Below are positions 1 through 63,778 of a DNA stretch of 63,778 nucleotides, piece by piece. Positions within the stretch are counted from its first letter, which is position 1, and each line of letters opens with the position of its first letter. The notes beneath the pieces are model-generated. The model searched no databases and was not told the DNA's origin. It saw nothing but the letters and a program-made list of their open reading frames with translations. Source of the stretch: a virus (lineage: Duplodnaviria; Caudoviricetes); IMG/VR virus record IMGVR_UViG_3300036766_000471, positions 1 through 63,778 of that record; one strand, 5' to 3'. The position numbers and the translations under genes were made by a program.

Positions 1-149
1 GGCTGCGCCACTGCTGAACTGGAACGCCATCTCATAGCATTACCCCGACTCCAAGACACAGTTACCGCTGGCCAAACAGCGGTGAAGCGCCCGCGCTTCT
101 ACGTCACTTCCCCGACAGCGGCAAGCTACATTAGTATGCTACGCACAAA

Positions 150-611
150 ATGAAAACGCTCGAACAGCGCTTTTGGTTGAAGGTGAAGAAGTCCGCAACG
201 TGCTGGTGCTGGACGGGTTCAACGAACGGGGTTGGGTACGGTGAGATCCGTGAGGGGGGCAAAAACGGTGGAAGAAAACTGTACGCGCACCGTGTGTCCT
301 ACGAACTTCACCGGGGGCCCATTGGAGAGGGACTCGACATCGACCACCTCTGCAAGAACAGCTGGTGCGTGAACCCAGCGCATCTCGAAGCAGTCTCGCA
401 TCGAGAAAACGTGTTGCGAGGAAATGGCTGGGCTGGAAGGAACGCCCGGAAAACGCACTGCCCAAAGGGACACCCATATTCTGGAAAAAATCTCTACGTG
501 ACCCCCAGTGGGTACACGACTAGCGGGGGGTTCGTGACGAAGGTTGGCTTTCGTCAGTGCTTGGCGTGTAACCGAGAGAGAGCTGCCCAGCGTTGGGCAT
601 CGAGGGCGTGA
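150..611 (+). CDS. HNH homing endonuclease with C-terminal Zn-ribbon
   Basis: CWCWTG..GYG, AHRVSY, DHLC-x4-CVNPAHL..VSHREN HNH motif; THCPKGH...RQCLAC; antisense to neighbours; overlaps helicase 3' end. Confidence 0.9.
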   Translation: MKTLEQRFWLKVKKSATCWCWTGSTNGVGYGEIREGGKNGGRKLYAHRVSYELHRGPIGEGLDIDHLCKNSWCVNPAHLEAVSHRENVLRGNGWAGRNARKTHCPKGHPYSGKNLYVTPSGYTTSGGFVTKVGFRQCLACNRERAAQRWASRA

Positions 612-2031
612 GGGTGATCTCCGTCACGGCAAATTTTTCTCGTTGGTAGGCTCGTTTCCGTAGCTTGGCGTGACGCTCCAACCAAGGGTTCCCACTGTCC
701 GCAACATCGTAGACCTCGAAGGTGTCCTTGCCCGCGGAGAGGCGCATGCCGCGCCCGATGCGCTGGAGGGCCGCGATGACGCTCTTGCCCCCGCTGGCCA
801 CCACCACGCTGCGCAGCTCAGGGATGTCCACCCCCTCTTGGAAGATGACCGAACTGACCAGCACCTCCGTGTCCCCCCGCACGAGGCGCCGCACAGCCGC
901 CTGCCGGGTGTGGAGGTTCGCCGAGCCCCAGACGAACTCCGCCTTGAAGCCGCGGGCGAGCAGGGCCTTGGTGAAGCCCTTCCCGTGGGCAATCTCCTTC
1001 ACGAAGACGAGGCAGGGCTTCTCCGCCTTCTGCACCGCCGACAGCAGCGCCCGGTTGCGGACCTTCGACTTGATGACCCCCTCGTCGTAGACCTTCTTCC
1101 AGTTCCACCTGCAAATCAGCCCGTACTTGTCGCGCTCATCGAACTCCTGCTCCACGTGCACCAGCCGGATGATGGGGCGCGCGAGGTGCCCCGAGGTGAT
1201 GAGGGCGTCCGCCGAGTGCTTGAAGATGACCGGGCCGAGCGTGCCCACCGCGTAGATGCTGCGCTGGTCTTCCCGGTCCAGCGGGGTCGCGCTGATGCCC
1301 AGCCGCCAGTAGGCGTTCACGAGCGCGTTGGCCACCCGATTGTAGCTCTCCGCTGGAAGCGTGTGGGCTTCGTCCACGATGAGCCCTTGCACCCCGTTGA
1401 AGAGCCCCTTGTGCTTCCCCTTCTTCAGCGCCGCCGCCAAGCTCTGGAACGTGGCGCAAGTGAAGTGTGCCTCTTCGTCCCACTTCCCTTCCCCGATGCG
1501 CCCCGCCGTCTTGCGGGTGAGGGCGTCGTAGCGATCAGCAGCCTGCGCCATCAGGGAGGCCCGGTGCACGAGGAACAGCCAGCGCACGTGGGGGAAGCAC
1601 TGCACGATGGCCACCGCCACGTTGGTCTTCCCGCCCCCGGTGGCGATTTGGATTATGCCCCGCGTCTCTTTGAGCGCCGCGTCCACCGCCGCCTGCTGGT
1701 AGTCGCGCAGCTCGTAGTGCTCCCCACGTAGCCGCTGCGCAGCTTCGGAGACAGGCAACGGGATGACCGCCTGCGCGGGGGGTGTGCGGCTGTCGATGAC
1801 CTGCACCTGAATCTTCGCCTCTGCCGCGCGCTTCACCACGCCCGGAAGAAAGCCAGCCGGGAAGACGGACTCGGTGAGGTCGAAGAAATACTTCAGCGCC
1901 ACCTTGCCGGTGGTGAAGAGCGGCTTCCGGTCGGTGAACGTCAGCCCGGACTCCTTCGAGCGCAGCCACTCGATTTCGTCCTCGGTAGCCCGAGTCACCT
2001 TCACGTTCAGGTTTCCCTGCGTCAGCCACAT
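520..2031 (-). CDS. Superfamily 2 (DEAH) helicase
   Basis: LRDYQ Q-motif, ATGGGKT Walker A, DEAH, SAT, EGVDIP, QRIGRGMR. Confidence 0.95.
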   Translation of the reverse strand: MWLTQGNLNVKVTRATEDEIEWLRSKESGLTFTDRKPLFTTGKVALKYFFDLTESVFPAGFLPGVVKRAAEAKIQVQVIDSRTPPAQAVIPLPVSEAAQRLRGEHYELRDYQQAAVDAALKETRGIIQIATGGGKTNVAVAIVQCFPHVRWLFLVHRASLMAQAADRYDALTRKTAGRIGEGKWDEEAHFTCATFQSLAAALKKGKHKGLFNGVQGLIVDEAHTLPAESYNRVANALVNAYWRLGISATPLDREDQRSIYAVGTLGPVIFKHSADALITSGHLARPIIRLVHVEQEFDERDKYGLICRWNWKKVYDEGVIKSKVRNRALLSAVQKAEKPCLVFVKEIAHGKGFTKALLARGFKAEFVWGSANLHTRQAAVRRLVRGDTEVLVSSVIFQEGVDIPELRSVVVASGGKSVIAALQRIGRGMRLSAGKDTFEVYDVADSGNPWLERHAKLRKRAYQREKFAVTEITLTPSMPNAGQLSLGYTPSTDESQPSSRTPR

Positions 2032-2306
2032 GCGCTACCTCGCAAACCCTTCCGTTCGAGGTCTGAGTGTCGCGACCAGCCGGTGTGCTCGCAGTCTCGG
2101 CACCGATACTGCCGCGCCATCATGCTCTGCCTGCTGTTCTTCGTGTTAAACGGCCCGCGCGTCTTTCCGGTGAGCACGACACGATCGCTGCTCCCAAGTC
2201 CGTGCGTCGAAAGCTGCCCGAAGTATTCGTTGGTGCCATGCGCGCGGCGACACTTCGAGCAGCGGAAGTGAAGCGGGCAACCTGTCCCCGCGTTCGTGCC
2301 CGGCAT
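2022..2306 (-). CDS. small Cys-rich (Zn-finger-like) hypothetical protein
   Basis: CSKC and CRDC pairs; abuts neighbours. Confidence 0.6.
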   Translation of the reverse strand: MPGTNAGTGCPLHFRCSKCRRAHGTNEYFGQLSTHGLGSSDRVVLTGKTRGPFNTKNSRQSMMARQYRCRDCEHTGWSRHSDLERKGLRGSACG

Positions 2307-2542
2307 CAGGTGAGCCCCACCAGCTTCGCCGCTTCAGGGCTGCTGGTCTTGAAGTACTCGACCACCGACTTCCACTCCACCCAACGCCCGGCACCCAGCC
2401 GCACGCCGTGAATCTTGGGGGGCTTGGAGTCCATCCAGTCGTAGACAGACTGTGCGGTGAAGCCGATCTTCTCCGCCGCCTCCACCGCGGGGACGAACCC
2501 CTTCGCACGCAGTGCCGCCTTTGCTCCTGTTTCTTTCTTCAA
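2306..2542 (-). CDS. small HTH DNA-binding protein (excisionase/AlpA-like)
   Basis: EAAEKIGFTAQSVYDWM helix-turn-helix followed by wing (GVRLGAGRW). Confidence 0.7.
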   Translation of the reverse strand: MKKETGAKAALRAKGFVPAVEAAEKIGFTAQSVYDWMDSKPPKIHGVRLGAGRWVEWKSVVEYFKTSSPEAAKLVGLT

Positions 2543-3186
2543 GCGACCTCCTTCACGTCTTCTCCGAGCAGTCGGAACAGCCCGACCGCCAAGTCCTTGC
2601 TGTCCCCTGCGGCGTGCTTCAGCCCCCTCTTGGCTCGCTTGAGCTGCTCCGCCGTCTCGAAGGTGATTTCCAGCACCAGCGGCTTCACCGCGCCCGCGGT
2701 GTCCCGCTCCGGCTCGTAGTCGGAAGCGGGCACGTTCATCTCCACCGTCACGTCCACGTTCTGGCTGACCGCCCCGATGAGGTCCTTCATCTCGCTCTCG
2801 GTGAAGCCGCTCAGCAGCAGCTCCGACATGTCGATGCCCGTCTCGCTCAGCTCTTTGAAGATGCGCCCCGCTGCGGTCAGGTCCAGCTCGCCGCGCAGCT
2901 TGTTCATCGCCAGCCGGAGGATGACTTCATCGGCGTCGCTGCATTCGTAGACGACGCAGGCCACAGCATCCATGCCCGCCACCTTCGCGGCCCGCAGCCG
3001 GTGGTGCCCGTCGATGACCCGGTAGGCGCCAGCCCCAAGCGTGCGCACGAGGATGGGCTGAATCATCCCCTTGGCCTGAATCGCCTTGCAGAGCGTCTCG
3101 AACTCCGACGCAGGCATCACGTTCGGGTTGTCCTCAGCAATCTGGAGCAGGTCCATGCTGAGGTTCTGAATCATCACGTCGTTCAT
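2539..3186 (-). CDS. ParB/Srx N-terminal domain protein
   Basis: NPN..., GMIQPILVR, YRVIDGHHRLRA, N-x-x-RG; ATG at 3186 coupled to upstream stop. Confidence 0.85.
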   Translation of the reverse strand: MNDVMIQNLSMDLLQIAEDNPNVMPASEFETLCKAIQAKGMIQPILVRTLGAGAYRVIDGHHRLRAAKVAGMDAVACVVYECSDADEVILRLAMNKLRGELDLTAAGRIFKELSETGIDMSELLLSGFTESEMKDLIGAVSQNVDVTVEMNVPASDYEPERDTAGAVKPLVLEITFETAEQLKRAKRGLKHAAGDSKDLAVGLFRLLGEDVKEVA

Positions 3187-3713
3187 GGCCGGAGTTCCTC
3201 CCACAGCGCACGCAGCGGTAGAGCGTGTTCAGCCCGGCGTACCATCTGCGCCCGCGCGTAGTAGATGTCCTTCACCGGCACTCGCTTCCGCTTCGCCAGC
3301 TCCTGCGGTGTGCCTTCTCCGAGGGCGTTGGCCACTCCCACCTTCTTCGAGCTGTAGTCCAGTCGGTTGAGCACCGACCGCACCCGAGCAGCGACTTGGC
3401 GATTGTGAAGCAGGAGTGCAGGACCGGGCCCCGGTTCTATTCCTCGGGAAAGATCCATCATCTCGCGTGTCATCTTCGACGGACGCCCACGCTCCTTCGA
3501 GAGGTAGCGGCGCACTGCCTTCTGTGCCGCCGCCGATGCGTAGGCGCACCACTCACCGCGAGCCGGGTCGAAGGTACGGCACGCAGTGATGAGCGCGACG
3601 ATCGCCTCCTGCTGCATGTCCGCCGAGTGCCCAGTCGCCCGAGGTACCCGCTGGAGGAAGAAGCGAACCTCACGAGCAGCGATTCGTTGGATGTCGTCGT
3701 AGTCGGGTGCCAT
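3183..3713 (-). CDS. phage sigma70-family sigma factor
   Basis: Region 2-like DMQQEAIVALITACRTFDPARG..YA; region 4-like TPQELAKRKRV. Confidence 0.75.
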   Translation of the reverse strand: MAPDYDDIQRIAAREVRFFLQRVPRATGHSADMQQEAIVALITACRTFDPARGEWCAYASAAAQKAVRRYLSKERGRPSKMTREMMDLSRGIEPGPGPALLLHNRQVAARVRSVLNRLDYSSKKVGVANALGEGTPQELAKRKRVPVKDIYYARAQMVRRAEHALPLRALWEELRP

Positions 3714-3723
3714 TGGTGTTTCT

Positions 3724-3957
3724 TTACTCCTTTGGGTTTCTTGTGTCTACTTCATCGTGGAGTGCCTTCCACAACTTGGTGTCGGGGAACACTTCGGTCC
3801 AGAAGTCACAGCCTTTGCGCGGGCAGCTCACGATGTCCCCAACCGGCACCCCCAGCATGTTGGTCGCCACCCCGGTCTGCATGAGCCCCACTCCATGGGT
3901 GGGGCAGGCTCCGCGGTTCAAGCGACGGCGCCGGGTGAGGTCGTCCTGCCGCTTCAT
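3724..3957 (-). CDS. small Zn-ribbon hypothetical protein
   Basis: CPTH...CPRKGC; ATGA coupling with upstream gene. Confidence 0.55.
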   Translation of the reverse strand: MKRQDDLTRRRRLNRGACPTHGVGLMQTGVATNMLGVPVGDIVSCPRKGCDFWTEVFPDTKLWKALHDEVDTRNPKE

Positions 3958-4184
3958 GCCCCGTGCGCCTTTGCGATGACTGCGCGAGCGCGCTCGAAGA
4001 GACGAACATGCCATTCAGGGGCCCCCGCCGAGTGCCCACAACCGACGAACTCTTCGCACACCGCGAGCAGCTCCTGCGCAGACTTGTGCACGTCGCAGTA
4101 GTCGATGTCGATGTACTGCCCCAGCTTGCTGACGGTGCACCCGCACTTCAACGCACCGAAGGGGCCCGGCGTAGGGGTGCTCAT
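3954..4184 (-). CDS. hypothetical protein
   Basis: Ends with common phage motif A.ELL...ARAVIAKA.G; coupled start/stop. Confidence 0.6.
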   Translation of the reverse strand: MSTPTPGPFGALKCGCTVSKLGQYIDIDYCDVHKSAQELLAVCEEFVGCGHSAGAPEWHVRLFERARAVIAKAHGA

Positions 4185-4723
4185 GGACCAGCACCCAGCC
4201 GGTGCGCGGCGAGCAGGGCCTTGCGCGCGGTGACGCTCTTCCGCAGCTCCTTCACCTTGCCGATGTTGTAGACCCCGCCCAGCTCGCGTTGGTTGTGCTT
4301 GGCACCAACGATCGCCCAGTTGGGCGCGTAAGGCACAGCGGAAGCCGTGCGCTGTGGGGGGTCAACGAGACGGACCCCAGCCTTCGCGATGGCGAGCGCC
4401 AAGTGCGTCTCAGGGACCGGGGCGTAGTCACGCCGCTCCATCTTGCTCTTGAAGACAGCCATGACCTGCGCGGGGGTCCGCTGCACTTTCTTCCGCTCCC
4501 ATGGGGCCGGAGTGTTGAGCAGCCTCTCCAGCTTCGGGTTTACCTTCGCGATGGGTGGGAAGTGCTGGTCCATCAGGTTGCGCAGTCGCCGCAGCTGAGT
4601 GAGTGCTCCCTCCCGTGCGTTCTTCCGGGCGAGCCGCCCCTGCTCCGGCTTGAGCCGCCGCAGCTCCTTGGCCAGCCATCGAAGTGAGCTGGTCAGCTCC
4701 GCAGGTGGTGGGGTGAACTTCAT
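4181..4723 (-). CDS. basic hypothetical protein
   Basis: GGAGG RBS; coupled to both neighbours. Confidence 0.65.
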   Translation of the reverse strand: MKFTPPPAELTSSLRWLAKELRRLKPEQGRLARKNAREGALTQLRRLRNLMDQHFPPIAKVNPKLERLLNTPAPWERKKVQRTPAQVMAVFKSKMERRDYAPVPETHLALAIAKAGVRLVDPPQRTASAVPYAPNWAIVGAKHNQRELGGVYNIGKVKELRKSVTARKALLAAHRLGAGP

Positions 4724-6075
4724 TCAGCCTCCTTTGCAACGGGGTTCGACTCCAGTTCGACCACCTCGCCCCAAGGGAACTTGATGTTCCGGTGAGGACC
4801 GCACACCAGCCAGATGACCTTGGTCCCGCGCGGCTTGGGCCCGACATCACCAACCTGTCCATCAGTCACGCAGATCACTAGCTCAGCTCGTTTCGGCATC
4901 CGGGCCAGCATGGCGAAGGCTGGCTTCATGTCCGTTCCGCCTCCGCCCTTCAGTGCCTTGCAGGCTTCCTGCACCGAGCGAATCTTCACCGCGCTGTGCA
5001 CGTCGGCGTCGCAGGCGAAGAAGTCGATGTTCGCTCCGACCGCGGCGAGGATGCCCTTCGTCTCTTCCATCGCTACCCGCAGCTCATCGCTGCCCATCGA
5101 GCCCGAGGTGTCGGCGATGACTGCCACGTGGGGGACCGGCATGCGCAGCGCCGGGAAGACCGGGGAGCCCGTGCCGTACCCGTAGGCACCCTGTCGGCGC
5201 GAAGGTCGATCGTAGCGGTAGTCCCCAGCACCGGGGCGGTACGCCACCGCCGCCTTGCACACCTGCGCCAGCTTTTGCTGCCACGGGATTCGCGGCGTGC
5301 CCAGCGTCTCTTCTGCCCAGCGCACCAGCCCACCGGGCACCGTCCCGCGCCCCTTGCTGGCCTCCTGTCGAACCGCTTCCGCCACCTCGCGTTGGATTCG
5401 CCGCACCTCTGGGAGGGACTTGCCCAGCCCAGCCGGGAGAGCCGCTTCCTCTGGGCTCATCTCGCCACCCGACCCGGAGCCGCACCCCTTCTTGCCGAGC
5501 AGCGGGCCCAGCGTCCCACCGCTTCCCTTCCCTTTGCCTTTCCCCTGACCCTGCCCCTGCCCCTGCCCCTGACCCTGACCCTGACCCTTCTTCCCGTGGC
5601 CCTGCTTCCGCAGCGCCGCGTAGTATTCCTCTGCGAGCTTGCCGTCCTCGCACCCGAAGTCTTTGGGGAGCACGCCCGAGGGCTTGCCAACCTTCTCCGC
5701 CTCCACACCGTCTTCCTCGGTGAACAGCGGGAACTTCGCGCCCGCCGCCAACAAGTCGTCATTGCTCTCAGCGTCACCCGCGAGGTTCCACGTGCGCGGT
5801 TCCGCAGCGCACGCTGTACACCGACCGTGGTGGTCGCGCAGCGGGTGGAGCACCTCGTGGAGCAGCACCCACGCGAGGTTTTCCACCGTCCACTTCTTGT
5901 ACAGCTCGGGGTCCCACATGAGGACCATGCGTGGGGTCACCGCGAGGGTTCCGAACCCCGGCACCGGGTAGGGCACGAGGCCCATCACTCCCGAGCTGAA
6001 GTAGGGCAGCAACCGGCAGGCCATGATGCGCGCGGCGGCGAACCAAGAAGCTGGGTCTTTAAGTTCTGGTGTCAT
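4720..6075 (-). CDS. metallopeptidase-like (HEXXH) plus vWA domain protein (DUF2201-like)
   Basis: LLHEVLH; Gly/Gln-rich linker; DTSGSM MIDAS, GGGGTD, TDG. Confidence 0.85.
   Translation of the reverse strand: MTPELKDPASWFAAARIMACRLLPYFSSGVMGLVPYPVPGFGTLAVTPRMVLMWDPELYKKWTVENLAWVLLHEVLHPLRDHHGRCTACAAEPRTWNLAGDAESNDDLLAAGAKFPLFTEEDGVEAEKVGKPSGVLPKDFGCEDGKLAEEYYAALRKQGHGKKGQGQGQGQGQGQGQGKGKGKGSGGTLGPLLGKKGCGSGSGGEMSPEEAALPAGLGKSLPEVRRIQREVAEAVRQEASKGRGTVPGGLVRWAEETLGTPRIPWQQKLAQVCKAAVAYRPGAGDYRYDRPSRRQGAYGYGTGSPVFPALRMPVPHVAVIADTSGSMGSDELRVAMEETKGILAAVGANIDFFACDADVHSAVKIRSVQEACKALKGGGGTDMKPAFAMLARMPKRAELVICVTDGQVGDVGPKPRGTKVIWLVCGPHRNIKFPWGEVVELESNPVAKEAE
5542..5587. repeat. hexamer tandem repeat encoding (GQ)n linker
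   Basis: CAGGGT/CAGGGG units on minus strand. Confidence 0.85.
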
Positions 6076-6095
6076 TCGCTTCCTTCCATGGTCAC

Positions 6096-6125
6096 AAGGT
6101 ACACAAGAAACACAAGAGAGTCAAG
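6096..6125 (-). promoter_or_regulatory. sigma70-like promoter, repeat copy 1
   Basis: TTGACT-17-TACCTT; 26 bp (6100-6125) identical to 7744-7769. Confidence 0.7.
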
Positions 6126-6312
6126 GACTCGTTTTCAGCAGGAAGAGCAGGTCTTCCCGCGCATCCAACACTGCCTGCCCGAGCGTCCAGCGGCAGTCCC
6201 CTGCGTTGTGCTCGTGCATCAAGGGCCCATGCGCCGGGTCGGCGCACTTGCGGCAACCCGGTACCTCAGCTGTCAGCAACGCCACCAAGTAGCTCAGCGT
6301 GGTCTTCGCCAT
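6121..6312 (-). CDS. small hypothetical protein
   Basis: Fills gap between AAA and vWA genes; CRKC..H..C. Confidence 0.5.
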   Translation of the reverse strand: MAKTTLSYLVALLTAEVPGCRKCADPAHGPLMHEHNAGDCRWTLGQAVLDAREDLLFLLKTSP

Positions 6313-6315
6313 GGG

Positions 6316-7470
6316 TCAGCTCTTCGGGGCGACAAAGCCCGCCACTTTGAGGATGGGGTGGAGCTTTGTGAGTCCTGCGTGCGCGTCCTTCGAGGTGATG
6401 AAGCCCCGCTTCGCGAGCACCATCCCTGCCTGCACCGTCACGTCGGCAGCGTCCTTGGAGATTTCCGCGATGTACCGCCAGAGGACATCGGAGCGGGTCT
6501 TCGCTTTGGACGTTTTGTCCGGGGCGATGATTGCTGCGCATGCCCCGAGGACCGCGGTCGTGCGATCGAGCCGCTTGGGGTCGTGCTTGAAGACCACCTT
6601 CTCGTCGAGCACCTCAACAGGGTCGGGGAGGTCTGAAGCGGTCTGGAACTGAATCAGCTCCGAAGCAGCTCCGATTCCCACGAAGGCCGCGACCAGCTCT
6701 TCAGCGTCGCTCGGTTCCAGCCCGTGGACTTCCGAACCCGCCAGCGCTCGGGTCGCCAGCTCCCACGTGCGGGGGGAGGGCCACGCGCGCCCAGCTTCGG
6801 GAGACTCCGCGATGGGCATCTTGAAGAGCAGGCTGGGGTTGGCTTTGAGGAACCCCGCCACGAGGCCCCGAGCCTTCGCCCATGCTTCCGGCCACTTCTT
6901 CAGCACCTCAGCTTCGAGGTCCGCCGCGTTCAGTGGAGCGCTGTCTTCCGACTCGCCGCCGAGCAGCCAGTTGGCCCATTCCGCCACCGAGGGAGGGTCC
7001 CAAGGCATGTGGCCGAAGCGGTTCGCGAGCGGTGGGCTCAGAGGCCAGCCACCCGCGGCTTCCTCCACCCGGTTCATCATCGCCACGATGCGCACCGTGG
7101 GAGGCATTTGGTACTCACCGACCGCGCCGTCTGTGGCGAGCCGCAAGAGCGCCGCCTGCATCGCTGGGACGTTGGTGTTCAGCTCATCGAGCACCACCAC
7201 CCCGTACTTCTTGTCGCCCAAGTTCTTCGCCCACGCTGCGGGCACGAGGCGGAAGCGATCGTCTTCGAGGCGCGCGAGGCCACCTACGTCCGTGGGCTCT
7301 CGGATGCTGCCGATGATGACCTCAGCGGCGAGGCCGAAGTGCGCGGCTTCGTTCTCCACCCGCTGCGTTTTTCCGTTGCCGGGGGGACCGATGAAAATCA
7401 TGGGGAGCCCCCAGCGCTTCTTCGGGCCCGGCGTGAACCACACAGTCTTCAGGATTCCTCGGACGTTCAT
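6316..7470 (-). CDS. MoxR-like AAA+ ATPase
   Basis: GPPGNGKT Walker A, VVVLDEL Walker B, AMMN sensor, LSPPLANRF, PSPRTW. Confidence 0.9.
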   Translation of the reverse strand: MNVRGILKTVWFTPGPKKRWGLPMIFIGPPGNGKTQRVENEAAHFGLAAEVIIGSIREPTDVGGLARLEDDRFRLVPAAWAKNLGDKKYGVVVLDELNTNVPAMQAALLRLATDGAVGEYQMPPTVRIVAMMNRVEEAAGGWPLSPPLANRFGHMPWDPPSVAEWANWLLGGESEDSAPLNAADLEAEVLKKWPEAWAKARGLVAGFLKANPSLLFKMPIAESPEAGRAWPSPRTWELATRALAGSEVHGLEPSDAEELVAAFVGIGAASELIQFQTASDLPDPVEVLDEKVVFKHDPKRLDRTTAVLGACAAIIAPDKTSKAKTRSDVLWRYIAEISKDAADVTVQAGMVLAKRGFITSKDAHAGLTKLHPILKVAGFVAPKS

Positions 7471-7706
7471 CGGGCGCTCCCGGTTGCCACTGCGTTTGCC
7501 CACGCACGCTGCCCAAGCGGGGTTTTTGGGGTGAGGTCTTCGAGGCCCACCACGATGATGAAGCCCTCGGCGCTCTCATTCACGCACACGCGGACCTCGC
7601 CCTCGGCTTCGAGCCCTTCCTGTCGCTCCATCACATCCACGTTGAACGTGAGCGCTCTCCCGCTCTTCGTGGTCACCGTCAGCAACATCTGGTCTTGAAG
7701 TTCCAT
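7467..7706 (-). CDS. hypothetical protein
   Basis: GGAGG RBS and promoter upstream; ATGA coupling to AAA gene. Confidence 0.6.
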   Translation of the reverse strand: MELQDQMLLTVTTKSGRALTFNVDVMERQEGLEAEGEVRVCVNESAEGFIIVVGLEDLTPKTPLGQRAWANAVATGSAR

Positions 7707-7739
7707 TTTCAGCCTCCGTTCGGGTTGCTTACGAAAACG

Positions 7740-7769
7740 ACTCTACACAAGAAACACAAGAGAGTCAAG
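7740..7769 (-). promoter_or_regulatory. sigma70-like promoter, repeat copy 2
   Basis: TTGACT-17-TAGAGT; identical spacer to 6096-6125. Confidence 0.7.
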
Positions 7770-7794
7770 AAATCAAATTTCGAGGAACTTCGGT

Positions 7795-7814
7795 GGGGGC
7801 CCCGAAGGGCCCCC
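7795..7814 (-). terminator. GC hairpin with cUUCGg loop
   Basis: GGGGGCCC-TTCG-GGGCCCCC just after stop of 7819..9036; no U-tract on minus strand. Confidence 0.55.
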
Positions 7815-7818
7815 TGTT

Positions 7819-9036
7819 TCACTCTTCGGCGGTCACGTCGCTGTACTCGGGGAGGCGATCCAGTGCCGCGTCCACCCCGTGGAGCAGGACCCGTCCCGCG
7901 AGGCGCTCCAGCGGGTAGCTCTGTCCGCGTCGCTGGAGCTGGACCATCGCTTGCCCGAGGTAGGTGATGACCTCGTTCGAGGTGAACTCCGCGCCGTTCG
8001 CCGGGGTGAGCAGCGCCGCTCCCGCGAGCAGCTGGTCCGTGGTGTCCTCACCCGCGCCCAACTTCCGAATCGCGCTGGCCAGCCGGTTGATGACGAACTC
8101 CGTGCCCTTCGTGCTCTGTGCGCTCCCGAGTTCTCCGGCTGAGCTGGTCAGTTCCGCCAGCAGGGCTTTCGCGTCGATGAGCGCCGCTTCGACTCGCTCC
8201 CCGACCTTCTTCCCCGAGTGGATTCCGCGGGCGCTGTGGGCTTCCATCGAGAGGGTTGCTCCCTCGAAGCCGAGCCGCTGCGCCGCCTCTTTGGTCACCT
8301 CGTCCAGTTCTTTGATGAGGCCAGCCGACACGCTCCAGCTCGCCGCGCCGACCTCCGAGTTCCGAATCACGAGGTACCCGCTCCAGAACTCACCGGGCGC
8401 CATCTCGACTCGCACCGCAGGAACCACCGCGCGCAGCTCCGAGACTTCGACTCCGCGGAAGAACTTGGCGCGCACCGTGCTCAGCTCGTGGGAGGTGAAT
8501 CCCTCGCGCATCTTGGCGATGAACACCGGGTCATCCGAGGACACCCCGGAGTGAGTCTTCGTCACCGCGCCGACCACCGTGGGGACCCGCGTCTGGCCGC
8601 TCGGGAGGTGGCGGAAGCGGAGCACCACCGTCTCTTCCGCGTTCGACTTGGCCCCCTGCGCCAAGTAGTCGTTGTAGGCCGCGCTCCGGGGGGAGTAGGC
8701 AGCCTCAGCGTCGGGTGACCCCTGCGAGGTATTCAGCCGCACGAGGCACCGGGCGACATTGCGCGGGGGGTAGCAGTAGGAGCGGAGCAGCTCCCCGAAC
8801 ACCCGGTAGGTCATGCGCGCTCCGCCGTTCCCGCGCGAGAGCTTGCCGCTCGCCTTCAGGTTCAGAGCTTTGAACTTGGTGGGCGCGTCGGTGGGATTCT
8901 CAGCTTTGATTTGCCGCTCCCATGCGTTCAGCGCTTCGCCCATCGGGGGCAGCTCCGCGACCTTTCCGATGCTCGCCTCGCGGGCACCGTCCTCCGGCAT
9001 CAGGACCGCTTCTTCGACCTTCGTCTCTTCAGCCAT
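7819..9036 (-). CDS. DUF932-like hypothetical protein
   Basis: GYLVIRNSEVGAAS resembles the NSEVG motif of DUF932 proteins; own promoter and RBS. Confidence 0.5.
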   Translation of the reverse strand: MAEETKVEEAVLMPEDGAREASIGKVAELPPMGEALNAWERQIKAENPTDAPTKFKALNLKASGKLSRGNGGARMTYRVFGELLRSYCYPPRNVARCLVRLNTSQGSPDAEAAYSPRSAAYNDYLAQGAKSNAEETVVLRFRHLPSGQTRVPTVVGAVTKTHSGVSSDDPVFIAKMREGFTSHELSTVRAKFFRGVEVSELRAVVPAVRVEMAPGEFWSGYLVIRNSEVGAASWSVSAGLIKELDEVTKEAAQRLGFEGATLSMEAHSARGIHSGKKVGERVEAALIDAKALLAELTSSAGELGSAQSTKGTEFVINRLASAIRKLGAGEDTTDQLLAGAALLTPANGAEFTSNEVITYLGQAMVQLQRRGQSYPLERLAGRVLLHGVDAALDRLPEYSDVTAEE

Positions 9037-9070
9037 TTTCAGCCTCCGGTTCGGGTTAGCTACGAGAGTG

Positions 9071-9098
9071 AGTATACACTACGTGGATACCGTGTCAA
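9071..9098 (-). promoter_or_regulatory. sigma70 promoter P1
   Basis: TTGACA-16-TATACT. Confidence 0.75.
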
Positions 9099-9102
9099 AT
9101 CC

Positions 9103-9381
9103 TCAGTTGCAGGGGCCCGCGTAGTAGCCGGGCGCGGTCACGAGGTAGAACTTGGTGCCGTACATCGAGGGCGAGGTGTAGAGCAGCTTCGAGGTGGCCG
9201 GGGTGCCGGTGAAGTAGCCCACCGAGTAGACGACCTCTTCGATGGTCAACCCAGCCTCTTCCAGCTGCGTGCTGGTGACCTCGGCTTTGACCGCCAGCTT
9301 CCAGTGCTCCTTGTTGACGACCAAGTTGAACGCCTTCTGCATCCGGGCCTGCATCACTTCGTAGGATTCGCCGCTCTTCAT
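9103..9381 (-). CDS. hypothetical protein
   Basis: GGAGG RBS before ATG 9381; downstream of P2. Confidence 0.65.
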   Translation of the reverse strand: MKSGESYEVMQARMQKAFNLVVNKEHWKLAVKAEVTSTQLEEAGLTIEEVVYSVGYFTGTPATSKLLYTSPSMYGTKFYLVTAPGYYAGPCN

Positions 9382-9423
9382 TGCGACCTCCGTGGGGGGT
9401 TGATTCCTCTCAGCTACATAAGG

Positions 9424-9451
9424 AGTATACACCCTGTATCCACGGTGTCAA
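9424..9451 (-). promoter_or_regulatory. sigma70 promoter P2 (leftward, divergent)
   Basis: TTGACA-16-TATACT. Confidence 0.75.
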
Positions 9452-9475
9452 TGTGGCCTGTTCTTTTTTTGGTGC

Positions 9476-9503
9476 TTGACACCGTGCACACGTGGTGTAT
9501 ACT
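9476..9503 (+). promoter_or_regulatory. sigma70 promoter P3 (rightward, divergent)
   Basis: TTGACA-16-TATACT. Confidence 0.75.
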
Positions 9504-9542
9504 GCATCTGTGGCTGAAAGAACCAATCCAGAGAGGCCCCCC

Positions 9543-9836
9543 ATGCTTCCCACGCTCCGCGCGTTGGTGGCGCAGGCCAAGGCGCTGGAGGTCGAGATCG
9601 AGATCGAGTGTCCCCGCGCCCACTTCGACAAATGGGGCAACTGGCTGGACTACCTGCTGACCGCCGAAGCTCCGGGCAAGTTGGTGTTCTGCTCCACCGG
9701 GCTGCACAGACTTGTGGTGTCGGGCCACGGGTTCGACCCCAAGGCAAACAAGGCCAGTGCGCTGGCCTGCGCGCTCCGCGACCTGCAAGACGGGCTGGAA
9801 GAGTGCAGCAACGAAGAGTGCGAAGACTGCACGTGA
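9543..9836 (+). CDS. hypothetical protein
   Basis: GAGG RBS downstream of P3; C-terminal CSNEECEDC. Confidence 0.65.
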   Translation: MLPTLRALVAQAKALEVEIEIECPRAHFDKWGNWLDYLLTAEAPGKLVFCSTGLHRLVVSGHGFDPKANKASALACALRDLQDGLEECSNEECEDCT

Positions 9837-9854
9837 AGTGGTAGTGGCGGCGGC

Positions 9855-10031
9855 GTGTACCCCAAGAACACCAGCAACCCTGAGTTTGACCACCAGTGGG
9901 TGACCTACTCAGGCACCACCGAATTTGGGCGCGCCACATGGCAGATCTGCGCCAAGTGCGGGCGCGTGCGCCGAAGTGACGGGAAGGTGGAGCGCTGCGA
10001 GCCCGAGGAAAAAAGACAACCCGCGGGGTAA
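9855..10031 (+). CDS. small Zn-ribbon protein (not in ORF track)
   Basis: GTG start; HQW...CAKCG...C; 58 aa filling the gap to the next gene. Confidence 0.45.
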   Translation: MYPKNTSNPEFDHQWVTYSGTTEFGRATWQICAKCGRVRRSDGKVERCEPEEKRQPAG

Positions 10032-10039
10032 TAGGGGGC

Positions 10040-10507
10040 ATGGCCAAGACCAAGAAGAAGAGCCGCAGCCGCATCGGGAAGCTCTCGCGCACCAAGGGCA
10101 AAGTCTTTGAAAGGCTGGTGGCCTCGGACCTCCGAGCCATCTACGGGGAGAAGGTGAAGCGCGGCTGGCAGGCGCGGGAGGGCACCGATGCTCCAGACGT
10201 GGAGAACGTGCCGTTCTGGGTGGAGTGTAAGCACCACCAGCGGGTCAACGTCCGCGCTGCGGTGAAGCAGGCACGCGCCGACGTGAAGAAGTCCGGGCGG
10301 GAGCTGCCCATCTTGGTGGTGGCGAAGGACAACGGGGAGTCACCGCTGGCAGTGGTGGATTGGCCCCTCTTCGTGAGCATGCTCAAGCAAATCGAAGACG
10401 CGAAGAACTTCCTCGCCTTGAAGGCTGACCAAGCCACCAAGGTCGAGGTGCCGGTGTTCAAGATGGCCCAGCCGCACCCGCTTGACCCGGTGCAGCCCGC
10501 CGAGTAA
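10040..10507 (+). CDS. PD-(D/E)XK Holliday-junction-resolvase-like nuclease
   Basis: KGKVFERLVA...APDV...VECK. Confidence 0.75.
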   Translation: MAKTKKKSRSRIGKLSRTKGKVFERLVASDLRAIYGEKVKRGWQAREGTDAPDVENVPFWVECKHHQRVNVRAAVKQARADVKKSGRELPILVVAKDNGESPLAVVDWPLFVSMLKQIEDAKNFLALKADQATKVEVPVFKMAQPHPLDPVQPAE

Positions 10508-10655
10508 GTGCCGCCCCACCGGAGAGGGAGCGGGCCCGCCCCCTCGAACTGTCAAGGCCGACGAGGCACCCGAGGCAAGTCTTTGCTCTCGATCTCAACG
10601 GTGCTCACAAGGCGAAGCTCACCCATTCAGGTTGGGACAGCAGCAGCGGGCCACT

Positions 10656-10997
10656 TTATTTCTGCACGCCACCGTAGGGCGGAATGACGGGCGCTGCTGC
10701 CAGCTTGCGCAGTCGCTCGCGCACCAGCGCAGGGGAATTGCAGGCGTGGTTGTCCGCCTCCAGCGCCAGAATATCCACCCGCTTCGCAGCCATCGCGGCG
10801 TCGTACTGCGCGATGATTTCCAGCTGCGCCGCCTCAGCTATTTCCACCGCCTTTGAGGCTGCGGTGATGGTGCTCTTCGTGGCCTCGTGGGCAGCACGCT
10901 CAGCGGCAAGAACCCCCAGCACACCCTTCCAGAGTGCCGCGAAGACCCCGGAGAGGCCCCCTCCGAGTACCAACGCGATGAGGAAAGCGGCGGTCAC
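10656..10997 (-). CDS. membrane-anchored coiled-coil protein (possible i-spanin)
   Basis: N-terminal TM helix then Ala-rich helix; last gene of lysis cassette. Confidence 0.45.
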   Translation of the reverse strand: MTAAFLIALVLGGGLSGVFAALWKGVLGVLAAERAAHEATKSTITAASKAVEIAEAAQLEIIAQYDAAMAAKRVDILALEADNHACNSPALVRERLRKLAAAPVIPPYGGVQK

Positions 10998-11179
10998 GGC
11001 TTCGTGATGACTTCCATCGAGTCGAGCTTCGCTTCCTTGGCCGCGATGCTCGCGTCGAGCTGGTCGAGGTACTCCTGCTTCTTCGCATCGTCGAGCTGGC
11101 TTGCCTCGATGGCTTTCCGTACCGCCGAGTAGATCGCCTTCGCCCCGGAGATGAGGCCCTCGATGACCATCGCTTCCAT
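10994..11179 (-). CDS. small hypothetical protein
   Basis: ATG 11179 overlaps upstream TGA; MEAMVIEGLISG. Confidence 0.6.
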   Translation of the reverse strand: MEAMVIEGLISGAKAIYSAVRKAIEASQLDDAKKQEYLDQLDASIAAKEAKLDSMEVITKP

Positions 11180-11568
11180 CACGGTGCTCCCTTCGGCAGC
11201 AGGTTGGCTTCCTTCAACGAGTTGTAGAACTTCGCCAGCTCGAAGCCGATGGTGATGGCGGCGTCCTGCCACTTCTTCTCTTCGACCGCGTTGCCAACCT
11301 TCCGCGCCGCGCGCCAGCTCGAAGCCGCCTCGTGGTACAGCGGGCGCGCCTTCACCGCGAACTCGATCCACTTGTCGTAGGTTTCCTTGGTGACCTTGCC
11401 TTCGGTGTAGCCCTTGTTCATCGCCTCCCACGTGATGATGAACTGGTCACCCACCGTGTCGATGGCCTCACCGCTGACGATGAGCCTGTCGGTGTGCGTA
11501 CAGCCCTGTGCGGCCAGCGCGTAGGGGGCAAGGAGGGCGAAAGCAATCAGGGTGTAGATGGTCTTCAT
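11179..11568 (-). CDS. putative lipoprotein
   Basis: MKTIYTLIAFALLAPYALAAQG-C signal/lipobox; ATG 11568. Confidence 0.65.
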   Translation of the reverse strand: MKTIYTLIAFALLAPYALAAQGCTHTDRLIVSGEAIDTVGDQFIITWEAMNKGYTEGKVTKETYDKWIEFAVKARPLYHEAASSWRAARKVGNAVEEKKWQDAAITIGFELAKFYNSLKEANLLPKGAP

Positions 11569-12221
11569 GGTTTCACCGTGGGGGCAGGGGGAGGGGGAGT
11601 GGCAGCAGCCGCGGCGCCTTTGGCTTGCGTCCACTCGAAGAGGTCTTTGCCCAGCTCCCAGAGTGCGGAGCCGGTCACTGCCACCATCACGACGGGCTTC
11701 ACCAGCGCCCACGTCACTGGGACGCCTGCGAGCAAAGATGTACCCACACCACCCGAGATGGCGGTCAGCAGGTTGAGCACCCAGCCGCCCGGCTTGGTGT
11801 CGAAGATGAACCAAAGAGGCTTGTCCCACAGCTCGTTGTCGGGGAGCTTCTCGTGGAGCTTCTTCCCGTAGGTGCGGAGCAGGCTCACGACCACCACGAG
11901 GAATGCCGAAGCAGCCGCCCACCAGTTGCCCTCTTCGACACTCTTGAAGATGACCTGCACGAAGGGCGCCGGGTTGTCGAGCACTGGGGCGGGGGGTGTG
12001 ACCGGGGCTGCGCTGATGGTCGGCCCCATGCCTGCATCTGGGGAAGCCGCCACAGGGGCTGGGGCAGGCTTGGCGCCCGCGTCGAGGATGACGAAGGGGG
12101 TGATGCCCCCTGTGGCCTTTGTGAGGGCTGCTGGGGGCCCTGCGTCCACGTCTTGGGCAGCACTTGGCAGCGCGAGAAAGGCCGACAGCAGGGCGAGGCG
12201 AAGGGGGGCAGCGAGCTTCAT
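11565..12221 (-). CDS. multi-pass membrane protein (holin-like candidate)
   Basis: Signal peptide, Pro-rich linker, about 3 hydrophobic helices; follows endolysin. Confidence 0.5.
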   Translation of the reverse strand: MKLAAPLRLALLSAFLALPSAAQDVDAGPPAALTKATGGITPFVILDAGAKPAPAPVAASPDAGMGPTISAAPVTPPAPVLDNPAPFVQVIFKSVEEGNWWAAASAFLVVVVSLLRTYGKKLHEKLPDNELWDKPLWFIFDTKPGGWVLNLLTAISGGVGTSLLAGVPVTWALVKPVVMVAVTGSALWELGKDLFEWTQAKGAAAAATPPPPAPTVKP

Positions 12222-12232
12222 GGGTGCGGACC

Positions 12233-12985
12233 CTACCCAGCGCCGTACACACCGTCCAGCACCGCAGGGAGGTAGTTGTCCAGCCAAAGGGGGCCGGGGT
12301 CTTCCTTCCGGGTGGGGTCGAAATGAACGTGCCCGTAGCCGCTCACGTCACGGCTCCACTTGAACTTGAGCGCCAGCGCCTGAAGCAGCCGTTTGGCTGC
12401 CTCCCGCTGCGCCGTGGGGTAGTCATCGAACCACTTGCCCCCGACAGCCACCGCGCGCTCTGCCTCGATTTCGTACCGGGGGTCAGGACCTGCGTCGGGG
12501 GTGTCCGGGTGAAGCCAGAACGGCCAGCAGTAGAACTTGGTGCCCACCCGCTCCAGCCGCCCCGCGTTGACCAGCTCGATGCCGATGGTCACCGTGTTGA
12601 TGTTCGCCACCAGCTTCGCGCTGGGGTCCCACGCCGAAGCGTCCCACGTCCCCTCGGGGGTCTTCTCCGGCTTGGCTCCGATGCGACCGGGGCGCCCCAC
12701 ATGCCAGCTCCCGAGAAGGAAGGGCACCGACTGGATGATGGTGCCGTCCTTCGCGATGAGCGCGTGCCAGCTCGCGGGCCGGTCAGTGCCCCGGTTGAAG
12801 GTACGAATCTCGTCGGCGAGGGCCTTGGCGTAGATGGTGTTGCGGGAGTGCCCGCCCGTCCAGTGCCAGACGATGCCCTGCGGCACCGCGGTGGCCAAAA
12901 CTGCGGTGCGCACTGAGGGCACACGCACGATGGGCGCGAACCCTTCCTCTTGGACTTCCAGCCAGCCGGTCTTGTCCACCTGCAT
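12233..12985 (-). CDS. N-acetylmuramoyl-L-alanine amidase endolysin (Amidase_2)
   Basis: IVWHWT, SWH, WHVG, N..TIGIE, GH, KEDPG. Confidence 0.85.
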   Translation of the reverse strand: MQVDKTGWLEVQEEGFAPIVRVPSVRTAVLATAVPQGIVWHWTGGHSRNTIYAKALADEIRTFNRGTDRPASWHALIAKDGTIIQSVPFLLGSWHVGRPGRIGAKPEKTPEGTWDASAWDPSAKLVANINTVTIGIELVNAGRLERVGTKFYCWPFWLHPDTPDAGPDPRYEIEAERAVAVGGKWFDDYPTAQREAAKRLLQALALKFKWSRDVSGYGHVHFDPTRKEDPGPLWLDNYLPAVLDGVYGAG

Positions 12986-12994
12986 GCGAGGCTC

Positions 12995-13405
12995 CTACGG
13001 AGGCAGCGTGACAGCTGGCTCGATGATGAGGGGAGAGGTTGGAATCAGTGCACTGCGCTTGCCGTCCGCGTCGGTGAGCCACACGTCGTAGGCGAACTGC
13101 CCAGAGGCGAGCTGCTTCGTGTCGTTGGGCACCACTGAGAACGTACCCAACCCATCGAGGCGCGAGACGAGGGTGGCTTCCTTGAAGAAGGCTGCGTCGA
13201 TGTCGTTGAACCGCTTTTTGGCGGTGAGTCGGAGAGACGCGGGCGCGGGCAGCGGAATCGGGGAGCCGTCTGCGCCTATCACGCGAATGCGCAGCAGCAC
13301 ATCCGACCCAAGAGGGAAGCCGATGGTCTTGCGCGGATTCTGTGGCACGCCAGCTGAGGGCACGCTGCCGTCTTCGAGAACACCTACGAGGTCGATGACC
13401 AGCAT
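12995..13405 (-). CDS. BppU-like beta-sandwich virion protein
   Basis: G.D....R...G.PI.L, DT..L..G.F.YDVW pattern. Confidence 0.5.
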   Translation of the reverse strand: MLVIDLVGVLEDGSVPSAGVPQNPRKTIGFPLGSDVLLRIRVIGADGSPIPLPAPASLRLTAKKRFNDIDAAFFKEATLVSRLDGLGTFSVVPNDTKQLASGQFAYDVWLTDADGKRSALIPTSPLIIEPAVTLPP

Positions 13406-13409
13406 GGGG

Positions 13410-13895
13410 CTACTCCCTCTCCAAAAAGTTGAGCAGCATCTCAGGCGAGGTGGTGCTGGGGGTCAATGCCTCGATGCCCGGCATCTTCGACAGCCCTAGC
13501 GCGGTGACCGCAATCTCCGAGCAGAACATCGCGTGGGAGTTCTGGAAGGGGTTGCGCGCCCGCTTCTTGAAGATGCGCGCCAGCAGCACCCAAGCCATGC
13601 CGATCAACCCGCTGAAGTCGTAGGCGGTGCCGAGCCACGTCGCAGCCCACTTGAGGCCGAGGTCGAGATTGATTGGCGGGGTGACAACAGCCACGACGCG
13701 GTTCTTCTTCTTGAACCGCTCGTAGGGCAGGAGGCGGAAGCCCAGCTCGTGCGCCTCCATCACCATGTCCATGTCGAAGTCCTTGTCGAAGTATAAAAAA
13801 GCGACGTGCGAGGCTCGGCTCTTAGTGAGCTTCCGAACGAGCCACGACACCGGGTTGAAGTGGCTTGGTGTCGAAAAAATTAGATGCGTTTGCAT
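13410..13895 (-). CDS. permuted papain-like (NlpC/P60, YiiX/YebB-like) enzyme
   Basis: SHVAF His near N-terminus, G.AYDF, MFCSEI Cys near C-terminus, TSP. Confidence 0.8.
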   Translation of the reverse strand: MQTHLIFSTPSHFNPVSWLVRKLTKSRASHVAFLYFDKDFDMDMVMEAHELGFRLLPYERFKKKNRVVAVVTPPINLDLGLKWAATWLGTAYDFSGLIGMAWVLLARIFKKRARNPFQNSHAMFCSEIAVTALGLSKMPGIEALTPSTTSPEMLLNFLERE

Positions 13896-14418
13896 GCGCA
13901 CGCCTCAAGTAGTGCGCCGCTCGTAGCAGCGTTTGAACATCGTCTTTCAGCAAACCAATGCCGCGGTTGCAGGGTCCGCACAGCAGTCCACGGACTGCTT
14001 TGGAACTGTGGTCGTGATCGACGTGCAGTTTGACAGCGTTGAAGCAGATTGCGCACTTGCTCTCCTGTGATGCCTCTAACGCCCGGAACTGTTGAATGGT
14101 GATACCGAACTCGCGTTGAAGCCTTTGCTCCAGCAGCTTGTCCGCATTCTTGACGCGCCATCTGTCTCGCTGCGCTTTGTACTTGTCCGGGTTGGCCTTG
14201 CGCCACTTCGCCGTCGCCTTCGCGCAGTAGGCGGCGTTTTTCTGATGCCACTTCCGCGCAGCGGCTCGTGTCGAATCCTCGTGCTGGCTTCGGTACTTCT
14301 GCCTGTACTTGCGAAGACAAGCGGTACACCACCCGCGCACGTAAATTTGGCCAGCCTCCCTTCTCAACTGAAACTCTGACGCCGCCTTGGTTTTCTTGCA
14401 CCGCGAACACGTTTTCAT
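13822..14418 (-). CDS. endonuclease VII-type homing endonuclease
   Basis: KTCSRCK..CTAC; CAIC..LHVDHDH..VRGLLC..CNRGIG. Confidence 0.9.
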   Translation of the reverse strand: MKTCSRCKKTKAASEFQLRREAGQIYVRGWCTACLRKYRQKYRSQHEDSTRAAARKWHQKNAAYCAKATAKWRKANPDKYKAQRDRWRVKNADKLLEQRLQREFGITIQQFRALEASQESKCAICFNAVKLHVDHDHSSKAVRGLLCGPCNRGIGLLKDDVQTLLRAAHYLRRAHANASNFFDTKPLQPGVVARSEAH

Positions 14419-14458
14419 TCGCGGGAGTGTACACCAACCACGACACCGGGTTGAAGTG
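13842..14458. repeat. 21-bp direct repeat around the EndoVII gene (13842-13862 and 14438-14458)
   Basis: CCACGACACCGGGTTGAAGTG at both sites. Confidence 0.9.
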
Positions 14459-14484
14459 TGTCGGCGTGGAGAACCCAAGGTGCG

Positions 14485-14796
14485 TCACTTGCGTCTCCCA
14501 CCCCAGCGGTCGAGCGCAAGGTACATGCCGCAAACCCCAACCACGCACGTCAGCGGGTCGGAAATCCAAGCGTTCCACCAGCTCTCGGGGTTGAGCCACG
14601 TCTGCGGCCACAAGCGCTCCGCGAACCGCTCGAAAATCTCCCACGACACTGCGAGCGAGAGGCCCACCAGCAGCGTGAATCCATGCTTCACCTTGAGCGC
14701 CCAGCCGGTCGAACCCCACACCGTCCAGAAGCCGAGGTGTGGCACGGTCCACACGTCCACCAGCGAACGCCCCGTCTCTCCAACGAGCCAGCTCAT
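14485..14796 (-). CDS. small membrane protein
   Basis: D.W..PH, WEIFE, ES..N..SD; about 3 TM helices. Confidence 0.7.
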   Translation of the reverse strand: MSWLVGETGRSLVDVWTVPHLGFWTVWGSTGWALKVKHGFTLLVGLSLAVSWEIFERFAERLWPQTWLNPESWWNAWISDPLTCVVGVCGMYLALDRWGGRRK

Positions 14797-14797
14797 G

Positions 14798-15676
14798 TCA
14801 CGGTGCCTCGCTCAGGCAGTAGAAAGTCGCGGTCGCGTACCACCCGCCGAAGGGCACGTCATGCTGAAGGCGCAGGCGAATCTCCATGCCGTAGTCGGCG
14901 CGGAGCAGCGTGCTCGAAACGTAGTCCCAATCGAGCACGATGATGGGGCGTGGGCTGCCTCGCCAGCCGTTGCCCCCGAGCGCCGGGTACGTCGGGTACG
15001 ACTTCACCGCGTCGTTCTGGAAGTCCGACATCGCCTTGTAGACGACCGGGTTGCCGAGCGGGATTTTGGTGCCGGGCGGCAGTGGGCCGCCATTCGCTTG
15101 CAAGAGCTGCGGGGCGAACACGTCCACGAAGCCGTAGGGCTGAAACACCACCGAGTCCAGCAGCTCCACGTCGTCGGAGAAGTTGCACTCCGCGAACTCG
15201 ATTTTGAGCGCTTTCCCCGCGTCAGGCTTGAGCGTGAAGACGCTGGTGGTGGCGTAGTGGTACGTCACCTTCACCACGTCGTCGGGCTGGAGCGCTGAGA
15301 GGAACCCCACCTTGCCGGTGGGGTAGTTGACAGTGAAGTCGCCGCCGCTCGCAGGGTGCGGGTCTTGCTCCACCTTCGCCACGTCGTTGACCTTCACCGT
15401 GACGCGGTAGCTGTTGCCCCCAGCATCGAGCAGGAAGTCCTCCTGCGACACCTTGCCGTGGTACGTGTCGATGACGTTCCCGTGCGCCAACGAGTAGTCG
15501 GTATGCGCGCCATCGTCACTCGCCACTTCATCCACCACGCGCACAGACGCCTCTGCCCACGTCGTAGGGTCGGTCCAGTCATGCGACACGACCGTCTTCT
15601 TCGCCACGTCGCTCTTTTCCTGCGCGACGCGCTGCCGCCCATCGGAGGTGACGACTTCAAGGTGGCCGACGCTCAC
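14798..15676 (-). CDS. virion structural protein (probable true start GTG 15676)
   Basis: GTGA coupling with stop at 15673-15675; C-terminal part of the 779-aa ORF; FTVNYPTGKV motif. Confidence 0.6.
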   Translation of the reverse strand: MSVGHLEVVTSDGRQRVAQEKSDVAKKTVVSHDWTDPTTWAEASVRVVDEVASDDGAHTDYSLAHGNVIDTYHGKVSQEDFLLDAGGNSYRVTVKVNDVAKVEQDPHPASGGDFTVNYPTGKVGFLSALQPDDVVKVTYHYATTSVFTLKPDAGKALKIEFAECNFSDDVELLDSVVFQPYGFVDVFAPQLLQANGGPLPPGTKIPLGNPVVYKAMSDFQNDAVKSYPTYPALGGNGWRGSPRPIIVLDWDYVSSTLLRADYGMEIRLRLQHDVPFGGWYATATFYCLSEAP

Positions 15677-15892
15677 AGCTTGACTCCTTGGAAGTGCGCC
15701 TCTGCGAAGTCGAGGGTAGAGAGGTTGTCGCGCACCGTGAGCCGCAAGTAGTCGGGGTTGGTGAACGTCCCGGCACGGAAGAGGCGCAACGACTGCGGCA
15801 GGTGCAGACGGGCGCGGAAGAAGTTGGTTGCTCCGGTGACGATGCTGAAGTCCTGACAGACTTCGATGATGTCGCGCGTGCGCTTCGACCAC
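15673..15892 (-). pseudogene. orphan 3' end of a gene lacking its start
   Basis: Coding-like frame WSKRTRDIIEVCQDF...FQGVKL* with coupled stop, out of frame with upstream gene. Confidence 0.5.
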
Positions 15893-17005
15893 ACCACCGC
15901 CGCCGCCCGTCGAGCCGTAGAGGGTGATGGCTGCCGCATTCGCGCCAAGCGAGCCAACGGTGACGACCTCCATCTTTTCGATGAACTGAATGTTCGTGGC
16001 GACGGTGTTGACCGCGCTGGTGCCGTTGAGCGTGACCGTTTCGGTGAGCGGCCCAGCCCCGGCGCCGTCGTAGTAGGTGATTTTGACGGTGCGCCCTCCG
16101 GTGCCTGCCGCTGCATCGTTGGCGCTCGCGGAGGCAAGAGAGCGCTGCGCAGCCGAGGTGGGCTCCGTGTACGTGGTTGCACGCATCACTTGAAGCGTGT
16201 TGGCAGTGCTGCCGCCCAGCACCACACCACCGCTCGAAATTCCGGTGCGCCCAAGCGCTTGGGTGAACGTCACCGGGATTGGGGCTTGGTCCGACGCCAC
16301 CGCCACCGGCACCGAGTTGACCATCGCCTTCTGGCCCACGGTAGGCGCGGTGCTGCCGAGCCACGCTCCCACGTTCTCGTCAAGGCGCCCGCCAACAAGA
16401 GCCGCAGGAAGCTGCGCCTTCTCGGCGCGAGTGCTGAGCGCCACGTCGATGTTGTCCGTCTTCGCCTTGACCAGCGCGAGCGTGGCCTCGGTCGCCGCCC
16501 CGGTGGGCAGAGGCAACGAAGCCGCTGACACCGGCACCGCGGTCGCCCGTAGCTGCGCATCCGTCAACGGTCCCGTGACAGGGACAGCGCTCGCCCGGAG
16601 CTGGGTGTCGGTGAGCGGCCCGGAAACAGGCACCGTGCCCGAGATACCAACGGTGCCGTCCACCGTGAGGCTGCCGCCGTTGTCGGTGACGGGCCACGGG
16701 CCGGTCCCGGCGTTCGCGGTGACGGCGCCATCGACGGTGAGGCTTCCGCCGCCGTCTGCCACCGGAACAGCGGTGGCGCGGAGCTGCGCGTCTGTGAGCG
16801 GCCCCGACACCGGCTGGGTGGTGGTGCCGGTGGGGTCCACCTTCACCGTGCCGTCTGTGTGCGTGCGCAGGAAGCGAGCGGTGCCGCCGGTATCCTGCCC
16901 GGCGAGAATGAGCCCCTGCGTCCCAACAGGCACAGCGACGCCGTTCGCCACCGCCATGGCGACGCCAGCCGGGTCGTACAGGATGACGGCGGGGCTCAAG
17001 CTCAC
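15890..17005 (-). CDS. repeat-containing virion/fibre protein, apparently truncated
   Basis: GTG 17005 coupled to upstream TGA; PVSGPLTDAQLRATAVPV repeats; loses coding character after GGGGGVV. Confidence 0.6.
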
Positions 17006-17472
17006 GCGATGGCCCTCGTGCGCCCCGTCTCGAACACCCCGCTGTAGCTGATGGTGTCGGTGACGGTGGCGAGCACCGTGGTGCCGTCCGTGTCGTAGAC
17101 CTTCCACTGCACCGTGGTCGGCTTCGGCCCGGTCCAAGTGATGTTCTGCTCCACCAGCTTGGTGCTGTCGGCGCGACGCCAGAGCACCTGCGTCGGGAAC
17201 ACCGTGCCGGTGATCGCCTTCGTTGCCCCGGTGGTGAAGCCCTCGGCAGGCCCCTCGTCGATGAAGTGGATGAGCTGGAGCAGCGTTCGGTGCTCTGCCG
17301 CGGTCAACCCCGAGCCCGAGCGCAAATTGAAGACGCCCGAGCCGTCCTTTGCCTTGAAGTCGGTGCCGTTGCGAAGAATCTCCCCTACGACGGTAGGGTC
17401 CACCCCTACGTCTTCAAGGATGATGCCCTCGTCGTCGGAGATGCCGGGCTTTCGGTCAGGCGTTAGTGGCAC
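17002..17472 (-). CDS. virion-associated hypothetical protein
   Basis: Thr/Gly-rich beta protein; start GTG 17472. Confidence 0.65.
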   Translation of the reverse strand: MPLTPDRKPGISDDEGIILEDVGVDPTVVGEILRNGTDFKAKDGSGVFNLRSGSGLTAAEHRTLLQLIHFIDEGPAEGFTTGATKAITGTVFPTQVLWRRADSTKLVEQNITWTGPKPTTVQWKVYDTDGTTVLATVTDTISYSGVFETGRTRAIA

Positions 17473-17980
17473 GAGGCTTCCTCCCACCCTTCTTCTTCGG
17501 GGTTGGAGCCTCCTCTGCGAGCCGCTGGGCCTTGATGCTGACCGGAGCCGCCCCGACAGGGCGTTCCCTCGGCGTCGCGGCTGGGGGGGCCGCAGCGGCA
17601 GTCACGAGAGCTTCAGCTTTCACCTTCTCAGCGTCGATCATCCCCTTGAGCAAGGTGACGGTCTGCTCAAGCCCCTGCACCTTCCCGGTTTGGGCGATGC
17701 GGAAGTTGGACGCCTGCGCGGCGAGGTTGTTGAGCGCGTGGCTGGTCCTCACGAGGAACCGCTTGACGTGCTCCGCCGTGGGCAGATCCATCTTCTCTTC
17801 GTCGATGTCCTTGTCCACATAGCCGAGCAGCATCTCTGCCGTCTTGGCTCCCTCAAGGAACGCCGCTTGACGCCCCTCAAGCACCGCCTGCTCGCGCTTC
17901 GCGGCTTCAAGCTGGTCGTCCACCCGCACACCAATCTCGTGCGTGACCAACTGCTTCAGCTCAGACTTGAGCGCGCGCAT
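17456..17980 (-). CDS. coiled-coil hypothetical protein
   Basis: Helical, basic tail; GAAGGGGG RBS. Confidence 0.7.
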   Translation of the reverse strand: MRALKSELKQLVTHEIGVRVDDQLEAAKREQAVLEGRQAAFLEGAKTAEMLLGYVDKDIDEEKMDLPTAEHVKRFLVRTSHALNNLAAQASNFRIAQTGKVQGLEQTVTLLKGMIDAEKVKAEALVTAAAAPPAATPRERPVGAAPVSIKAQRLAEEAPTPKKKGGRKPRATNA

Positions 17981-18006
17981 GGCCCCCCTTCTACCTCAAA
18001 CCGGGG

Positions 18007-19551
18007 CTATGCGTAGGGGATGACACAGAGCACGTCGTTGATCTTGACGGTGAACTCGAACCGGAGCTTCGCGGGGGCCGTGATGGACGAGCCGGGGTAG
18101 TAGTCGTTGTTCGCCGCCAAGGTCGCACCGGGGCGCAGCAGGTTCCCGTTGAGGAACACGTCGTAGTCAGAGAGGAAGTCTCCGAGCGACAGGTCTGGCA
18201 GCGCGGTGTCGAGGTTGCCGTCTGCGAGGCTGACATCGTTGTCCGCGACCGTGGTGACGGTGACGTTCGAGTAGACCTTCGGGTTGCGCTCATCGCCCTG
18301 CACGATTGCGTTGAGCAGCGACACCTCACCGTACTTCGCCTTGTAGGCCGACCACTCAGCCGAGCTGTCCGCCAGCGGCACGCCGTCCGTCGCGGTCCAC
18401 GTCGAGCCCGCTTGGTAGCTGTCGTCGAGGTGCAGCTCTGCCGCGCCATACAGGCGCAGGTCATTGGCCCCGGTGGACTCGATGACACCCGCGTTCACAC
18501 CCACGTCGATGCGCTGCCCACCCGTGTCCGCCCGAAGTCCGGTGCGGAAGTCGTTGACCACCGCGTCGTTGTTGAAAACATCAACGTCGGTGCCGAACTG
18601 AATCTCGCTGGTGCCACCCGCGCTTCCCTCCAAGATACGAAAGAGGTTCGCTTCAAGGTCGTCTCGAATGACCCACGCGATGCCGGGAGCTTCGAGGTCG
18701 AGGGTCGCGTTGGTGAGCAGGTTGACCGGGGCAGTGCCCTGATTGTCGTAAGCCACCTGCCGGGTGACGGTGCTGCTGGAAGGCACGTCCACAATCGCGC
18801 CGCGCAGGAAGTCCTGCTCGTTCAGGTCGTCGAGCGCCTTCTGCTCCACGTTGGCGTAGTTGATGATCTTGCTTTCGATGTCAGCGACCGGCACCGCTTC
18901 AAGGTCGTCGCCAGCCGCGTTGATGCGGACGAAGGAGATCTGCACCCGGTTCGGGGTGGTGCCCGTGATGGTGAAGCCGTCCGTCGCGCTCTCGCTCTGG
19001 AGCAAGCCCCACACTACGCGCCCGCTGGAGAGAATCGGGTCGCGGGTCGCGCCGTCCACGATCTCACAGATGTTCTTCGGGCTGATGGGCGTGGTGCCTG
19101 AGACTTCCACCAGCGAGAAGGCGGCGAAGGAGCCCGCGATGCTGGCGACCACAGAGCCGCGAGTGGCTACCGCTCCGACTGCGGCGGTGGTGTTCGAGGG
19201 GATCTGCGCCAGCGACAGCACGACGAAGTTCTGGGTCGCTGGGACCGTCACGTCGTTGAGGTTGGTGACGGCGACCAGCACCCGCTTGCGCTCCAGCTCG
19301 TGGAGGTCGGTGTTGAGGTTGTTGATGCCGCGCTTGCTGCCCGCGTCGAGGGTGACGGGGGTGTTGATGTCCGCGTACCAGTCGCCAGCGTTGTCCGCGA
19401 CGAGGTGCCGCTTGGTCTGCGACCGCAGAGCGTTGAGGTCACCCTCAATCTGGGTCTGCCCGGTTTCGAGGGTGACGCCGACCGCCAGCGTGTCGTCGTA
19501 GAGGTCGGAGCTTCGGAGCTGGGTGTCTTGACGAAGGAAAGTGCGAGGCAT
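18007..19551 (-). CDS. acidic virion structural protein
   Basis: 514 aa; GGAG RBS; C-terminal VFLNG.LL..G...DY motif. Confidence 0.7.
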   Translation of the reverse strand: MPRTFLRQDTQLRSSDLYDDTLAVGVTLETGQTQIEGDLNALRSQTKRHLVADNAGDWYADINTPVTLDAGSKRGINNLNTDLHELERKRVLVAVTNLNDVTVPATQNFVVLSLAQIPSNTTAAVGAVATRGSVVASIAGSFAAFSLVEVSGTTPISPKNICEIVDGATRDPILSSGRVVWGLLQSESATDGFTITGTTPNRVQISFVRINAAGDDLEAVPVADIESKIINYANVEQKALDDLNEQDFLRGAIVDVPSSSTVTRQVAYDNQGTAPVNLLTNATLDLEAPGIAWVIRDDLEANLFRILEGSAGGTSEIQFGTDVDVFNNDAVVNDFRTGLRADTGGQRIDVGVNAGVIESTGANDLRLYGAAELHLDDSYQAGSTWTATDGVPLADSSAEWSAYKAKYGEVSLLNAIVQGDERNPKVYSNVTVTTVADNDVSLADGNLDTALPDLSLGDFLSDYDVFLNGNLLRPGATLAANNDYYPGSSITAPAKLRFEFTVKINDVLCVIPYA

Positions 19552-19621
19552 GGTTCAACTCCTTTGGAAAGTGCCTACAAGTCTAGGGCACTTGCCCCCC
19601 AGCCGATAGTTTGGGGATGTG

Positions 19622-19921
19622 TCAAGGACTCTTGATGTACGACACCAGCAGCTTGTCGAGCGTCTTGGGGGCGAGAACCATGGTGAAGCCGCTCACCCCC
19701 TCGGTGTAGTCGTTGCCGCCACTCTCTTGCAGATCGCCGTTCAGGTACACCTGAAGGGTGCCTGCGATGAACGGGAAAGCCGTTGTGAAGGCGGTGTTCA
19801 CCCCGTTGATGGGCCCTCCGGGCACCTCGTTCTGCACCGTGACCGCGGCCACGTCTGCCCCGGTGACTGTGCCGGTGCCCGAAGTTGAGCCGCCCTCGAA
19901 CATGGAGTTGTAGCCGGGCAC
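19622..19921 (-). CDS. small virion protein
   Basis: E.P.G.INGVN..FT...VYLNG.LQ...DYT motif. Confidence 0.7.
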   Translation of the reverse strand: MPGYNSMFEGGSTSGTGTVTGADVAAVTVQNEVPGGPINGVNTAFTTAFPFIAGTLQVYLNGDLQESGGNDYTEGVSGFTMVLAPKTLDKLLVSYIKSP

Positions 19922-19922
19922 G

Positions 19923-20138
19923 TCACGCCTCTCGGGAGATGGCCCAGACGTACACCGCTGCGACGATCGCAGCGCTCAAAGCTCCGGCAGCCATCGGCAC
20001 CACCTGCTCGTGCTGTGCACCCCACACAGCGGTCCCGGTGGCGGTCAACAGAGCCCACGTGCTCACCCAGAAACGAGTCGTCACCCACCCAGACCTGAGC
20101 TTCTCCATCGAGGGCTTGGCGTAGAAGTGAATGGGCAT
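19923..20138 (-). CDS. small two-TM membrane protein
   Basis: Two hydrophobic helices; GW.TTRFW. Confidence 0.55.
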   Translation of the reverse strand: MPIHFYAKPSMEKLRSGWVTTRFWVSTWALLTATGTAVWGAQHEQVVPMAAGALSAAIVAAVYVWAISREA

Positions 20139-20141
20139 GGG

Positions 20142-20429
20142 CTAGACCGTCGTCGCGAGAATCTGCACGAACTTCGAGCCACCACCTGCGCCTTGCCGCC
20201 GAATCCAGAGCTTCTCGCGCACGTGCTCGCTCCAGTGAATGACCGAGCTGGGCCCTGTGGGGTTCAACCGTGCGTGCACATTCACACCGTCGAAACTGAC
20301 CTCCAGCACCGCGTTGGACTCGTTGAAAACGAGCTGCTCGCGCGACACGAACTGAAACGCCACAAGGGAGTTCGGGTCAGTGAAGTCTGTCACCGCGGCA
20401 ACGTCGCGGCGGTCGAAGAAGTCTGCCAC
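20142..20429 (-). CDS. small beta protein, paralogue A
   Basis: EVSFDGVNVH...KLWIR. Confidence 0.7.
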   Translation of the reverse strand: MADFFDRRDVAAVTDFTDPNSLVAFQFVSREQLVFNESNAVLEVSFDGVNVHARLNPTGPSSVIHWSEHVREKLWIRRQGAGGGSKFVQILATTV

Positions 20430-20439
20430 CGCGCACCCC

Positions 20440-20700
20440 TTACGCCAGCGTCAGAGCGCTCCAACGGAGGGTGGCTGCGCCGCCGTTCTGCCGCACCCAC
20501 ATCTTCTTGCGCTTGGTGGGCAGTGGGAAGGTCGTCTCCGCGCTGTCCAAGATGAGATGGACGTTCACCCCGTCGAAGGAGATGTCGGCAGTTCCAACGG
20601 TCACCTTGAGCACCAACGTGTCGGGCTCGAAATCGAGCGACACGTCTGGGGCGGTGGTGAAGGAGGCGGGAGCGGCAACCACACCAGATGCAGCGGACAT
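20440..20700 (-). CDS. small beta protein, paralogue B
   Basis: DISFDGVNVH...KMWVR. Confidence 0.7.
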   Translation of the reverse strand: MSAASGVVAAPASFTTAPDVSLDFEPDTLVLKVTVGTADISFDGVNVHLILDSAETTFPLPTKRKKMWVRQNGGAATLRWSALTLA

Positions 20701-20703
20701 GGA

Positions 20704-20997
20704 CTACCCCTCCTTGATGGCGCGCACGGGGGAGCGCTTGATGGACCCATCCTCGCCGATTTCATCAGCTGGGGCGAGTTGGTACTCCTGCTTGAGCCGC
20801 TCGAAAAGAACCTTGTTCTCCGCCTCGATGGTGGCACTCGCGGACTGTGCGGCGCGCATGGCCGTCTGGAGCATAGTGAGGTCCGACGTGATGCGCCCCG
20901 CGCGCTCTTTGGCGAGCTGGAGCTTCAGCTTGTCCATCTCTCCGAGATGGGTGGGGAGCTGAGCTGCCATCGGGGTCGCGGTGTTCGGGTCGGTCAT
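20704..20997 (-). CDS. small coiled-coil protein after fibre gene
   Basis: Helical; LKQEYQL..DEIGEDG. Confidence 0.65.
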   Translation of the reverse strand: MTDPNTATPMAAQLPTHLGEMDKLKLQLAKERAGRITSDLTMLQTAMRAAQSASATIEAENKVLFERLKQEYQLAPADEIGEDGSIKRSPVRAIKEG

Positions 20998-21036
20998 GGC
21001 GGGCCTTCTACCAGAGGCCCACCGCCCCGCGCCACG

Positions 21037-23358
21037 TCAGATGTCCGCGTTAGCCGTCCAGTGCCCAATGAGCGCGTCACCAGTGGCTGGTGCTCCAGCC
21101 ACCATCACAACCTCGAAGCCGCCCTCCCCCAAGTCGTTGGTGGACGTAGCTCGCTCGGTGCCGTTGTGCAGCCAGTTACCAGATGGTGAACCGTCTGGCG
21201 GGTAAAGCGTGATGGTCGGCGTAATCCATTTGCGAGTCTTGAAATGCACGTCACCCCATGTTTGCGCTGCGCCCGCGCCAGCGTAGTGCTGCCGCTCGTT
21301 TCCAGTGGCACCGTTGGTGCCGGGGTCCACGGCAAGGTTGTACGACTTCTCGTAGTGGCGCAGGCAGTATTCCAAGTCGCTGCTCCACGAGCCGCCCGCG
21401 TAGATGAAGTTCTCCGCAGGCAACATCACCGGGTCGATGAGCATGACCCCAGCGATGGAAATCGAGTCGTCTGCTCCCGCCGTGCCAGAGGGGGTGAAAC
21501 CGAAAGAGATGCCAAGCACGTTCGCCTGCCCCGGCAGCGAAGCAGGAACTGCTGTGTTGATGCTGTAGCGAACGTAGGAAGCCGGGGGCGCAATGAGCGA
21601 CGGACCAAGCAAGTCGGTCTGGGTGGAGTACCCGGCGACAAGGTTCTCCGTCAGCGCGCCGCCCGCTCCTGCGGCCATGTAGACTGACACGTCAGCGCCC
21701 GAGTAGTTGGCGCCCTTCTTCAACCAAAAAACAAGCTGTACGGAGCGCCCAGCAAGCGCTGGAACCATGCCTCGCGCAATCTCGTGGTACCCCGTGCGCT
21801 CACCCGTTGTTATGACTCCGAGCGGGCGCTGAATCTTGAATCCCGCGGTGAGGCCAACCGGAGGACTGCTGGTGTTCTTTGAGCCAGTCGTGCTGTCGCC
21901 CGCACCATAGAAGTACCAGCGGTCTGCGATGTACGAGCGCGCGGAACTGGTCAGCGTCGTACCGCGTTGCCAGAAGTCGAACGCGCCGTTCGTGACGTAG
22001 TTGGTCGGCGTGGCGAAGATGACGTTCTGCGTGTCCACGTAGTTCTTCGTGGCTGCGTCCTGAGCACTCACGGGGTCGAGCACGCTCTGAATGGCGCGTG
22101 GCCCCCCAATGGACGCGAGCACACCAGCCGCAGTGACCTGCCAGCGGGCGATGTTGTTCGTCCAGAGTTCCAGCGGAAAGTTGGTGGTGACCTTGAGCTG
22201 CCCAGCACCTGCACCAGACACCAACTTCACGACTGCGGCGGCAGCCTGAAGAGTGAGGTCACCCGCATTGGTCACTAACGCGAGGACCGTGCCCGCGCTG
22301 CTCAGCCACTGCTGGAGGTCCAGCCCGGCGAGAAAGCCCTGCACCTGAAACGGTACCGTCGCGGCGTCCCCAGCCTTGACCCTGAACGAAGTGGTGAGCC
22401 CAGTGGCGTTGGTGCCGTCAACACGTCTGCCGTTCGGTAGAGGGCCGAGCGCCCCGTGGACGACGTAGTTCCGGTCAATCGGCGTCAGGTCCAAGTCCGC
22501 GCCGCCCACGCCGTCGAACCACACGTCCACGGTGGAGCCCGTGCCCATGGAGCTGCCCACACGTCGCCGGACGGTGCCCTGTGTCGAAGACAGCGCACCG
22601 GAGTCGTTGACGAAGATGATGTCACCGGGAACAACCGCAGGGCCCGCGATGACCTGCGCGGCGATGCGCCCGATGTAGCGCACCTTCATCAGGCGTTGTT
22701 CCGGGGTACCCACACCGGGGACGCCAGTGGCACCACCGGGTGTGCCTACTACGACGCACAGCATTTCATCGACTTCAGCAAGGGTGGCCGCGGTCGCCAA
22801 CGTGAAGCCGGGAACCACCTCAACTCCCGGCAAGGTGGCCTTGAGCGTCGCCGTGGAAATGGCACGGACGATCTGCCCTTGGGTGAGTGTGCCGCCCGAG
22901 CCGTTGACCCCCACGAGGATGCCGGGGTCGGAGAGCAACGTGTCCACCCTCCGCAGCAGGCTGTTCATCGACAGCGCCCAGCCTTCGCTGGTGTCACTCT
23001 CGGTCGTCTCCCCTGCCGCGGGGATGCGTTCCAGCGTCTTCAGCTGTTCGATCGCAAGCACCACACGATCTTCCTGCTCAGTTGGCAGTCCCTGATTGAC
23101 GATGAGCCGCAGGAGGTACGTGCCTTCTTTCTTCGGCGTAAAGGAAGGGTTCTGCACCGACACCGATGAGAGCGCGTCTGCTGCCCCCCCCGGTGGCTGG
23201 TCAAGAATCGCCCACGTGTACGACAGCTCGCCGCCCACGTTGATGTTGTCGCAGTTGACCAGCGCGTTTATTTTAGCGTTGAGCTGCGACCCAGCGGTGG
23301 GGCCGAACGCAGCACCAGTCGCCAGCGTACCTGCGAGGGTGATTTTCGCTTGCGGCAT
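21037..23358 (-). CDS. tail fibre / receptor-binding protein
   Basis: N-terminal PKD-like (SYTW..P.FTP..GTY.LRL), DAATKNYVD, NGAFDFWQRGT, C.R.YEKSY. Confidence 0.85.
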   Translation of the reverse strand: MPQAKITLAGTLATGAAFGPTAGSQLNAKINALVNCDNINVGGELSYTWAILDQPPGGAADALSSVSVQNPSFTPKKEGTYLLRLIVNQGLPTEQEDRVVLAIEQLKTLERIPAAGETTESDTSEGWALSMNSLLRRVDTLLSDPGILVGVNGSGGTLTQGQIVRAISTATLKATLPGVEVVPGFTLATAATLAEVDEMLCVVVGTPGGATGVPGVGTPEQRLMKVRYIGRIAAQVIAGPAVVPGDIIFVNDSGALSSTQGTVRRRVGSSMGTGSTVDVWFDGVGGADLDLTPIDRNYVVHGALGPLPNGRRVDGTNATGLTTSFRVKAGDAATVPFQVQGFLAGLDLQQWLSSAGTVLALVTNAGDLTLQAAAAVVKLVSGAGAGQLKVTTNFPLELWTNNIARWQVTAAGVLASIGGPRAIQSVLDPVSAQDAATKNYVDTQNVIFATPTNYVTNGAFDFWQRGTTLTSSARSYIADRWYFYGAGDSTTGSKNTSSPPVGLTAGFKIQRPLGVITTGERTGYHEIARGMVPALAGRSVQLVFWLKKGANYSGADVSVYMAAGAGGALTENLVAGYSTQTDLLGPSLIAPPASYVRYSINTAVPASLPGQANVLGISFGFTPSGTAGADDSISIAGVMLIDPVMLPAENFIYAGGSWSSDLEYCLRHYEKSYNLAVDPGTNGATGNERQHYAGAGAAQTWGDVHFKTRKWITPTITLYPPDGSPSGNWLHNGTERATSTNDLGEGGFEVVMVAGAPATGDALIGHWTANADI

Positions 23359-23367
23359 TGGGCACCT

Positions 23368-24519
23368 TTAACGACGCAGAAACCCTTGGAACTGAATGTT
23401 GAAGGAAGCGGGCATCGTGCTGTTCGTCGTACCGTTGAGCTGGTGCACGATGAAGAAAGCAGCGACAGCAGCTGCTTGGAACTGAGAGAACAACAACGCC
23501 GGGCCACTGATGGTGGGATCGTTCAAAGCCGCCACGTCAGAAGCGTCCAGCTGAGAAGCGACCGAGCTTGCCGTGGCGATAGGGTAGAAGTCGGGGCCGA
23601 GCGCACCGGAAGCGGTCTGCGCCTGACAGGTGAATTTGCTGTTCGCGTCCAAGTCCCCGCCGATGACGTAGAAGCCGAGGTAGTCCTGTGCAGGTGGTGC
23701 CGCTTTTCGGCACACGACTTCGACACCGGGGGGCGCCACCAACTCCAGCAGGGAGGGTCCAAACGCGCCGGAAGGCACGTTGAACTGTGCAGAGACGTGC
23801 ATCAAGTTGTACGGGGCGAGCAAGCGCCGCGTGTCTCGAATCTCACCTCTGGTGAGGCTGGTGGTCGCCGGAGAGAGGCGCACCTCGGCGATTTTCATGT
23901 AGCCCGCTGTCACAGCCGGAGCGACAGGCGATGCTGCTTCTGCTCCGCGCTTGTACCCGACCGCGCCCGTGCTGAGCGCTGGGGTGAGCACGTTGCTCTG
24001 GCTCCCGTCGAGCGTGAACGCGAGGGACTTGTTCACGCTGTTGGAGACGAAAAGGCCCGAGATGGTGTCAAGCACGTCGCGGCTGAGGGGGTTCCCCACC
24101 ACCCGGTTCATGCGCACCTCGATGATGTCGATGCGCGGGTTGGTGACCGGCGCTGAGATGCCGGAGATGGTCATCTCGCTCAACAGCACGAGGGGCTTGT
24201 ACTCGGAGAGGTCATCCAGCCCACCGACACCGCCAATGGCGAAGTCGGTGTCAGCCGGAGGAAGGTCGAGGAAACCGATGCCGGGACGCAAACGCACCGA
24301 CATGCCGGGCACTGCCGAGGGAATGACCTGAAGCCCCGCCCCAACAACACCCGAAGCCACCAGCGCGCCGGGGTCAGTGTCAGAGACGCGCCCCGAGAAG
24401 AAGGTCATCAGCATGTCGCGCAAGGTGCGGTCAAGCTGCGCCTGCGCTTGGTTGATGTCGGACGACATCGGCCTTTCGCGAGCCGCAATGATGGTTCTGT
24501 CGAATGCTTTGTTTGCCAC
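23368..24519 (-). CDS. baseplate/fibre-attachment protein
   Basis: GLQV.P..GMSV...PG, NPRIDII; follows baseplate genes. Confidence 0.65.
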   Translation of the reverse strand: MANKAFDRTIIAARERPMSSDINQAQAQLDRTLRDMLMTFFSGRVSDTDPGALVASGVVGAGLQVIPSAVPGMSVRLRPGIGFLDLPPADTDFAIGGVGGLDDLSEYKPLVLLSEMTISGISAPVTNPRIDIIEVRMNRVVGNPLSRDVLDTISGLFVSNSVNKSLAFTLDGSQSNVLTPALSTGAVGYKRGAEAASPVAPAVTAGYMKIAEVRLSPATTSLTRGEIRDTRRLLAPYNLMHVSAQFNVPSGAFGPSLLELVAPPGVEVVCRKAAPPAQDYLGFYVIGGDLDANSKFTCQAQTASGALGPDFYPIATASSVASQLDASDVAALNDPTISGPALLFSQFQAAAVAAFFIVHQLNGTTNSTMPASFNIQFQGFLRR

Positions 24520-24557
24520 GGTTAGAACCTGCCTTTATCTGTGATATCAACCAATGG

Positions 24558-25133
24558 ATGAACCGAGAGGAAAGACGAGTCGCAGGGCTGTGCGGGCGTT
24601 GTGGGGGCCAACCTGTACCGGGGCGCACGCAGTGCGTTCGTTGCTTAGCCTACGCTGTAACGGCAACGCAAAAGCACCAAGAAAAAAGTCGCATGGCCGG
24701 GAAGTGCGGCTGCGGCAACCAACGAGATACCGACAGCAAACTCTGTCGAACCTGTCGTGGCACCCGCGAGCGCTCGTGGCAAAAAACCAAAAAATTCCGC
24801 TTGCAGCAAAAGCTGTGTGTTGGGTGTGGTGAGCACCCATCCCGCGCAGGAAAACGAACCTGCGCGGAATGCTCTCTGCGGCGAGTGCAGCACGGGCACA
24901 AAAAGTTGGGTGTTTCCCCAGAGGACTTTCAACGCCGCTTCGCTGAACAGCAAGGACTGTGCGCCATCTGCGAACTTCCGATGAAAGCCCCGTGTCAGGA
25001 CCACAACCACGAGACAAAGCAGATACGAGATCTACTCTGTCACCGCTGCAACCGCGTGCTTGGCCTCGGTAAGGAATCACCATTCCTGTTCCGTGCACTG
25101 GCAGCTTATGTGGAGCGCTGGTCTTCACGATGA
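24558..25133 (+). CDS. endonuclease VII-type homing endonuclease with Cys repeats
   Basis: Repeated CxxCG...CxxC; Q.GLCAIC..QDHNH..IRDLLC..CNR.LG; antisense; start uncertain. Confidence 0.85.
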   Translation: MNREERRVAGLCGRCGGQPVPGRTQCVRCLAYAVTATQKHQEKSRMAGKCGCGNQRDTDSKLCRTCRGTRERSWQKTKKFRLQQKLCVGCGEHPSRAGKRTCAECSLRRVQHGHKKLGVSPEDFQRRFAEQQGLCAICELPMKAPCQDHNHETKQIRDLLCHRCNRVLGLGKESPFLFRALAAYVERWSSR

Positions 25134-25136
25134 CTT

Positions 25137-26525
25137 TCACTGACCCTCAAGCTCCACAACCGCAGCGGTGCCAGCAGCTTTGATGTTCTGGAGCGTGTCA
25201 TACAGCGTTTTCATCACCGTGGCGCGAGCCACGTCGTACCCGTCCCAACAGCCGAGCAGGTACCCGAAGCTCTCGGTCGTGAAGTTTTGCGACCACGTGG
25301 GGACAATGGAAGTGAGCCGCCACACCGTTCCGTCATCCAACTGCACCGCGTACTTCCCGATGTCCGCGGTGATCACGGAAGCAGTCGTGCGTGCCAGCGC
25401 GTTCGCGTAAGGCCCCAGCTCATACACCAGCTCCGCGTCCCACGCTCCCACTGCTCGGCTTCCGTAGGGGTTGGAGAGCTGCGTGGCGTTGACCGCGGTG
25501 TCGTCGTAGGCCACCCCGTAGTCGGTCAACGGGCCAAACGCGGGCACCACGACGATGAACGCCCCACGCATCTCGCTCTCGTCGAGCCAGCGTGCGCGGA
25601 AAGGGGAGGGGCTCCGCGGGTCGTCGTAGCAGAGCAAGTCCGGGTCGTAGGGGCTGCCCGGAATCGAATCCGCAGGCCCGTCCCAGCAGGTGACGTAGCC
25701 CAGCTCAAACGTCTCGATGAAGTCGTAGGAGAGGTTGTACGGCAACAGGAGCTGCTGAAGCGCACGGTCCACTGCATTCGGGCTGATGTTGTCCGGCAGC
25801 GCCCGCACCCGCCCGCGGTAGGTGTCGTCCGTCTCGCTGACGCCGCGAAAAATCAGGCGGTCGATGCCGTGCTGGTCAAGCGCCGGGTCCACGCCGCCCG
25901 TGGTCGCGATGGGGTGCCGCACCCGGAAGGTCACGTCGCCCACCGGAGGGTCCTCTACCAGCGTGACGATGGTGTCGATTTCCCCTTCGAGGCTCGTGCC
26001 GTCTGCGGTCACCACGATGCCCGGCTCGTTGTAGTTGTACCCCTGAAGCAGTGCTTCAACTGGCACCGTGAAGGGACCTAAATCGCTCGGGGCAAAAACA
26101 GCGTTCGCCGTGGTGACGTAGCGCCGTCCACCCTTGCTCGATTTCACCACCGTGCCCGCGAGGATGGTGACCGGGATGCCTTCCGCGTTCGGTGTCGGGC
26201 GGTAGAACTCGATCGAGCCTGTGGCCTTGGCTCCCCCGGTGGAAGAGAGGATGAACGCGCCGCAGGCGTACCGCGCCACCGCTTGCGACAGGCGCGCACC
26301 CATCGCCGCGGCGGCCTGAAGCACCTCGTAGCCGGGCCCTGTTTCCTTCAGCGGAGCAAGGTAGTGCTGCGGCAGGAGGCGCTCGAACAAATCGAGCAGG
26401 TCCTGCTGGGTGAACGCTTCGATAGAGCAAGGAAGGAACGGTGCCGCTGTGCTCGTGCTCTCAGGCTGTGCACCGCCGCGCGCAGGCAGCGGGGAAATCA
26501 GAGTCCATGCGAGCGGGAGAGGCAT
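25137..26525 (-). CDS. baseplate wedge protein
   Basis: GGAKATG..EF.R, ILAGTVV, E.DD.YR.RV, IKAAG. Confidence 0.7.
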   Translation of the reverse strand: MPLPLAWTLISPLPARGGAQPESTSTAAPFLPCSIEAFTQQDLLDLFERLLPQHYLAPLKETGPGYEVLQAAAAMGARLSQAVARYACGAFILSSTGGAKATGSIEFYRPTPNAEGIPVTILAGTVVKSSKGGRRYVTTANAVFAPSDLGPFTVPVEALLQGYNYNEPGIVVTADGTSLEGEIDTIVTLVEDPPVGDVTFRVRHPIATTGGVDPALDQHGIDRLIFRGVSETDDTYRGRVRALPDNISPNAVDRALQQLLLPYNLSYDFIETFELGYVTCWDGPADSIPGSPYDPDLLCYDDPRSPSPFRARWLDESEMRGAFIVVVPAFGPLTDYGVAYDDTAVNATQLSNPYGSRAVGAWDAELVYELGPYANALARTTASVITADIGKYAVQLDDGTVWRLTSIVPTWSQNFTTESFGYLLGCWDGYDVARATVMKTLYDTLQNIKAAGTAAVVELEGQ

Positions 26526-26528
26526 CGG

Positions 26529-27401
26529 TCATTCCACCAAGGTCCAACCGTAGATGACCCCGGTGATGAGATTCACCCCACCACCCACGTCGAAGGCCAT
26601 CGGGATGACACGGGGGCTGGAGGGCCACCCCTCGTCTCGGAGCAAGGTGTAGCGGAAGCCGTTGGTGATGGGAACCCGCGAGCAGAAAGTGTTGGCGTAC
26701 CGAGGCCCGCGCGAATCCCCGTCGTGCGCCATCTCGTAGATGTTCAGGTTGGGGTAGCTCACCAACACGAGTACACGCTCCAGATTTGCAAGCGCGTCCG
26801 TCACGTCGAAGCTGATGGTGTCTGTTTTTCTGACCGCGGCGGCCAAAGCAGGTGAGAAATTTCCAACAGCTGGGTCCCCCGCGGGGGAGCTTCCGATGCC
26901 CGCTTCCATCGCCCCAGTGTAATCCGAGGGAAGCGAATCGCCCGGCGCGACGATGCGCGCAGCGGTCCCCGCTGCGATGTCACCTACCGTGGCCGTTGCC
27001 TTCCACAACGCGCGAGGCGTCGGCGACAGCGGAAGCACCTGCGAGAACGAAGGTGGAGTACGGGGCCCACCCGAGTCTGAATAGAGCCCGAAGCTGGGGG
27101 TCCCCGCGCCGCTGTAGAGGCTGCCGTCCATGTTGAGCAACAGGACCACCAGCAAGCCGTTGGTGGCTGCGGTGCGCACTTGGTGGCGCGGGTACGCGGT
27201 AGCCCCGCCATTCACGAGCAGAATCGCGCCAGCGGCCACGTCCACATCTGGCACCATCACCCCGTAGGCCCCACCACCGATTTCCACCACTGGCAATGGA
27301 GCGACTACTGCTCCCCCCACCACATACGTCAACCCCGGCGTCAGTCCCGTGAGGGGGACGTTCGAGGCGTCGTAAAAATGGAAGGAGCGGAAGACGGACA
27401 C
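26529..27401 (-). CDS. virion protein; C-terminal domain paralogous to 31099..31419
   Basis: HDG...ITNGFRY..LR..GWP.SPR. Confidence 0.65.
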   Translation of the reverse strand: MSVFRSFHFYDASNVPLTGLTPGLTYVVGGAVVAPLPVVEIGGGAYGVMVPDVDVAAGAILLVNGGATAYPRHQVRTAATNGLLVVLLLNMDGSLYSGAGTPSFGLYSDSGGPRTPPSFSQVLPLSPTPRALWKATATVGDIAAGTAARIVAPGDSLPSDYTGAMEAGIGSSPAGDPAVGNFSPALAAAVRKTDTISFDVTDALANLERVLVLVSYPNLNIYEMAHDGDSRGPRYANTFCSRVPITNGFRYTLLRDEGWPSSPRVIPMAFDVGGGVNLITGVIYGWTLVE

Positions 27402-27404
27402 AGG

Positions 27405-27767
27405 TCACTTCTTCTTGGCTTCGTCGGACTTGGCCGGGTCCTCGGCCTTCGGGACGCGGGTGATGATGCAGGTTTCGAGGTTCACCCCGTCCTTGTCGTC
27501 CAGCCCGTACTTCGCCTTCACCTGCTGGGTGAACTGCGCCCGCTTCTTCGCGGACTCCTGCAACGCCCGCTGAAGCTCGTTGATGCGGAGTGAGTTCAGC
27601 TCAATCTGCGCCTCCATCCGAGCGCACTGCTCCGCGAAGAAGTGCATCTCGCGCGCTTCCTCTTTGGTGATTTTCTCCTGTGGCCCGGCGTCGCCCTTGT
27701 CCTTGATGACACTCTCGGGCTTCTTCCGCTCCATCTTCATCACCTTCGCCATCGCTTCCTTCGCCAT
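27405..27767 (-). CDS. small coiled-coil protein after fibre gene
   Basis: GGAGG RBS; VKAKYGL..KDGVN. Confidence 0.7.
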   Translation of the reverse strand: MAKEAMAKVMKMERKKPESVIKDKGDAGPQEKITKEEAREMHFFAEQCARMEAQIELNSLRINELQRALQESAKKRAQFTQQVKAKYGLDDKDGVNLETCIITRVPKAEDPAKSDEAKKK

Positions 27768-27797
27768 GTTCAGCCTCCTGTTGTGCTGCTGATTGAA

Positions 27798-28013
27798 TTA
27801 CGGGCGCCCACCACCTTGTCCCTGACCACCATCTTGCCCTTGTACCCGACCCGAGTGCTCGTTGGCAGCCGCCGCAGCCGCGAGAGCCTTGGTGTTCTCA
27901 CTCTCGCGGTGGGCCTTTCGGGCAGCCGGGTTGATAGGGCGCGTAGCAGGCGCGTCATTGACGAAGTTTCTCTCGTTGTGCTTGCCAGTGTCTCGATCGC
28001 TGCCCCTGCTCAT
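27798..28013 (-). CDS. small low-complexity protein
   Basis: GAGG RBS; disordered. Confidence 0.45.
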   Translation of the reverse strand: MSRGSDRDTGKHNERNFVNDAPATRPINPAARKAHRESENTKALAAAAAANEHSGRVQGQDGGQGQGGGRP

Positions 28014-28021
28014 ACGTCACC

Positions 28022-31000
28022 TCACCTTGAGTACCACTGCGTTGAGGTCTGCCCGTCAAACTCTTTGCTCGTGCCCGCGCCAAGCGCGAAGGCGTTGTTT
28101 GTGCCCAGTGCGTCGATGGCACCGCCCGTCACCGGGTACACGTTGCAGGAGTTTGCGCCCCGGTTGTGAACCACGATGCGCTTGCCCAGCACGGCGGTCG
28201 GCAGCTTCACCGAGTCCGCTGCCGTCGCAACGGTGATGACGAAGTTCACCTCGGCGGTGAGCGCCGTGGCGCTTGCCTGCCCACCGCCAGCGAATGCGGT
28301 GAGGCTCGTGACCGCGTTGTAGACCACCACACCGTCGCCGCCGACGTACCACTGCTTCGTCCCACCCTTGTCGTAGGCGAACGGGTAGTTGTTGGTCGCC
28401 CCGGTCATCGGGTCGGCATAGAACCCGTACTGGTCGGTGAGCGTCCCGCCTTGATTGAAGAAGTTGTAGGCGTAAAAGTGGGTAGCGTCTCCGATGGTTC
28501 CAGTCCGCCCAACCTCAGTCTCCATGTATGAGACGTAGCCCCATGCGTGGGTGATGTTGCCTGAGCCTTTGATGGCGATATCACCTTCAAAAGAGTTCAC
28601 CCTGTTCACTGCACTCGATGAGTCGAAGCTCGTCTCCGCGTAGTAGACCCCGGCGAAGTTGTTGGAGACGACACTTCCGTCGATGGCAAAGCGCCCCGAG
28701 TAAACGTTCGGTGTGGTGGAAGAGTTGTGAAGGTAGCCGATGTACTGCGCGTCAAGCGCGTAGGCCCAGACACCGCCACCATCGTAAGCCCCTGCGACGG
28801 TGAAGCCATCTTTGTCCACGCTGAACTGGCCTGTGTCGTAGTAGATGGCAAAGTTTTTCGTGGTCCCCTTGTCCACCCGAGCGAGCTTGATGCCGTATTG
28901 GTTGACGATAGTGGGCACCGCGTTCCACTCGTACTGCGTCTTGAAGGCAATGACGTTCGTGTACGTAGGTGCGGCAGTGTCCGAGTAAAAGTCGGCAGTG
29001 ATCGAGACAGCCTCGGCAACCGTGCCGCCCGTCTTGGCATTGTAGATCGAACCAAAAATGGCGCTCGCACCAGATGTGAGGCTCAACGAACCAAACAGCT
29101 CTACGTCAAAGTACACGTCACTCACGTGGTTGATGCCGGTTAGGGTGTCGTGAGCAGTACCCGCGTAGATTGCTTCTCCCAAGTAATCGGGAATGTCCGG
29201 GCGGAACTGGTCTTGTACCCAGCTTGTCTGTTTCGCCTTGCCACTCACCTGCCAGCTTGAAGTGCTGCCGTCGCTGGGACCGCTCGCCCAGATGGAGTAG
29301 TTCTGTCCCGTCGCCAGCACAACCGGGTTGATGTAGACGCCGAACTGGTTGGTGATGACCGACGTGCCCGAAGGTCGAGCCCACGCGAGGTTCAACCCAA
29401 AAACGTTTCCGACAGGTCCGTTCGAGGTGAAGCTGGTGCTGATGTTCAGTGCAGCGACCGTTGCGACAGTTCCAGCGGTGTGCGCCACGGAGAGATCAGC
29501 GTTGTAGCCGTAGAGGCCGCCTGAGAGTCCCAGCGTGCCAGTAACGCTGGCTGCTGTGTACGTTCCGAAGGCATGCGTGACGGAAGCATTCGCGCCCGTG
29601 GAAACGTTTGACTCGAACGCGGTGACCATCGTGCCGCCACCGAAGTCAGCGGTGAGCCCGTCCGTATTGGTAACGCGCGTGCGCCCGACACCGTAGACCT
29701 TGAAAGTCGAGCTGGCCCCTGCGTAGTAGAAGGGGAAGTTGGTCGTCCCTGAATTGAAGGGGGCCGCGTAGAACCCCGCGTTGAGCGTTCCTCCGCTCTG
29801 AGCTTGTGAGTAGAAGCTGGCGTTGGTGGTGATGCCAGCACCCGCAGTGTGCGAGGTGGCGTAATAGCTCGCTGCCGTTCCAATAGCCCCTGCGCCGAAG
29901 CTGCCGATCGTGCTGGTGTAGTACCCAGCCACGAGGGTCGCGCCACCTGCACCTGAAGTTCTGGGAGCAGAGGCAAAACCAAAGACGTTCGTTGCTGAGC
30001 TGCCACCAGAATGAATGACATTGAGATCGAACCCGCGACGGTTACCCGCCAGAGTCGAGGTGTGGCTGAAAGTCGCCCCAGTGGCGAGGTTGTTGAAGAC
30101 CACGAACGAGCCGGTCGTCGCTGTGACTTGGAATAGTGCAGCGGGGGCCGCGCCAATTCCAACCTGCCCGGTGTCGTCCACGATAATCGGGCCACCTGAC
30201 GCTCCGAGGACGTGAAGAGGCCCGCTCGGAGAGATGGTCCCAATGCCGACTTGGTTGGTCGAGGTGAGAACAAAGGGGCGCGTACCGGGGCTGCTCGTGT
30301 AGAAGCCGTTGCTCCCGGTCGGTGAAGTGCCCTCGCTGAAAATCTGGTACGTGGTGGTTGCACTGCCGTTGTTGTTCTGGAGGTAGAGCCCATACCCACG
30401 TGTGATGGTTCCGCCGCCCTTGTAAACCCCACGACTGTGCAGCGCTGCCGCGTTGCTAACGGTCATGCCGGTGTCGGTGCGAACAAAGCTCTCCACACCT
30501 GACAACCCGAAGACGGTGGTTGACCCGTAGGCTTCACCCCAGCCCAGCAGCGCAAACAAGTGGCCAGTTGTCGAAACCGACGATTCGTAGGTGAGCGTTG
30601 CTCCGATGGTGTTCAGCTCAGCATTCGACGTGTCGAAGGAGCCGTCGTACTTCAACCACACGTCGAGCCCCTCAGCGTTCGTGGTGGCGGGCTGATTGTG
30701 CGCGTTGATTGCAACAAAAGTGCTGACATCGAGGGCGTCGATCGTCGCGCCTACCTGCAACGTCGAGACGGCAGGGGTGGTGGCGAAACCAACCGCCATC
30801 TTGTCGATGAACGCCTTAGAGCCCGCGATAGGCTGCGCGAGCGTCGTGAGCACTCCACCAAAAGAAGCGTTCGCCGGTTGCAGATTGAGCAGTTGCCCGA
30901 CCAGCGTTGCACCACTCGCGTTGGGCACTGCGCCGATGGCGGCGAGCGTGAGGTCACCCGTGTTCGTGCCGCTGAGGTTGAAGGCAAAGATGGAACCGGG

Positions 31001-31099
31001 GAAGGTCTTGTCTCCCGCACCCATCACCTGATTGACGAGGCTCACCGCTCCGCGCTGCGTTGCGGAAACGTCCTGAATCGGCGGAGGGTTGAGCTGCAT
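28022..31099 (-). CDS. long tail fibre / spike protein
   Basis: 1025 aa Gly/Ser/Thr/Asn-rich; GTNTGD, VGIGT.SP..LHV repeats; ATG 31099 in TGATG overlap. Confidence 0.8.
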   Translation of the reverse strand: MQLNPPPIQDVSATQRGAVSLVNQVMGAGDKTFPGSIFAFNLSGTNTGDLTLAAIGAVPNASGATLVGQLLNLQPANASFGGVLTTLAQPIAGSKAFIDKMAVGFATTPAVSTLQVGATIDALDVSTFVAINAHNQPATTNAEGLDVWLKYDGSFDTSNAELNTIGATLTYESSVSTTGHLFALLGWGEAYGSTTVFGLSGVESFVRTDTGMTVSNAAALHSRGVYKGGGTITRGYGLYLQNNNGSATTTYQIFSEGTSPTGSNGFYTSSPGTRPFVLTSTNQVGIGTISPSGPLHVLGASGGPIIVDDTGQVGIGAAPAALFQVTATTGSFVVFNNLATGATFSHTSTLAGNRRGFDLNVIHSGGSSATNVFGFASAPRTSGAGGATLVAGYYTSTIGSFGAGAIGTAASYYATSHTAGAGITTNASFYSQAQSGGTLNAGFYAAPFNSGTTNFPFYYAGASSTFKVYGVGRTRVTNTDGLTADFGGGTMVTAFESNVSTGANASVTHAFGTYTAASVTGTLGLSGGLYGYNADLSVAHTAGTVATVAALNISTSFTSNGPVGNVFGLNLAWARPSGTSVITNQFGVYINPVVLATGQNYSIWASGPSDGSTSSWQVSGKAKQTSWVQDQFRPDIPDYLGEAIYAGTAHDTLTGINHVSDVYFDVELFGSLSLTSGASAIFGSIYNAKTGGTVAEAVSITADFYSDTAAPTYTNVIAFKTQYEWNAVPTIVNQYGIKLARVDKGTTKNFAIYYDTGQFSVDKDGFTVAGAYDGGGVWAYALDAQYIGYLHNSSTTPNVYSGRFAIDGSVVSNNFAGVYYAETSFDSSSAVNRVNSFEGDIAIKGSGNITHAWGYVSYMETEVGRTGTIGDATHFYAYNFFNQGGTLTDQYGFYADPMTGATNNYPFAYDKGGTKQWYVGGDGVVVYNAVTSLTAFAGGGQASATALTAEVNFVITVATAADSVKLPTAVLGKRIVVHNRGANSCNVYPVTGGAIDALGTNNAFALGAGTSKEFDGQTSTQWYSR

Positions 31100-31419
31100 C
31101 AGACGTTCTCCTGACCTGTTACGTCGATCGCATAGGGGATGATGCGCGGGCTGGCAGGCCAACCCCCGACACGCAGCACACTGTAGTGGAACCCGTTGGT
31201 GATTACCGTCCGAGCATTCCCGAAGCCGCTGTAATTCTGGCTGAAGCTCGTGCCGTCGTGAATCACTTCGCGAATGCCCAAGAAGGCGAAGTCCGCGATG
31301 AGCATGATGAGCCGAAAGGCGTCGCCGTCCGGGTCGGTCACATCAAGCTGAAGCACCTGCGTCGCAGCGATAGCCGTGCCCGGAGCTGGCGACACGTTGC
31401 TGACGACCGGCGCGGCCAT
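31099..31419 (-). CDS. small Ig-like virion protein
   Basis: P.VSNVSP..G; paralogous to C-terminus of 26529..27401. Confidence 0.65.
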   Translation of the reverse strand: MAAPVVSNVSPAPGTAIAATQVLQLDVTDPDGDAFRLIMLIADFAFLGIREVIHDGTSFSQNYSGFGNARTVITNGFHYSVLRVGGWPASPRIIPYAIDVTGQENV

Positions 31420-31430
31420 GGGTCAGTCCC

Positions 31431-32648
31431 TCAGTTTGAAGCAAGGGTGAATGCGTCGGGATTGTTCCCGGTGGTGATGATGGGCTGGTCCGTCTGCGCG
31501 GAGACGGCGGTCACAAGCGCGAGGCTGGTGCGCAGTGCCTGAAGCGGCTTCGCGGTGACGTTGCCAGCGGGGCTCACGATGCTGTTCCCGGTCGGCGCGA
31601 GGCCGCTCACGTTGCCCAGAATGGTGAGGGCGTCCTTGATGACGATGGGCGCGCCCGCCACCAGCGAGTTGACGTAGGTCACCATCGACGCCCGCGCTGC
31701 AAGGGCTGCGGTGTTCACGTCCGTGCCCGCGATGAAGGAGAGCCCAAGTTGGAAGCTCTGAAGCACCACGTTGGCCACGATGACCTGCACGAAGGTACCC
31801 GCAGGACGGACCTCGGCGAGGGCGTTGAACACGGTGGTGGCCAGCAGCTGGCTCTGCACCTCGTACCGGGCTGGAATGGTGTCGTAGTTGACGAACTGCT
31901 CGGTGAAGGCGTCGGTCACCACTAGCTGCACGAGACGCGCGGGCCTGCCCAGTGAGTCAATGACCTCGAACGCCTTGGCGGTGGTGACACCTTCGACACC
32001 CAGAGCTGCCTCTTCCAGCGCCCCCAACGTGCCCCTGCGCACCGTGGTGAAGAAGCGGCGGGCCCGGTCCCTCAAGGAAGCATCGTTCTCTGCGTCACCT
32101 GCGCCAGCCGTGGCGAAGGGGTTGGAGACGGTCAGGTCTGTCGGCTGGCTGGTGATGGAGGTGGTGATGCTGGTGATGGCCAGCGCCTTCACGTTCTGGC
32201 TGGACCCCGCCAGCGAGCTGCGCACACCGCATGCCAAGGGGCCCATCGAGCCCGCGAGGAAGACCACCGAGTCGGAGGTGATGAACTCCACGCCGTCCGG
32301 GGTGCTCAGTCGCACACCGATGGGGATGGTGAAGGTGGTGGGAGCCCCCACGAGGGTGCGGAACTGTACCGTGCCCTGACTGGAGGCGGCAGGCTTCCTC
32401 ACGAGGCCGTAGCGGTCGAACACGAGACGATCGAGCGCTGCCCCTACCGCCGAGTCGATGAACGTCCCCGCTTCAACCTGAGCCAGCTGGCCGGTCACTT
32501 GGTCGGCCACCGCGGCGATGCTGGCCACGAGGATGTTGGCGTCCATGCCCTCCCGTTCCACCGCTTCCCGGCTCACCTTCGCGTTGCGCAGCAACGTCTC
32601 GTCGCGGGCGGTGCGGAAGAAGTCATTGAATGTAGGGAAATCAGCCAT
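31431..32648 (-). CDS. baseplate J-like (Mu gp47) protein
   Basis: A.G.ALD......GL.RKPA, G.DAEND..LR.R, RPAG. Confidence 0.9.
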   Translation of the reverse strand: MADFPTFNDFFRTARDETLLRNAKVSREAVEREGMDANILVASIAAVADQVTGQLAQVEAGTFIDSAVGAALDRLVFDRYGLVRKPAASSQGTVQFRTLVGAPTTFTIPIGVRLSTPDGVEFITSDSVVFLAGSMGPLACGVRSSLAGSSQNVKALAITSITTSITSQPTDLTVSNPFATAGAGDAENDASLRDRARRFFTTVRRGTLGALEEAALGVEGVTTAKAFEVIDSLGRPARLVQLVVTDAFTEQFVNYDTIPARYEVQSQLLATTVFNALAEVRPAGTFVQVIVANVVLQSFQLGLSFIAGTDVNTAALAARASMVTYVNSLVAGAPIVIKDALTILGNVSGLAPTGNSIVSPAGNVTAKPLQALRTSLALVTAVSAQTDQPIITTGNNPDAFTLASN

Positions 32649-32657
32649 TTGCGCACC

Positions 32658-33779
32658 TCATAGCACGAGGCCCCCGTCCTTCGCTTTGAACCCGATTTCG
32701 AGCGTCTCGCCGGTCGGGCGCATCTTGGCGCGCACGGTGACGGTGAGCACCCCATTGGAGGCCAAAGTGACTGCGGCGCTCACCTGCGCCACCTCCCGCT
32801 CCTGAAGGCACTGCTGCTCAATCTGCGTCTTCAGCGAAGCCAGCTTCGAGGGGGGCACCGGCTCCTTCACCCTGATGCCGATGCCGTAGCTGGGCAGGTG
32901 GAAGAAGTCGCCGGGGAAGGAAAAGAGGCGACGGAGGATGAGCTTGCGCAACAGTTGCGCGCCCGTCTCCAGCTTGTAGTCGCCTGCGGCATCGAGCTGG
33001 AGCGTTCCCGCGGCCCAGTTGACCTGCGGCAACTGCGGGTTGGCGATGTCCTGCACGGAGTTGCTAGCGGGGATGGGGTGCTTCGTGGCCTCGTCGAGCA
33101 GGCCAAGGAAGTCGGCGGAGCGCGGGGAAACAATGGGGGCACCCGCTACGTCCTTGAGCGTTGTGCTGCTCACCCGATGCGTCACACGAACCGGGCCGAA
33201 CTCTTCCAGCGTCAGCAGCCGGTAGGTGTACGTGCTCACCTGCTGCACAGCGACCACGTGCAAGTACACCGCTGAGTCGAGCCGTTGCAGCAGCCACGTC
33301 GCCGGGTTCAGTGCATCGCCTGCGAGGAAGGGGCTGTTGTCCTGCACGAGGTTCGAGACGGTGACATCCACCTCGCGCGTAGAGACAGCCGCCGCCTTCC
33401 GCAGGAAGACCCCGAGGCCGCTGGCCGCGTCGCCGTAGGGGAGGATGCCCTCGTCGTCGAGGCCCCACCCGAGCGGACGATTCTGCACGGAGCACCGCGC
33501 GGTGGCCGCAGCGATGATGCCGTCCTGCACTGTGACCGTGCGTGGGCCCAAGCTCCCCATCTTCACGTTGAAGATTTTGGTGCCGCTCGGCAGCAAGCCA
33601 GTGACAGGGAACAGCGGAACGATGGTGATTTCTGGGTCGCTGGAGGTGAACCAGATGGTCCCCGCGTAGCCCGCGTCGATGGTTCCGCCTGCGTTGCGCG
33701 CCGTCACCCGGAAGCGGTGCTGGAGCCCAAGCAGCGGGTTCTTCGGGAACTGCTCGATGTCGAAGTAGGTGGCTGCCAT
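32658..33779 (-). CDS. Ig-like domains fused to gp25/gpW-like baseplate domain
   Basis: VTA.NA...Y.GTI.FTSSD N-terminus; GDY...ILRRL..PG.F.H.P.YG.G C-terminus. Confidence 0.65.
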   Translation of the reverse strand: MAATYFDIEQFPKNPLLGLQHRFRVTARNAGGTIDAGYAGTIWFTSSDPEITIVPLFPVTGLLPSGTKIFNVKMGSLGPRTVTVQDGIIAAATARCSVQNRPLGWGLDDEGILPYGDAASGLGVFLRKAAAVSTREVDVTVSNLVQDNSPFLAGDALNPATWLLQRLDSAVYLHVVAVQQVSTYTYRLLTLEEFGPVRVTHRVSSTTLKDVAGAPIVSPRSADFLGLLDEATKHPIPASNSVQDIANPQLPQVNWAAGTLQLDAAGDYKLETGAQLLRKLILRRLFSFPGDFFHLPSYGIGIRVKEPVPPSKLASLKTQIEQQCLQEREVAQVSAAVTLASNGVLTVTVRAKMRPTGETLEIGFKAKDGGLVL

Positions 33780-33784
33780 GGGGT

Positions 33785-34171
33785 CTACGAAATCACGTTG
33801 CGGTCTGTGACGCGCCTCCAGTTGGTGCCGTCAGAGAACGCGGGTACTGCGCCACCCACGTCGTTGGTGACGTAGATGAGGTTCCCGGTGTTGGCAGCTG
33901 CACTGGGGAGTGCGGTCTTGACGTACTGCGCGAGCTGCGTGGGGAACTTCGTGGGGCCGTTCTGAAGAATGCGCACGAACGCCAGCACGAGCGCCTTCAC
34001 GTAGTTGTTCTGCACCCCAAAGGAGTCATACGCGGCAGCGTCCGCGAAGAGCGAGTCAGTGACGACCGCGAGCGAAGGCCGCGCCGACCCGTTGATGTAG
34101 ATGCTCTTCGCGTCCGTGGCAAAGGCGGTCGCACGATCTGCATCTGCGTCGGTGACAATCACAGCGCTCAT
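33785..34171 (-). CDS. small virion fibre-like protein
   Basis: LPSA...G.LIYV...GGAVPAFSDGTNWRRVTDR; ATGA coupling. Confidence 0.65.
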   Translation of the reverse strand: MSAVIVTDADADRATAFATDAKSIYINGSARPSLAVVTDSLFADAAAYDSFGVQNNYVKALVLAFVRILQNGPTKFPTQLAQYVKTALPSAAANTGNLIYVTNDVGGAVPAFSDGTNWRRVTDRNVIS

Positions 34172-34944
34172 TTGGTTTTTGAAACCTTCGAGAGGAAGTC
34201 CTGATTCGAGCTGGCGTCGGACTCGAACTGCTGCACCGCTGCCTTCAACGCCTGTGCGGCCTGCTGCCCGGAAGTGCAGAACGCTGCGATAGCCGCTTTC
34301 AAGGTGAGGGCTGCCGCAGGAATGAGAATGCCCGCGCACGTCGCTGAGCTTTGGAAAGTGCTGAACGCCGTCGCCAAGTTGTCGAACTGCGTCTCCAACG
34401 AGTTGTCCATCGTCTTCTGCTTGTCGCGGTAGGTGTCGCCGATGACGAGGTGCTCGCTGGCGTCTTCCTTCCCGAGGATGATGGTGTCGTCCTTGCCGTC
34501 TGAATCGAAAATCTGCTTCCCGTCTTCGGTGGTGACTACGCGACGATTCAGCTTCGGCTTCACCACCACTGCCAAGTCTTCGGGGTGGTCCTGCACCGTC
34601 TTCGGTGGGGCGTACTTTTCGCTCCACACCCGCGCGACGACGATTGGCCCCAGCGCCGGGTCACCCTCTGGGAGAAGAACGTACACCTCGTCGCCCTCGT
34701 AGATGAGCCCGGTGTGGTCCCCGAACTCCTTGCCCGCGTAGTCCATCGCCACCCGGCAGGTCATCTCCAAGCCCGAAGGCAGCAGCTGCACATCCACGTA
34801 GTGCCCGTGCTCTTTGTCGATGGAGCTGTCCTTGAGCGCCTCAGCCCGCGAACCGTTGATGCGAGGGTCGATGCCGGGGCGCGACACGCCCGCCGAAAGG
34901 CGGGTGAGGTCAGGGATGGTGCCAACACGAGAGCGGCGGAGCAT
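34168..34944 (-). CDS. baseplate spike (gpV-like OB-fold)
   Basis: YAG..FG...GDEV.V..P.GDP..P; position after hub. Confidence 0.75.
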   Translation of the reverse strand: MLRRSRVGTIPDLTRLSAGVSRPGIDPRINGSRAEALKDSSIDKEHGHYVDVQLLPSGLEMTCRVAMDYAGKEFGDHTGLIYEGDEVYVLLPEGDPALGPIVVARVWSEKYAPPKTVQDHPEDLAVVVKPKLNRRVVTTEDGKQIFDSDGKDDTIILGKEDASEHLVIGDTYRDKQKTMDNSLETQFDNLATAFSTFQSSATCAGILIPAAALTLKAAIAAFCTSGQQAAQALKAAVQQFESDASSNQDFLSKVSKTK

Positions 34945-36797
34945 TAGGTGATGACTGTCCCAGTCAGCGGGTTGGTGGCTCCAGTGGCGGACCCGAAGGC
35001 ACTCGCTTTCTGCGTTCCCTTAAGCTCCGTTGAGATCTGCTCATCTTTGTCGAAATCGAAGCGCGCGGTGATGTAGTTCTGGAAGTCGAAGTCCACCGCG
35101 ATGCCGGTGGCAATCGCCCATGTGTATTTCACGTTAGCCACCCGAAAAACGGTCTGGAGTGCCTGATACTGGCCCCGCGCTGTGCCCACGAGCACCTCAG
35201 CGAGCTTCTTGTCGAGGCCCAGCCGGTCTTGGAGGTCCTGCACAGCCTCGCCGGGGGCGCGAGCGGCAGCATTGGCGATTTCGTTCACGACAGGGGGGTA
35301 GGCGTTCAAGCCACTGGCGTCCACTGCGAACTCGATGGCGTCGCCGGGGCGCAGCCGGATGATGTCGGCGTCCGCGTTGTCCCCGCCCAGCGAAGCCAAG
35401 TCCTTCGTGCTGGCGCTGCCTCCAAGCTCCCCGCGACCAATCTCGTTGTAGATGTTCCGGGCGATGTCAGTCAGCCGATCTGAGTCCACGATGCCGTTCA
35501 CCGGGATGCGAAGAGCTTCTCCACGTGATTGCTTGCCCGAAGGGTCCACCGCACTGGCAGCCTGCTCCTGCTTCGAGATGGGAGGCCAGTCACCGAAGAC
35601 GAGACGCTTTTTCGGCTCCTTCGACATGTCGAGGGCCACGGTGCGCACCCACGGCACTGTGACCCCTCCGAACTTTCGTTCCAACTTCCAGTTCAGCAGG
35701 TTGCGCCCGTAAATCATTTTGCGAAAGGAGGCGTCGATCGTCTTCCCGTCAGCAAACTTGATGGTGCGCGGCGCGCCATCTCCGTTCGGGCCCTTGAACG
35801 GTGTCTTGGTGCCCTCAGTGATTCCTTGATTGTTCTTCTGGTCAAAGAGGCTCTTCACCGGGCGAATCCAAAGCTCATCAGCGATGAAGTACGGCATCGC
35901 ACCAACCACGTTGCAGTACGTGGTGATGACATCCCAATAGGCGACCGAGTTCGGGTCCGCCTTCATTGGGTTGAAGCTCTGCTTCTTGCCATCCTGCCCC
36001 TTGGTATCGCGAGCTAGGAGATCTGGCGATGCGGGTGCAGGGATTTTTTTGTTGGGCCACTCGTTCGCGTTGATGCGCACCGGGATTTTTTTGCCTTGTG
36101 GCCACTGCCCAAGAATCTGCTTCACCACCTCGTCGATGGGCTTGTTCACATCGATCTTCTTCAATGTCTCCGCGCTGACTTTCGAGTCCAGCAGGAAGCC
36201 AGCGATGCCCCGCCCGTCGAGGGTCACCGTGCTGCCTTTGTCGTTGTGCTCGTTCGTGATGTTGTCCACGAGCCCAACCAGCATCAGGTTCTCCGCCTTC
36301 AGCGCCAGCTGGCTCGCCAACCGCCGCCCGTCGCCGGTTCCAAAGAACGCCTGCCCACTCATGCCCGCGGTGAAGTCCGTGCCGGGGATGACCCCGATGT
36401 AGATGCGCGCCGCCATCGAGCGAATCGCCCGCGGGTCCACGGGGAAGTCCTTCCACGCGAAGGTCATGCTGAACTTCGGCGTCTGCCGGTACGAGGGCAG
36501 CTCCACATTCGCAGCGGTCGGAACAATGACGAGTGACTTCGTAAGGGCATCACTCCCATCGTCATCGAACAGCGCACCTTGTTGCTCTGCACCCCCAGCT
36601 ACTGGCGCGGCAGACGACGCAGCCATACTCGCCGCCGACTGTGGCACCGCAGTCCTAGAAGTTTTGACAGCGGAAGCTCCCGCGGCCCCAGCTGCTGCAC
36701 CCGCAGCTTCAGGTGACAGCGGCTCTTGTTCCTTGAGCAACGCCTCATCGAAGCGCACCACCAACTTGACCGCGATGGAGGGGAAGTAGAGCGGCAT
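34944..36797 (-). CDS. baseplate hub (gpD/gp27-like)
   Basis: GLVD...VTLDGR, LRPGD.I; position. Confidence 0.7.
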   Translation of the reverse strand: MPLYFPSIAVKLVVRFDEALLKEQEPLSPEAAGAAAGAAGASAVKTSRTAVPQSAASMAASSAAPVAGGAEQQGALFDDDGSDALTKSLVIVPTAANVELPSYRQTPKFSMTFAWKDFPVDPRAIRSMAARIYIGVIPGTDFTAGMSGQAFFGTGDGRRLASQLALKAENLMLVGLVDNITNEHNDKGSTVTLDGRGIAGFLLDSKVSAETLKKIDVNKPIDEVVKQILGQWPQGKKIPVRINANEWPNKKIPAPASPDLLARDTKGQDGKKQSFNPMKADPNSVAYWDVITTYCNVVGAMPYFIADELWIRPVKSLFDQKNNQGITEGTKTPFKGPNGDGAPRTIKFADGKTIDASFRKMIYGRNLLNWKLERKFGGVTVPWVRTVALDMSKEPKKRLVFGDWPPISKQEQAASAVDPSGKQSRGEALRIPVNGIVDSDRLTDIARNIYNEIGRGELGGSASTKDLASLGGDNADADIIRLRPGDAIEFAVDASGLNAYPPVVNEIANAAARAPGEAVQDLQDRLGLDKKLAEVLVGTARGQYQALQTVFRVANVKYTWAIATGIAVDFDFQNYITARFDFDKDEQISTELKGTQKASAFGSATGATNPLTGTVIT

Positions 36798-37934
36798 CTA
36801 CGTCCTCGCGTCTGCACTCACGAGCTTGGGCACCAGCACCATGACCCCAGCCTCGATCGCTGAAGAAGCGAACTGGTTGTACGAGAGCAGCCTGCGCCAT
36901 TGGTCCGGCGTGCTGTAGTAGCGCTGCGACACGTCCCGCAGGTCCATCGGGCCCCGCGCGATGAAGACCGCGAGCAGCGCGTCGATGTCCAAGCTCGCCC
37001 GCAGGTCGTCACCCTGCGCGGAGGCGATAGCTTGCAGGGACCGCGCAGAGGCTTTGATTTCCCGCGAGAAGGTGTCGGCCTGAAGTGCATCTCCCAAGTC
37101 GAGAGCTTCCGGGGTCGATGTCTTGACCAGCTCCAGCGGCGGGAAGGCTTCCACCGTCGTGACGATGGCGCTCGCCTGCTCCTTGATACTCTCCGCTGCC
37201 GCGAGGGCTCTGGACCCGGCGTCCTGTGGGGCGGAGATGAGCTGCGTGGCATTCGAGACTGCGCTGGTCATCTCCTGCGACGCACTGTCGATGATGCTCA
37301 CCGCGTCGTTCACCTGCGACATGAAGTCTTCGACGACTTGGAACTGAAGCGTGGCGGTGTCGATTGCGGCGGAGAGTCGGGCAAACGCAGTGGCCATCGT
37401 CTTTGCGAAGGAGTCTGCCTCCGGGGGCACTGACGAAGTGACCGGGGACTGCTTCTCGCCGCGAGAAATCCACTGGAATTCCATCTCCCAGTCTAGGTCC
37501 TCGAAGCGAATCCAGTTCTGCTTGAAGCGCGTGAGGATGCCGATGCGGACCTTGGTGCCCCACGTGACCTTGACCAACCTACCCGCCAACCGCATGCGCT
37601 CCACTGCGGTGACCAACGAGTCCACGTCGGCGACCGCTTGGTCATTGAGGCGCGCCACCGCAGTGGGCTCCACGCTCACGTTGTCGTCAGTGGTGGACCG
37701 AAGGAACTTGTCCTTCCACATGCCCTTGATGGTGGTGGGCTTCTCTTCCGCACCCAGCATCTGCACCGTGGCTACCGCGTTGCCGGGGTACCACGTCGTC
37801 TCCATGCGCATCGAGCCTTCCAGCTCGAACCCTTGGTAGGGCAAAGCGCGCCCGATGAGCGTGAGGGTGTCGCCACTCGTTGTCTCACCATCTGCGGCGA
37901 GTTGCGCAATGACGAATGCCGACTGGTCCGCCAT
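36798..37934 (-). CDS. tail tube initiator with C-terminal LysM-like domain
   Basis: YPG...QMLG; DLRDVSQRYY..D.W.....N.....G..V.VP. Confidence 0.7.
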   Translation of the reverse strand: MADQSAFVIAQLAADGETTSGDTLTLIGRALPYQGFELEGSMRMETTWYPGNAVATVQMLGAEEKPTTIKGMWKDKFLRSTTDDNVSVEPTAVARLNDQAVADVDSLVTAVERMRLAGRLVKVTWGTKVRIGILTRFKQNWIRFEDLDWEMEFQWISRGEKQSPVTSSVPPEADSFAKTMATAFARLSAAIDTATLQFQVVEDFMSQVNDAVSIIDSASQEMTSAVSNATQLISAPQDAGSRALAAAESIKEQASAIVTTVEAFPPLELVKTSTPEALDLGDALQADTFSREIKASARSLQAIASAQGDDLRASLDIDALLAVFIARGPMDLRDVSQRYYSTPDQWRRLLSYNQFASSAIEAGVMVLVPKLVSADART

Positions 37935-39817
37935 CAGCGAACTCCGTTGAGAGCGTTCGTGTACGTGGAGCTGGAGCGCATCTCACCCAGCGACGAAATG
38001 TCGTTCGCGAAGGCCACTGCGATGCGGTCTGGGTCGAAGCCCTCTGCGAAGTTCTGGGTGATGTCGAAGCGCGCGTTGGGGAAGTTCATCTCCTGCTTCG
38101 AGGGCTTGGTGTCTTCCTTGTTTTTCTCTTTCTTCGCATCGGCCTCCCGCTGCGCCTTGTTGCGCGCGGTGCCCGCGTTCACGTCCTTCTGGTACTTAGC
38201 AGTCGCGCGTTCTAGGCCGCTGCCGAGAGCATCTGCCGCCGTACTGATGGCGAGAAATGCTGGGTTGTGCACCTGCATCGCAGCGTCGTAAGCCTTTTTT
38301 GCCTGCAACGCCGCTTCTATGTAGTTGCCCTTCATCAACTCCACGATTACGCCGCCAATCGCCGTGAGCATTTTAAGAAAGGGGTCGTACACGTTTTGCT
38401 TGAGCGCGAGCGGGAACTGCTTGAAGAACTCGTCAGCCATGCTGCCAAGTTCACCAATGGCATAGCCCATCAGCACCCACCCACTGACTGCCGTGTCCAC
38501 GATCTCAAAGATGGCCAGCACGAGACTGGTGGCCATGTTCGTCAGCGTGTCGAGTGTGCCCGTCCCAGCGTCGGCTGCACCAAAGAGCCTGCCCACCGCT
38601 TCAGTGATGATGTCAATTTTCGCTTTGAACTTGTCCCACAGCTCCATCAGCGCGTCACGAGCGCCGCCGATGTTCTCGGAGAAGCCGCGGAAGGCGAGGG
38701 CTGCGATGGCGACAGCGGCGCCAATGGCAAGGAGCATCGGGCCAGCAGCGGCGAGCACCTTGAGCTGCCCGCCGATGTCCCCCTCGGCTGCCTTTCCTGC
38801 CGCTTTTTTCCCCATTGCGCCAAACGGACCTCCGGCTGCCATTTTCCCGAGCATGCCAGCGGGGCTGGTGAGGCTCGCCACCATGTCGAGCATCTTCTTG
38901 CCGGTCATCACCAGCACGAAGGCTTTGGCGGCGATGACGATCGAGTCCATATGGGCCGCTACCCAGCTCATCGCGTCTTCGAGCTTCGGGAGAAACCCTT
39001 CCAGACGGTCAGCGAAGCGCTCCGCCATGTCCGCGACGATGGGGTAGAGCTTCGAGATGACCGTGACCTTGATACGGTTCCACGTGTCGCTGATGCGGTT
39101 CTGCGCGGACTCGATGCGCTTGAAGGCATCCATCTCGGTGTCGCCGATGAGGCCCTTGCCCCCAGCCTTTGCCGCACGGAGCTTCTTGGGGTCGAGCTTC
39201 CGAAGAAACTCTTCCATGTTGTTGGCCTCGCGCTGGGGAATCTTGAACTGCCCCATCAGCTCGCCAGCACCAATCTTTCCTTTCTTCACCGCATCGGACA
39301 TCGCGATGAGGGACTCAACAGGCCCCTTCTTCAGGTTCACCCCGAGGGCCTCGAACTTCTTGGCGAGCCCCGGAACTTTCCCAGCCGCAGCAGCCTGTGT
39401 CGTGGCCAGCATTGCTCCACGTCGCGAGAGCTGAAACATCGTCTGAGACATCGCGTCGTAAGCGACACCCGACCTACGTGCAGAGCTGAAAAGTAAGTCC
39501 GTTTGGCTAACCGCGGCACCGGTAAGGTTAGACACCTCCTTCAGGTTGTTCATGTACTTCTCGGTGGACTCGATCGCTGCGTGGAGCGAGAGCCCCGCGC
39601 CTACCACCGCGCTGATGCCCGCCATGCCTTGGAGAATGCCGAAGAGGTGCCCGAAAGCCCCACCTCCAGCCTCGCCGCCGTGTGCTGCGGCTTTCCCAGC
39701 GTGGTCGAGCCCTGCCGCGGTCTTCTCCGCCTGCGCTGCAATCTTGGCCAGCGGCCCGGTGGCAGCGTCGATGACCTTGAGGTGCGTCTCGATGATTTGT
39801 TCAAGCGTCTGCGCCAT
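37934..39817 (-). CDS. tape measure protein
   Basis: 627 aa Ala/Gly-rich helical; L..ID.ATGPL..I N-terminus; position. Confidence 0.85.
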   Translation of the reverse strand: MAQTLEQIIETHLKVIDAATGPLAKIAAQAEKTAAGLDHAGKAAAHGGEAGGGAFGHLFGILQGMAGISAVVGAGLSLHAAIESTEKYMNNLKEVSNLTGAAVSQTDLLFSSARRSGVAYDAMSQTMFQLSRRGAMLATTQAAAAGKVPGLAKKFEALGVNLKKGPVESLIAMSDAVKKGKIGAGELMGQFKIPQREANNMEEFLRKLDPKKLRAAKAGGKGLIGDTEMDAFKRIESAQNRISDTWNRIKVTVISKLYPIVADMAERFADRLEGFLPKLEDAMSWVAAHMDSIVIAAKAFVLVMTGKKMLDMVASLTSPAGMLGKMAAGGPFGAMGKKAAGKAAEGDIGGQLKVLAAAGPMLLAIGAAVAIAALAFRGFSENIGGARDALMELWDKFKAKIDIITEAVGRLFGAADAGTGTLDTLTNMATSLVLAIFEIVDTAVSGWVLMGYAIGELGSMADEFFKQFPLALKQNVYDPFLKMLTAIGGVIVELMKGNYIEAALQAKKAYDAAMQVHNPAFLAISTAADALGSGLERATAKYQKDVNAGTARNKAQREADAKKEKNKEDTKPSKQEMNFPNARFDITQNFAEGFDPDRIAVAFANDISSLGEMRSSSTYTNALNGVR

Positions 39818-39836
39818 CGAGACGACCTCCTTGGTC

Positions 39837-40073
39837 CTACGGTTGCTTCTCTTCTTCCAGCAACTTCGCGGTCGCGGCTACGAGCCCGTGAAGGTCATCC
39901 ATCGGCAACTCCAGACTGACGTTCGCCGGTTGATGCGCGTACCTCCCAAGAAACGCCACCTTCCTCCAGACGCGCACCGAGAGATCCCCGCGGCGCTCTT
40001 CCATCGCGTCGAGCGCGAGGGCGAGGCCAGAGAGGGTTACGCCACCCGCGTCCTCCGGCTCGCCAGAAAATCC
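39837..40073 (-). CDS. -1 frame extension of tail assembly chaperone (gpGT-like)
   Basis: 79-codon open -1 frame from GGATTTT (40073-40067) to TAG 39837. Confidence 0.6.
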   Translation of the reverse strand, partial: GFSGEPEDAGGVTLSGLALALDAMEERRGDLSVRVWRKVAFLGRYAHQPANVSLELPMDDLHGLVAATAKLLEEEKQP

Positions 40074-40396
40074 TTCTGGTCATCCTCCTTCGCCGAGTGC
40101 AGGTCGGCGTAGGCGGTCAGAATCAGCTGCCGCAACCGCGGCTCCGCGTCCTTCCAGAAGGTGTCCACCGACCCGTCGTGCGACTGGAGCGGTTTGCCGT
40201 CCGCCTCCACCAGCGCCGCCTTCGACAGCTCCATCGCGAGCTTGGCGTTGTCGCCCTTCGCGCGCTTGAAGCAGAGCAGTTCCTCTTCGGTGGTGAGCTG
40301 CACCAGCCCCACCTCCTTCACGCCGCTGGCGGCGGCGACTTCGGGAGGAACGTCGAACAGATTCACGGCGCGCGGCTTCTTCTGTGGCATCTCCAT
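40037..40396 (-). CDS. tail assembly chaperone
   Basis: Between tube and tape measure. Confidence 0.75.
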   Translation of the reverse strand: MEMPQKKPRAVNLFDVPPEVAAASGVKEVGLVQLTTEEELLCFKRAKGDNAKLAMELSKAALVEADGKPLQSHDGSVDTFWKDAEPRLRQLILTAYADLHSAKEDDQKDFLASRRTRVA

Positions 40397-40421
40397 GGTT
40401 TCAGCCTCTGGGTGCTACGGG

Positions 40422-40853
40422 TTAGAGCACCTTGAACTCGGTGCCCTTGAAGGTGAGGGTCGTCTCCGCGTAGGCGTCGCGGCTGCCGAACGAGATGCCC
40501 ATCTCGTCGAAGAAGGCGTCGTTGAGGTTGATGCGCGGACGGTCGGTGCCGTTCGGGAAGTTCAGCGTGGCCTTGATGTTGATGACCACCCCCGGAGTCC
40601 GACGCTGCGCGCGGTCCTTGACGATCTGCATGAACTTGAACAGCTCACCGTTGCTGTTGTGCATCTTCAGGTTGCCGGTGTAGCCCTTGTAGAACTCGTC
40701 GTAGCGGTTCGCCTTCTCGCCGAGATACCCCTCTTCGGTCGTCTCGGTGACGCTCATCATCTCGAACGACTGGATGTCGGTGAACACGGTGGTCACACCG
40801 TCGTGGAGCACCGAGACTTCCACTTCTTGGCCTTTAATCCTTTGGTTTGCCAC
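40422..40853 (-). CDS. tail tube protein
   Basis: 143 aa beta-rich, downstream of sheath; QRIKGQEV, YLGE. Confidence 0.75.
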   Translation of the reverse strand: MANQRIKGQEVEVSVLHDGVTTVFTDIQSFEMMSVTETTEEGYLGEKANRYDEFYKGYTGNLKMHNSNGELFKFMQIVKDRAQRRTPGVVINIKATLNFPNGTDRPRINLNDAFFDEMGISFGSRDAYAETTLTFKGTEFKVL

Positions 40854-40891
40854 TTGACCTTTTTCCTTCCTGTTTATACATTCAGCGCACC

Positions 40892-41551
40892 ATGCGCCTC
40901 ATCGATTTAACCGGAAAAACCTTCGCACGGCTCACTGTTGTCGGACTTGCTCCCGAGCGACAAAACGGACAAGCAGTCTGGGAGTGTCTGTGCGAATGCG
41001 GAAAACGCACCTTCGTTCTGAGCGATCTCCTGCGCAAGGGGCGCACAAAATCCTGTGGCTGTTGGAGAGTTGAGCACGGGCGGCGGCATGGCAGCACTGT
41101 TCAACTGAGACATGGGCATGCACGCGGGAGCGGCTCTCCGCTCTACCAAACGTGGGCGAACATGCTCTCTCGATGTCGAGACTCTAACAATGACAATTTT
41201 CGCAACTACGGTGCGAGAGGTATCACCGTCTGCGAGCGCTGGCTGACCTTCGAGAACTTCCTTGCTGATGTTGGTGAAAGACCGAGCCGCAAGCATTCCA
41301 TCGATCGCGTCAACGTCGAGGGGAACTACGAACCGGCGAACGTGCGCTGGGCTACTCGCAAAGAGCAAGCACGCAACATGCGCAGCAACCGTAACCTGAC
41401 GCTTCGTGGTGAGACAAAAACGCTGGCTGAATGGCTTGAGCTGTCTGGCACCAACCGCATGACCTTCTACCAGAGGAAACGAAAGGACTGGTCCGATGAG
41501 AAGGCAATCTTCACCCCACCTCTTCTCAAAAACGGCCTCCCTCGTCCCTGA
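40892..41551 (+). CDS. HNH homing endonuclease
   Basis: IDLTGKTFARLTV, W.C.C.CG, KSCGC, YGARGITVCERW, SIDR.N..GNYEP.NVRWAT; TTGACC-17-TACATT upstream. Confidence 0.9.
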   Translation: MRLIDLTGKTFARLTVVGLAPERQNGQAVWECLCECGKRTFVLSDLLRKGRTKSCGCWRVEHGRRHGSTVQLRHGHARGSGSPLYQTWANMLSRCRDSNNDNFRNYGARGITVCERWLTFENFLADVGERPSRKHSIDRVNVEGNYEPANVRWATRKEQARNMRSNRNLTLRGETKTLAEWLELSGTNRMTFYQRKRKDWSDEKAIFTPPLLKNGLPRP

Positions 41552-41568
41552 CATCGCGGTGTTCCTCC

Positions 41569-41620
41569 AAAAAAAACAAAAGGCACGGTTCTTCTCCGGG
41601 GGAGGGAGAAGGACCGTGCC
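41569..41620 (-). terminator. intrinsic terminator
   Basis: GGCACGGT...ACCGTGCC stem followed by TTTTGTTTTTTT. Confidence 0.75.
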
Positions 41621-41702
41621 CTATTCCCCCTGCCTCAGGCAGGGGGCGAAGCCGGTGAAACGCACCCCTGATGTTGCACGTCCCCAAGGGGGCGGTCAAG
41701 GC

Positions 41703-42740
41703 TCAGGGCGCCTGCACCACGTTCTTCATCAGCGTGTAGGCCACCGCACCGTTCGGCACCGTGGTCGGCGTGAAGGCCATGTTGGTGGCGTCAGCGGTCA
41801 TCGCCTCAGAGACGCCGCCAGCGAACAGCAGAGAGCCAGTCGGGTCGAAACCTGCGCCCAGCTTGTCGCCAGTGCCGATGCTCGCAGTGTTGAGGGTCAG
41901 CCCAGCCGACGCTTTGGACGCCGAATGTGTCGTCGCAAAGACTTTGGCCCCCACACGAACGACCCCAGAGCCGGTGGCGAAGACCTCGCTCTGCGCGGCT
42001 CCAGACTGGTCCGTGCCAACCACCGTCACGTCGCCGCCGTCCCAACCAGCGGCCATCGTGACGCGCAGGTTTCGGGATGAAGCAGGACTGACGACGGTGA
42101 AGGCGTTCCCTGTGTCACTTCCGCCTGCCAGAGCGGTGGCGATGAACTCGTCGCCGGGGACACTCAGAACCGTGGCCCCCGTACCCGCGGTGAGAATGTC
42201 GAAGAGGTCGTCAGCGCCAGCCAAGGCGGCGATGGCTGCCTCCACGTCGGCGACCGTCGAAACCCCATCCTCGAAGTGAATGGTGAACGCCGTGCCCGCC
42301 CTGCTGATGGTAACGCCTCCGGCTGGGGCAGAGTCCCCCACCGCGCGCACGGTGATGCTGTTGCCAGCCGCGCCCGCCGTGTGCGCCTGCACCACGGTGT
42401 CGAGCGCACTGCCGCCGATGGCGAGGCTTTTGGTCGCCTTGCCGCTGTTGGCTGCGAGGGCGGCTGCGACCACGGTGGCACTCTTGGCCGCGATGGCGGG
42501 GAACGAGTACAGCTTCGCGCCCGCAGGTGGGGCGTAGGAGCCGTTCACCGGAGAGATGACGAGATCGTGGTCAGAAACTTCGGTGAGTTCAAACACCTTG
42601 TCCGCGTTGAGCCCCATTCGCGCGAGAACCACGGCGGGGGTGCCCTCCAGAACCACGCTGCCCCCGCCCGGCAACGCGCCGCTGTACGGGTAGGGCAGCG
42701 TGATGGGCGTCGCGCTGCGATTGCGAATGAGAGTGGCCAC
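41703..42740 (-). CDS. Ala/Gly/Thr-rich virion protein
   Basis: GGAG RBS; A..AG.AGNSITV module; located between sheath and tube. Confidence 0.65.
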   Translation of the reverse strand: MATLIRNRSATPITLPYPYSGALPGGGSVVLEGTPAVVLARMGLNADKVFELTEVSDHDLVISPVNGSYAPPAGAKLYSFPAIAAKSATVVAAALAANSGKATKSLAIGGSALDTVVQAHTAGAAGNSITVRAVGDSAPAGGVTISRAGTAFTIHFEDGVSTVADVEAAIAALAGADDLFDILTAGTGATVLSVPGDEFIATALAGGSDTGNAFTVVSPASSRNLRVTMAAGWDGGDVTVVGTDQSGAAQSEVFATGSGVVRVGAKVFATTHSASKASAGLTLNTASIGTGDKLGAGFDPTGSLLFAGGVSEAMTADATNMAFTPTTVPNGAVAYTLMKNVVQAP

Positions 42741-42766
42741 GGTGGACTCCTATGGAGCGGGGTGAA

Positions 42767-44791
42767 TCAGGCGGTGGTGATGACCACGCCCTCGCCGATT
42801 TCGGTCTGGAAGACGATGAAGTCCGCCGAGGCCAGCGTGCGCACACGCCCGATGACCACGAAGATGCCCTTCGCTTCCAGCTCCGGCGTGTTCCCGCTCT
42901 TGTCGTCGATGACGTAGCCCACGATGCGCTGCGCAGGGGGGTTGCTGGGGGACTGGAGGATGGTGAGGAAGGCGTCGATCTCCCCCACGATGTCGTCCTT
43001 GAGCTTCGTGGTGAGCGGCTGCTTCGCGAAGTGGATGATCGACTTCGACACCGAGTCCTGAATGAAGTCCGCCATGCGGCGCCGCGCGATGTTCTTCTGC
43101 CCGCTCACCAGCGAGGTGGTGATGCCGGACTGGAAGATGGGGCCGACCGTCTTGTCCATGCGCAAGCCGCAGATGCCCGCCGCGCGCATGTTGATGTAGT
43201 CGCCCATCTTGAGCGCGGAGAGGCCGCGCTGGAGCCCGAGAATCGGAGCCAGCACCGCATCCACCGGGGGCCCACTCTGGCCGGGGTTGCGCTCCGGTGG
43301 CAGGTTGGAGAGCACAGCGGCCAGCCAGCCGTCCGCGCGGGTGTCGAGGATGCCGTCCGTCGTGTTGAGCCCGTCCGCCGTACCCAGCGTGATGTCCACC
43401 GCTTCAGGCACGAAGGTCTGCGCGCCGGGCCAGTCGTAGATGACCCGCTCGTGCCGTTGCGCACCAACGCCGGGAGAGGAATCACCTGTTGCGATTGATG
43501 CTGAGACGGTCCTGAGGTCAGGCGCAGTGCACGCCGTGCGCCCAAGGCCCACCGCGCTCGCGTTGAGCACGTGCGTCTTGAGCTGCGCTCGAATCAAACC
43601 TTGCGGAGAAGCGTCGCTGGGACTGGTGCGTGCTGAGAAAACGATGTTGATGTCACGCGCCGGAGCCACATCCTGAAGCATCGAGTCGATGGCGGTGATG
43701 TAGGCCGCATCGATCGCTGCATTGACTCCCGCCGTGTAGGGGGTGTTCGGCTGTTGAAGGTTCGCCGTGTAGGCGAATCCCGCGGTCACGTGCGATCTCA
43801 GCGTGAGGCCCGAGAGCACGTCCCACGAACTGGCGGTGACAGCTGGGGGAACGGTTGTCGGCGACAGGCTGGTCGCCGCCGCGATGAGCGCCACGGTGGG
43901 GCGGCAAGGCAGCGTGTACCCCGCGGGGTCCGTCAGCTTGGAGGGGGTGGCGAAGCCCGAGTCGGCGTCAGACCCTTGGTGGAGGCGGTACGGGAGCGCC
44001 GTGCCGGTCGTCCAGTCGAAGCTGGCCGCGTCCATCTTCTCCACCACGAGCGCTGTGGCGCTCACGGCGGTGGTGGTCACGCGGTAGGTGAAGGCATTGG
44101 CGCCCAGTGCGCCCGCGCCGCCGACCTGCCCGAGCACGAGGATGTGCCCCTTGGGAACAGGCCCGCCATTGAACGCGGTGAGGAAGTTGCCCGTGGCGCT
44201 GTTGAACGTCTGAAAGAGCGCTGGGGCACCCGAGGTCACCGCACCGTCGATCGCATTCTTGTAGTGCCCGAGCGCGGTGAAATTGATGCGCTTGCCGAGC
44301 CGCACCTTGTTCACGCCGCTGATGAACTCGCGACCGGCTTCCACACGCCCGCCCTGCAACGTCACGGAGGGAGTCGCCACCGTCGCGCTCTGGTTGGTGG
44401 GCAGGTCACGCCACGCACGTCCCGCCGCAGCTGAGGCGAGGTTCACCGGGGCGAGGATGAGGCGGGTGAACGTCTTGTTCCGCACCGCCTCGAAACCGCT
44501 GCCTCCCGTGTTTCCGAAGTCTCCCAGCGTCGCGTCCCAGCCGCCCACCTTGTCGAGCATGTCTTGCCCGGAGGTGACTTCGACGGGGCGCACGTTCGTG
44601 GTGACCAAGCCCGCCGAGTCCACCGCGGTGGCGTAGGTCATGTCGGGGAACTCACCCGCCAGACCGACCGTGCCCGACGACACGCCGTTGATTGCCCCCG
44701 GAGGCGGGAGGTCCACGATGATGACGCCCTCGATGAGGGTAATCGTCTCGACACCGGGGCTGTAGCCGTACCGCCGAATGAAGCCTGCCAT
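42767..44791 (-). CDS. contractile tail sheath protein
   Basis: 674 aa; C-terminal I.RRRM.DFI, NTPE....G.F.V...VRTL. Confidence 0.85.
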   Translation of the reverse strand: MAGFIRRYGYSPGVETITLIEGVIIVDLPPPGAINGVSSGTVGLAGEFPDMTYATAVDSAGLVTTNVRPVEVTSGQDMLDKVGGWDATLGDFGNTGGSGFEAVRNKTFTRLILAPVNLASAAAGRAWRDLPTNQSATVATPSVTLQGGRVEAGREFISGVNKVRLGKRINFTALGHYKNAIDGAVTSGAPALFQTFNSATGNFLTAFNGGPVPKGHILVLGQVGGAGALGANAFTYRVTTTAVSATALVVEKMDAASFDWTTGTALPYRLHQGSDADSGFATPSKLTDPAGYTLPCRPTVALIAAATSLSPTTVPPAVTASSWDVLSGLTLRSHVTAGFAYTANLQQPNTPYTAGVNAAIDAAYITAIDSMLQDVAPARDINIVFSARTSPSDASPQGLIRAQLKTHVLNASAVGLGRTACTAPDLRTVSASIATGDSSPGVGAQRHERVIYDWPGAQTFVPEAVDITLGTADGLNTTDGILDTRADGWLAAVLSNLPPERNPGQSGPPVDAVLAPILGLQRGLSALKMGDYINMRAAGICGLRMDKTVGPIFQSGITTSLVSGQKNIARRRMADFIQDSVSKSIIHFAKQPLTTKLKDDIVGEIDAFLTILQSPSNPPAQRIVGYVIDDKSGNTPELEAKGIFVVIGRVRTLASADFIVFQTEIGEGVVITTA

Positions 44792-44802
44792 GTGGACTCT
44801 CC

Positions 44803-45513
44803 TTACAAAACTTCGAGGTTTACTAGCACGTCAGCCCCGTCCCCAACAGCTTGGAGATCGAACGAGGGACGTGCGTCGGGGAACGAAAACAGCGTGACGA
44901 AGGGCACGCGCACCTTCAACGTGATGGTGGCAACGCGGAATCGTCGGTGCACAGACTCCGCATCATCATCAACAGCCAGCTCAGTCATCGAGTAGGTGGC
45001 GCGGCAGTTGAAGTAGTAGGGCAACTGGATGTCGAAACCGAACTTGTTGAAGTTGGGCGTGAAGGCGCGCTCCAACGCGATGATGGCGGCGGAGCGCTCT
45101 TCCGGGTCCGTGGTCCAGACTTCCACCCCGAGGTCACTGGCAAAATCACAGGGCACGATGAGGTAGCGCCCGTCCGGCTGCGGCACACGCTCGCTGGGGT
45201 CGATGGAGGGGCTCAACGACCGCGCCTCGTACACACCGGGCCCACGTAGCCCGATTTTCACAGCGGGGTAGTTGGCGCTCTCTTCCGGCTCGGCGTATTC
45301 CTCGTGCACCTGCTTGAACGCCACCTTGCGCCCACCTTCGGCGTTGATGGAGACACCCGCGAGGTACTCCGCGAGGCCGCGGCAGACCGCCAACCGGGCA
45401 TCGCACTCCTGCACTGCGTTGTGCACGATGGGCGGAGTCCGTGAGGTGACGAGGAAGGCCCGCCCCACGGGAGGCGTCGAGGTGCCCGCGGGCGGGACCA
45501 GAGGGATGGTCAT
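44803..45513 (-). CDS. tail terminator / completion protein
   Basis: Immediately before sheath; YPAV; ATGA coupling. Confidence 0.6.
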   Translation of the reverse strand: MTIPLVPPAGTSTPPVGRAFLVTSRTPPIVHNAVQECDARLAVCRGLAEYLAGVSINAEGGRKVAFKQVHEEYAEPEESANYPAVKIGLRGPGVYEARSLSPSIDPSERVPQPDGRYLIVPCDFASDLGVEVWTTDPEERSAAIIALERAFTPNFNKFGFDIQLPYYFNCRATYSMTELAVDDDAESVHRRFRVATITLKVRVPFVTLFSFPDARPSFDLQAVGDGADVLVNLEVL

Positions 45514-46031
45514 ACGGTCGGCCCCCTCGCCAGCTCCCGCTCCAGCTCCTTGCGCACCTCTTCCAAGAAGTCCCGCTCGATTTGCGGCTGCACGTTGGTC
45601 ATCACCTTGCGCCCCTGAAGCCCGCGGCGCGCGATGGCCCGAGCGATGGGGTAGGCCGCTGCCTTGGCCTCCTTCGGGGTGAGGCCCATCCGGCGCTGCG
45701 CCCACCGCTCAATCTGCTTGAGCGGCGGGAAGGTACCGGGGCGCCGTCCGTGCTCTATGACCGCAGCGTAGGGGGCTTGGTTGTACACCCGTGCACCATC
45801 AGGGAGCTGCTCCGCTTTCCATGCGCGCTTGTAGTGCCCGGTGTTCACCGCGCCGCCCTCACCCTTCATGCCGGGGTTCGCCGGGGAAGCCTGCCCAGTG
45901 GCCCGCTGGAGCGTCGAAACGGCGCGAAGGGCCCCGCGCAGGGCCCCCCGCTTCGCCGCTGTGACCAACCGCGGCCCGAGACGCTGGAAGACCGGGGCGA
46001 ACTCGGAGAGCTGGAGCCGGATGGTGGTCAT
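45510..46031 (-). CDS. HK97 gp10-like neck protein
   Basis: V.TG.Y..AW, YA.VIE.GRRPG, IARAIARRG. Confidence 0.75.
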   Translation of the reverse strand: MTTIRLQLSEFAPVFQRLGPRLVTAAKRGALRGALRAVSTLQRATGQASPANPGMKGEGGAVNTGHYKRAWKAEQLPDGARVYNQAPYAAVIEHGRRPGTFPPLKQIERWAQRRMGLTPKEAKAAAYPIARAIARRGLQGRKVMTNVQPQIERDFLEEVRKELERELARGPTV

Positions 46032-46555
46032 TCCGGGTCCCCATTCCGCGCACGATCCTCGTTCGCCTTCTCCAGCCGGATGCTCCACTGGAGCCGACCG
46101 GGGAAGTAGGTGGGCGCACTGCGCGGGTAGAACCGGCGCTTCTGAGAGGGCCCTTCGTGCGGGAAGAACTCCACCTCGTAGAAGAACTCTTGGTTCTGCG
46201 GGATGGAGTCACCCTCGTTGGAGGTACCCCGGAGCTGCTCTTCGGTGAAGGTGCCACTGATTTGCGACAGCTCCACAGAGCCCAGCTCTTCCAAACCGAC
46301 CGGCTGAACCAACTCGGTGAGAGCATCGAAGGAGGAAATCTTCGGGGTGGGCAGGATGGTCCGCTCTTCGATGATGCCCGGAGTGCCCCGCCCGCGCTTC
46401 CCACCGCTCCACTCCACGCGAATGATGGTCACCTTGTACGCGCGCAGACCGAACTTGGTCAGCAGGTCCCGCAGAGAGTCCGCCAACGGCACAAAGCGAC
46501 GCGCCAGCGTCTTCTTCGCCTGTGACGAGGTGACCTCTGTGAACCGCTTCGGCAT
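46028..46555 (-). CDS. head closure / head-tail connector
   Basis: Position; WSGG.RG.G. Confidence 0.55.
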   Translation of the reverse strand: MPKRFTEVTSSQAKKTLARRFVPLADSLRDLLTKFGLRAYKVTIIRVEWSGGKRGRGTPGIIEERTILPTPKISSFDALTELVQPVGLEELGSVELSQISGTFTEEQLRGTSNEGDSIPQNQEFFYEVEFFPHEGPSQKRRFYPRSAPTYFPGRLQWSIRLEKANEDRARNGDPE

Positions 46556-46971
46556 CAGCTTCTCACGATGGGAACGCTGGTGACTGCGTTCGCGCCCCCG
46601 CTGTAGCGCCGCGAGTACGGGTAGATCGGTGCACCGATGATGTCCGAGAGCCGGAAGCCCCAGCGGCGGTACTCCCCTTCGAGGGAATCCGTCTCGTTCT
46701 CACGCAGGTAGAGGTCCTCCAGCCGGGTGGCCGCGAGCCTGTCCTGCGCGTCGATGAGCTTCAACTCAATGCCGTCCATGACCGAACTGATGGAGCGCAC
46801 CTGTTCAAGGGCACTGTCCATCAGCTTGTCGAGCACGTTGTAGACGAGGAAGTTCGTCTGCGAGAGCGCAGGCACACCGAACTGCACCGAGGCCGCAGTG
46901 GTCACCGCTGGGTACCCGAGATGGTACGCCAGCCGCTGCTTCTCGGCGTCGGTCAGCGGTGCGGAAGGCAC
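46555..46971 (-). CDS. head-tail adaptor
   Basis: LT..EK.R..YHLGYP helical protein after capsid. Confidence 0.6.
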   Translation of the reverse strand: MPSAPLTDAEKQRLAYHLGYPAVTTAASVQFGVPALSQTNFLVYNVLDKLMDSALEQVRSISSVMDGIELKLIDAQDRLAATRLEDLYLRENETDSLEGEYRRWGFRLSDIIGAPIYPYSRRYSGGANAVTSVPIVRS

Positions 46972-46979
46972 GTGTTACC

Positions 46980-47291
46980 TCAGAGGGTGACGAGGGGAAC
47001 GCCAGATTCGAGGATGCGCTTCATCTGGTCGGGGCCGTAGCTGCTCTCCGACACGATGTCGCCCTCGTTGAGGCGCACGATGTTGCCTTGCAGTGAGATG
47101 GTGGTGGTGCGCGCGACCCGGTACTTCTTCAGGGCGCTCGCCACAGGCGCCACAGGTGGCGCAGTCGGGTCCGGCTTGAACTCCAGCACTGGTGGCTTGG
47201 GCGCGGGGGGAACCGGGGGTGGCTTCACCGCAATCTTCGCGGCCTCCAACGGGTCCGTGGCCTGCACCTTCTTCTTACTGTCCGTCGCCAT
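46980..47291 (-). CDS. small capsid-adjacent protein
   Basis: GGAG RBS; Pro-rich N-terminus. Confidence 0.65.
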   Translation of the reverse strand: MATDSKKKVQATDPLEAAKIAVKPPPVPPAPKPPVLEFKPDPTAPPVAPVASALKKYRVARTTTISLQGNIVRLNEGDIVSESSYGPDQMKRILESGVPLVTL

Positions 47292-47314
47292 GTGCGGTGC
47301 TCCTTTGAGGTTGC

Positions 47315-47359
47315 AAAAACAAGAACGGCGAGGCCGGGCTGTGTTGCCCAGCCCCGCCG
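47315..47359 (-). terminator. intrinsic terminator after major capsid gene
   Basis: CGGCGGGGCTGGGC...GCCCGGCCTCGCCG stem followed by TTCTTGTTTTT. Confidence 0.7.
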
Positions 47360-47389
47360 CTCAGGGGTTCTGCGCGGGGCAGCGGCGGA

Positions 47390-48790
47390 TTACTCGCCGT
47401 GCTCCACAATCACAGCGCGCTTGAAGTACGCCGCGTCGCCAGTCGCACCGTCAGTGCGCACAGGCCAGTCGCCGATGAACTTCCACGAGCTGGACACCAT
47501 GTCCTGCAAGCGGTTCAGCGGGGCTCGGATGATGAGCTGGATGCGCTCGGTGAACACGTCGATGCCGTTGTTGGTGATGCGCGGCTCGGCGAGCTTGCCG
47601 GTGATGCCTGCCTCGGTGACGAGGTTGGCGAGGTCGAGGTGGTACTCCATGATTTGCCCCTGACCCGTGAACATCGGACGGTGCACGCGAACACCCGTGG
47701 TCACGCCCGTGTTGAACAGTTCACCCGCGAAGTTGTCGTCCTGCGAGTACGTCGCAGTCAGACCGCCCGTCACCGTCTCCGGCAGGGGGCTCTCGGTGTT
47801 CCGAATGAAGATGGTCCCGAGCAGCACACCGATGCCGAACTGCTTGTACATGTAGTAGTCCGGCATGGACGTGAGCAGGCGCTGGAACTCGGCGTCCGCG
47901 AAGATCTGGCTCTCCGAGGTCGGGTCCATGTGGCAGTGGAAGTACCCGTCCTGATGCTCGGGCACGTTCATGCTGCGCATGCGGGCGCACGCCGCCCGGA
48001 TGTCGGCGAGCCGGAACAGGTCCGAGCTGCCCACGTCGTCCACCTTGAAGCCGCCACCCACGCGCACCAGCGAGGTGCGGGTGTCCGCAATCACGTAGTC
48101 GCGATCGACCACGCTGATGGCAGCACCGTCGAGGGTGATGGTGCCGGGACCGACCTCATCCCCCGCCACGTCCGCGGCGAAGCCGATGACGTTCCGGCTC
48201 AGCTGCGAGCCCGCGAAAATCTTGATGGGGAGCGGGTTGCTGGGGGACACAGCGAGGTACTGCACCGCCGAACCCGCCACGAGGTCCGGGCGCCGGGCCT
48301 TGGTGAAGCCGTTGAGGCGCTTCACGCGAATGGTGTTGGTCGGGCCCTGAGCACCGTCCGCCACGGTCCACCCCGACAGACCGGCGTTGTACAGCCGGTT
48401 GCGGGTGATGCCGTTCAGCGACTGCCCCGCCTGCAAGCCCAGCTGCTGGGCGTTGCGGTAGAACAGGTTCGCGATGGCGACGATCGCGGTCGGCATGTGG
48501 GTGTCGATCGAGCTGGCGTACTGCTGCGCGACCGCTTCCCACTGCTCCGCGCTGAAGCTCTGCGGAACGGGGTCGTTGCCGGGGACCAGCGGCTTCTGCT
48601 GCTTCGGCAGCAGCCCGGTGCCGGTGAAAATCTGCCGGTCGCCGATGTTGGCGGGCCAGAGCACCGGGGTTGCTTCACCGCGGTACAGCAGCCGGGGGAA
48701 CAGCGAGTCGTGGAACGCTCGTTCGAGAATTCCGTCCTGCACCAACGCCCGAATCTCGGGCGACTGGGCGATTACTGAGAAGTCAGGCAT
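47390..48790 (-). CDS. major capsid protein
   Basis: 466 aa, strongly GC3-biased, between scaffold and neck; D.R..R.MNVP, P.NRLQ...SW. Confidence 0.85.
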   Translation of the reverse strand: MPDFSVIAQSPEIRALVQDGILERAFHDSLFPRLLYRGEATPVLWPANIGDRQIFTGTGLLPKQQKPLVPGNDPVPQSFSAEQWEAVAQQYASSIDTHMPTAIVAIANLFYRNAQQLGLQAGQSLNGITRNRLYNAGLSGWTVADGAQGPTNTIRVKRLNGFTKARRPDLVAGSAVQYLAVSPSNPLPIKIFAGSQLSRNVIGFAADVAGDEVGPGTITLDGAAISVVDRDYVIADTRTSLVRVGGGFKVDDVGSSDLFRLADIRAACARMRSMNVPEHQDGYFHCHMDPTSESQIFADAEFQRLLTSMPDYYMYKQFGIGVLLGTIFIRNTESPLPETVTGGLTATYSQDDNFAGELFNTGVTTGVRVHRPMFTGQGQIMEYHLDLANLVTEAGITGKLAEPRITNNGIDVFTERIQLIIRAPLNRLQDMVSSSWKFIGDWPVRTDGATGDAAYFKRAVIVEHGE

Positions 48791-48908
48791 TGGGTCGCTT
48801 CCTTGTGGGTACTGCGGTGGGGTGCGTACATCTTCAGCGCCGAAAGGTACGTCAAGACCTCACCTCAAGGAAGCGCGCAGGTGACGTGCCTGCGCGCCCC
48901 CCGGTCAC

Positions 48909-49760
48909 CTACACGTGACCGTTGATTCCGCGTGCTCGAAGGAGATCCGCGTACTGCTTCGGGTCCATCTTGCGCGCATCGACTCTCCCGCCCTGCGACT
49001 GCTGGGAGGTCACCTGACCCGGCTGGGGAGGCTTCGGCGCACCCCCTTGACCGATTCCGGTGTTCGCGGGCTGCACCGTTTCTCCGAACAGCAGAGGCTT
49101 CGTCTTCCGAAGTCCATCGAAGAACGCCCGCTCGTCGAACTGCGCAGCCTGCTCGGGGGTCAACTTCTCCACCTCGCGGGTGAGCAGCATGATGCTGTAG
49201 TCCACGTCTTGGACGCCGACTCCAGCCGCGATGGTACGGAGGTGCATCTCCGCCCGAATCGCGTCCACTTCCTGCCGCGCTGAGTCCAGTTCCTTCCGGT
49301 ACTCGGAAGCGGACTGGGCATAGCGGTTGCGCTCGTTGAGGGCCTTCTCCAGATTGCGCTGGAGCGCCATCTCTGCGCGCTGCTGCCCGCGGGTCGCGAC
49401 CTGCCCCGCCTGATTCGCCGCCAAGTCCTCTGGCGTTTCCTCGGGAGGAACCGGCTGCGGCGCTGCCTGTCGTGGGGCGACAGGTGCAGGCGGCTTCTGT
49501 CTCAACTGAGACAGAGCAGAGACGAGATCTGCGTGGTTTTCATACCCCGCGTCCTTCGCCAGCTGGTCCAACCCCGCCTGCCTTCCCTTCGCGAAGGCTT
49601 CATCCTTTTCCCGCTTCATCGCGGAATGGGGAATCATCATCACCTTCGGTTCCTGCGGAGCCTGCTGCTGCTGCACAGGGGCCGGGGGCGGCGCCACTTG
49701 CTGCGTGGGATCACTGCCACCGGGCTGCTGCACTTCTTGCGGCATCACGTCTTCAGGCAT
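48909..49760 (-). CDS. capsid scaffolding protein
   Basis: Pro/Gln-rich coiled coil; L.K.KP.LF; DARKM...Y..L..RGI. Confidence 0.75.
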   Translation of the reverse strand: MPEDVMPQEVQQPGGSDPTQQVAPPPAPVQQQQAPQEPKVMMIPHSAMKREKDEAFAKGRQAGLDQLAKDAGYENHADLVSALSQLRQKPPAPVAPRQAAPQPVPPEETPEDLAANQAGQVATRGQQRAEMALQRNLEKALNERNRYAQSASEYRKELDSARQEVDAIRAEMHLRTIAAGVGVQDVDYSIMLLTREVEKLTPEQAAQFDERAFFDGLRKTKPLLFGETVQPANTGIGQGGAPKPPQPGQVTSQQSQGGRVDARKMDPKQYADLLRARGINGHV

Positions 49761-49964
49761 GTCTTTTTTCCTCGGTACTGTCTCCGACATTCACCGCCGT
49801 CGTCGCGTGGTGAGGTGCCAAAGCCAGCCTGTGTGATTCCCCGCGGTGCGCAGCGGGTACGGTGAAGCGGGGCGGAATCCGCCGCCCCTCGGGAAACCCT
49901 CTTCTTCAGCATCGTGAGCCAAGGCCCTGCTCTTCGCGTTGGCCAGCTCCCCCAGCTTCAGGAA

Positions 49965-50417
49965 TCAGGCGATGTCGAACTTGGCGGTCATGTCCGCGGT
50001 GGGCCCCGCGATGTAGCGGAACACGACGCGAGTGACGGTGTTGGGGAAGGTCACCGTGGTGATTTTCCCCGCGCCGGTCAGCCCAGCGCCGGGAGCCGCG
50101 ATGCCCTGCGCCGAAGCGAGGCCGATGGCGGTGTTCGCGCCACCGGGCGGCAGCAGCGGGGTGGTGGCGCTGTTGCCCACCATGTAGTGCCCGACCGAGG
50201 CCGCGGTGCCTGAGGTGATGACGTGGGCCGAGAGAACGGCGAGCGCGCCCTCGGGCAGCGGCACGGCAGCGACGCCCGTGATGGTGCCGGTGTCATGCTC
50301 CTTCATCTGGAGCAGGTTGCCGAGGTCCACCTTGCGGAGCGCGTCGGCGAGCCGGTTCGGGTCCGCCTCGGTGAGGACCTTCTTGAGAGTCTCGGTTGCA
50401 GTGGTGGTGCTGGGCAT
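49965..50417 (-). CDS. head-associated (decoration-like) protein
   Basis: Ala/Gly/Thr-rich; GGAG RBS. Confidence 0.55.
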   Translation of the reverse strand: MPSTTTATETLKKVLTEADPNRLADALRKVDLGNLLQMKEHDTGTITGVAAVPLPEGALAVLSAHVITSGTAASVGHYMVGNSATTPLLPPGGANTAIGLASAQGIAAPGAGLTGAGKITTVTFPNTVTRVVFRYIAGPTADMTAKFDIA

Positions 50418-50457
50418 GTGCGTTCTCCGTGCTGCGGGGAAAGTTGCGGGGGCCTTA

Positions 50458-50838
50458 CTACGATTTCTCGCCGAGGAAAACTCGGACGGTGGTCAACGTG
50501 CTCGCAACGCGCGTCAAGTCGATAGCGGTGAAGGGCACGGTGTCGGACATCAGGATGAGGTACGTGTCGAACGGAATGGCCTGCGCTGTGCCATCGGCAC
50601 TGGTGAAGCGGGCTTTCACCTTGCCCCCAGTCGCCTTGAGCAAAATGACGTTGGCGTTCACCACACCACCGAAGGGGACAGCAACCGCGGAGTCCACCGA
50701 CAGCGTGAGGTCCGCCAGCTCCTTCACCTTCAGCGTCTTCCCCTCGGAGATTTGCGCGATGACGTTGGGCGCAAATGACAGAGGCTGCCCCAACGGGGCA
50801 GTCTCGTAGCTCCCGAGCAACTTGAAGGAGTCAGCCAT
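50458..50838 (-). CDS. head-associated beta protein
   Basis: Position and composition. Confidence 0.6.
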   Translation of the reverse strand: MADSFKLLGSYETAPLGQPLSFAPNVIAQISEGKTLKVKELADLTLSVDSAVAVPFGGVVNANVILLKATGGKVKARFTSADGTAQAIPFDTYLILMSDTVPFTAIDLTRVASTLTTVRVFLGEKS

Positions 50839-50856
50839 GGGCGTACTGAGCAGCCC

Positions 50857-51054
50857 TTACTTCGAGCCGAGCGGGCCGACCGTGAAGGGGCTCGGGTCCA
50901 CCGAGCCGGGGAGCGACCCGTAGGCGGTCTTGCTCTCCACGTCTTTTTCGTCCGCGGCCTTGTCGGCGTAGGTGCCGGTGGCCTTCTCGATCTTCTCGAA
51001 AACGTTTCCGTCGCCTTCGGTGGCGCTCTTCAACAGGTCGTTCAGGTTGTCCAT
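50857..51054 (-). CDS. small acidic protein D (PF-motif family)
   Basis: GGAG RBS; ends DPSPFTVGPLGSK. Confidence 0.75.
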   Translation of the reverse strand: MDNLNDLLKSATEGDGNVFEKIEKATGTYADKAADEKDVESKTAYGSLPGSVDPSPFTVGPLGSK

Positions 51055-51091
51055 GTTCGGTTCTCCGGTGAAGCGGTGTTGGGGCGGGGGC

Positions 51092-51289
51092 TCAGCTGCC
51101 CTTGATGGTGAACGGCGACGGGTCGAGCGCGGTGGGCATCGCCGCGTCCGGCGCGGGGATGCTCATCGGCTGGTACTTGCCGTGCTCCGCGTCGTAGATC
51201 TCGTTCGAGAGCTTGCCGTCGCCCTTCGAGATGGGACCGCCGTACTTCGAGGTGTTCGGGGTGTCTTTGCCACTCGTCTCGTCGGACAT
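51092..51289 (-). CDS. small acidic protein C (PF-motif family)
   Basis: GGAG upstream; ends DPSPFTIKGS. Confidence 0.75.
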   Translation of the reverse strand: MSDETSGKDTPNTSKYGGPISKGDGKLSNEIYDAEHGKYQPMSIPAPDAAMPTALDPSPFTIKGS

Positions 51290-51294
51290 GGAAA

Positions 51295-51540
51295 TCAGGC
51301 TCCCTTGATGGTGAACGGCGCGGGGATGTCGAGGGGCTTCGCCTCGCCGGGCTGCTTCAGCTCCAGCGGCTTGTAGTCCTGCGTGGGCTGTTCCTTGGTG
51401 ATGGGGTGCCCGTGCCGGATGTCGTAGGCCGGACCCTCATCGAAGTTCGCCGGGTCGTTCTTCTCCATCGCGGTCTGCCGCGGGGTGCGGTGAGAGAGCT
51501 GCTCACTCGCAAGGCTGCCCTTTTTGGTGTCGTCCGCCAT
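51295..51540 (-). CDS. small charged protein B (PF-motif family)
   Basis: AAGGAG RBS, ATG 51540; ends DIPAPFTIKGA. Confidence 0.75.
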   Translation of the reverse strand: MADDTKKGSLASEQLSHRTPRQTAMEKNDPANFDEGPAYDIRHGHPITKEQPTQDYKPLELKQPGEAKPLDIPAPFTIKGA

Positions 51541-51553
51541 GGGTCGTCGCTCC

Positions 51554-51925
51554 TTACTTCGTGGTCTTGAAGGGGGAAGAGTCGGACGATTCCAGCTCGC
51601 CGTCCGCGTCGTTGCGCTGCCACCGCGAGGCGAAGCCTTTGACCTGCGACTGCGAATTGCCGTCGAAGTCGAGCGGGTCGAAGAACTCCGGGTCACTCTT
51701 GCCGCCGACCGTGCCCATCGGGAGACACCCCATGCCGTAGTCGTTCTGCGGCATCGCGCCCTTGTCGCGCGAGTCCACCATCGGCTCCGGCTGCTTCGGG
51801 GACCGCGGCCAGTCGCCGAGGTCAACGCCGGGGTTCTTCATCCGTTCCTGCACACGGAGGTTGTACGTCTCCATCTCTTCGTGGAAACGCTTCTGGTCCT
51901 CGATGTCGATCAGTCGGATGGTCAC
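51554..51925 (-). CDS. small acidic protein A (PF-motif family)
   Basis: GTG 51925, 7 nt after TACACT; ends SDSSPFKTTK. Confidence 0.65.
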   Translation of the reverse strand: MTIRLIDIEDQKRFHEEMETYNLRVQERMKNPGVDLGDWPRSPKQPEPMVDSRDKGAMPQNDYGMGCLPMGTVGGKSDPEFFDPLDFDGNSQSQVKGFASRWQRNDADGELESSDSSPFKTTK

Positions 51926-51932
51926 GTAGTGC

Positions 51933-51961
51933 AGTGTATGGTCACGGCTTCGGAGGCGCAA
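51933..51961 (-). promoter_or_regulatory. promoter, probably leaderless
   Basis: TTGCGC-17-TACACT-7-GTG. Confidence 0.5.
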
Positions 51962-52029
51962 GAATCCGAGGCTTTAGTTTTTCTGCGCCGCTTCGTAGCT
52001 GAGGGTGACCGCGCTGCGCAAGCTCCGCG

Positions 52030-52467
52030 CTACGGGGTGCCGCCGTCCGGCTTCTTCTCGAACGCGGGCTGCGGCTGCTTGGTGACGAGGAACTGGTAGA
52101 TGCCGTCGAGCTTGGCGCTCTGCTCGCGATGATTCTGGTCCTGTCGCTCTTCGAGCTTGTCCATGCGCTTGGTGAGGTCCGCGATGGAGGCGTCCACGCT
52201 TTCCTTGTCGGTCTTCTGCTGGGCGCGCACCGGAGCGACAACCACTTCGGCCTTCTCCGCGGCTTCGGCCTTGATGAACGCAACCACTCCAACAGTGGCG
52301 ATGACCGTCGAAATGATGAGGCCACCGATGGTCTTCAAGACGGCGGAGTTCAGCTCCTTGTGGAGCTGCGCCTTCACCACTGGCGTCTCACCTGTGTCGT
52401 GTTGCACGTCGGACTCACTTCCAAGGGGAACTGGGGGCGGGCTCAGTTGCGGGGTCGGGGTGCTCAT
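52030..52467 (-). CDS. single-TM coiled-coil membrane protein
   Basis: TIGGLIISTVIATVGVVAFI TM, then coiled coil. Confidence 0.65.
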   Translation of the reverse strand: MSTPTPQLSPPPVPLGSESDVQHDTGETPVVKAQLHKELNSAVLKTIGGLIISTVIATVGVVAFIKAEAAEKAEVVVAPVRAQQKTDKESVDASIADLTKRMDKLEERQDQNHREQSAKLDGIYQFLVTKQPQPAFEKKPDGGTP

Positions 52468-52524
52468 GGTCGAGGCGCTCCTGTGCTCACAACGGGAGAG
52501 AACAGTCTAGACCGGCCCCACGTC

Positions 52525-52842
52525 CTACTTCACGTAGACCTTGGCACCCGACGCGCTCACGTAGTACGAGCCGCCGCGTTCGCCGGTTTGCAGATTCTTT
52601 TCTGCCCCAGCTTTTGCTGCGGATTCCATCTCCTTGAGCTTGCCCTTCTGCGCGGAAAGTACCGCCGAGGATGCCTTGGCCAAGCGATCGACCGCCTTCC
52701 ACCGTGGGTCTGAGTTCGGGAACCGTTTGTTCCCGAGCTGTTCCCGCTTCCGGTGAATCGCTCCCCACGTCTCGTCGAGCTTCTTCCTGTCGAAGCTCTT
52801 GAAGCGCTCCGCCAGCTGCTTCAGCGTTGGACCCTTCGCCAT
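52525..52842 (-). CDS. basic protein with PBCV-type basic adaptor motif
   Basis: C-terminal TGERGGSYYVSASGAKVYVK. Confidence 0.65.
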   Translation of the reverse strand: MAKGPTLKQLAERFKSFDRKKLDETWGAIHRKREQLGNKRFPNSDPRWKAVDRLAKASSAVLSAQKGKLKEMESAAKAGAEKNLQTGERGGSYYVSASGAKVYVK

Positions 52843-52852
52843 GGCCTACTCC

Positions 52853-53716
52853 TTATTGCGGCGGTCGAGCGGCGGCGCGTGCCTGCAACGCAGAGGCAGC
52901 GGCGCCCTTCTTGGTCATGTCCGTCTCGCCCGCTGACTTCGGCGCAGCACCTTCCGCGCCGGGCTGCCCATCAGCCGCGATGGGCCCACCAATCATCTTG
53001 TAGAGGTAGGCGGTGACCACGTAGGGCTCTTCGTACTTTTCCTGCACGCCCTCGATGCCGAGCCCAACCGCTTCCGCAGCTTCCTTCCACTTCTCCGGGT
53101 CGAGTGCCCACTTCGGAACGTCCTCGGGACCCTTGGAGTCGGAGCCCGCGATGGTGTCCTCCAGCTCTTGGTCCAGCGCACCCTCCGCCGCCTGAGCCGC
53201 GTCTTCGACCAGCTCGTAAATCTGCATCTCGTGGTCCTCACCGGGATGCGGCGCTTCGGCGTGCTGTTCCGCATGACCGGGCGGCATCGGTGGCTTCATC
53301 GGCATCACCTTCGGGGGCGGCGCCATGCCTCCCGGCTTCGGAGGTGCCGCGTGCGGGGGCGGAGCAGCGTGCTGCGGCGCGGGCGGCGCACCGGAGTGCG
53401 GCGGGGGCATGCTCGCCTTGGGTTTCGGCGGCGGGAGCCCAGCCTGTGGACCAGCGTGCGCACCGGGATGAGGAAGAACAGGTGCGTGCGCCGGGGGCGG
53501 CGGAGCAGCTGCGGCACCGGGCATTGGCGCCGGGGGCGGCGGCAACGGAATCGGTTGCCCGTTCGCATCGAGCAACGGCTGCCCGTCCGGGCCGAGCTGG
53601 TACTGCGGGGGCTTCGCTGCCTGCGCGCGCTTCGCCGCGAGGGCGCCAGCTGCGAGAGGGGTTGCGGCTTTTCTCTTGGAGAAGGCCAGAAGTTTTTGCT
53701 TGTCGAGAACCGGCAT
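52853..53716 (-). CDS. Pro-rich protein with acidic C-terminal domain
   Basis: GGAGG RBS; poly-Pro N-half; PKWA.D.EKW..A...Y.V...LYK.IGG. Confidence 0.7.
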   Translation of the reverse strand: MPVLDKQKLLAFSKRKAATPLAAGALAAKRAQAAKPPQYQLGPDGQPLLDANGQPIPLPPPPAPMPGAAAAPPPPAHAPVLPHPGAHAGPQAGLPPPKPKASMPPPHSGAPPAPQHAAPPPHAAPPKPGGMAPPPKVMPMKPPMPPGHAEQHAEAPHPGEDHEMQIYELVEDAAQAAEGALDQELEDTIAGSDSKGPEDVPKWALDPEKWKEAAEAVGLGIEGVQEKYEEPYVVTAYLYKMIGGPIAADGQPGAEGAAPKSAGETDMTKKGAAASALQARAAARPPQ

Positions 53717-53757
53717 CGTGTCGTGCCTCCGAGAAAACGCGCGTGTACCACACTACT

Positions 53758-54105
53758 TCAGCGCTTGCCCCCATCGTAGGGCTTTGCGTGTCCGGCTTTC
53801 ACCATCTCGTCATTCACGTCCGAACCGCCACCGTTCGTGATGCGGCACAGGTAGCGCCCGTACTTCTCCTGCTCATCTTTCTTGGTGACGACTGTGAGCG
53901 GCGTGGGGGTGAGCAGGCTGGTGAGGTAGTTCATCGCCGCCTTGCCGCGCTCCTTTTCCGCGAGGTCCTTTGAGTGCAGCTCGGGCGCGTTGATTCCCAG
54001 CAAGCGGAAGCGCTGCTCGGTGAAGACGTTGAAGCCGAGATCGATGCGGAAATCCACGGTGTCGCCGTCGAGGACTTTCAGAAGCGTCGCTTGGTAGGTG
54101 AACAT
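53758..54105 (-). CDS. thermonuclease (SNase) family protein
   Basis: KVLDGDTV, RLLGINAPE, EKYGRYL, G.A.PYDGG. Confidence 0.9.
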   Translation of the reverse strand: MFTYQATLLKVLDGDTVDFRIDLGFNVFTEQRFRLLGINAPELHSKDLAEKERGKAAMNYLTSLLTPTPLTVVTKKDEQEKYGRYLCRITNGGGSDVNDEMVKAGHAKPYDGGKR

Positions 54106-54115
54106 GAGCCGAGTT

Positions 54116-55069
54116 CTACACCGGAACGCGGTCGCCGCCCACGTACCGCCAACCCGGAACACCCCAGTCCTTCATCCACGGTGAAAGTACAGCACGATCA
54201 TTCGGACGATTTGGCGGGAAGGCCCAGCTCAACCCCACGAGCGCCTCGGGCACATCGTAGTTACCCTTCTTGTCTGGGAACGGTGCGGTGTCCGGCATGG
54301 TGAACTCGTCGCCGGGCTGCACCACCTGCCCGTGCATCGCGATGGAGTCCACCGCCACCCGATCATCGAGCGGCGCACCAGAGTCGTCGCAGTGCTCTTC
54401 CCACCGCATCATCAGCTCGGGTATTTCCTCCGAAGCCTCCATGATGCCGTCGCGGTGGGTTCCGTTGTAGGCGTAGGCCATCTCGGTGCGCACGATGCGC
54501 TCCCCCTGCCACCACTCACCGTCAATCGCCTCTGCGATGGTGTCGATGACCTCGCTTGGGGCCTCGCCCTTGAGCATCGAGAGAGCCATCTCGCTCTCCA
54601 CGTTCTCCACGATGCGAACACCGTACCGAGCCATGGAGGTTTGATTCGCCCGCAGCATCGTGGAGGCCCGGTTCTGGAGAACGCCCGCGAAGACCGCGGC
54701 CTCTTCGATGGGCAGCGTGATTTCCGCTCCGGTGAAGTGCTTGTGCAACCGCTTCACGTCGGTCACCAACCCGGTGAGCGCCTTCTCCTGCGCCACCTTG
54801 GTGAGCGGCGTCATGTCCCCAGCGAGTCGCTTGGTGATGAGCGCCTGCCCCTCACGCAGCTGCGCTTGCACGATGCGCATCTGGTACGCGGTAAAGGTGT
54901 CGCTCCGCCCGGTCCTGATTGTCTTGGCGATTTTCGCCACGAGCTGATTCTGCGCCTCGTCATAGAGGCGCTTCATCTTCGAGGCAGCATGCCCCGCCAG
55001 CGTCTTCTCCAGCCGGTTACGATGCGTCTGCACCGCTTGGTGAAACACCTTGGGGACGCGCTTGGTCAT
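54116..55069 (-). CDS. Mu gpF-like head morphogenesis protein
   Basis: ERIVRTEMAYAYN, DDRV..D...HGQ, PP.RPNDR. Confidence 0.85.
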   Translation of the reverse strand: MTKRVPKVFHQAVQTHRNRLEKTLAGHAASKMKRLYDEAQNQLVAKIAKTIRTGRSDTFTAYQMRIVQAQLREGQALITKRLAGDMTPLTKVAQEKALTGLVTDVKRLHKHFTGAEITLPIEEAAVFAGVLQNRASTMLRANQTSMARYGVRIVENVESEMALSMLKGEAPSEVIDTIAEAIDGEWWQGERIVRTEMAYAYNGTHRDGIMEASEEIPELMMRWEEHCDDSGAPLDDRVAVDSIAMHGQVVQPGDEFTMPDTAPFPDKKGNYDVPEALVGLSWAFPPNRPNDRAVLSPWMKDWGVPGWRYVGGDRVPV

Positions 55070-55323
55070 TCCGGTGCCTCTGCGTACTCCAACGTGAGCT
55101 GCTTCATCTGCTCCAGCAGACCGACCAAGGTGAACACCTTGAAGCCTGTCTCGAACGAATAGCCCGAGGCAACGCTGCCGTCACTCTGTAGAGCCACCAG
55201 CGCAAGAGATTGCAGCTCTCCCTTCTCCGCCAGCGCCAGCACGTCCTTCAGAAGTACCACCAGCTCCGGGTTCGGGGATTTCGACTTCAACAGGCCGTCG
55301 CCGTGAATCAACTTCAAGGTCAT
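55066..55323 (-). CDS. hypothetical protein
   Basis: L...LA.AE.GEL.SL.LV; ATGA coupling to gpF. Confidence 0.6.
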   Translation of the reverse strand: MTLKLIHGDGLLKSKSPNPELVVLLKDVLALAEKGELQSLALVALQSDGSVASGYSFETGFKVFTLVGLLEQMKQLTLEYAEAPE

Positions 55324-55461
55324 GTTCGATTTGCTCCCGGTGCCGTTGCACGGTGTCACACCGCTGTGGGTCCGCGCATTTCCCAGAGGGCCCAATGTCC
55401 CTTGCGATGAGGCCGCACACCGCGCACGCTGGTGGCCTCTCGTAGCCCTTCCACCCAATGG

Positions 55462-55671
55462 TCACGCTTCCCTCGCGCGTGCTCGCTGAACAGCTGCTCG
55501 CTCAAGAGCGCACGTTCGGCAATGGCGAGAACCATTGTCGTATTGGTAGGTGTTCTTCGAGCCTGAGCACGCCTGTCCGTACCCCTTCGGATTGCACTTG
55601 AGCAGCCACAACCAACAACCAGTGTTGGGCTCTGGAGTGCAACGCTCCCAGATGTACGAGACGCTGCTCAC
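55462..55671 (-). pseudogene. internally deleted HNH endonuclease remnant
   Basis: PEPNTGCWLW..GYG joined directly to NTY..G.R.CR.C; HNH core absent. Confidence 0.6.
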
Positions 55672-56054
55672 TTCGGCACCGCCACCTGAGTCTTGTAGGA
55701 CTCTGAATTTCCCATCTCGTCGAACTCCACGTGCATCCAGTCCTGTTCACGGGAGGCGACAAAACGCCGCATGCCGTCTTTGCACTGGTCGCAGGCGTAG
55801 ATGATTTCGACGATGACCATCTTCCCCCACTTCGTCTCGAAGCTCGGGTCCCCACCGAACTGATTGATGAGCACCATGTACGAATCGGGGTGGCGCCGGA
55901 GGAACTCGGCGTCGTCGGCGAGCAGCTTGGCGCACATCGCCGCGGGCTGCCCGCAGGTGGTGCACTGCCGGTTCCCGTACACCAGCTCGCGGTGATACTC
56001 GGCGGGAGTGCGGCGCCCCCCGTCGAACTTCTTCATGTGAATCGGACTCGTCAT
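55668..56054 (-). CDS. Zn-finger hypothetical protein
   Basis: CTTCG...ACDQC; coupled. Confidence 0.65.
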   Translation of the reverse strand: MTSPIHMKKFDGGRRTPAEYHRELVYGNRQCTTCGQPAAMCAKLLADDAEFLRRHPDSYMVLINQFGGDPSFETKWGKMVIVEIIYACDQCKDGMRRFVASREQDWMHVEFDEMGNSESYKTQVAVPK

Positions 56055-56335
56055 GGCTTCTCCTTGTAGAAGTTCACCCAGCGCAGGGCGTCGCTTTTAC
56101 GCTCCAGACCTCGTTGGGTGAAGCCCTGCTGCACGCGCTCCAACCTCTTCCAGCGCTGATACTCGGTGTTGTAGGCGGTCTGGCAGTCCGCCCGGATGCA
56201 CACGTACCGCTGCCGGGTCTTCGAGGGACGAGTGACGCGCCCACAGAAGACGCAGAAGCCCTCCGGTGTCTCTTCTTGCAGCGCCCGGATGACGGGGCAG
56301 CTGCTCCATGTCCGCCATTCATTCTTGGGACTCAC
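56051..56335 (-). CDS. Zn-finger hypothetical protein (start uncertain)
   Basis: CVFCG...C...C. Confidence 0.5.
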   Translation of the reverse strand: MSPKNEWRTWSSCPVIRALQEETPEGFCVFCGRVTRPSKTRQRYVCIRADCQTAYNTEYQRWKRLERVQQGFTQRGLERKSDALRWVNFYKEKP

Positions 56336-56549
56336 GAAGCCCCAGCTGTCGTCGAAACTCTCGGAGCACGGAAATGTGGAAAGCGAGTCGTTCTTCAAGG
56401 ACAACAACCCTTGCGCGGAGCAGGTCAATTTCTTCTCGGGCCGGACAACAATCTGGAGGCGGGCCAAGTGACACCTCATGTGTCAAGGAATGCGCGGCGC
56501 AGCCGAGCACGAACGAGAGCGGGACTACCGCCCAGAAGAGCAGCTTCAT
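56319..56549 (-). CDS. putative lipoprotein
   Basis: MKLLFWAVVPLSFVLG-C lipobox. Confidence 0.55.
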   Translation of the reverse strand: MKLLFWAVVPLSFVLGCAAHSLTHEVSLGPPPDCCPAREEIDLLRARVVVLEERLAFHISVLREFRRQLGLRESQE

Positions 56550-56558
56550 CGGGGCCTC

Positions 56559-58433
56559 TTAGACGGTGGGAGGCTGCGGCGCGGCGGGCGGCACCGGGAG
56601 AGCTTCCCCCGGTTGAGGCGGCGGCTGCTCCCCACCACCCAGCATCTGGGAGAACATGTCGGCTTGACCCCCTGCCGCGGCCTCGCGCACCTTGTCGAGC
56701 AAGTCACTCTTGTCTTCGACCTTGAAGTAGGGCGCGACGAACCCGACTGCCGTCTCGTCGTCGATGACGCCCCCCGTGAGCGCTGCCACGGCAGCTGTCG
56801 CGGCCTTGTTCACGTCGTCGAGAGAGGGCTGGAAGTAACCGGGCCACTTCAACGTGATGGTGCCACCAGCGCCGGGGATGCGCTCCTTGGGCACCATGGC
56901 CCCGGTGACATCCTTCTCGTACCGGGGCGGGACCAGCACGGTGCCACGGACGATGGTCGGCTGCTGCGCGCCACCCACGATGCCATCCGTCACCTCACCA
57001 GCACCACCCACGGAGCTGCCGGTGTTGCTCTCAGGCGTCTCCAGCTGCGGCGTCGAGCCCTCCAGCGGGTTGACCTCGGGGCCGGGAGGGAGCTGCGGCG
57101 GCACGAGTTGGGGGGCTTCCTGTGGCGAGATTGACCGAGGCTGGCCCACGATCGTCGCCGCGCGGTACATCATCTCCAGCAGCGGAATGACGCCACGCTG
57201 CCCGTACTGTTCGCGGTACACGTCGGCCTTGGAGAGCATCGCTTGGTACATGCGCTCCACCTCAGTCGCCGTCTTGCCCGCGGTATCCGGGTGCTCAAGC
57301 ACGCACGCCGTCATCTCCAGCACGTTCTTGCGGAACTGCTCTGCCTGCTCCATCGCTGCCTTCGGGCCGCTGGCTTGGAGTTCGAGGTAGCTGGCGCTGC
57401 CATCGGGCACACGGAGGGCGTTGTCGCTGCCCACGCGCACCTCGTTCAACTCCGCCTTGCTGGTGATGACCAGCGTCGGGTCACAGTTCGCGATGATGCC
57501 GCGGTGCGCCTGCGCGATGAGGGCGTCGATTGCTTCCGCCGTCTGGAACGCCGCGGGGGGCAGGTCCGGGTCCCCATCCTCTGAGTCCTGCACCGGGGCG
57601 TTCTGCACCCACACCACCGGGCAGAAGCCGAAGTTGTGCACCGCCTCGCGTGCCACAACCCACTCCGGCTCTTCGCCCTGCTCTACCGCAGCAGGCTCGA
57701 AGAGGGTGTCCTTCTCCTTGTCGATGACGCGCCGGTACCAGAACTCCTTGGTCGCCCACTTGAGCGTCTGCGGGTCGAGAATCTCCTTCGGGTAGCGGTA
57801 GCGCTTCTCCAGCGCCACCAGCTCCATCGAACCGTGCTCCACGAACTCGGGGAAGAGCCACCGCGGGTCGTGAACCTCCACCACCGGCTTGCCGTTCACG
57901 AACTGGAAGCCGATGGCGACGCTGCCCATCGCCCCGCCATAGGTGCGCGCGAGGAACAGCTGCTGCCAGAGACGGGACACCTGCACGACTGCGCGAAGCC
58001 AGTCCTCGGTGTTCGGGTCGCCCTCCACCTTGACCTCGGGGTGCTGCTGCTCGCTGAAGAGCAGGCCCGAGAAGCGGTCCACGATTGTCTTCGGCAGTGA
58101 GTAAGGCGCGGTGGGGCGGCGGAACTTGAGCGGGAACCCAGCGTTTGACTGCTGAGCACCATTGACGAAACCGGGCGGGAGGTAGCCAGCATGCGCCACC
58201 ACCTCCGACGACATGCGATCGAGGTGCTCTCGCCCGTTCCAGTCGAGCTTGCGGCTCTCGTACTGCTGGCAACGGTAGATCGCCCACAGGTGGTTCAGCT
58301 CCTGCTGACGTTCAGTGAGGCCCAGCCGCCCGATGCGCCCCATGGCGTTCTGCGCCATATCCTTCGAGCCGAGTTTGCCCGTGAGGACGTTCACCATGCG
58401 ACCGAGCAAACCGGGAGTTGCGGGCAGACCCAT
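56559..58433 (-). CDS. portal protein
   Basis: 624 aa upstream of gpF; IVDRF..LLF, HNFGFCPVVW, D.DG.PD, W..YF.P. Confidence 0.85.
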   Translation of the reverse strand: MGLPATPGLLGRMVNVLTGKLGSKDMAQNAMGRIGRLGLTERQQELNHLWAIYRCQQYESRKLDWNGREHLDRMSSEVVAHAGYLPPGFVNGAQQSNAGFPLKFRRPTAPYSLPKTIVDRFSGLLFSEQQHPEVKVEGDPNTEDWLRAVVQVSRLWQQLFLARTYGGAMGSVAIGFQFVNGKPVVEVHDPRWLFPEFVEHGSMELVALEKRYRYPKEILDPQTLKWATKEFWYRRVIDKEKDTLFEPAAVEQGEEPEWVVAREAVHNFGFCPVVWVQNAPVQDSEDGDPDLPPAAFQTAEAIDALIAQAHRGIIANCDPTLVITSKAELNEVRVGSDNALRVPDGSASYLELQASGPKAAMEQAEQFRKNVLEMTACVLEHPDTAGKTATEVERMYQAMLSKADVYREQYGQRGVIPLLEMMYRAATIVGQPRSISPQEAPQLVPPQLPPGPEVNPLEGSTPQLETPESNTGSSVGGAGEVTDGIVGGAQQPTIVRGTVLVPPRYEKDVTGAMVPKERIPGAGGTITLKWPGYFQPSLDDVNKAATAAVAALTGGVIDDETAVGFVAPYFKVEDKSDLLDKVREAAAGGQADMFSQMLGGGEQPPPQPGEALPVPPAAPQPPTV

Positions 58434-58442
58434 GGACTTCTC

Positions 58443-58997
58443 CTAGCTCGGCAGCTGCGTGAAGTCTTTGGGCTCCGGGCGCTCGGAAACGTACTTCATC
58501 CCCTTCGCCTTGGCCTTCGTGAACTTGGTGGCTGCCCGGTTCCGCTTCAACAACGAGAGGTAGTCCACGAAGACGATGCCGTCGAGGTGGTCAATCTCGT
58601 GTTGCAGCGCGTGCGCGAGCTTGCCGTCCCCCGCGATTTCAATCTTGGCCCCGTGCTCATCCTGCGCTTCGACCCGCACCCACATCGAGCGCTCCACCAT
58701 CTCGAAGTGCCCCGGCAGCGAAAGGCACCCCTCACGCAAGTGCACCTTGCCCTTGCGCTCCTTGATGACCGGGTTGCAGAGCTTCAACACCTGCCGTGTG
58801 TCCTCAGCGTCCACCAACAGCGTGATGCAGCGCAGAGGGAAGCCCAGCTGCACCGCCGCGAGCCCAGCCCCGCGGGCGTTGAGCATCGACTGCTCCATGT
58901 CGTTGAGCAGCGTTTGAAGCTCAGGGCCGAAGTCGGTGATGCCCTCGCTCTTCCGCTTCAAGCACGAGTCCGGCCAGATGATGATTTCACGAATCAC
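58443..58997 (-). CDS. def: peptide deformylase
   Basis: GAGLAAVQ, EGCLS and QHEIDHLDG motifs all intact. Confidence 0.95.
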   Translation of the reverse strand: MIREIIIWPDSCLKRKSEGITDFGPELQTLLNDMEQSMLNARGAGLAAVQLGFPLRCITLLVDAEDTRQVLKLCNPVIKERKGKVHLREGCLSLPGHFEMVERSMWVRVEAQDEHGAKIEIAGDGKLAHALQHEIDHLDGIVFVDYLSLLKRNRAATKFTKAKAKGMKYVSERPEPKDFTQLPS

Positions 58998-58998
58998 G

Positions 58999-59562
58999 CT
59001 ACAGCTCCTTGTACCTGCATGCCGCCATCATTCGCAAAACCATCGGGCGGGAAAGAAACACGAAGCCGGAGGTACCACGATCTCCCAGCCCCTGCTTGGT
59101 GAGCCACTCGTCGTAGTCCTCCAGCGCCTGCTCCACCCCGTTCACCTTCCACGAGCCGTGCGTCGTGTCCGACGAATTGTCGAGTACCTGCTCACAGAGG
59201 TGAGCCATCTCGTGGCAAAGCCCCGCGAGGCTGGGGCCGACCACGAGGGTGTACTCCTGTCCCCGCCGCCCCCACAGCACACCCCAACGCTCGGAGTCCT
59301 TCACGTGCACCCGCACATAGTGGCCCACCAGCGCGAGGTTCGCGGCGGTCCACGGAGTACGTGCGATGAGGCTGCTCTCCGCCGCCTGCAACGCCTTGGC
59401 GATGAGGAAGGGGTTGGAGTCCACCCGAGAGCACCACTTCGAGCCGGGGTAGTAGCCGTAGATCGGCAACCAGATGGGGAAGGTGTCCCGCAGCCACAGG
59501 AACAGCACCAACAACGCGGCCAACGCGAGGGCTACGACCACCCCAACCGTCGTGCTGTCCAC
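58999..59562 (-). CDS. membrane-anchored HEXXH protein
   Basis: N-terminal TM; LCHEMAH. Confidence 0.6.
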   Translation of the reverse strand: MDSTTVGVVVALALAALLVLFLWLRDTFPIWLPIYGYYPGSKWCSRVDSNPFLIAKALQAAESSLIARTPWTAANLALVGHYVRVHVKDSERWGVLWGRRGQEYTLVVGPSLAGLCHEMAHLCEQVLDNSSDTTHGSWKVNGVEQALEDYDEWLTKQGLGDRGTSGFVFLSRPMVLRMMAACRYKEL

Positions 59563-59565
59563 AGC

Positions 59566-60066
59566 TCACCCCGTCTTGTTCGCCTTCGCCGCTTCTTCTG
59601 CCGCGATGGACTTCCGCTCCGCTTCGCGCCGCAGCTTGTCGCGGTGAATGTACTTCGGCAACTCTCGGAGGATGGCGTCGGCGTACTCACACGCCATCTG
59701 CGCAAGCTGGTCCGAACGCATGCGGTTACCCGCCGCCCCTTCGCCGAGCACGCCAGCGGCAATCATCGCCGTGAGGGTGACGCGATGCCCTTCGAGCTTG
59801 TCCTCTTCGTCCCACTTCTCCCGCAGCTTGCGCTCTTCCTCCCAGCGCAGCTCCATCGCGAGGGAAGCCTTCTCCACGTGCTGGCGAATCTGCTCCACCA
59901 CCTCGCCACCGGGCGCCTGCCCGCGCGGACGTGCAAGCGCAACGACTTCGCCTTCCGCCTTGCGCGGGATGTTGGCTTCCGCGCAGCTCTCGCAAATGTC
60001 GTCACCCGCGAACATCACCCCACCGCACTTCGGGCACACCTCGGTGGTGACGTACTCGCCGCTCAT
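59566..60066 (-). CDS. hypothetical protein
   Basis: CPKC..CESC; ADAILREL motif. Confidence 0.6.
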   Translation of the reverse strand: MSGEYVTTEVCPKCGGVMFAGDDICESCAEANIPRKAEGEVVALARPRGQAPGGEVVEQIRQHVEKASLAMELRWEEERKLREKWDEEDKLEGHRVTLTAMIAAGVLGEGAAGNRMRSDQLAQMACEYADAILRELPKYIHRDKLRREAERKSIAAEEAAKANKTG

Positions 60067-60353
60067 CGTTGGGCCTTGTCCAGTTCTGCGAGAAGAAGGT
60101 CCGCGCACCGTACCGCCATCGAGGCCATGCGCGAGAGGTTGGCTTCGCTGGCGTTCGCCCCGTTGTGCATCAGCAGCGCCTGCATCATCGCCGAGCTGAA
60201 CGTGGCGCGCCGTGTCTCGTGGAGTTGCTCCTTCTGCGTCGGAAGCGCCATCGCCTTGGTGAGCGGGATGATGGGCTGGGGACGCTCACCAACGATGTCC
60301 TTGAGGGGATCGTTCGGTGTCCACGCCGGTCGAGGTTGGTCGAAGTCAGCCAC
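60063..60353 (-). CDS. hypothetical protein
   Basis: AMMQALL...ADLLLAEL motif. Confidence 0.65.
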   Translation of the reverse strand: MADFDQPRPAWTPNDPLKDIVGERPQPIIPLTKAMALPTQKEQLHETRRATFSSAMMQALLMHNGANASEANLSRMASMAVRCADLLLAELDKAQR

Positions 60354-60942
60354 GGTTGGCTGCCTCTACCATCTGTCGGGCGATGTCCTCCAGTGCGTAG
60401 GCCAGCGCCTTCTGCTTGTTGCGCGATTCCGCCACAGCCCGGAAGCCAAACCCTTCGATGCGGCATAGCCACATGTCACCCTCCTGCACGTAGAGCACCG
60501 TGCGCATGCCGTCAGGCAAGTCCTTGATGGGCGGCTTGGGCTCAGGCACCGGCTTGGCGATGAGGTCCGCCATGCCCGCGTCCTTAAGCAAGCCGTCGCC
60601 CAGCACCTTCACCACCTCGGGGCTCGGCGGCGGGAACTTGGGCCCCGCCTTCGGGTCGCCCCACTTCATCTCCCGGTCCTTCGCGTCGTCCTTCAGCGCC
60701 TGCTCCAGCGCTGCACCCTTCAGCTCTCCACCCATCGGTTCAGCCTCCTGTTTCTTGACACATACTCCATCGAGCGCGGCGCGCACAGCCTCCCGCTGCT
60801 GGTACTCGGCGAACCGCTTGGGGAGGAACAAGCTGCCGCAGAGATTGCAGACCCAGTGGCCCCAGATCGAACCGGGGTGCGTCTCGCTGGGGAAGGTCCG
60901 GTACTCCACCCGCAAGCACGCGCAGCTCGCGTCGTCGCTCAT
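60346..60942 (-). CDS. hypothetical protein
   Basis: Coupled ORF; W.C..CG..F. Confidence 0.6.
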   Translation of the reverse strand: MSDDASCACLRVEYRTFPSETHPGSIWGHWVCNLCGSLFLPKRFAEYQQREAVRAALDGVCVKKQEAEPMGGELKGAALEQALKDDAKDREMKWGDPKAGPKFPPPSPEVVKVLGDGLLKDAGMADLIAKPVPEPKPPIKDLPDGMRTVLYVQEGDMWLCRIEGFGFRAVAESRNKQKALAYALEDIARQMVEAANRG

Positions 60943-61328
60943 GGTTTTCTCGGATGTTCTGCACGATAGCGGGCAAGCGCATCAAGAACGTCTTTCGACA
61001 GCTCGCCCGATTCATGTGGCACCTCGCACCCAACGCAGTGGTCGGCGCCGTGGTCTTCCAGTGCCTTCGCCAACGCCTCGGCATGCGCAAGAGCCCGGTC
61101 AGCCCGACGCCCCTCCAGCACCAGTGCGTGCTGCGCACCGGACAGCGCGTCGCGCTCCTTCAACGTCTTCGCGTGCGCCTCCTGCTCAGCGAACCACGCT
61201 TCCTTGAAGTCATCGGCTGCTGCGACGGTGGCGATGCAGCGCTCCACGAGTGTCGAAGAGAAGCCTCCGAGGTGCAGGCTCCGAGCGTCTTCCTTCGTTA
61301 GTGGTTGCGCCTTCCCCTCAGCGTTCAT
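60939..61328 (-). CDS. hypothetical protein
   Basis: ATGA coupling; EQEAHAKTL. Confidence 0.6.
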   Translation of the reverse strand: MNAEGKAQPLTKEDARSLHLGGFSSTLVERCIATVAAADDFKEAWFAEQEAHAKTLKERDALSGAQHALVLEGRRADRALAHAEALAKALEDHGADHCVGCEVPHESGELSKDVLDALARYRAEHPRKP

Positions 61329-61678
61329 CGGTAGATTCCTTGTGGGTCAGCGCGCAGCCACCGCCGCTGGCAGCATTGGCACGCCGAGTCCTCGAAGTTC
61401 GGCTGCCCACACGGCATCGTGAGGGCCGTGCCGAGCCGCACCGCCTTCTCGTGGAGAGCATCGCGCACCGCCTCCAGCTCCTTCACCTGAGCGAGCGTCT
61501 TGGCGTGCGCTTCCTGCTCATCGTGCCACGCCACCGTCAGGTCTTCTGACTTCCGACGCGCGGCAAGCAGCTCGTGCTCCAACTCCTTCTTCGTCGAAGG
61601 CTTGTGATTGTTCGTCCAGCACTCCGCCGAGTGCCGAATCATCCCGTCGCTGAAGTCGCCCTTGCAACAGTCGCTCAT
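61325..61678 (-). CDS. hypothetical protein
   Basis: ATGA coupling; EQEAHAKTL. Confidence 0.6.
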   Translation of the reverse strand: MSDCCKGDFSDGMIRHSAECWTNNHKPSTKKELEHELLAARRKSEDLTVAWHDEQEAHAKTLAQVKELEAVRDALHEKAVRLGTALTMPCGQPNFEDSACQCCQRRWLRADPQGIYR

Positions 61679-61839
61679 GGCTTCAGCACCTTGTCGATGT
61701 CCGCAATCGTCTCTTGCATCAGCTTCGAGAAACGCGCGTCCCTCTCGCTGCAATCTTCGTCCGGGGTGTTGCGCTCCATGTACTCAAGCACCGCGCGTGC
61801 CTGTAACAGCACCTGCCTCAACTTCTCTCTGTCGCTCAT
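61675..61839 (-). CDS. small hypothetical protein
   Basis: ATGA coupling on both sides. Confidence 0.55.
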   Translation of the reverse strand: MSDREKLRQVLLQARAVLEYMERNTPDEDCSERDARFSKLMQETIADIDKVLKP

Positions 61840-62135
61840 GTCCCCGCCTTCACGATCGCCCCACACTCGCCGCAGACGCCCGCGTGCTCCGGGTCAGTTC
61901 CACTGCCACCACAGCGGTGGCAAACATCAGCACCCATCAGCCGCGAGGCAGCCTCCTTCGCGGCGTTCTTGTAGGGCTGCCAGTCTTCCAGCTTCCCCAC
62001 CACCAACTCGAACCCCATCGCCTCGGCAATCTGGGCTGCACGGTGGGTGCACCGCCCGCACATCGCCGTCGTTTGACCGGGCCAGTACACCACCCGGTCG
62101 GCATCTCGCGCGCAATCGACAGAGCCACAGTTCAC
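61836..62135 (-). CDS. Cys-rich hypothetical protein
   Basis: GTGA coupling; CHRCGGSG...CGEC. Confidence 0.55.
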   Translation of the reverse strand: MNCGSVDCARDADRVVYWPGQTTAMCGRCTHRAAQIAEAMGFELVVGKLEDWQPYKNAAKEAASRLMGADVCHRCGGSGTDPEHAGVCGECGAIVKAGT

Positions 62136-62464
62136 CCGCCCAACCTCCAGATCGTCTCTTCGTTGTCGTACCGGGCGCGAATCGCGCGCAGTGCGTCGGC
62201 AACCGAACCGTAGAGCTTGGTCTGCTCCGCTCTGAGCGTGTTCGTTTTCACACCAAACCAGCGGACCACGTACACCGGGACCAGCCCCCGCTTCTGCGAC
62301 AGCAGCGCGTAGCACTCGTGCACGTGCTCGAACACCGCTGCCCCGGTGTTCCACAGGCGCATCTGCACCCCCTCATCGAGGGAACCGACCACGTGCCCAG
62401 TGGATGCGCTCCCACCCATGCCCAAGGTGTTCGCGAGGTCCTCAGCCTCCTTGAACCAGCCCAT
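62132..62464 (-). CDS. hypothetical protein
   Basis: TGATG coupling. Confidence 0.55.
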   Translation of the reverse strand: MGWFKEAEDLANTLGMGGSASTGHVVGSLDEGVQMRLWNTGAAVFEHVHECYALLSQKRGLVPVYVVRWFGVKTNTLRAEQTKLYGSVADALRAIRARYDNEETIWRLGG

Positions 62465-62718
62465 CAGTCTGCGCCGAGCATTCGAGCCGCGTCCTGTGCC
62501 ACCTGCGCCTCGCTGAGCAGGTTGTCCACGCGCTCCCACGATTCGGTGCCGTCGTCGAATCGCACCCGTGCGTCATTGCCAGCGGCAACGAGTACGACAC
62601 CGCGTTGTTGAGGCTCGAAGAACTCCACCCGCTCTACCTCTCCGGTGGTCTGGTGCACGCGAAGGCTGCCAGCCCGGTCTGGGCGGTACACCACCATGCC
62701 TTCTGCCACCCACTTCAT
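62464..62718 (-). CDS. hypothetical protein (SH3-like)
   Basis: GVV....ARVRFDDG. Confidence 0.55.
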   Translation of the reverse strand: MKWVAEGMVVYRPDRAGSLRVHQTTGEVERVEFFEPQQRGVVLVAAGNDARVRFDDGTESWERVDNLLSEAQVAQDAARMLGAD

Positions 62719-62960
62719 TCTCCGCTCATCACCGCGTCGTAGACCTCCGAGCGCTCTTCGTCGGCGAGGTCCTTCCACTGGTACTTCTTCAGCGTCACGC
62801 CTTCCCAGCAGGCGAAGAGGTGTTGCAGCTCGCCAATGCGGAAGCCGGTGGGGTTGACGCGCGCCTGCGCGAGCATCGAGCGGTAGCGATTCAGGTGGAT
62901 GTCGGCGAGCCGCTTCAGCTCTTCAGGTGACACCAGCTCAGCGGGAAGTTCGAGGCTCAC
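62715..62960 (-). CDS. hypothetical protein
   Basis: GTGA coupling. Confidence 0.55.
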   Translation of the reverse strand: MSLELPAELVSPEELKRLADIHLNRYRSMLAQARVNPTGFRIGELQHLFACWEGVTLKKYQWKDLADEERSEVYDAVMSGE

Positions 62961-63193
62961 GTGGCACTCCGCGGAACCACGGTGCAGGTCTTCGCCTCGG
63001 TGTCGATTTCCACCGTCAGGTACTCCCCAAACTCGAACCACTGCTTGCACAGCTCGGAGAGCTTCCCGCACCGGATTTCAGCCACAGCAGCGGCTTCGTC
63101 TTTGTCCTCAATGACCCTCACGTCCAGCTCCACCGCCTCACGAATCGCTTCGCCGAGTGTGTCCGGGTCCTTCATCGTCACTTTGAACTTCAT
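62957..63193 (-). CDS. hypothetical protein
   Basis: GAGG RBS; MKFKVTMKDPD...WFEFGEY..VEIDT. Confidence 0.7.
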   Translation of the reverse strand: MKFKVTMKDPDTLGEAIREAVELDVRVIEDKDEAAAVAEIRCGKLSELCKQWFEFGEYLTVEIDTEAKTCTVVPRSAT

Positions 63194-63227
63194 GCCTACC
63201 TCTTGCCCCAAGCCCTGCGTTTTTTCC

Positions 63228-63554
63228 TCAAGGGCTGAGCGGAGAGCCCCCGAGGCGCACCGCTGCCTCGAACACCAGCAGCCTGCGCTTGGCCTTCCGC
63301 ACCGCCTTCTTGAAGGTGGTCGCCGTCTGGCATCGCTCTGTCTCGAAGGCCATCACCGAGATGTAGAAGCCGGTCTTCTTCTCCGGGTGCTTCCACATGT
63401 CCTTCTGCTTCGAGAGCGGCACGATGCGCTCACCGACGTAGAGCGTCGCGCCTTCCACACCGCGCAGGTGCACACGCCGGAGCCAGCGCTTCACCCGCAG
63501 CCCACCACCAGTGGGCACGATGGTGAACTGCCTCTCTTGCTTCAGCTTGCTCAC
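63228..63554 (-). CDS. basic hypothetical protein
   Basis: GTGA coupling. Confidence 0.5.
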   Translation of the reverse strand: MSKLKQERQFTIVPTGGGLRVKRWLRRVHLRGVEGATLYVGERIVPLSKQKDMWKHPEKKTGFYISVMAFETERCQTATTFKKAVRKAKRRLLVFEAAVRLGGSPLSP

Positions 63555-63778
63555 CTCTTGGCCCGCTTCTCCGCGAGGTCCGCGTCTTTGAGCACACTCA
63601 TCAGCTCCCGCTCCAAGTTGGACGCCTTCGCACGTAGGCACTTGGCTGCATGCGCCCGCGCCTCCGCCTCAGTGGGGAACACCTCGTTGAAAGGGGCGAC
63701 CGCTTTGTAGGAAGACGCCTCGCAGCGATCCACCATCTCCAACCCGTCCTTGCGCACGGTCTTCACCGTGCCCCAAAC
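63551..63778 (-). CDS. hypothetical protein, 5'-truncated by window
   Basis: Open frame to window edge; F.TE.EA motif. Confidence 0.5.
   Translation of the reverse strand, partial: VWGTVKTVRKDGLEMVDRCEASSYKAVAPFNEVFPTEAEARAHAAKCLRAKASNLERELMSVLKDADLAEKRAKR

What the first reader, a model, noticed from the sequence alone, without database searches (positions are those of the whole stretch)
50857..51961. Array of four small disordered proteins sharing a C-terminal PF motif: candidate capsid cargo-loading system
Seen: four consecutive genes (123, 81, 65 and 65 aa) follow a promoter-like site and lie just upstream of two head genes, scaffold and capsid. They are charged, low-complexity and otherwise divergent, but end in SDSSPFKTTK, LDIPAPFTIKGA, LDPSPFTIKGS and VDPSPFTVGPLGSK. 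B and C also share YD..HG, and C and D share GDG......G.Y. Established: T4 internal proteins use a shared capsid-targeting peptide, and HK97-fold encapsulins load cargo through C-terminal peptides (Myxococcus LTVGSL). D's FTVGPL resembles the latter. Inference: a C-terminal tag that loads a variable set of internal or ejected proteins into the head, or mimics a host cargo peptide. No modifying enzyme is nearby, so a RiPP-like role seems less likely.
Basis: partly seen in the sequence, partly recalled or inferred. Interest (0 to 1): 0.78.

Follow-up and report, generated by a model that had tools for sequence, protein, structure and literature searches.

The report
Small phage head proteins sharing Pro-Phe tail
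An uncultured sediment phage and its relatives carry, among their head-assembly genes, a conserved row of three or four tiny floppy proteins that all end in the same Pro-Phe motif, most likely a shared docking handle for head assembly, though what it binds is still unknown.

Summary
Four consecutive minus-strand genes (135 or 123, 81, 65 and 65 aa) end in the stated PF tails, and they are the only 4 of 904 open frames in the window that do. The tail is not a local oddity: 60 of 61 related head modules have 1-6 such small genes in the same place, always just upstream of a jelly-roll protein (p126), an adaptor-like protein (p150), the scaffold and the capsid protein. The consensus is D-P-x-P-[F/Y/W]-x-hydrophobic-[G/K] followed by a short basic end.

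Three points need correcting:
- B, C and D are paralogs, not unrelated cargo.
- Two genes lie between the array and the scaffold.
- No sigma-70-like promoter was found.

The D-type family has 225 clusters, all small stand-alone proteins with no annotation.

My best reading (about 0.4) is that the tail is a shared short docking motif. It would recruit these acidic, disordered proteins to one site on a procapsid component, as auxiliary core or internal proteins. Neither binding, partner nor packaging is shown. The capsid-plus-D complex prediction gave no answer. The link to encapsulin cargo peptides is a resemblance in pattern only.

The parts
51554..51961 (-). Gene A, 135 aa from TTG (123 aa if started at GTG 51925). 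It ends SDSSPFKTTK and shares only the C-terminal box with B-D.
   Evidence: GC3 0.88; conserved with L001 from residue 7; clusters only with L001, L007, L008, L033
51295..51540 (-). Gene B, 81 aa. It has a central YDIRHG box and ends LDIPAPFTIKGA. Its last codons (AAGGGAG) lie 9 nt before the ATG of C.
51092..51289 (-). Gene C, 65 aa. It has a central YDAEHGKY box and ends LDPSPFTIKGS.
   Evidence: (GC3 0.95)
50857..51054 (-). Gene D, 65 aa, the best conserved type and always the last gene before p126. It ends VDPSPFTVGPLGSK.
   Evidence: (GC3 0.92)
50458..50838 (-). p126, a conserved jelly-roll beta-sandwich protein that always follows the array. Its role is unknown (candidate decoration or partner).
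   Evidence: pLDDT 90.2; TMED1 GOLD Z 10.6, Ena 7a02 Z 9.4, HFTV1 turret 8qpg Z 7.5
49965..50417 (-). p150, a conserved protein with weak fold likeness to phage neck, adaptor and ring proteins. Its own C-terminus also has a conserved aromatic residue 3-6 residues from the end.
   Evidence: pLDDT 85.2; best Z 5.8, weak
48909..49790 (-). Scaffolding protein, 293 aa, with a conserved C-terminal ..EF..LLRKRGL.. end that is unrelated to the PF box.
   Evidence: (phrog_2303, E 6e-4)
47390..48790 (-). Major capsid protein, 466 aa.
   Evidence: phrog_1357; 33% to Streptomyces phage Kromp capsid protein
54116..55069 (-). MuF/SPP1 gp7-like head morphogenesis protein. It marks the upstream edge of the variable region that precedes the array.
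56559..58433 (-). Portal protein.
   Evidence: phrog_145

Best explanation
A-D are late, head-module genes for small (65-135 aa), acidic-to-neutral, intrinsically disordered proteins. B, C and D are tandem paralogs with two conserved boxes. One is a central Y-D-x-x-H-G-x-Y box. The other is a C-terminal box, (D)-P-x-P-[F/Y/W]-x-[L/I/V/N]-[G/K/L], followed by 2-10 residues of net positive charge. A carries only the C-terminal box.

I read the C-terminal box as a short linear docking motif: an aromatic and hydrophobic anchor plus a basic tail. Through it, all members would bind one common site on a procapsid component. My order of preference for that component is the inner face of the capsid protein, then the jelly-roll p126 or adaptor-like p150, then the portal or scaffold core. 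The proteins would thereby be built into the assembling head as auxiliary core or internal proteins. They would then either leave with the scaffold or be expelled with the DNA.

Shown here: the genes are real and coding; they are paralogs; the cassette and its position are conserved; selection acts on the protein motif; and the tails vary in concert within a genome.

Inferred: that the box binds anything, which partner it binds, and that the proteins enter the head.
For: 1. Position. The order is MuF - variable region - [small PF genes] - p126 - p150 - scaffold - capsid protein, in every related locus that reaches that far. 60 of 61 modules with the region present have at least one such gene. 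The counts per module in the catalogue were 2:18, 4:16, 3:13, 1:6, 5:3, 6:1, 0:3. A few rows are false positives, some loci are truncated, and several are duplicate records.

2. Motif conservation. Among 145 distinct small proteins, P at -1 is found in 145 (by construction of the catalogue). The aromatic residue is F 134, Y 7, W 4; P at -3 is found in 74 and D at -4 in 45. Position +2 is L/I/V/N and +3 is G/K/L.

3. Protein-level selection. All four Pro codons are used at -1 and -3, and both Phe codons are used. No Rfam family reaches threshold in 49500-53000.

4. Charge pattern. The tail after the aromatic residue has a net positive charge in 125 of 139 proteins. The body is net negative in 93 of 139.

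5. Fast evolution around fixed boxes. Between the window and L001, synonymous versus non-synonymous codon changes are A 19/45, B 10/31, C 7/21 and D 17/14, against 107/39 for the capsid protein.

6. Concerted variation. Tails of paralogs within one genome resemble each other more than tails shuffled between genomes within the same array position: 0 of 2000 shuffles reach the observed value. For example, L069 has PYEIK/PYEVK/PYEIK and L039 has RR in all four.

7. Tight operon. The median spacing to the next gene is 10 nt.

8. Precedents for terminal docking peptides on HK97-fold shells. Encapsulin targeting peptides use two hydrophobic residues around a Gly plus C-terminal Lys on an acidic patch (PMC7925596, passages read). 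T4 and P1 have capsid targeting sequences (PMC9024508, passages read).
Against: No binding, partner or packaging is shown.

The bearers are one small paralogous family, with no enzymes or diverse cargo. A tag that loads only its own family is odd for a cargo system, and the C-terminal box may simply be part of the family's fold-upon-binding core.

One relative (L054) has p126, p150, scaffold and capsid protein but no such gene, so the array is not indispensable.

The acidic bodies differ from the basic internal proteins of T4 (recalled).

No prohead protease was found in the window, so no processing step can be proposed.

The within-genome similarity of tails could come from gene conversion, recent duplication or Lys/Arg codon bias rather than from a shared receptor.

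The last codons often overlap the next gene's ribosome-binding region (89 of 145 gaps are 15 nt or less). This may explain part of the K/G richness of the tail.
Confidence: 0.4

Rival explanations
1. External cement or anchor peptides. The small proteins lie on the outside of the shell, or link the jelly-roll protein p126 and/or p150 (as decoration or turret-like proteins) to the capsid. The PF tail would add a strand to, or plug a pocket of, p126 or p150.
For: The array always directly precedes p126, and D is often translationally coupled to it, with gaps of 0-20 nt. p126 is a jelly-roll sandwich with fold likeness to self-assembling Ena pilins (7a02, Z 9.4) and to a tailed-virus turret protein (8qpg, Z 7.5). 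The HFTV1 turret sits on capsid hexamers (PMC12494034, passages read). The alternating F-x-hydrophobic pattern suits a beta strand.
Against: The Z values lie in the range that common jelly-roll folds give (note). The role of p126 is unknown: its viral structural neighbours are all uncharacterised. Adjacency in a phage operon is weak evidence for binding. No fused forms were found.
Confidence: 0.2
2. Transient assembly chaperones or regulators for p126/p150 or for the scaffold. They would act in the cytoplasm and not end up in particles.
For: The position in the operon and the tight coupling fit this reading. So do the disordered, fast-evolving bodies with fixed boxes. One relative does without them, as expected for accessory factors.
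Against: Three or four paralogs kept in parallel across the clade is a lot for a chaperone. There is no similarity to the scaffold (hhalign probability 0.08).
Confidence: 0.12
3. Mimics of a host short linear motif. They could copy the conserved FtsZ C-terminal tail or the SSB tip, and would be delivered or made late to hijack a host hub protein.
For: The tail of window protein B (LDIPAPFTIK) resembles the E. coli FtsZ tail DYLDIPAFLRKQAD (PMC4117426, passage read). Disordered proteins with a terminal motif are typical mimics.
Against: The LDIPA stretch is peculiar to B of this phage and of L007; L001 has SDTSAPF. The family motif has Pro directly before the aromatic residue in all 145 proteins and a polar residue after it, whereas FtsZ has P-x-F-L-R-K. 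The aromatic residue is the last residue in only 3 of 145, unlike the SSB tip (the SSB motif is recalled). The genes are fixed inside the late head operon. The host is unknown, so no target could be compared.
Confidence: 0.06
4. Upstream small reading frames whose translation only tunes expression of p126 and the downstream head genes. The peptides themselves would have no function.
For: Gaps to the next gene are short (median 10 nt). Shine-Dalgarno-like AAGGGAG lies inside the last codons of B.
Against: The motif is conserved at the protein level with all synonymous codons in use. A second conserved box lies in mid-protein. There are 225 clusters of constant size. GC3 is like that of real genes.
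Confidence: 0.04

Closest known systems
Encapsulin (family 1) C-terminal targeting / cargo-loading peptides, e.g. T. maritima NTGGDLGIRK and M. xanthus PLTVGSLRRGG (PMC7925596)
   Same: Both are short C-terminal peptides on the end of a flexible region, with hydrophobic anchor residues spaced around a Gly and basic residues at the very end. The bearers are encoded upstream of an HK97-lineage shell gene, and several different proteins share one peptide.
   Different: The conserved GSL is absent; the D-type tail has G-P-hydrophobic and the A-C types have no third hydrophobic residue. An invariant Pro-aromatic pair has no counterpart in encapsulin peptides. The shell is a tailed-phage capsid protein with a separate scaffold, portal and tail. 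Three genes lie between the array and the shell gene. The bearers are tiny disordered paralogs, not enzymes. Binding is not shown.
Capsid targeting sequences of phage T4 internal proteins (IPI-III, Alt) and of P1 DarB (PMC9024508; PMC3012670 seen in listing only)
   Same: In both cases a short shared peptide marks several proteins for the inside of the phage head.
   Different: Those tags are N-terminal. The T4 tag is removed by the prohead protease (recalled) and sits on unrelated proteins, including enzymes. Here the motif is C-terminal, no protease gene was found, and the bearers are paralogs.
C-terminal shell-binding ends of scaffold-type proteins: P22 scaffold, HK97 protease tail (Duda et al. 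2013, cited in PMC9024508, not read) and SaPI1 CpmB competing with the 80alpha scaffold (recalled)
   Same: A C-terminal, partly basic end docks a flexible protein to the inner face of the capsid protein. Small competitors can share the same end.
   Different: This phage's own scaffold ends in a different conserved motif (..EF..LLRKRGL..), and the families are unrelated.
T4 prohead core proteins gp67 and gp68 (recalled)
   Same: These are small proteins encoded between the portal and the scaffold and capsid genes, and they are built into the prohead core.
   Different: No sequence relation was tested or is known. The comparison rests on gene position and size only.

Membership tests
Encapsulin family-1 cargo-loading peptide | The peptide lies at the extreme C-terminus of the cargo, after a flexible linker. 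| tested here: met
   The aromatic residue lies 3-12 residues from the C-terminus in most of the 145 proteins. The bodies are predicted to be disordered.
Encapsulin family-1 cargo-loading peptide | Conserved G-S-L core, with hydrophobic residues around a Gly and terminal Lys/Arg (PMC7925596). | tested here: not met
   GSL is absent. The D-type tail has F-x-[LIV]-G-P-[LMI], and the A-C types have F-x-[LIV]-K or F-x-N-L-K. Only the general pattern (hydrophobic, Gly, basic end) is shared.
Encapsulin family-1 cargo-loading peptide | The shell protein is an encapsulin with no portal, tail or scaffold. | tested here: not met
   The shell gene matches a phage major head protein (phrog_1357) and annotated phage capsid proteins. 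Portal, scaffold and tail sheath genes are present. None of the 56 capsid proteins gave a Pfam encapsulin hit.
Encapsulin family-1 cargo-loading peptide | The peptide binds a pocket on the inner face of the shell protomer. | not testable with these tools
   No result here can be used for or against binding. A binding assay or a particle structure is needed.
T4-type capsid targeting sequence | An N-terminal leader shared by unrelated proteins and removed by the prohead protease. | tested here: not met
   The motif is C-terminal. The bearers are paralogs. No protease family was found in the window, but the record is only about 72% complete.
FtsZ conserved C-terminal peptide (mimic) | The pattern D-[IV]-P-x-F-[LM]-[RK]-[RK], with one residue between Pro and Phe and a hydrophobic residue directly after Phe (E. 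coli DYLDIPAFLRKQAD, PMC4117426). | tested here: not met
   Pro directly precedes the aromatic residue in 145 of 145 proteins. Position +1 is mostly K/A/T/V and the hydrophobic residue comes at +2.
SSB C-terminal tip (mimic) | An acidic run ending in [IL]-P-F as the very last residues (recalled). | tested here: not met
   The aromatic residue is the last residue in 3 of 145 proteins. The tail after it is net positive in 125 of 139.
Phage scaffolding protein of this clade (phrog_2303-like) | Sequence relation to the scaffold or to its C-terminal shell-binding end. | tested here: not met
   hhalign of the D-type profile against the scaffold profile gives probability 0.08.
Any catalogued protein family (Pfam, PHROGs) or solved structure | A significant profile match. 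| tested here: not met
   A-D have 0 families in PHROGs and Pfam at E 0.01 or better. No PDB sequence matches at E 0.1 or better. All 103 relatives are unnamed or 'hypothetical', with no Pfam domain.

The most novel reading that the evidence does not exclude
The Pro-Phe tail is a true capsid-loading peptide of a tailed phage that works like an encapsulin cargo peptide. It would plug a conserved pocket on the inner face of the HK97-fold capsid protein and load a family of small disordered proteins, in many copies, into the procapsid. This would be a living phage counterpart of encapsulin cargo loading, and a portable C-terminal tag for packing proteins into phage heads.
Probability: 0.15. Interest if true: 0.75.

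Novelty: new variant of a known kind. Interest (0 to 1): 0.5.

Why it matters
If the tail is a docking handle, it defines a simple, portable C-terminal address of about 8-12 residues for a whole clade of uncultured phages. It would also give a testable case of how tailed phages recruit small accessory proteins to the head. C-terminal examples of this are scarce, and a link to encapsulin cargo loading has been proposed but not seen in a phage.

Whatever the mechanism, the work defines a previously unannotated protein family. It has 225 clusters at 50% identity, two conserved boxes and a fixed place in a conserved head module. It also shows that two neighbouring conserved head genes (a jelly-roll protein and an adaptor-like protein) have no known role.

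Tried and rejected
- Complex prediction of the capsid protein (alignment A4) with protein D (alignment A3). The verdict was 'no answer', with score 0.00 in two runs, and the controls were not folded. This is neither for nor against binding.
- Atlas look-ups for p126 and p150 gave only unnamed viral clusters.
- Foldseek against the PDB gave no match at E 0.001 or better for p126 or p150.
- PDB sequence searches with profiles of the capsid protein, D, p126 and p150 gave nothing significant.
- Searches for fused or longer forms of the D family found none. The one long hit (P0130, 843 aa) is an unrelated GTYKD repeat protein. P0116 (99 aa) is two copies in tandem.
- A search for the cassette next to a different capsid family found none. 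The degenerate DNA pattern for PKAPDPSPF gave 11 loci, 5 of them new. Four of the five carry the same capsid family; the fifth, a short locus, shows only p126 and MuF.
- Host: only two short metagenome-bin contigs carry the capsid gene, one labelled Acidimicrobiaceae and one Armatimonadetes. This is too weak to name a host.
- Cultured relatives: the best is Streptomyces phage Kromp, at 33% capsid identity, and it has no such array.
- Expression. One metatranscriptome library holds short contigs over parts of the array: 51442-51592 with 1 differing letter, and 51155-51311 with 6 differing letters and 8 gaps. It also covers the capsid and scaffold genes. The tool warns that DNA can be present in such libraries, so transcription is not shown.
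- Parts of the stretch without cover in those runs say nothing.
- RiPP, arbitrium-like signal peptide and secretion readings were set aside. There is no modifying enzyme, receptor or signal peptide nearby, and the genes are fixed inside the head operon.
- Earlier notes of this scan list other 'shared tag on head cargo' findings in other phages. They concern different motifs and were not used as evidence.
Full report
**What the window is.** The window is a 63,778-base virus record, 63.8% G+C and about 72% complete. Nearly all genes lie on the minus strand. The head and tail genes are recognisable:
- portal, 56559-58433;
- MuF/SPP1 gp7-like protein, 54116-55069;
- a staphylococcal-nuclease-like gene, 53758-54162;
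- scaffold, 48909-49790;
- major capsid protein, 47390-48790;
- neck protein and tail sheath further on.

No prohead protease family was found.

| Gene | Coordinates | Length |
|---|---|---|
| A | 51554-51961 | 135 aa from TTG; 123 aa from an internal GTG |
| B | 51295-51540 | 81 aa |
| C | 51092-51289 | 65 aa |
| D | 50857-51054 | 65 aa |

- Their third-position G+C is 0.88-0.95, like that of the surrounding real genes.
- The quoted C-termini are exact.
- PF[TK][IVT] in the last 16 residues occurs in 4 of 904 stop-to-stop frames of at least 40 aa. Those four are exactly these genes.
- All four fall on the disordered side of a charge-hydropathy plot, with pI 4.4-5.8. The neighbouring p126, p150 and capsid protein fall on the folded side.

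Three details of the finding need correcting:
- Two conserved genes (126 aa at 50458-50838 and 150 aa at 49965-50417) lie between D and the scaffold.
- The sigma-70 consensus scan found no promoter-like site in 49700-52700.
- B, C and D are not 'otherwise divergent'. They are paralogs: BLASTP gives B-C E 2e-6 and C-D E 5e-5. A-B gives only E 0.071.

**Relatives.** The capsid protein brought in 80 viral loci at 56-92% identity.
- Gene order is conserved: MuF, a variable stretch of about 2 kb, the small genes, p126, p150, scaffold, capsid protein.
- I built a catalogue of plus-strand frames of 35-190 aa that end within 1.7 kb upstream of p126, have third-position G+C above the locus mean, and carry Pro-aromatic in the last 15 residues. 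It gave 166 frames (145 distinct) in 61 modules.
- Three modules scored zero. L052 does have such genes and was missed because its anchor was misplaced. L061 has one, ending DPLPYKG. L054 truly has none: only 147 bases separate an acidic 179-aa protein from p126.
- So 60 of 61 modules carry the array. Several loci are duplicate records, some are cut short, and a few catalogue rows are false positives.
- Five further contigs found with a DNA pattern for PKAPDPSPF carry p126 and MuF of the same kind. Four of them also carry the same capsid family; the fifth is too short to show it.
- The cassette was therefore never seen with another capsid type.

**The motif.** Centred on the aromatic residue:

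| Position | Residues (of 145 distinct proteins) |
|---|---|
| -4 | D 45 |
| -3 | P 74 |
| -2 | S 49, T 20, A 18 |
| -1 | P 145 (by construction) |
| 0 | F 134, Y 7, W 4 |
| +1 | K, A, T, V |
| +2 | L, I, N, V |
| +3 | G 39, K 33, L 27 |
| +4 | K, R, G, P |

- The chain ends 3-12 residues after the aromatic residue in most proteins.
- The tail after the aromatic residue is net positive in 125 of 139 proteins. The body is net negative in 93 of 139.
- All four Pro codons and both Phe codons are used at the fixed positions, so conservation is at the protein level.
- The last codons often overlap the next gene's ribosome-binding region: the median gap is 10 nt, and 89 of 145 gaps are 15 nt or less. 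In the window, the AAGGGAG in B's last codons lies 9 nt before C's ATG. This may explain part of the Lys/Gly richness of the tail, but not the Pro-Phe core.

**Family structure.**
- By BLASTP single linkage, 136 of 166 frames form one component. It holds the B, C and D positions and some first-position genes. The window's A clusters only with four close relatives.
- The D type, always last before p126, aligns over its whole length. It has a G-Q-G/D box, a Y-D-A-x-H-G-x-Y box and the tail ..LPxxxMPKAPDPSPFxLGPxxxGGR.
- A profile of 37 D-type proteins found 225 representatives at E 0.001 or better among 1.84 billion cluster representatives, 89 of them at E 1e-10 or better. The 150 best hits listed are 44-99 aa long apart from one spurious repeat protein. 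One 99-aa hit is a tandem double.
- None of 103 relatives in the larger collection has a name other than 'hypothetical', and none has a Pfam domain.
- A-D have no PHROG or Pfam match and no PDB sequence match.

**Mode of evolution.**
- Between the window and its closest relative L001 (capsid protein 92% identical), the small genes change fast outside the boxes:

| Gene | Synonymous | Non-synonymous |
|---|---|---|
| A | 19 | 45 |
| B | 10 | 31 |
| C | 7 | 21 |
| D | 17 | 14 |
| p126 | 41 | 31 |
| capsid protein | 107 | 39 |

- Tails of paralogs within one genome resemble each other more than expected. None of 2000 shuffles of tails between genomes, within the same array position, reached the observed similarity. 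Examples are L069 (PYEIK, PYEVK, PYEIK), L039 (RR in all four) and L070/L075 (x-L/I/V-G in all three).
- This fits a shared binding site that co-evolves with its ligands. It could also come from gene conversion, recent duplication or Lys/Arg codon bias.

**The neighbours.**
- p126 folds with high confidence (pLDDT 90.2) into a jelly-roll sandwich.
- Its best structural matches are GOLD domains (7rrm, Z 10.6, rmsd 2.1 over 87 residues), Bacillus Ena pilins (7a02, Z 9.4) and, lower, the turret protein of the archaeal tailed virus HFTV1 (8qpg, Z 7.5). Its viral look-alikes are all uncharacterised.
- These values are in the range that common sandwiches give, so the fold is informative but the role is not.
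- p150 (pLDDT 85.2) has only weak matches (Z 5.8 or less). Many of these, and most of the top rows, are phage neck, adaptor or ring proteins, as in the Atlas look-up.
- p150 too ends with a conserved aromatic residue 3-6 residues from its C-terminus.
- The scaffold ends in a different conserved motif (..EF..LLRKRGL..) and is unrelated to the D family.

**Interpretation.** The following features all fit a short linear docking motif shared by a small family of head-associated proteins:
- a flexible acidic body;
- an invariant Pro-aromatic anchor;
- a hydrophobic residue two positions on;
- a Gly or Lys, and a basic end;
- a fixed place in the late head operon;
- concerted variation of the tails within a genome.

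Precedents exist for such peptides on HK97-fold shells. Encapsulin targeting peptides bind through two hydrophobic residues around a Gly and C-terminal Lys on an acidic patch, and their genes precede the shell gene (PMC7925596, passages read). T4 and P1 load internal proteins through terminal tags (PMC9024508, passages read). MuF-type proteins and their fusions are thought to be packaged and injected (PMC5512222, passages read).

I therefore favour recruitment to a procapsid component as auxiliary core or internal proteins (0.4). Binding to p126 or p150 on the outside is the main rival (0.2).

The encapsulin link is a likeness of pattern in the D-type tail only. The GSL core is missing, the Pro-aromatic pair has no counterpart, and the shell is a phage capsid protein.

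The resemblance of B's tail to the FtsZ tail (PMC4117426, passage read) is peculiar to this phage's B and does not fit the family motif.

**Limits.**
- No cultured relative exists. The best is Streptomyces phage Kromp at 33% capsid identity, and it has no array.
- The host is unknown.
- No virion proteome is available.
- The phage occurs in sediment metagenomes. A second study holds pieces at 99-100% identity.
- Short contigs from one metatranscriptome library cover parts of B, A, the scaffold and the capsid gene. This does not prove transcription.
- Binding, partner and packaging all remain to be shown.

Noticed in passing
window 58443-58997 (-): The phage encodes a peptide deformylase (Pfam Pep_deformylase, E 1.4e-41; phrog_2890), directly downstream of the portal gene.
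   Followed up: no
window 52525-52842 (-); also L006 4163-4459, L011 3608-4690: A basic 105-aa protein (pI 10.2) ends in GGSYYVSASGAKVYVK. Relatives keep G-G-x-Y-[YF]-x-x-x-S-G-x-K-V-Y-[VI]. From memory this resembles the PBCV basic adaptor domain, but there was no Pfam hit at E 0.01 or better.
   Followed up: partly
window 52853-54162 (-) and the matching stretch of L001-L080: The roughly 2 kb between MuF and the array is variable. Here it holds a nuclease (a homologue was found in only 1 of 80 loci) and a Pro-rich protein with an acidic half. Other loci hold extremely acidic proteins, for example runs of D/E at the C-terminus in L004, L063 and L073.
   Followed up: partly
window 49965-50417 (-) and homologues (alignment A5): p150 also ends with a conserved aromatic residue 3-6 residues from its C-terminus (..D-M-T-A-x-F-A/D-x-x; PF in L014, L015 and L061). 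It may use the same kind of anchor as the small proteins.
   Followed up: partly
L054 4233-5311: One relative has p126, p150, scaffold and capsid protein but no small PF gene. Only 147 bases separate a 179-aa acidic protein from p126.
   Followed up: yes
protein P0116 (99 aa): One D-family member is two copies fused in tandem. Only the second copy keeps the MPFVL tail.
   Followed up: no
window 4720-7503 (-): A DUF2201 metallopeptidase/VWA-like protein sits next to an AAA_5 (MoxR-like) ATPase in the non-structural part of the phage.
   Followed up: no
window 520-3713 (-): A ResIII/DEAD helicase, a ParB_N protein and a protein with a weak sigma-70 region 2 match lie together. The phage may bring its own sigma factor, which would explain why no sigma-70 consensus promoter was seen near the array.
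   Followed up: no
window 52030-52467 (-): The 145-aa protein just upstream of A has an apparently hydrophobic, membrane-like stretch by eye (no transmembrane prediction was run). It ends ..QPQPAFEKKPDGGTP, a looser P-x-F-x-K-K ending. tblastn found no homologue in the 80 loci.
   Followed up: no
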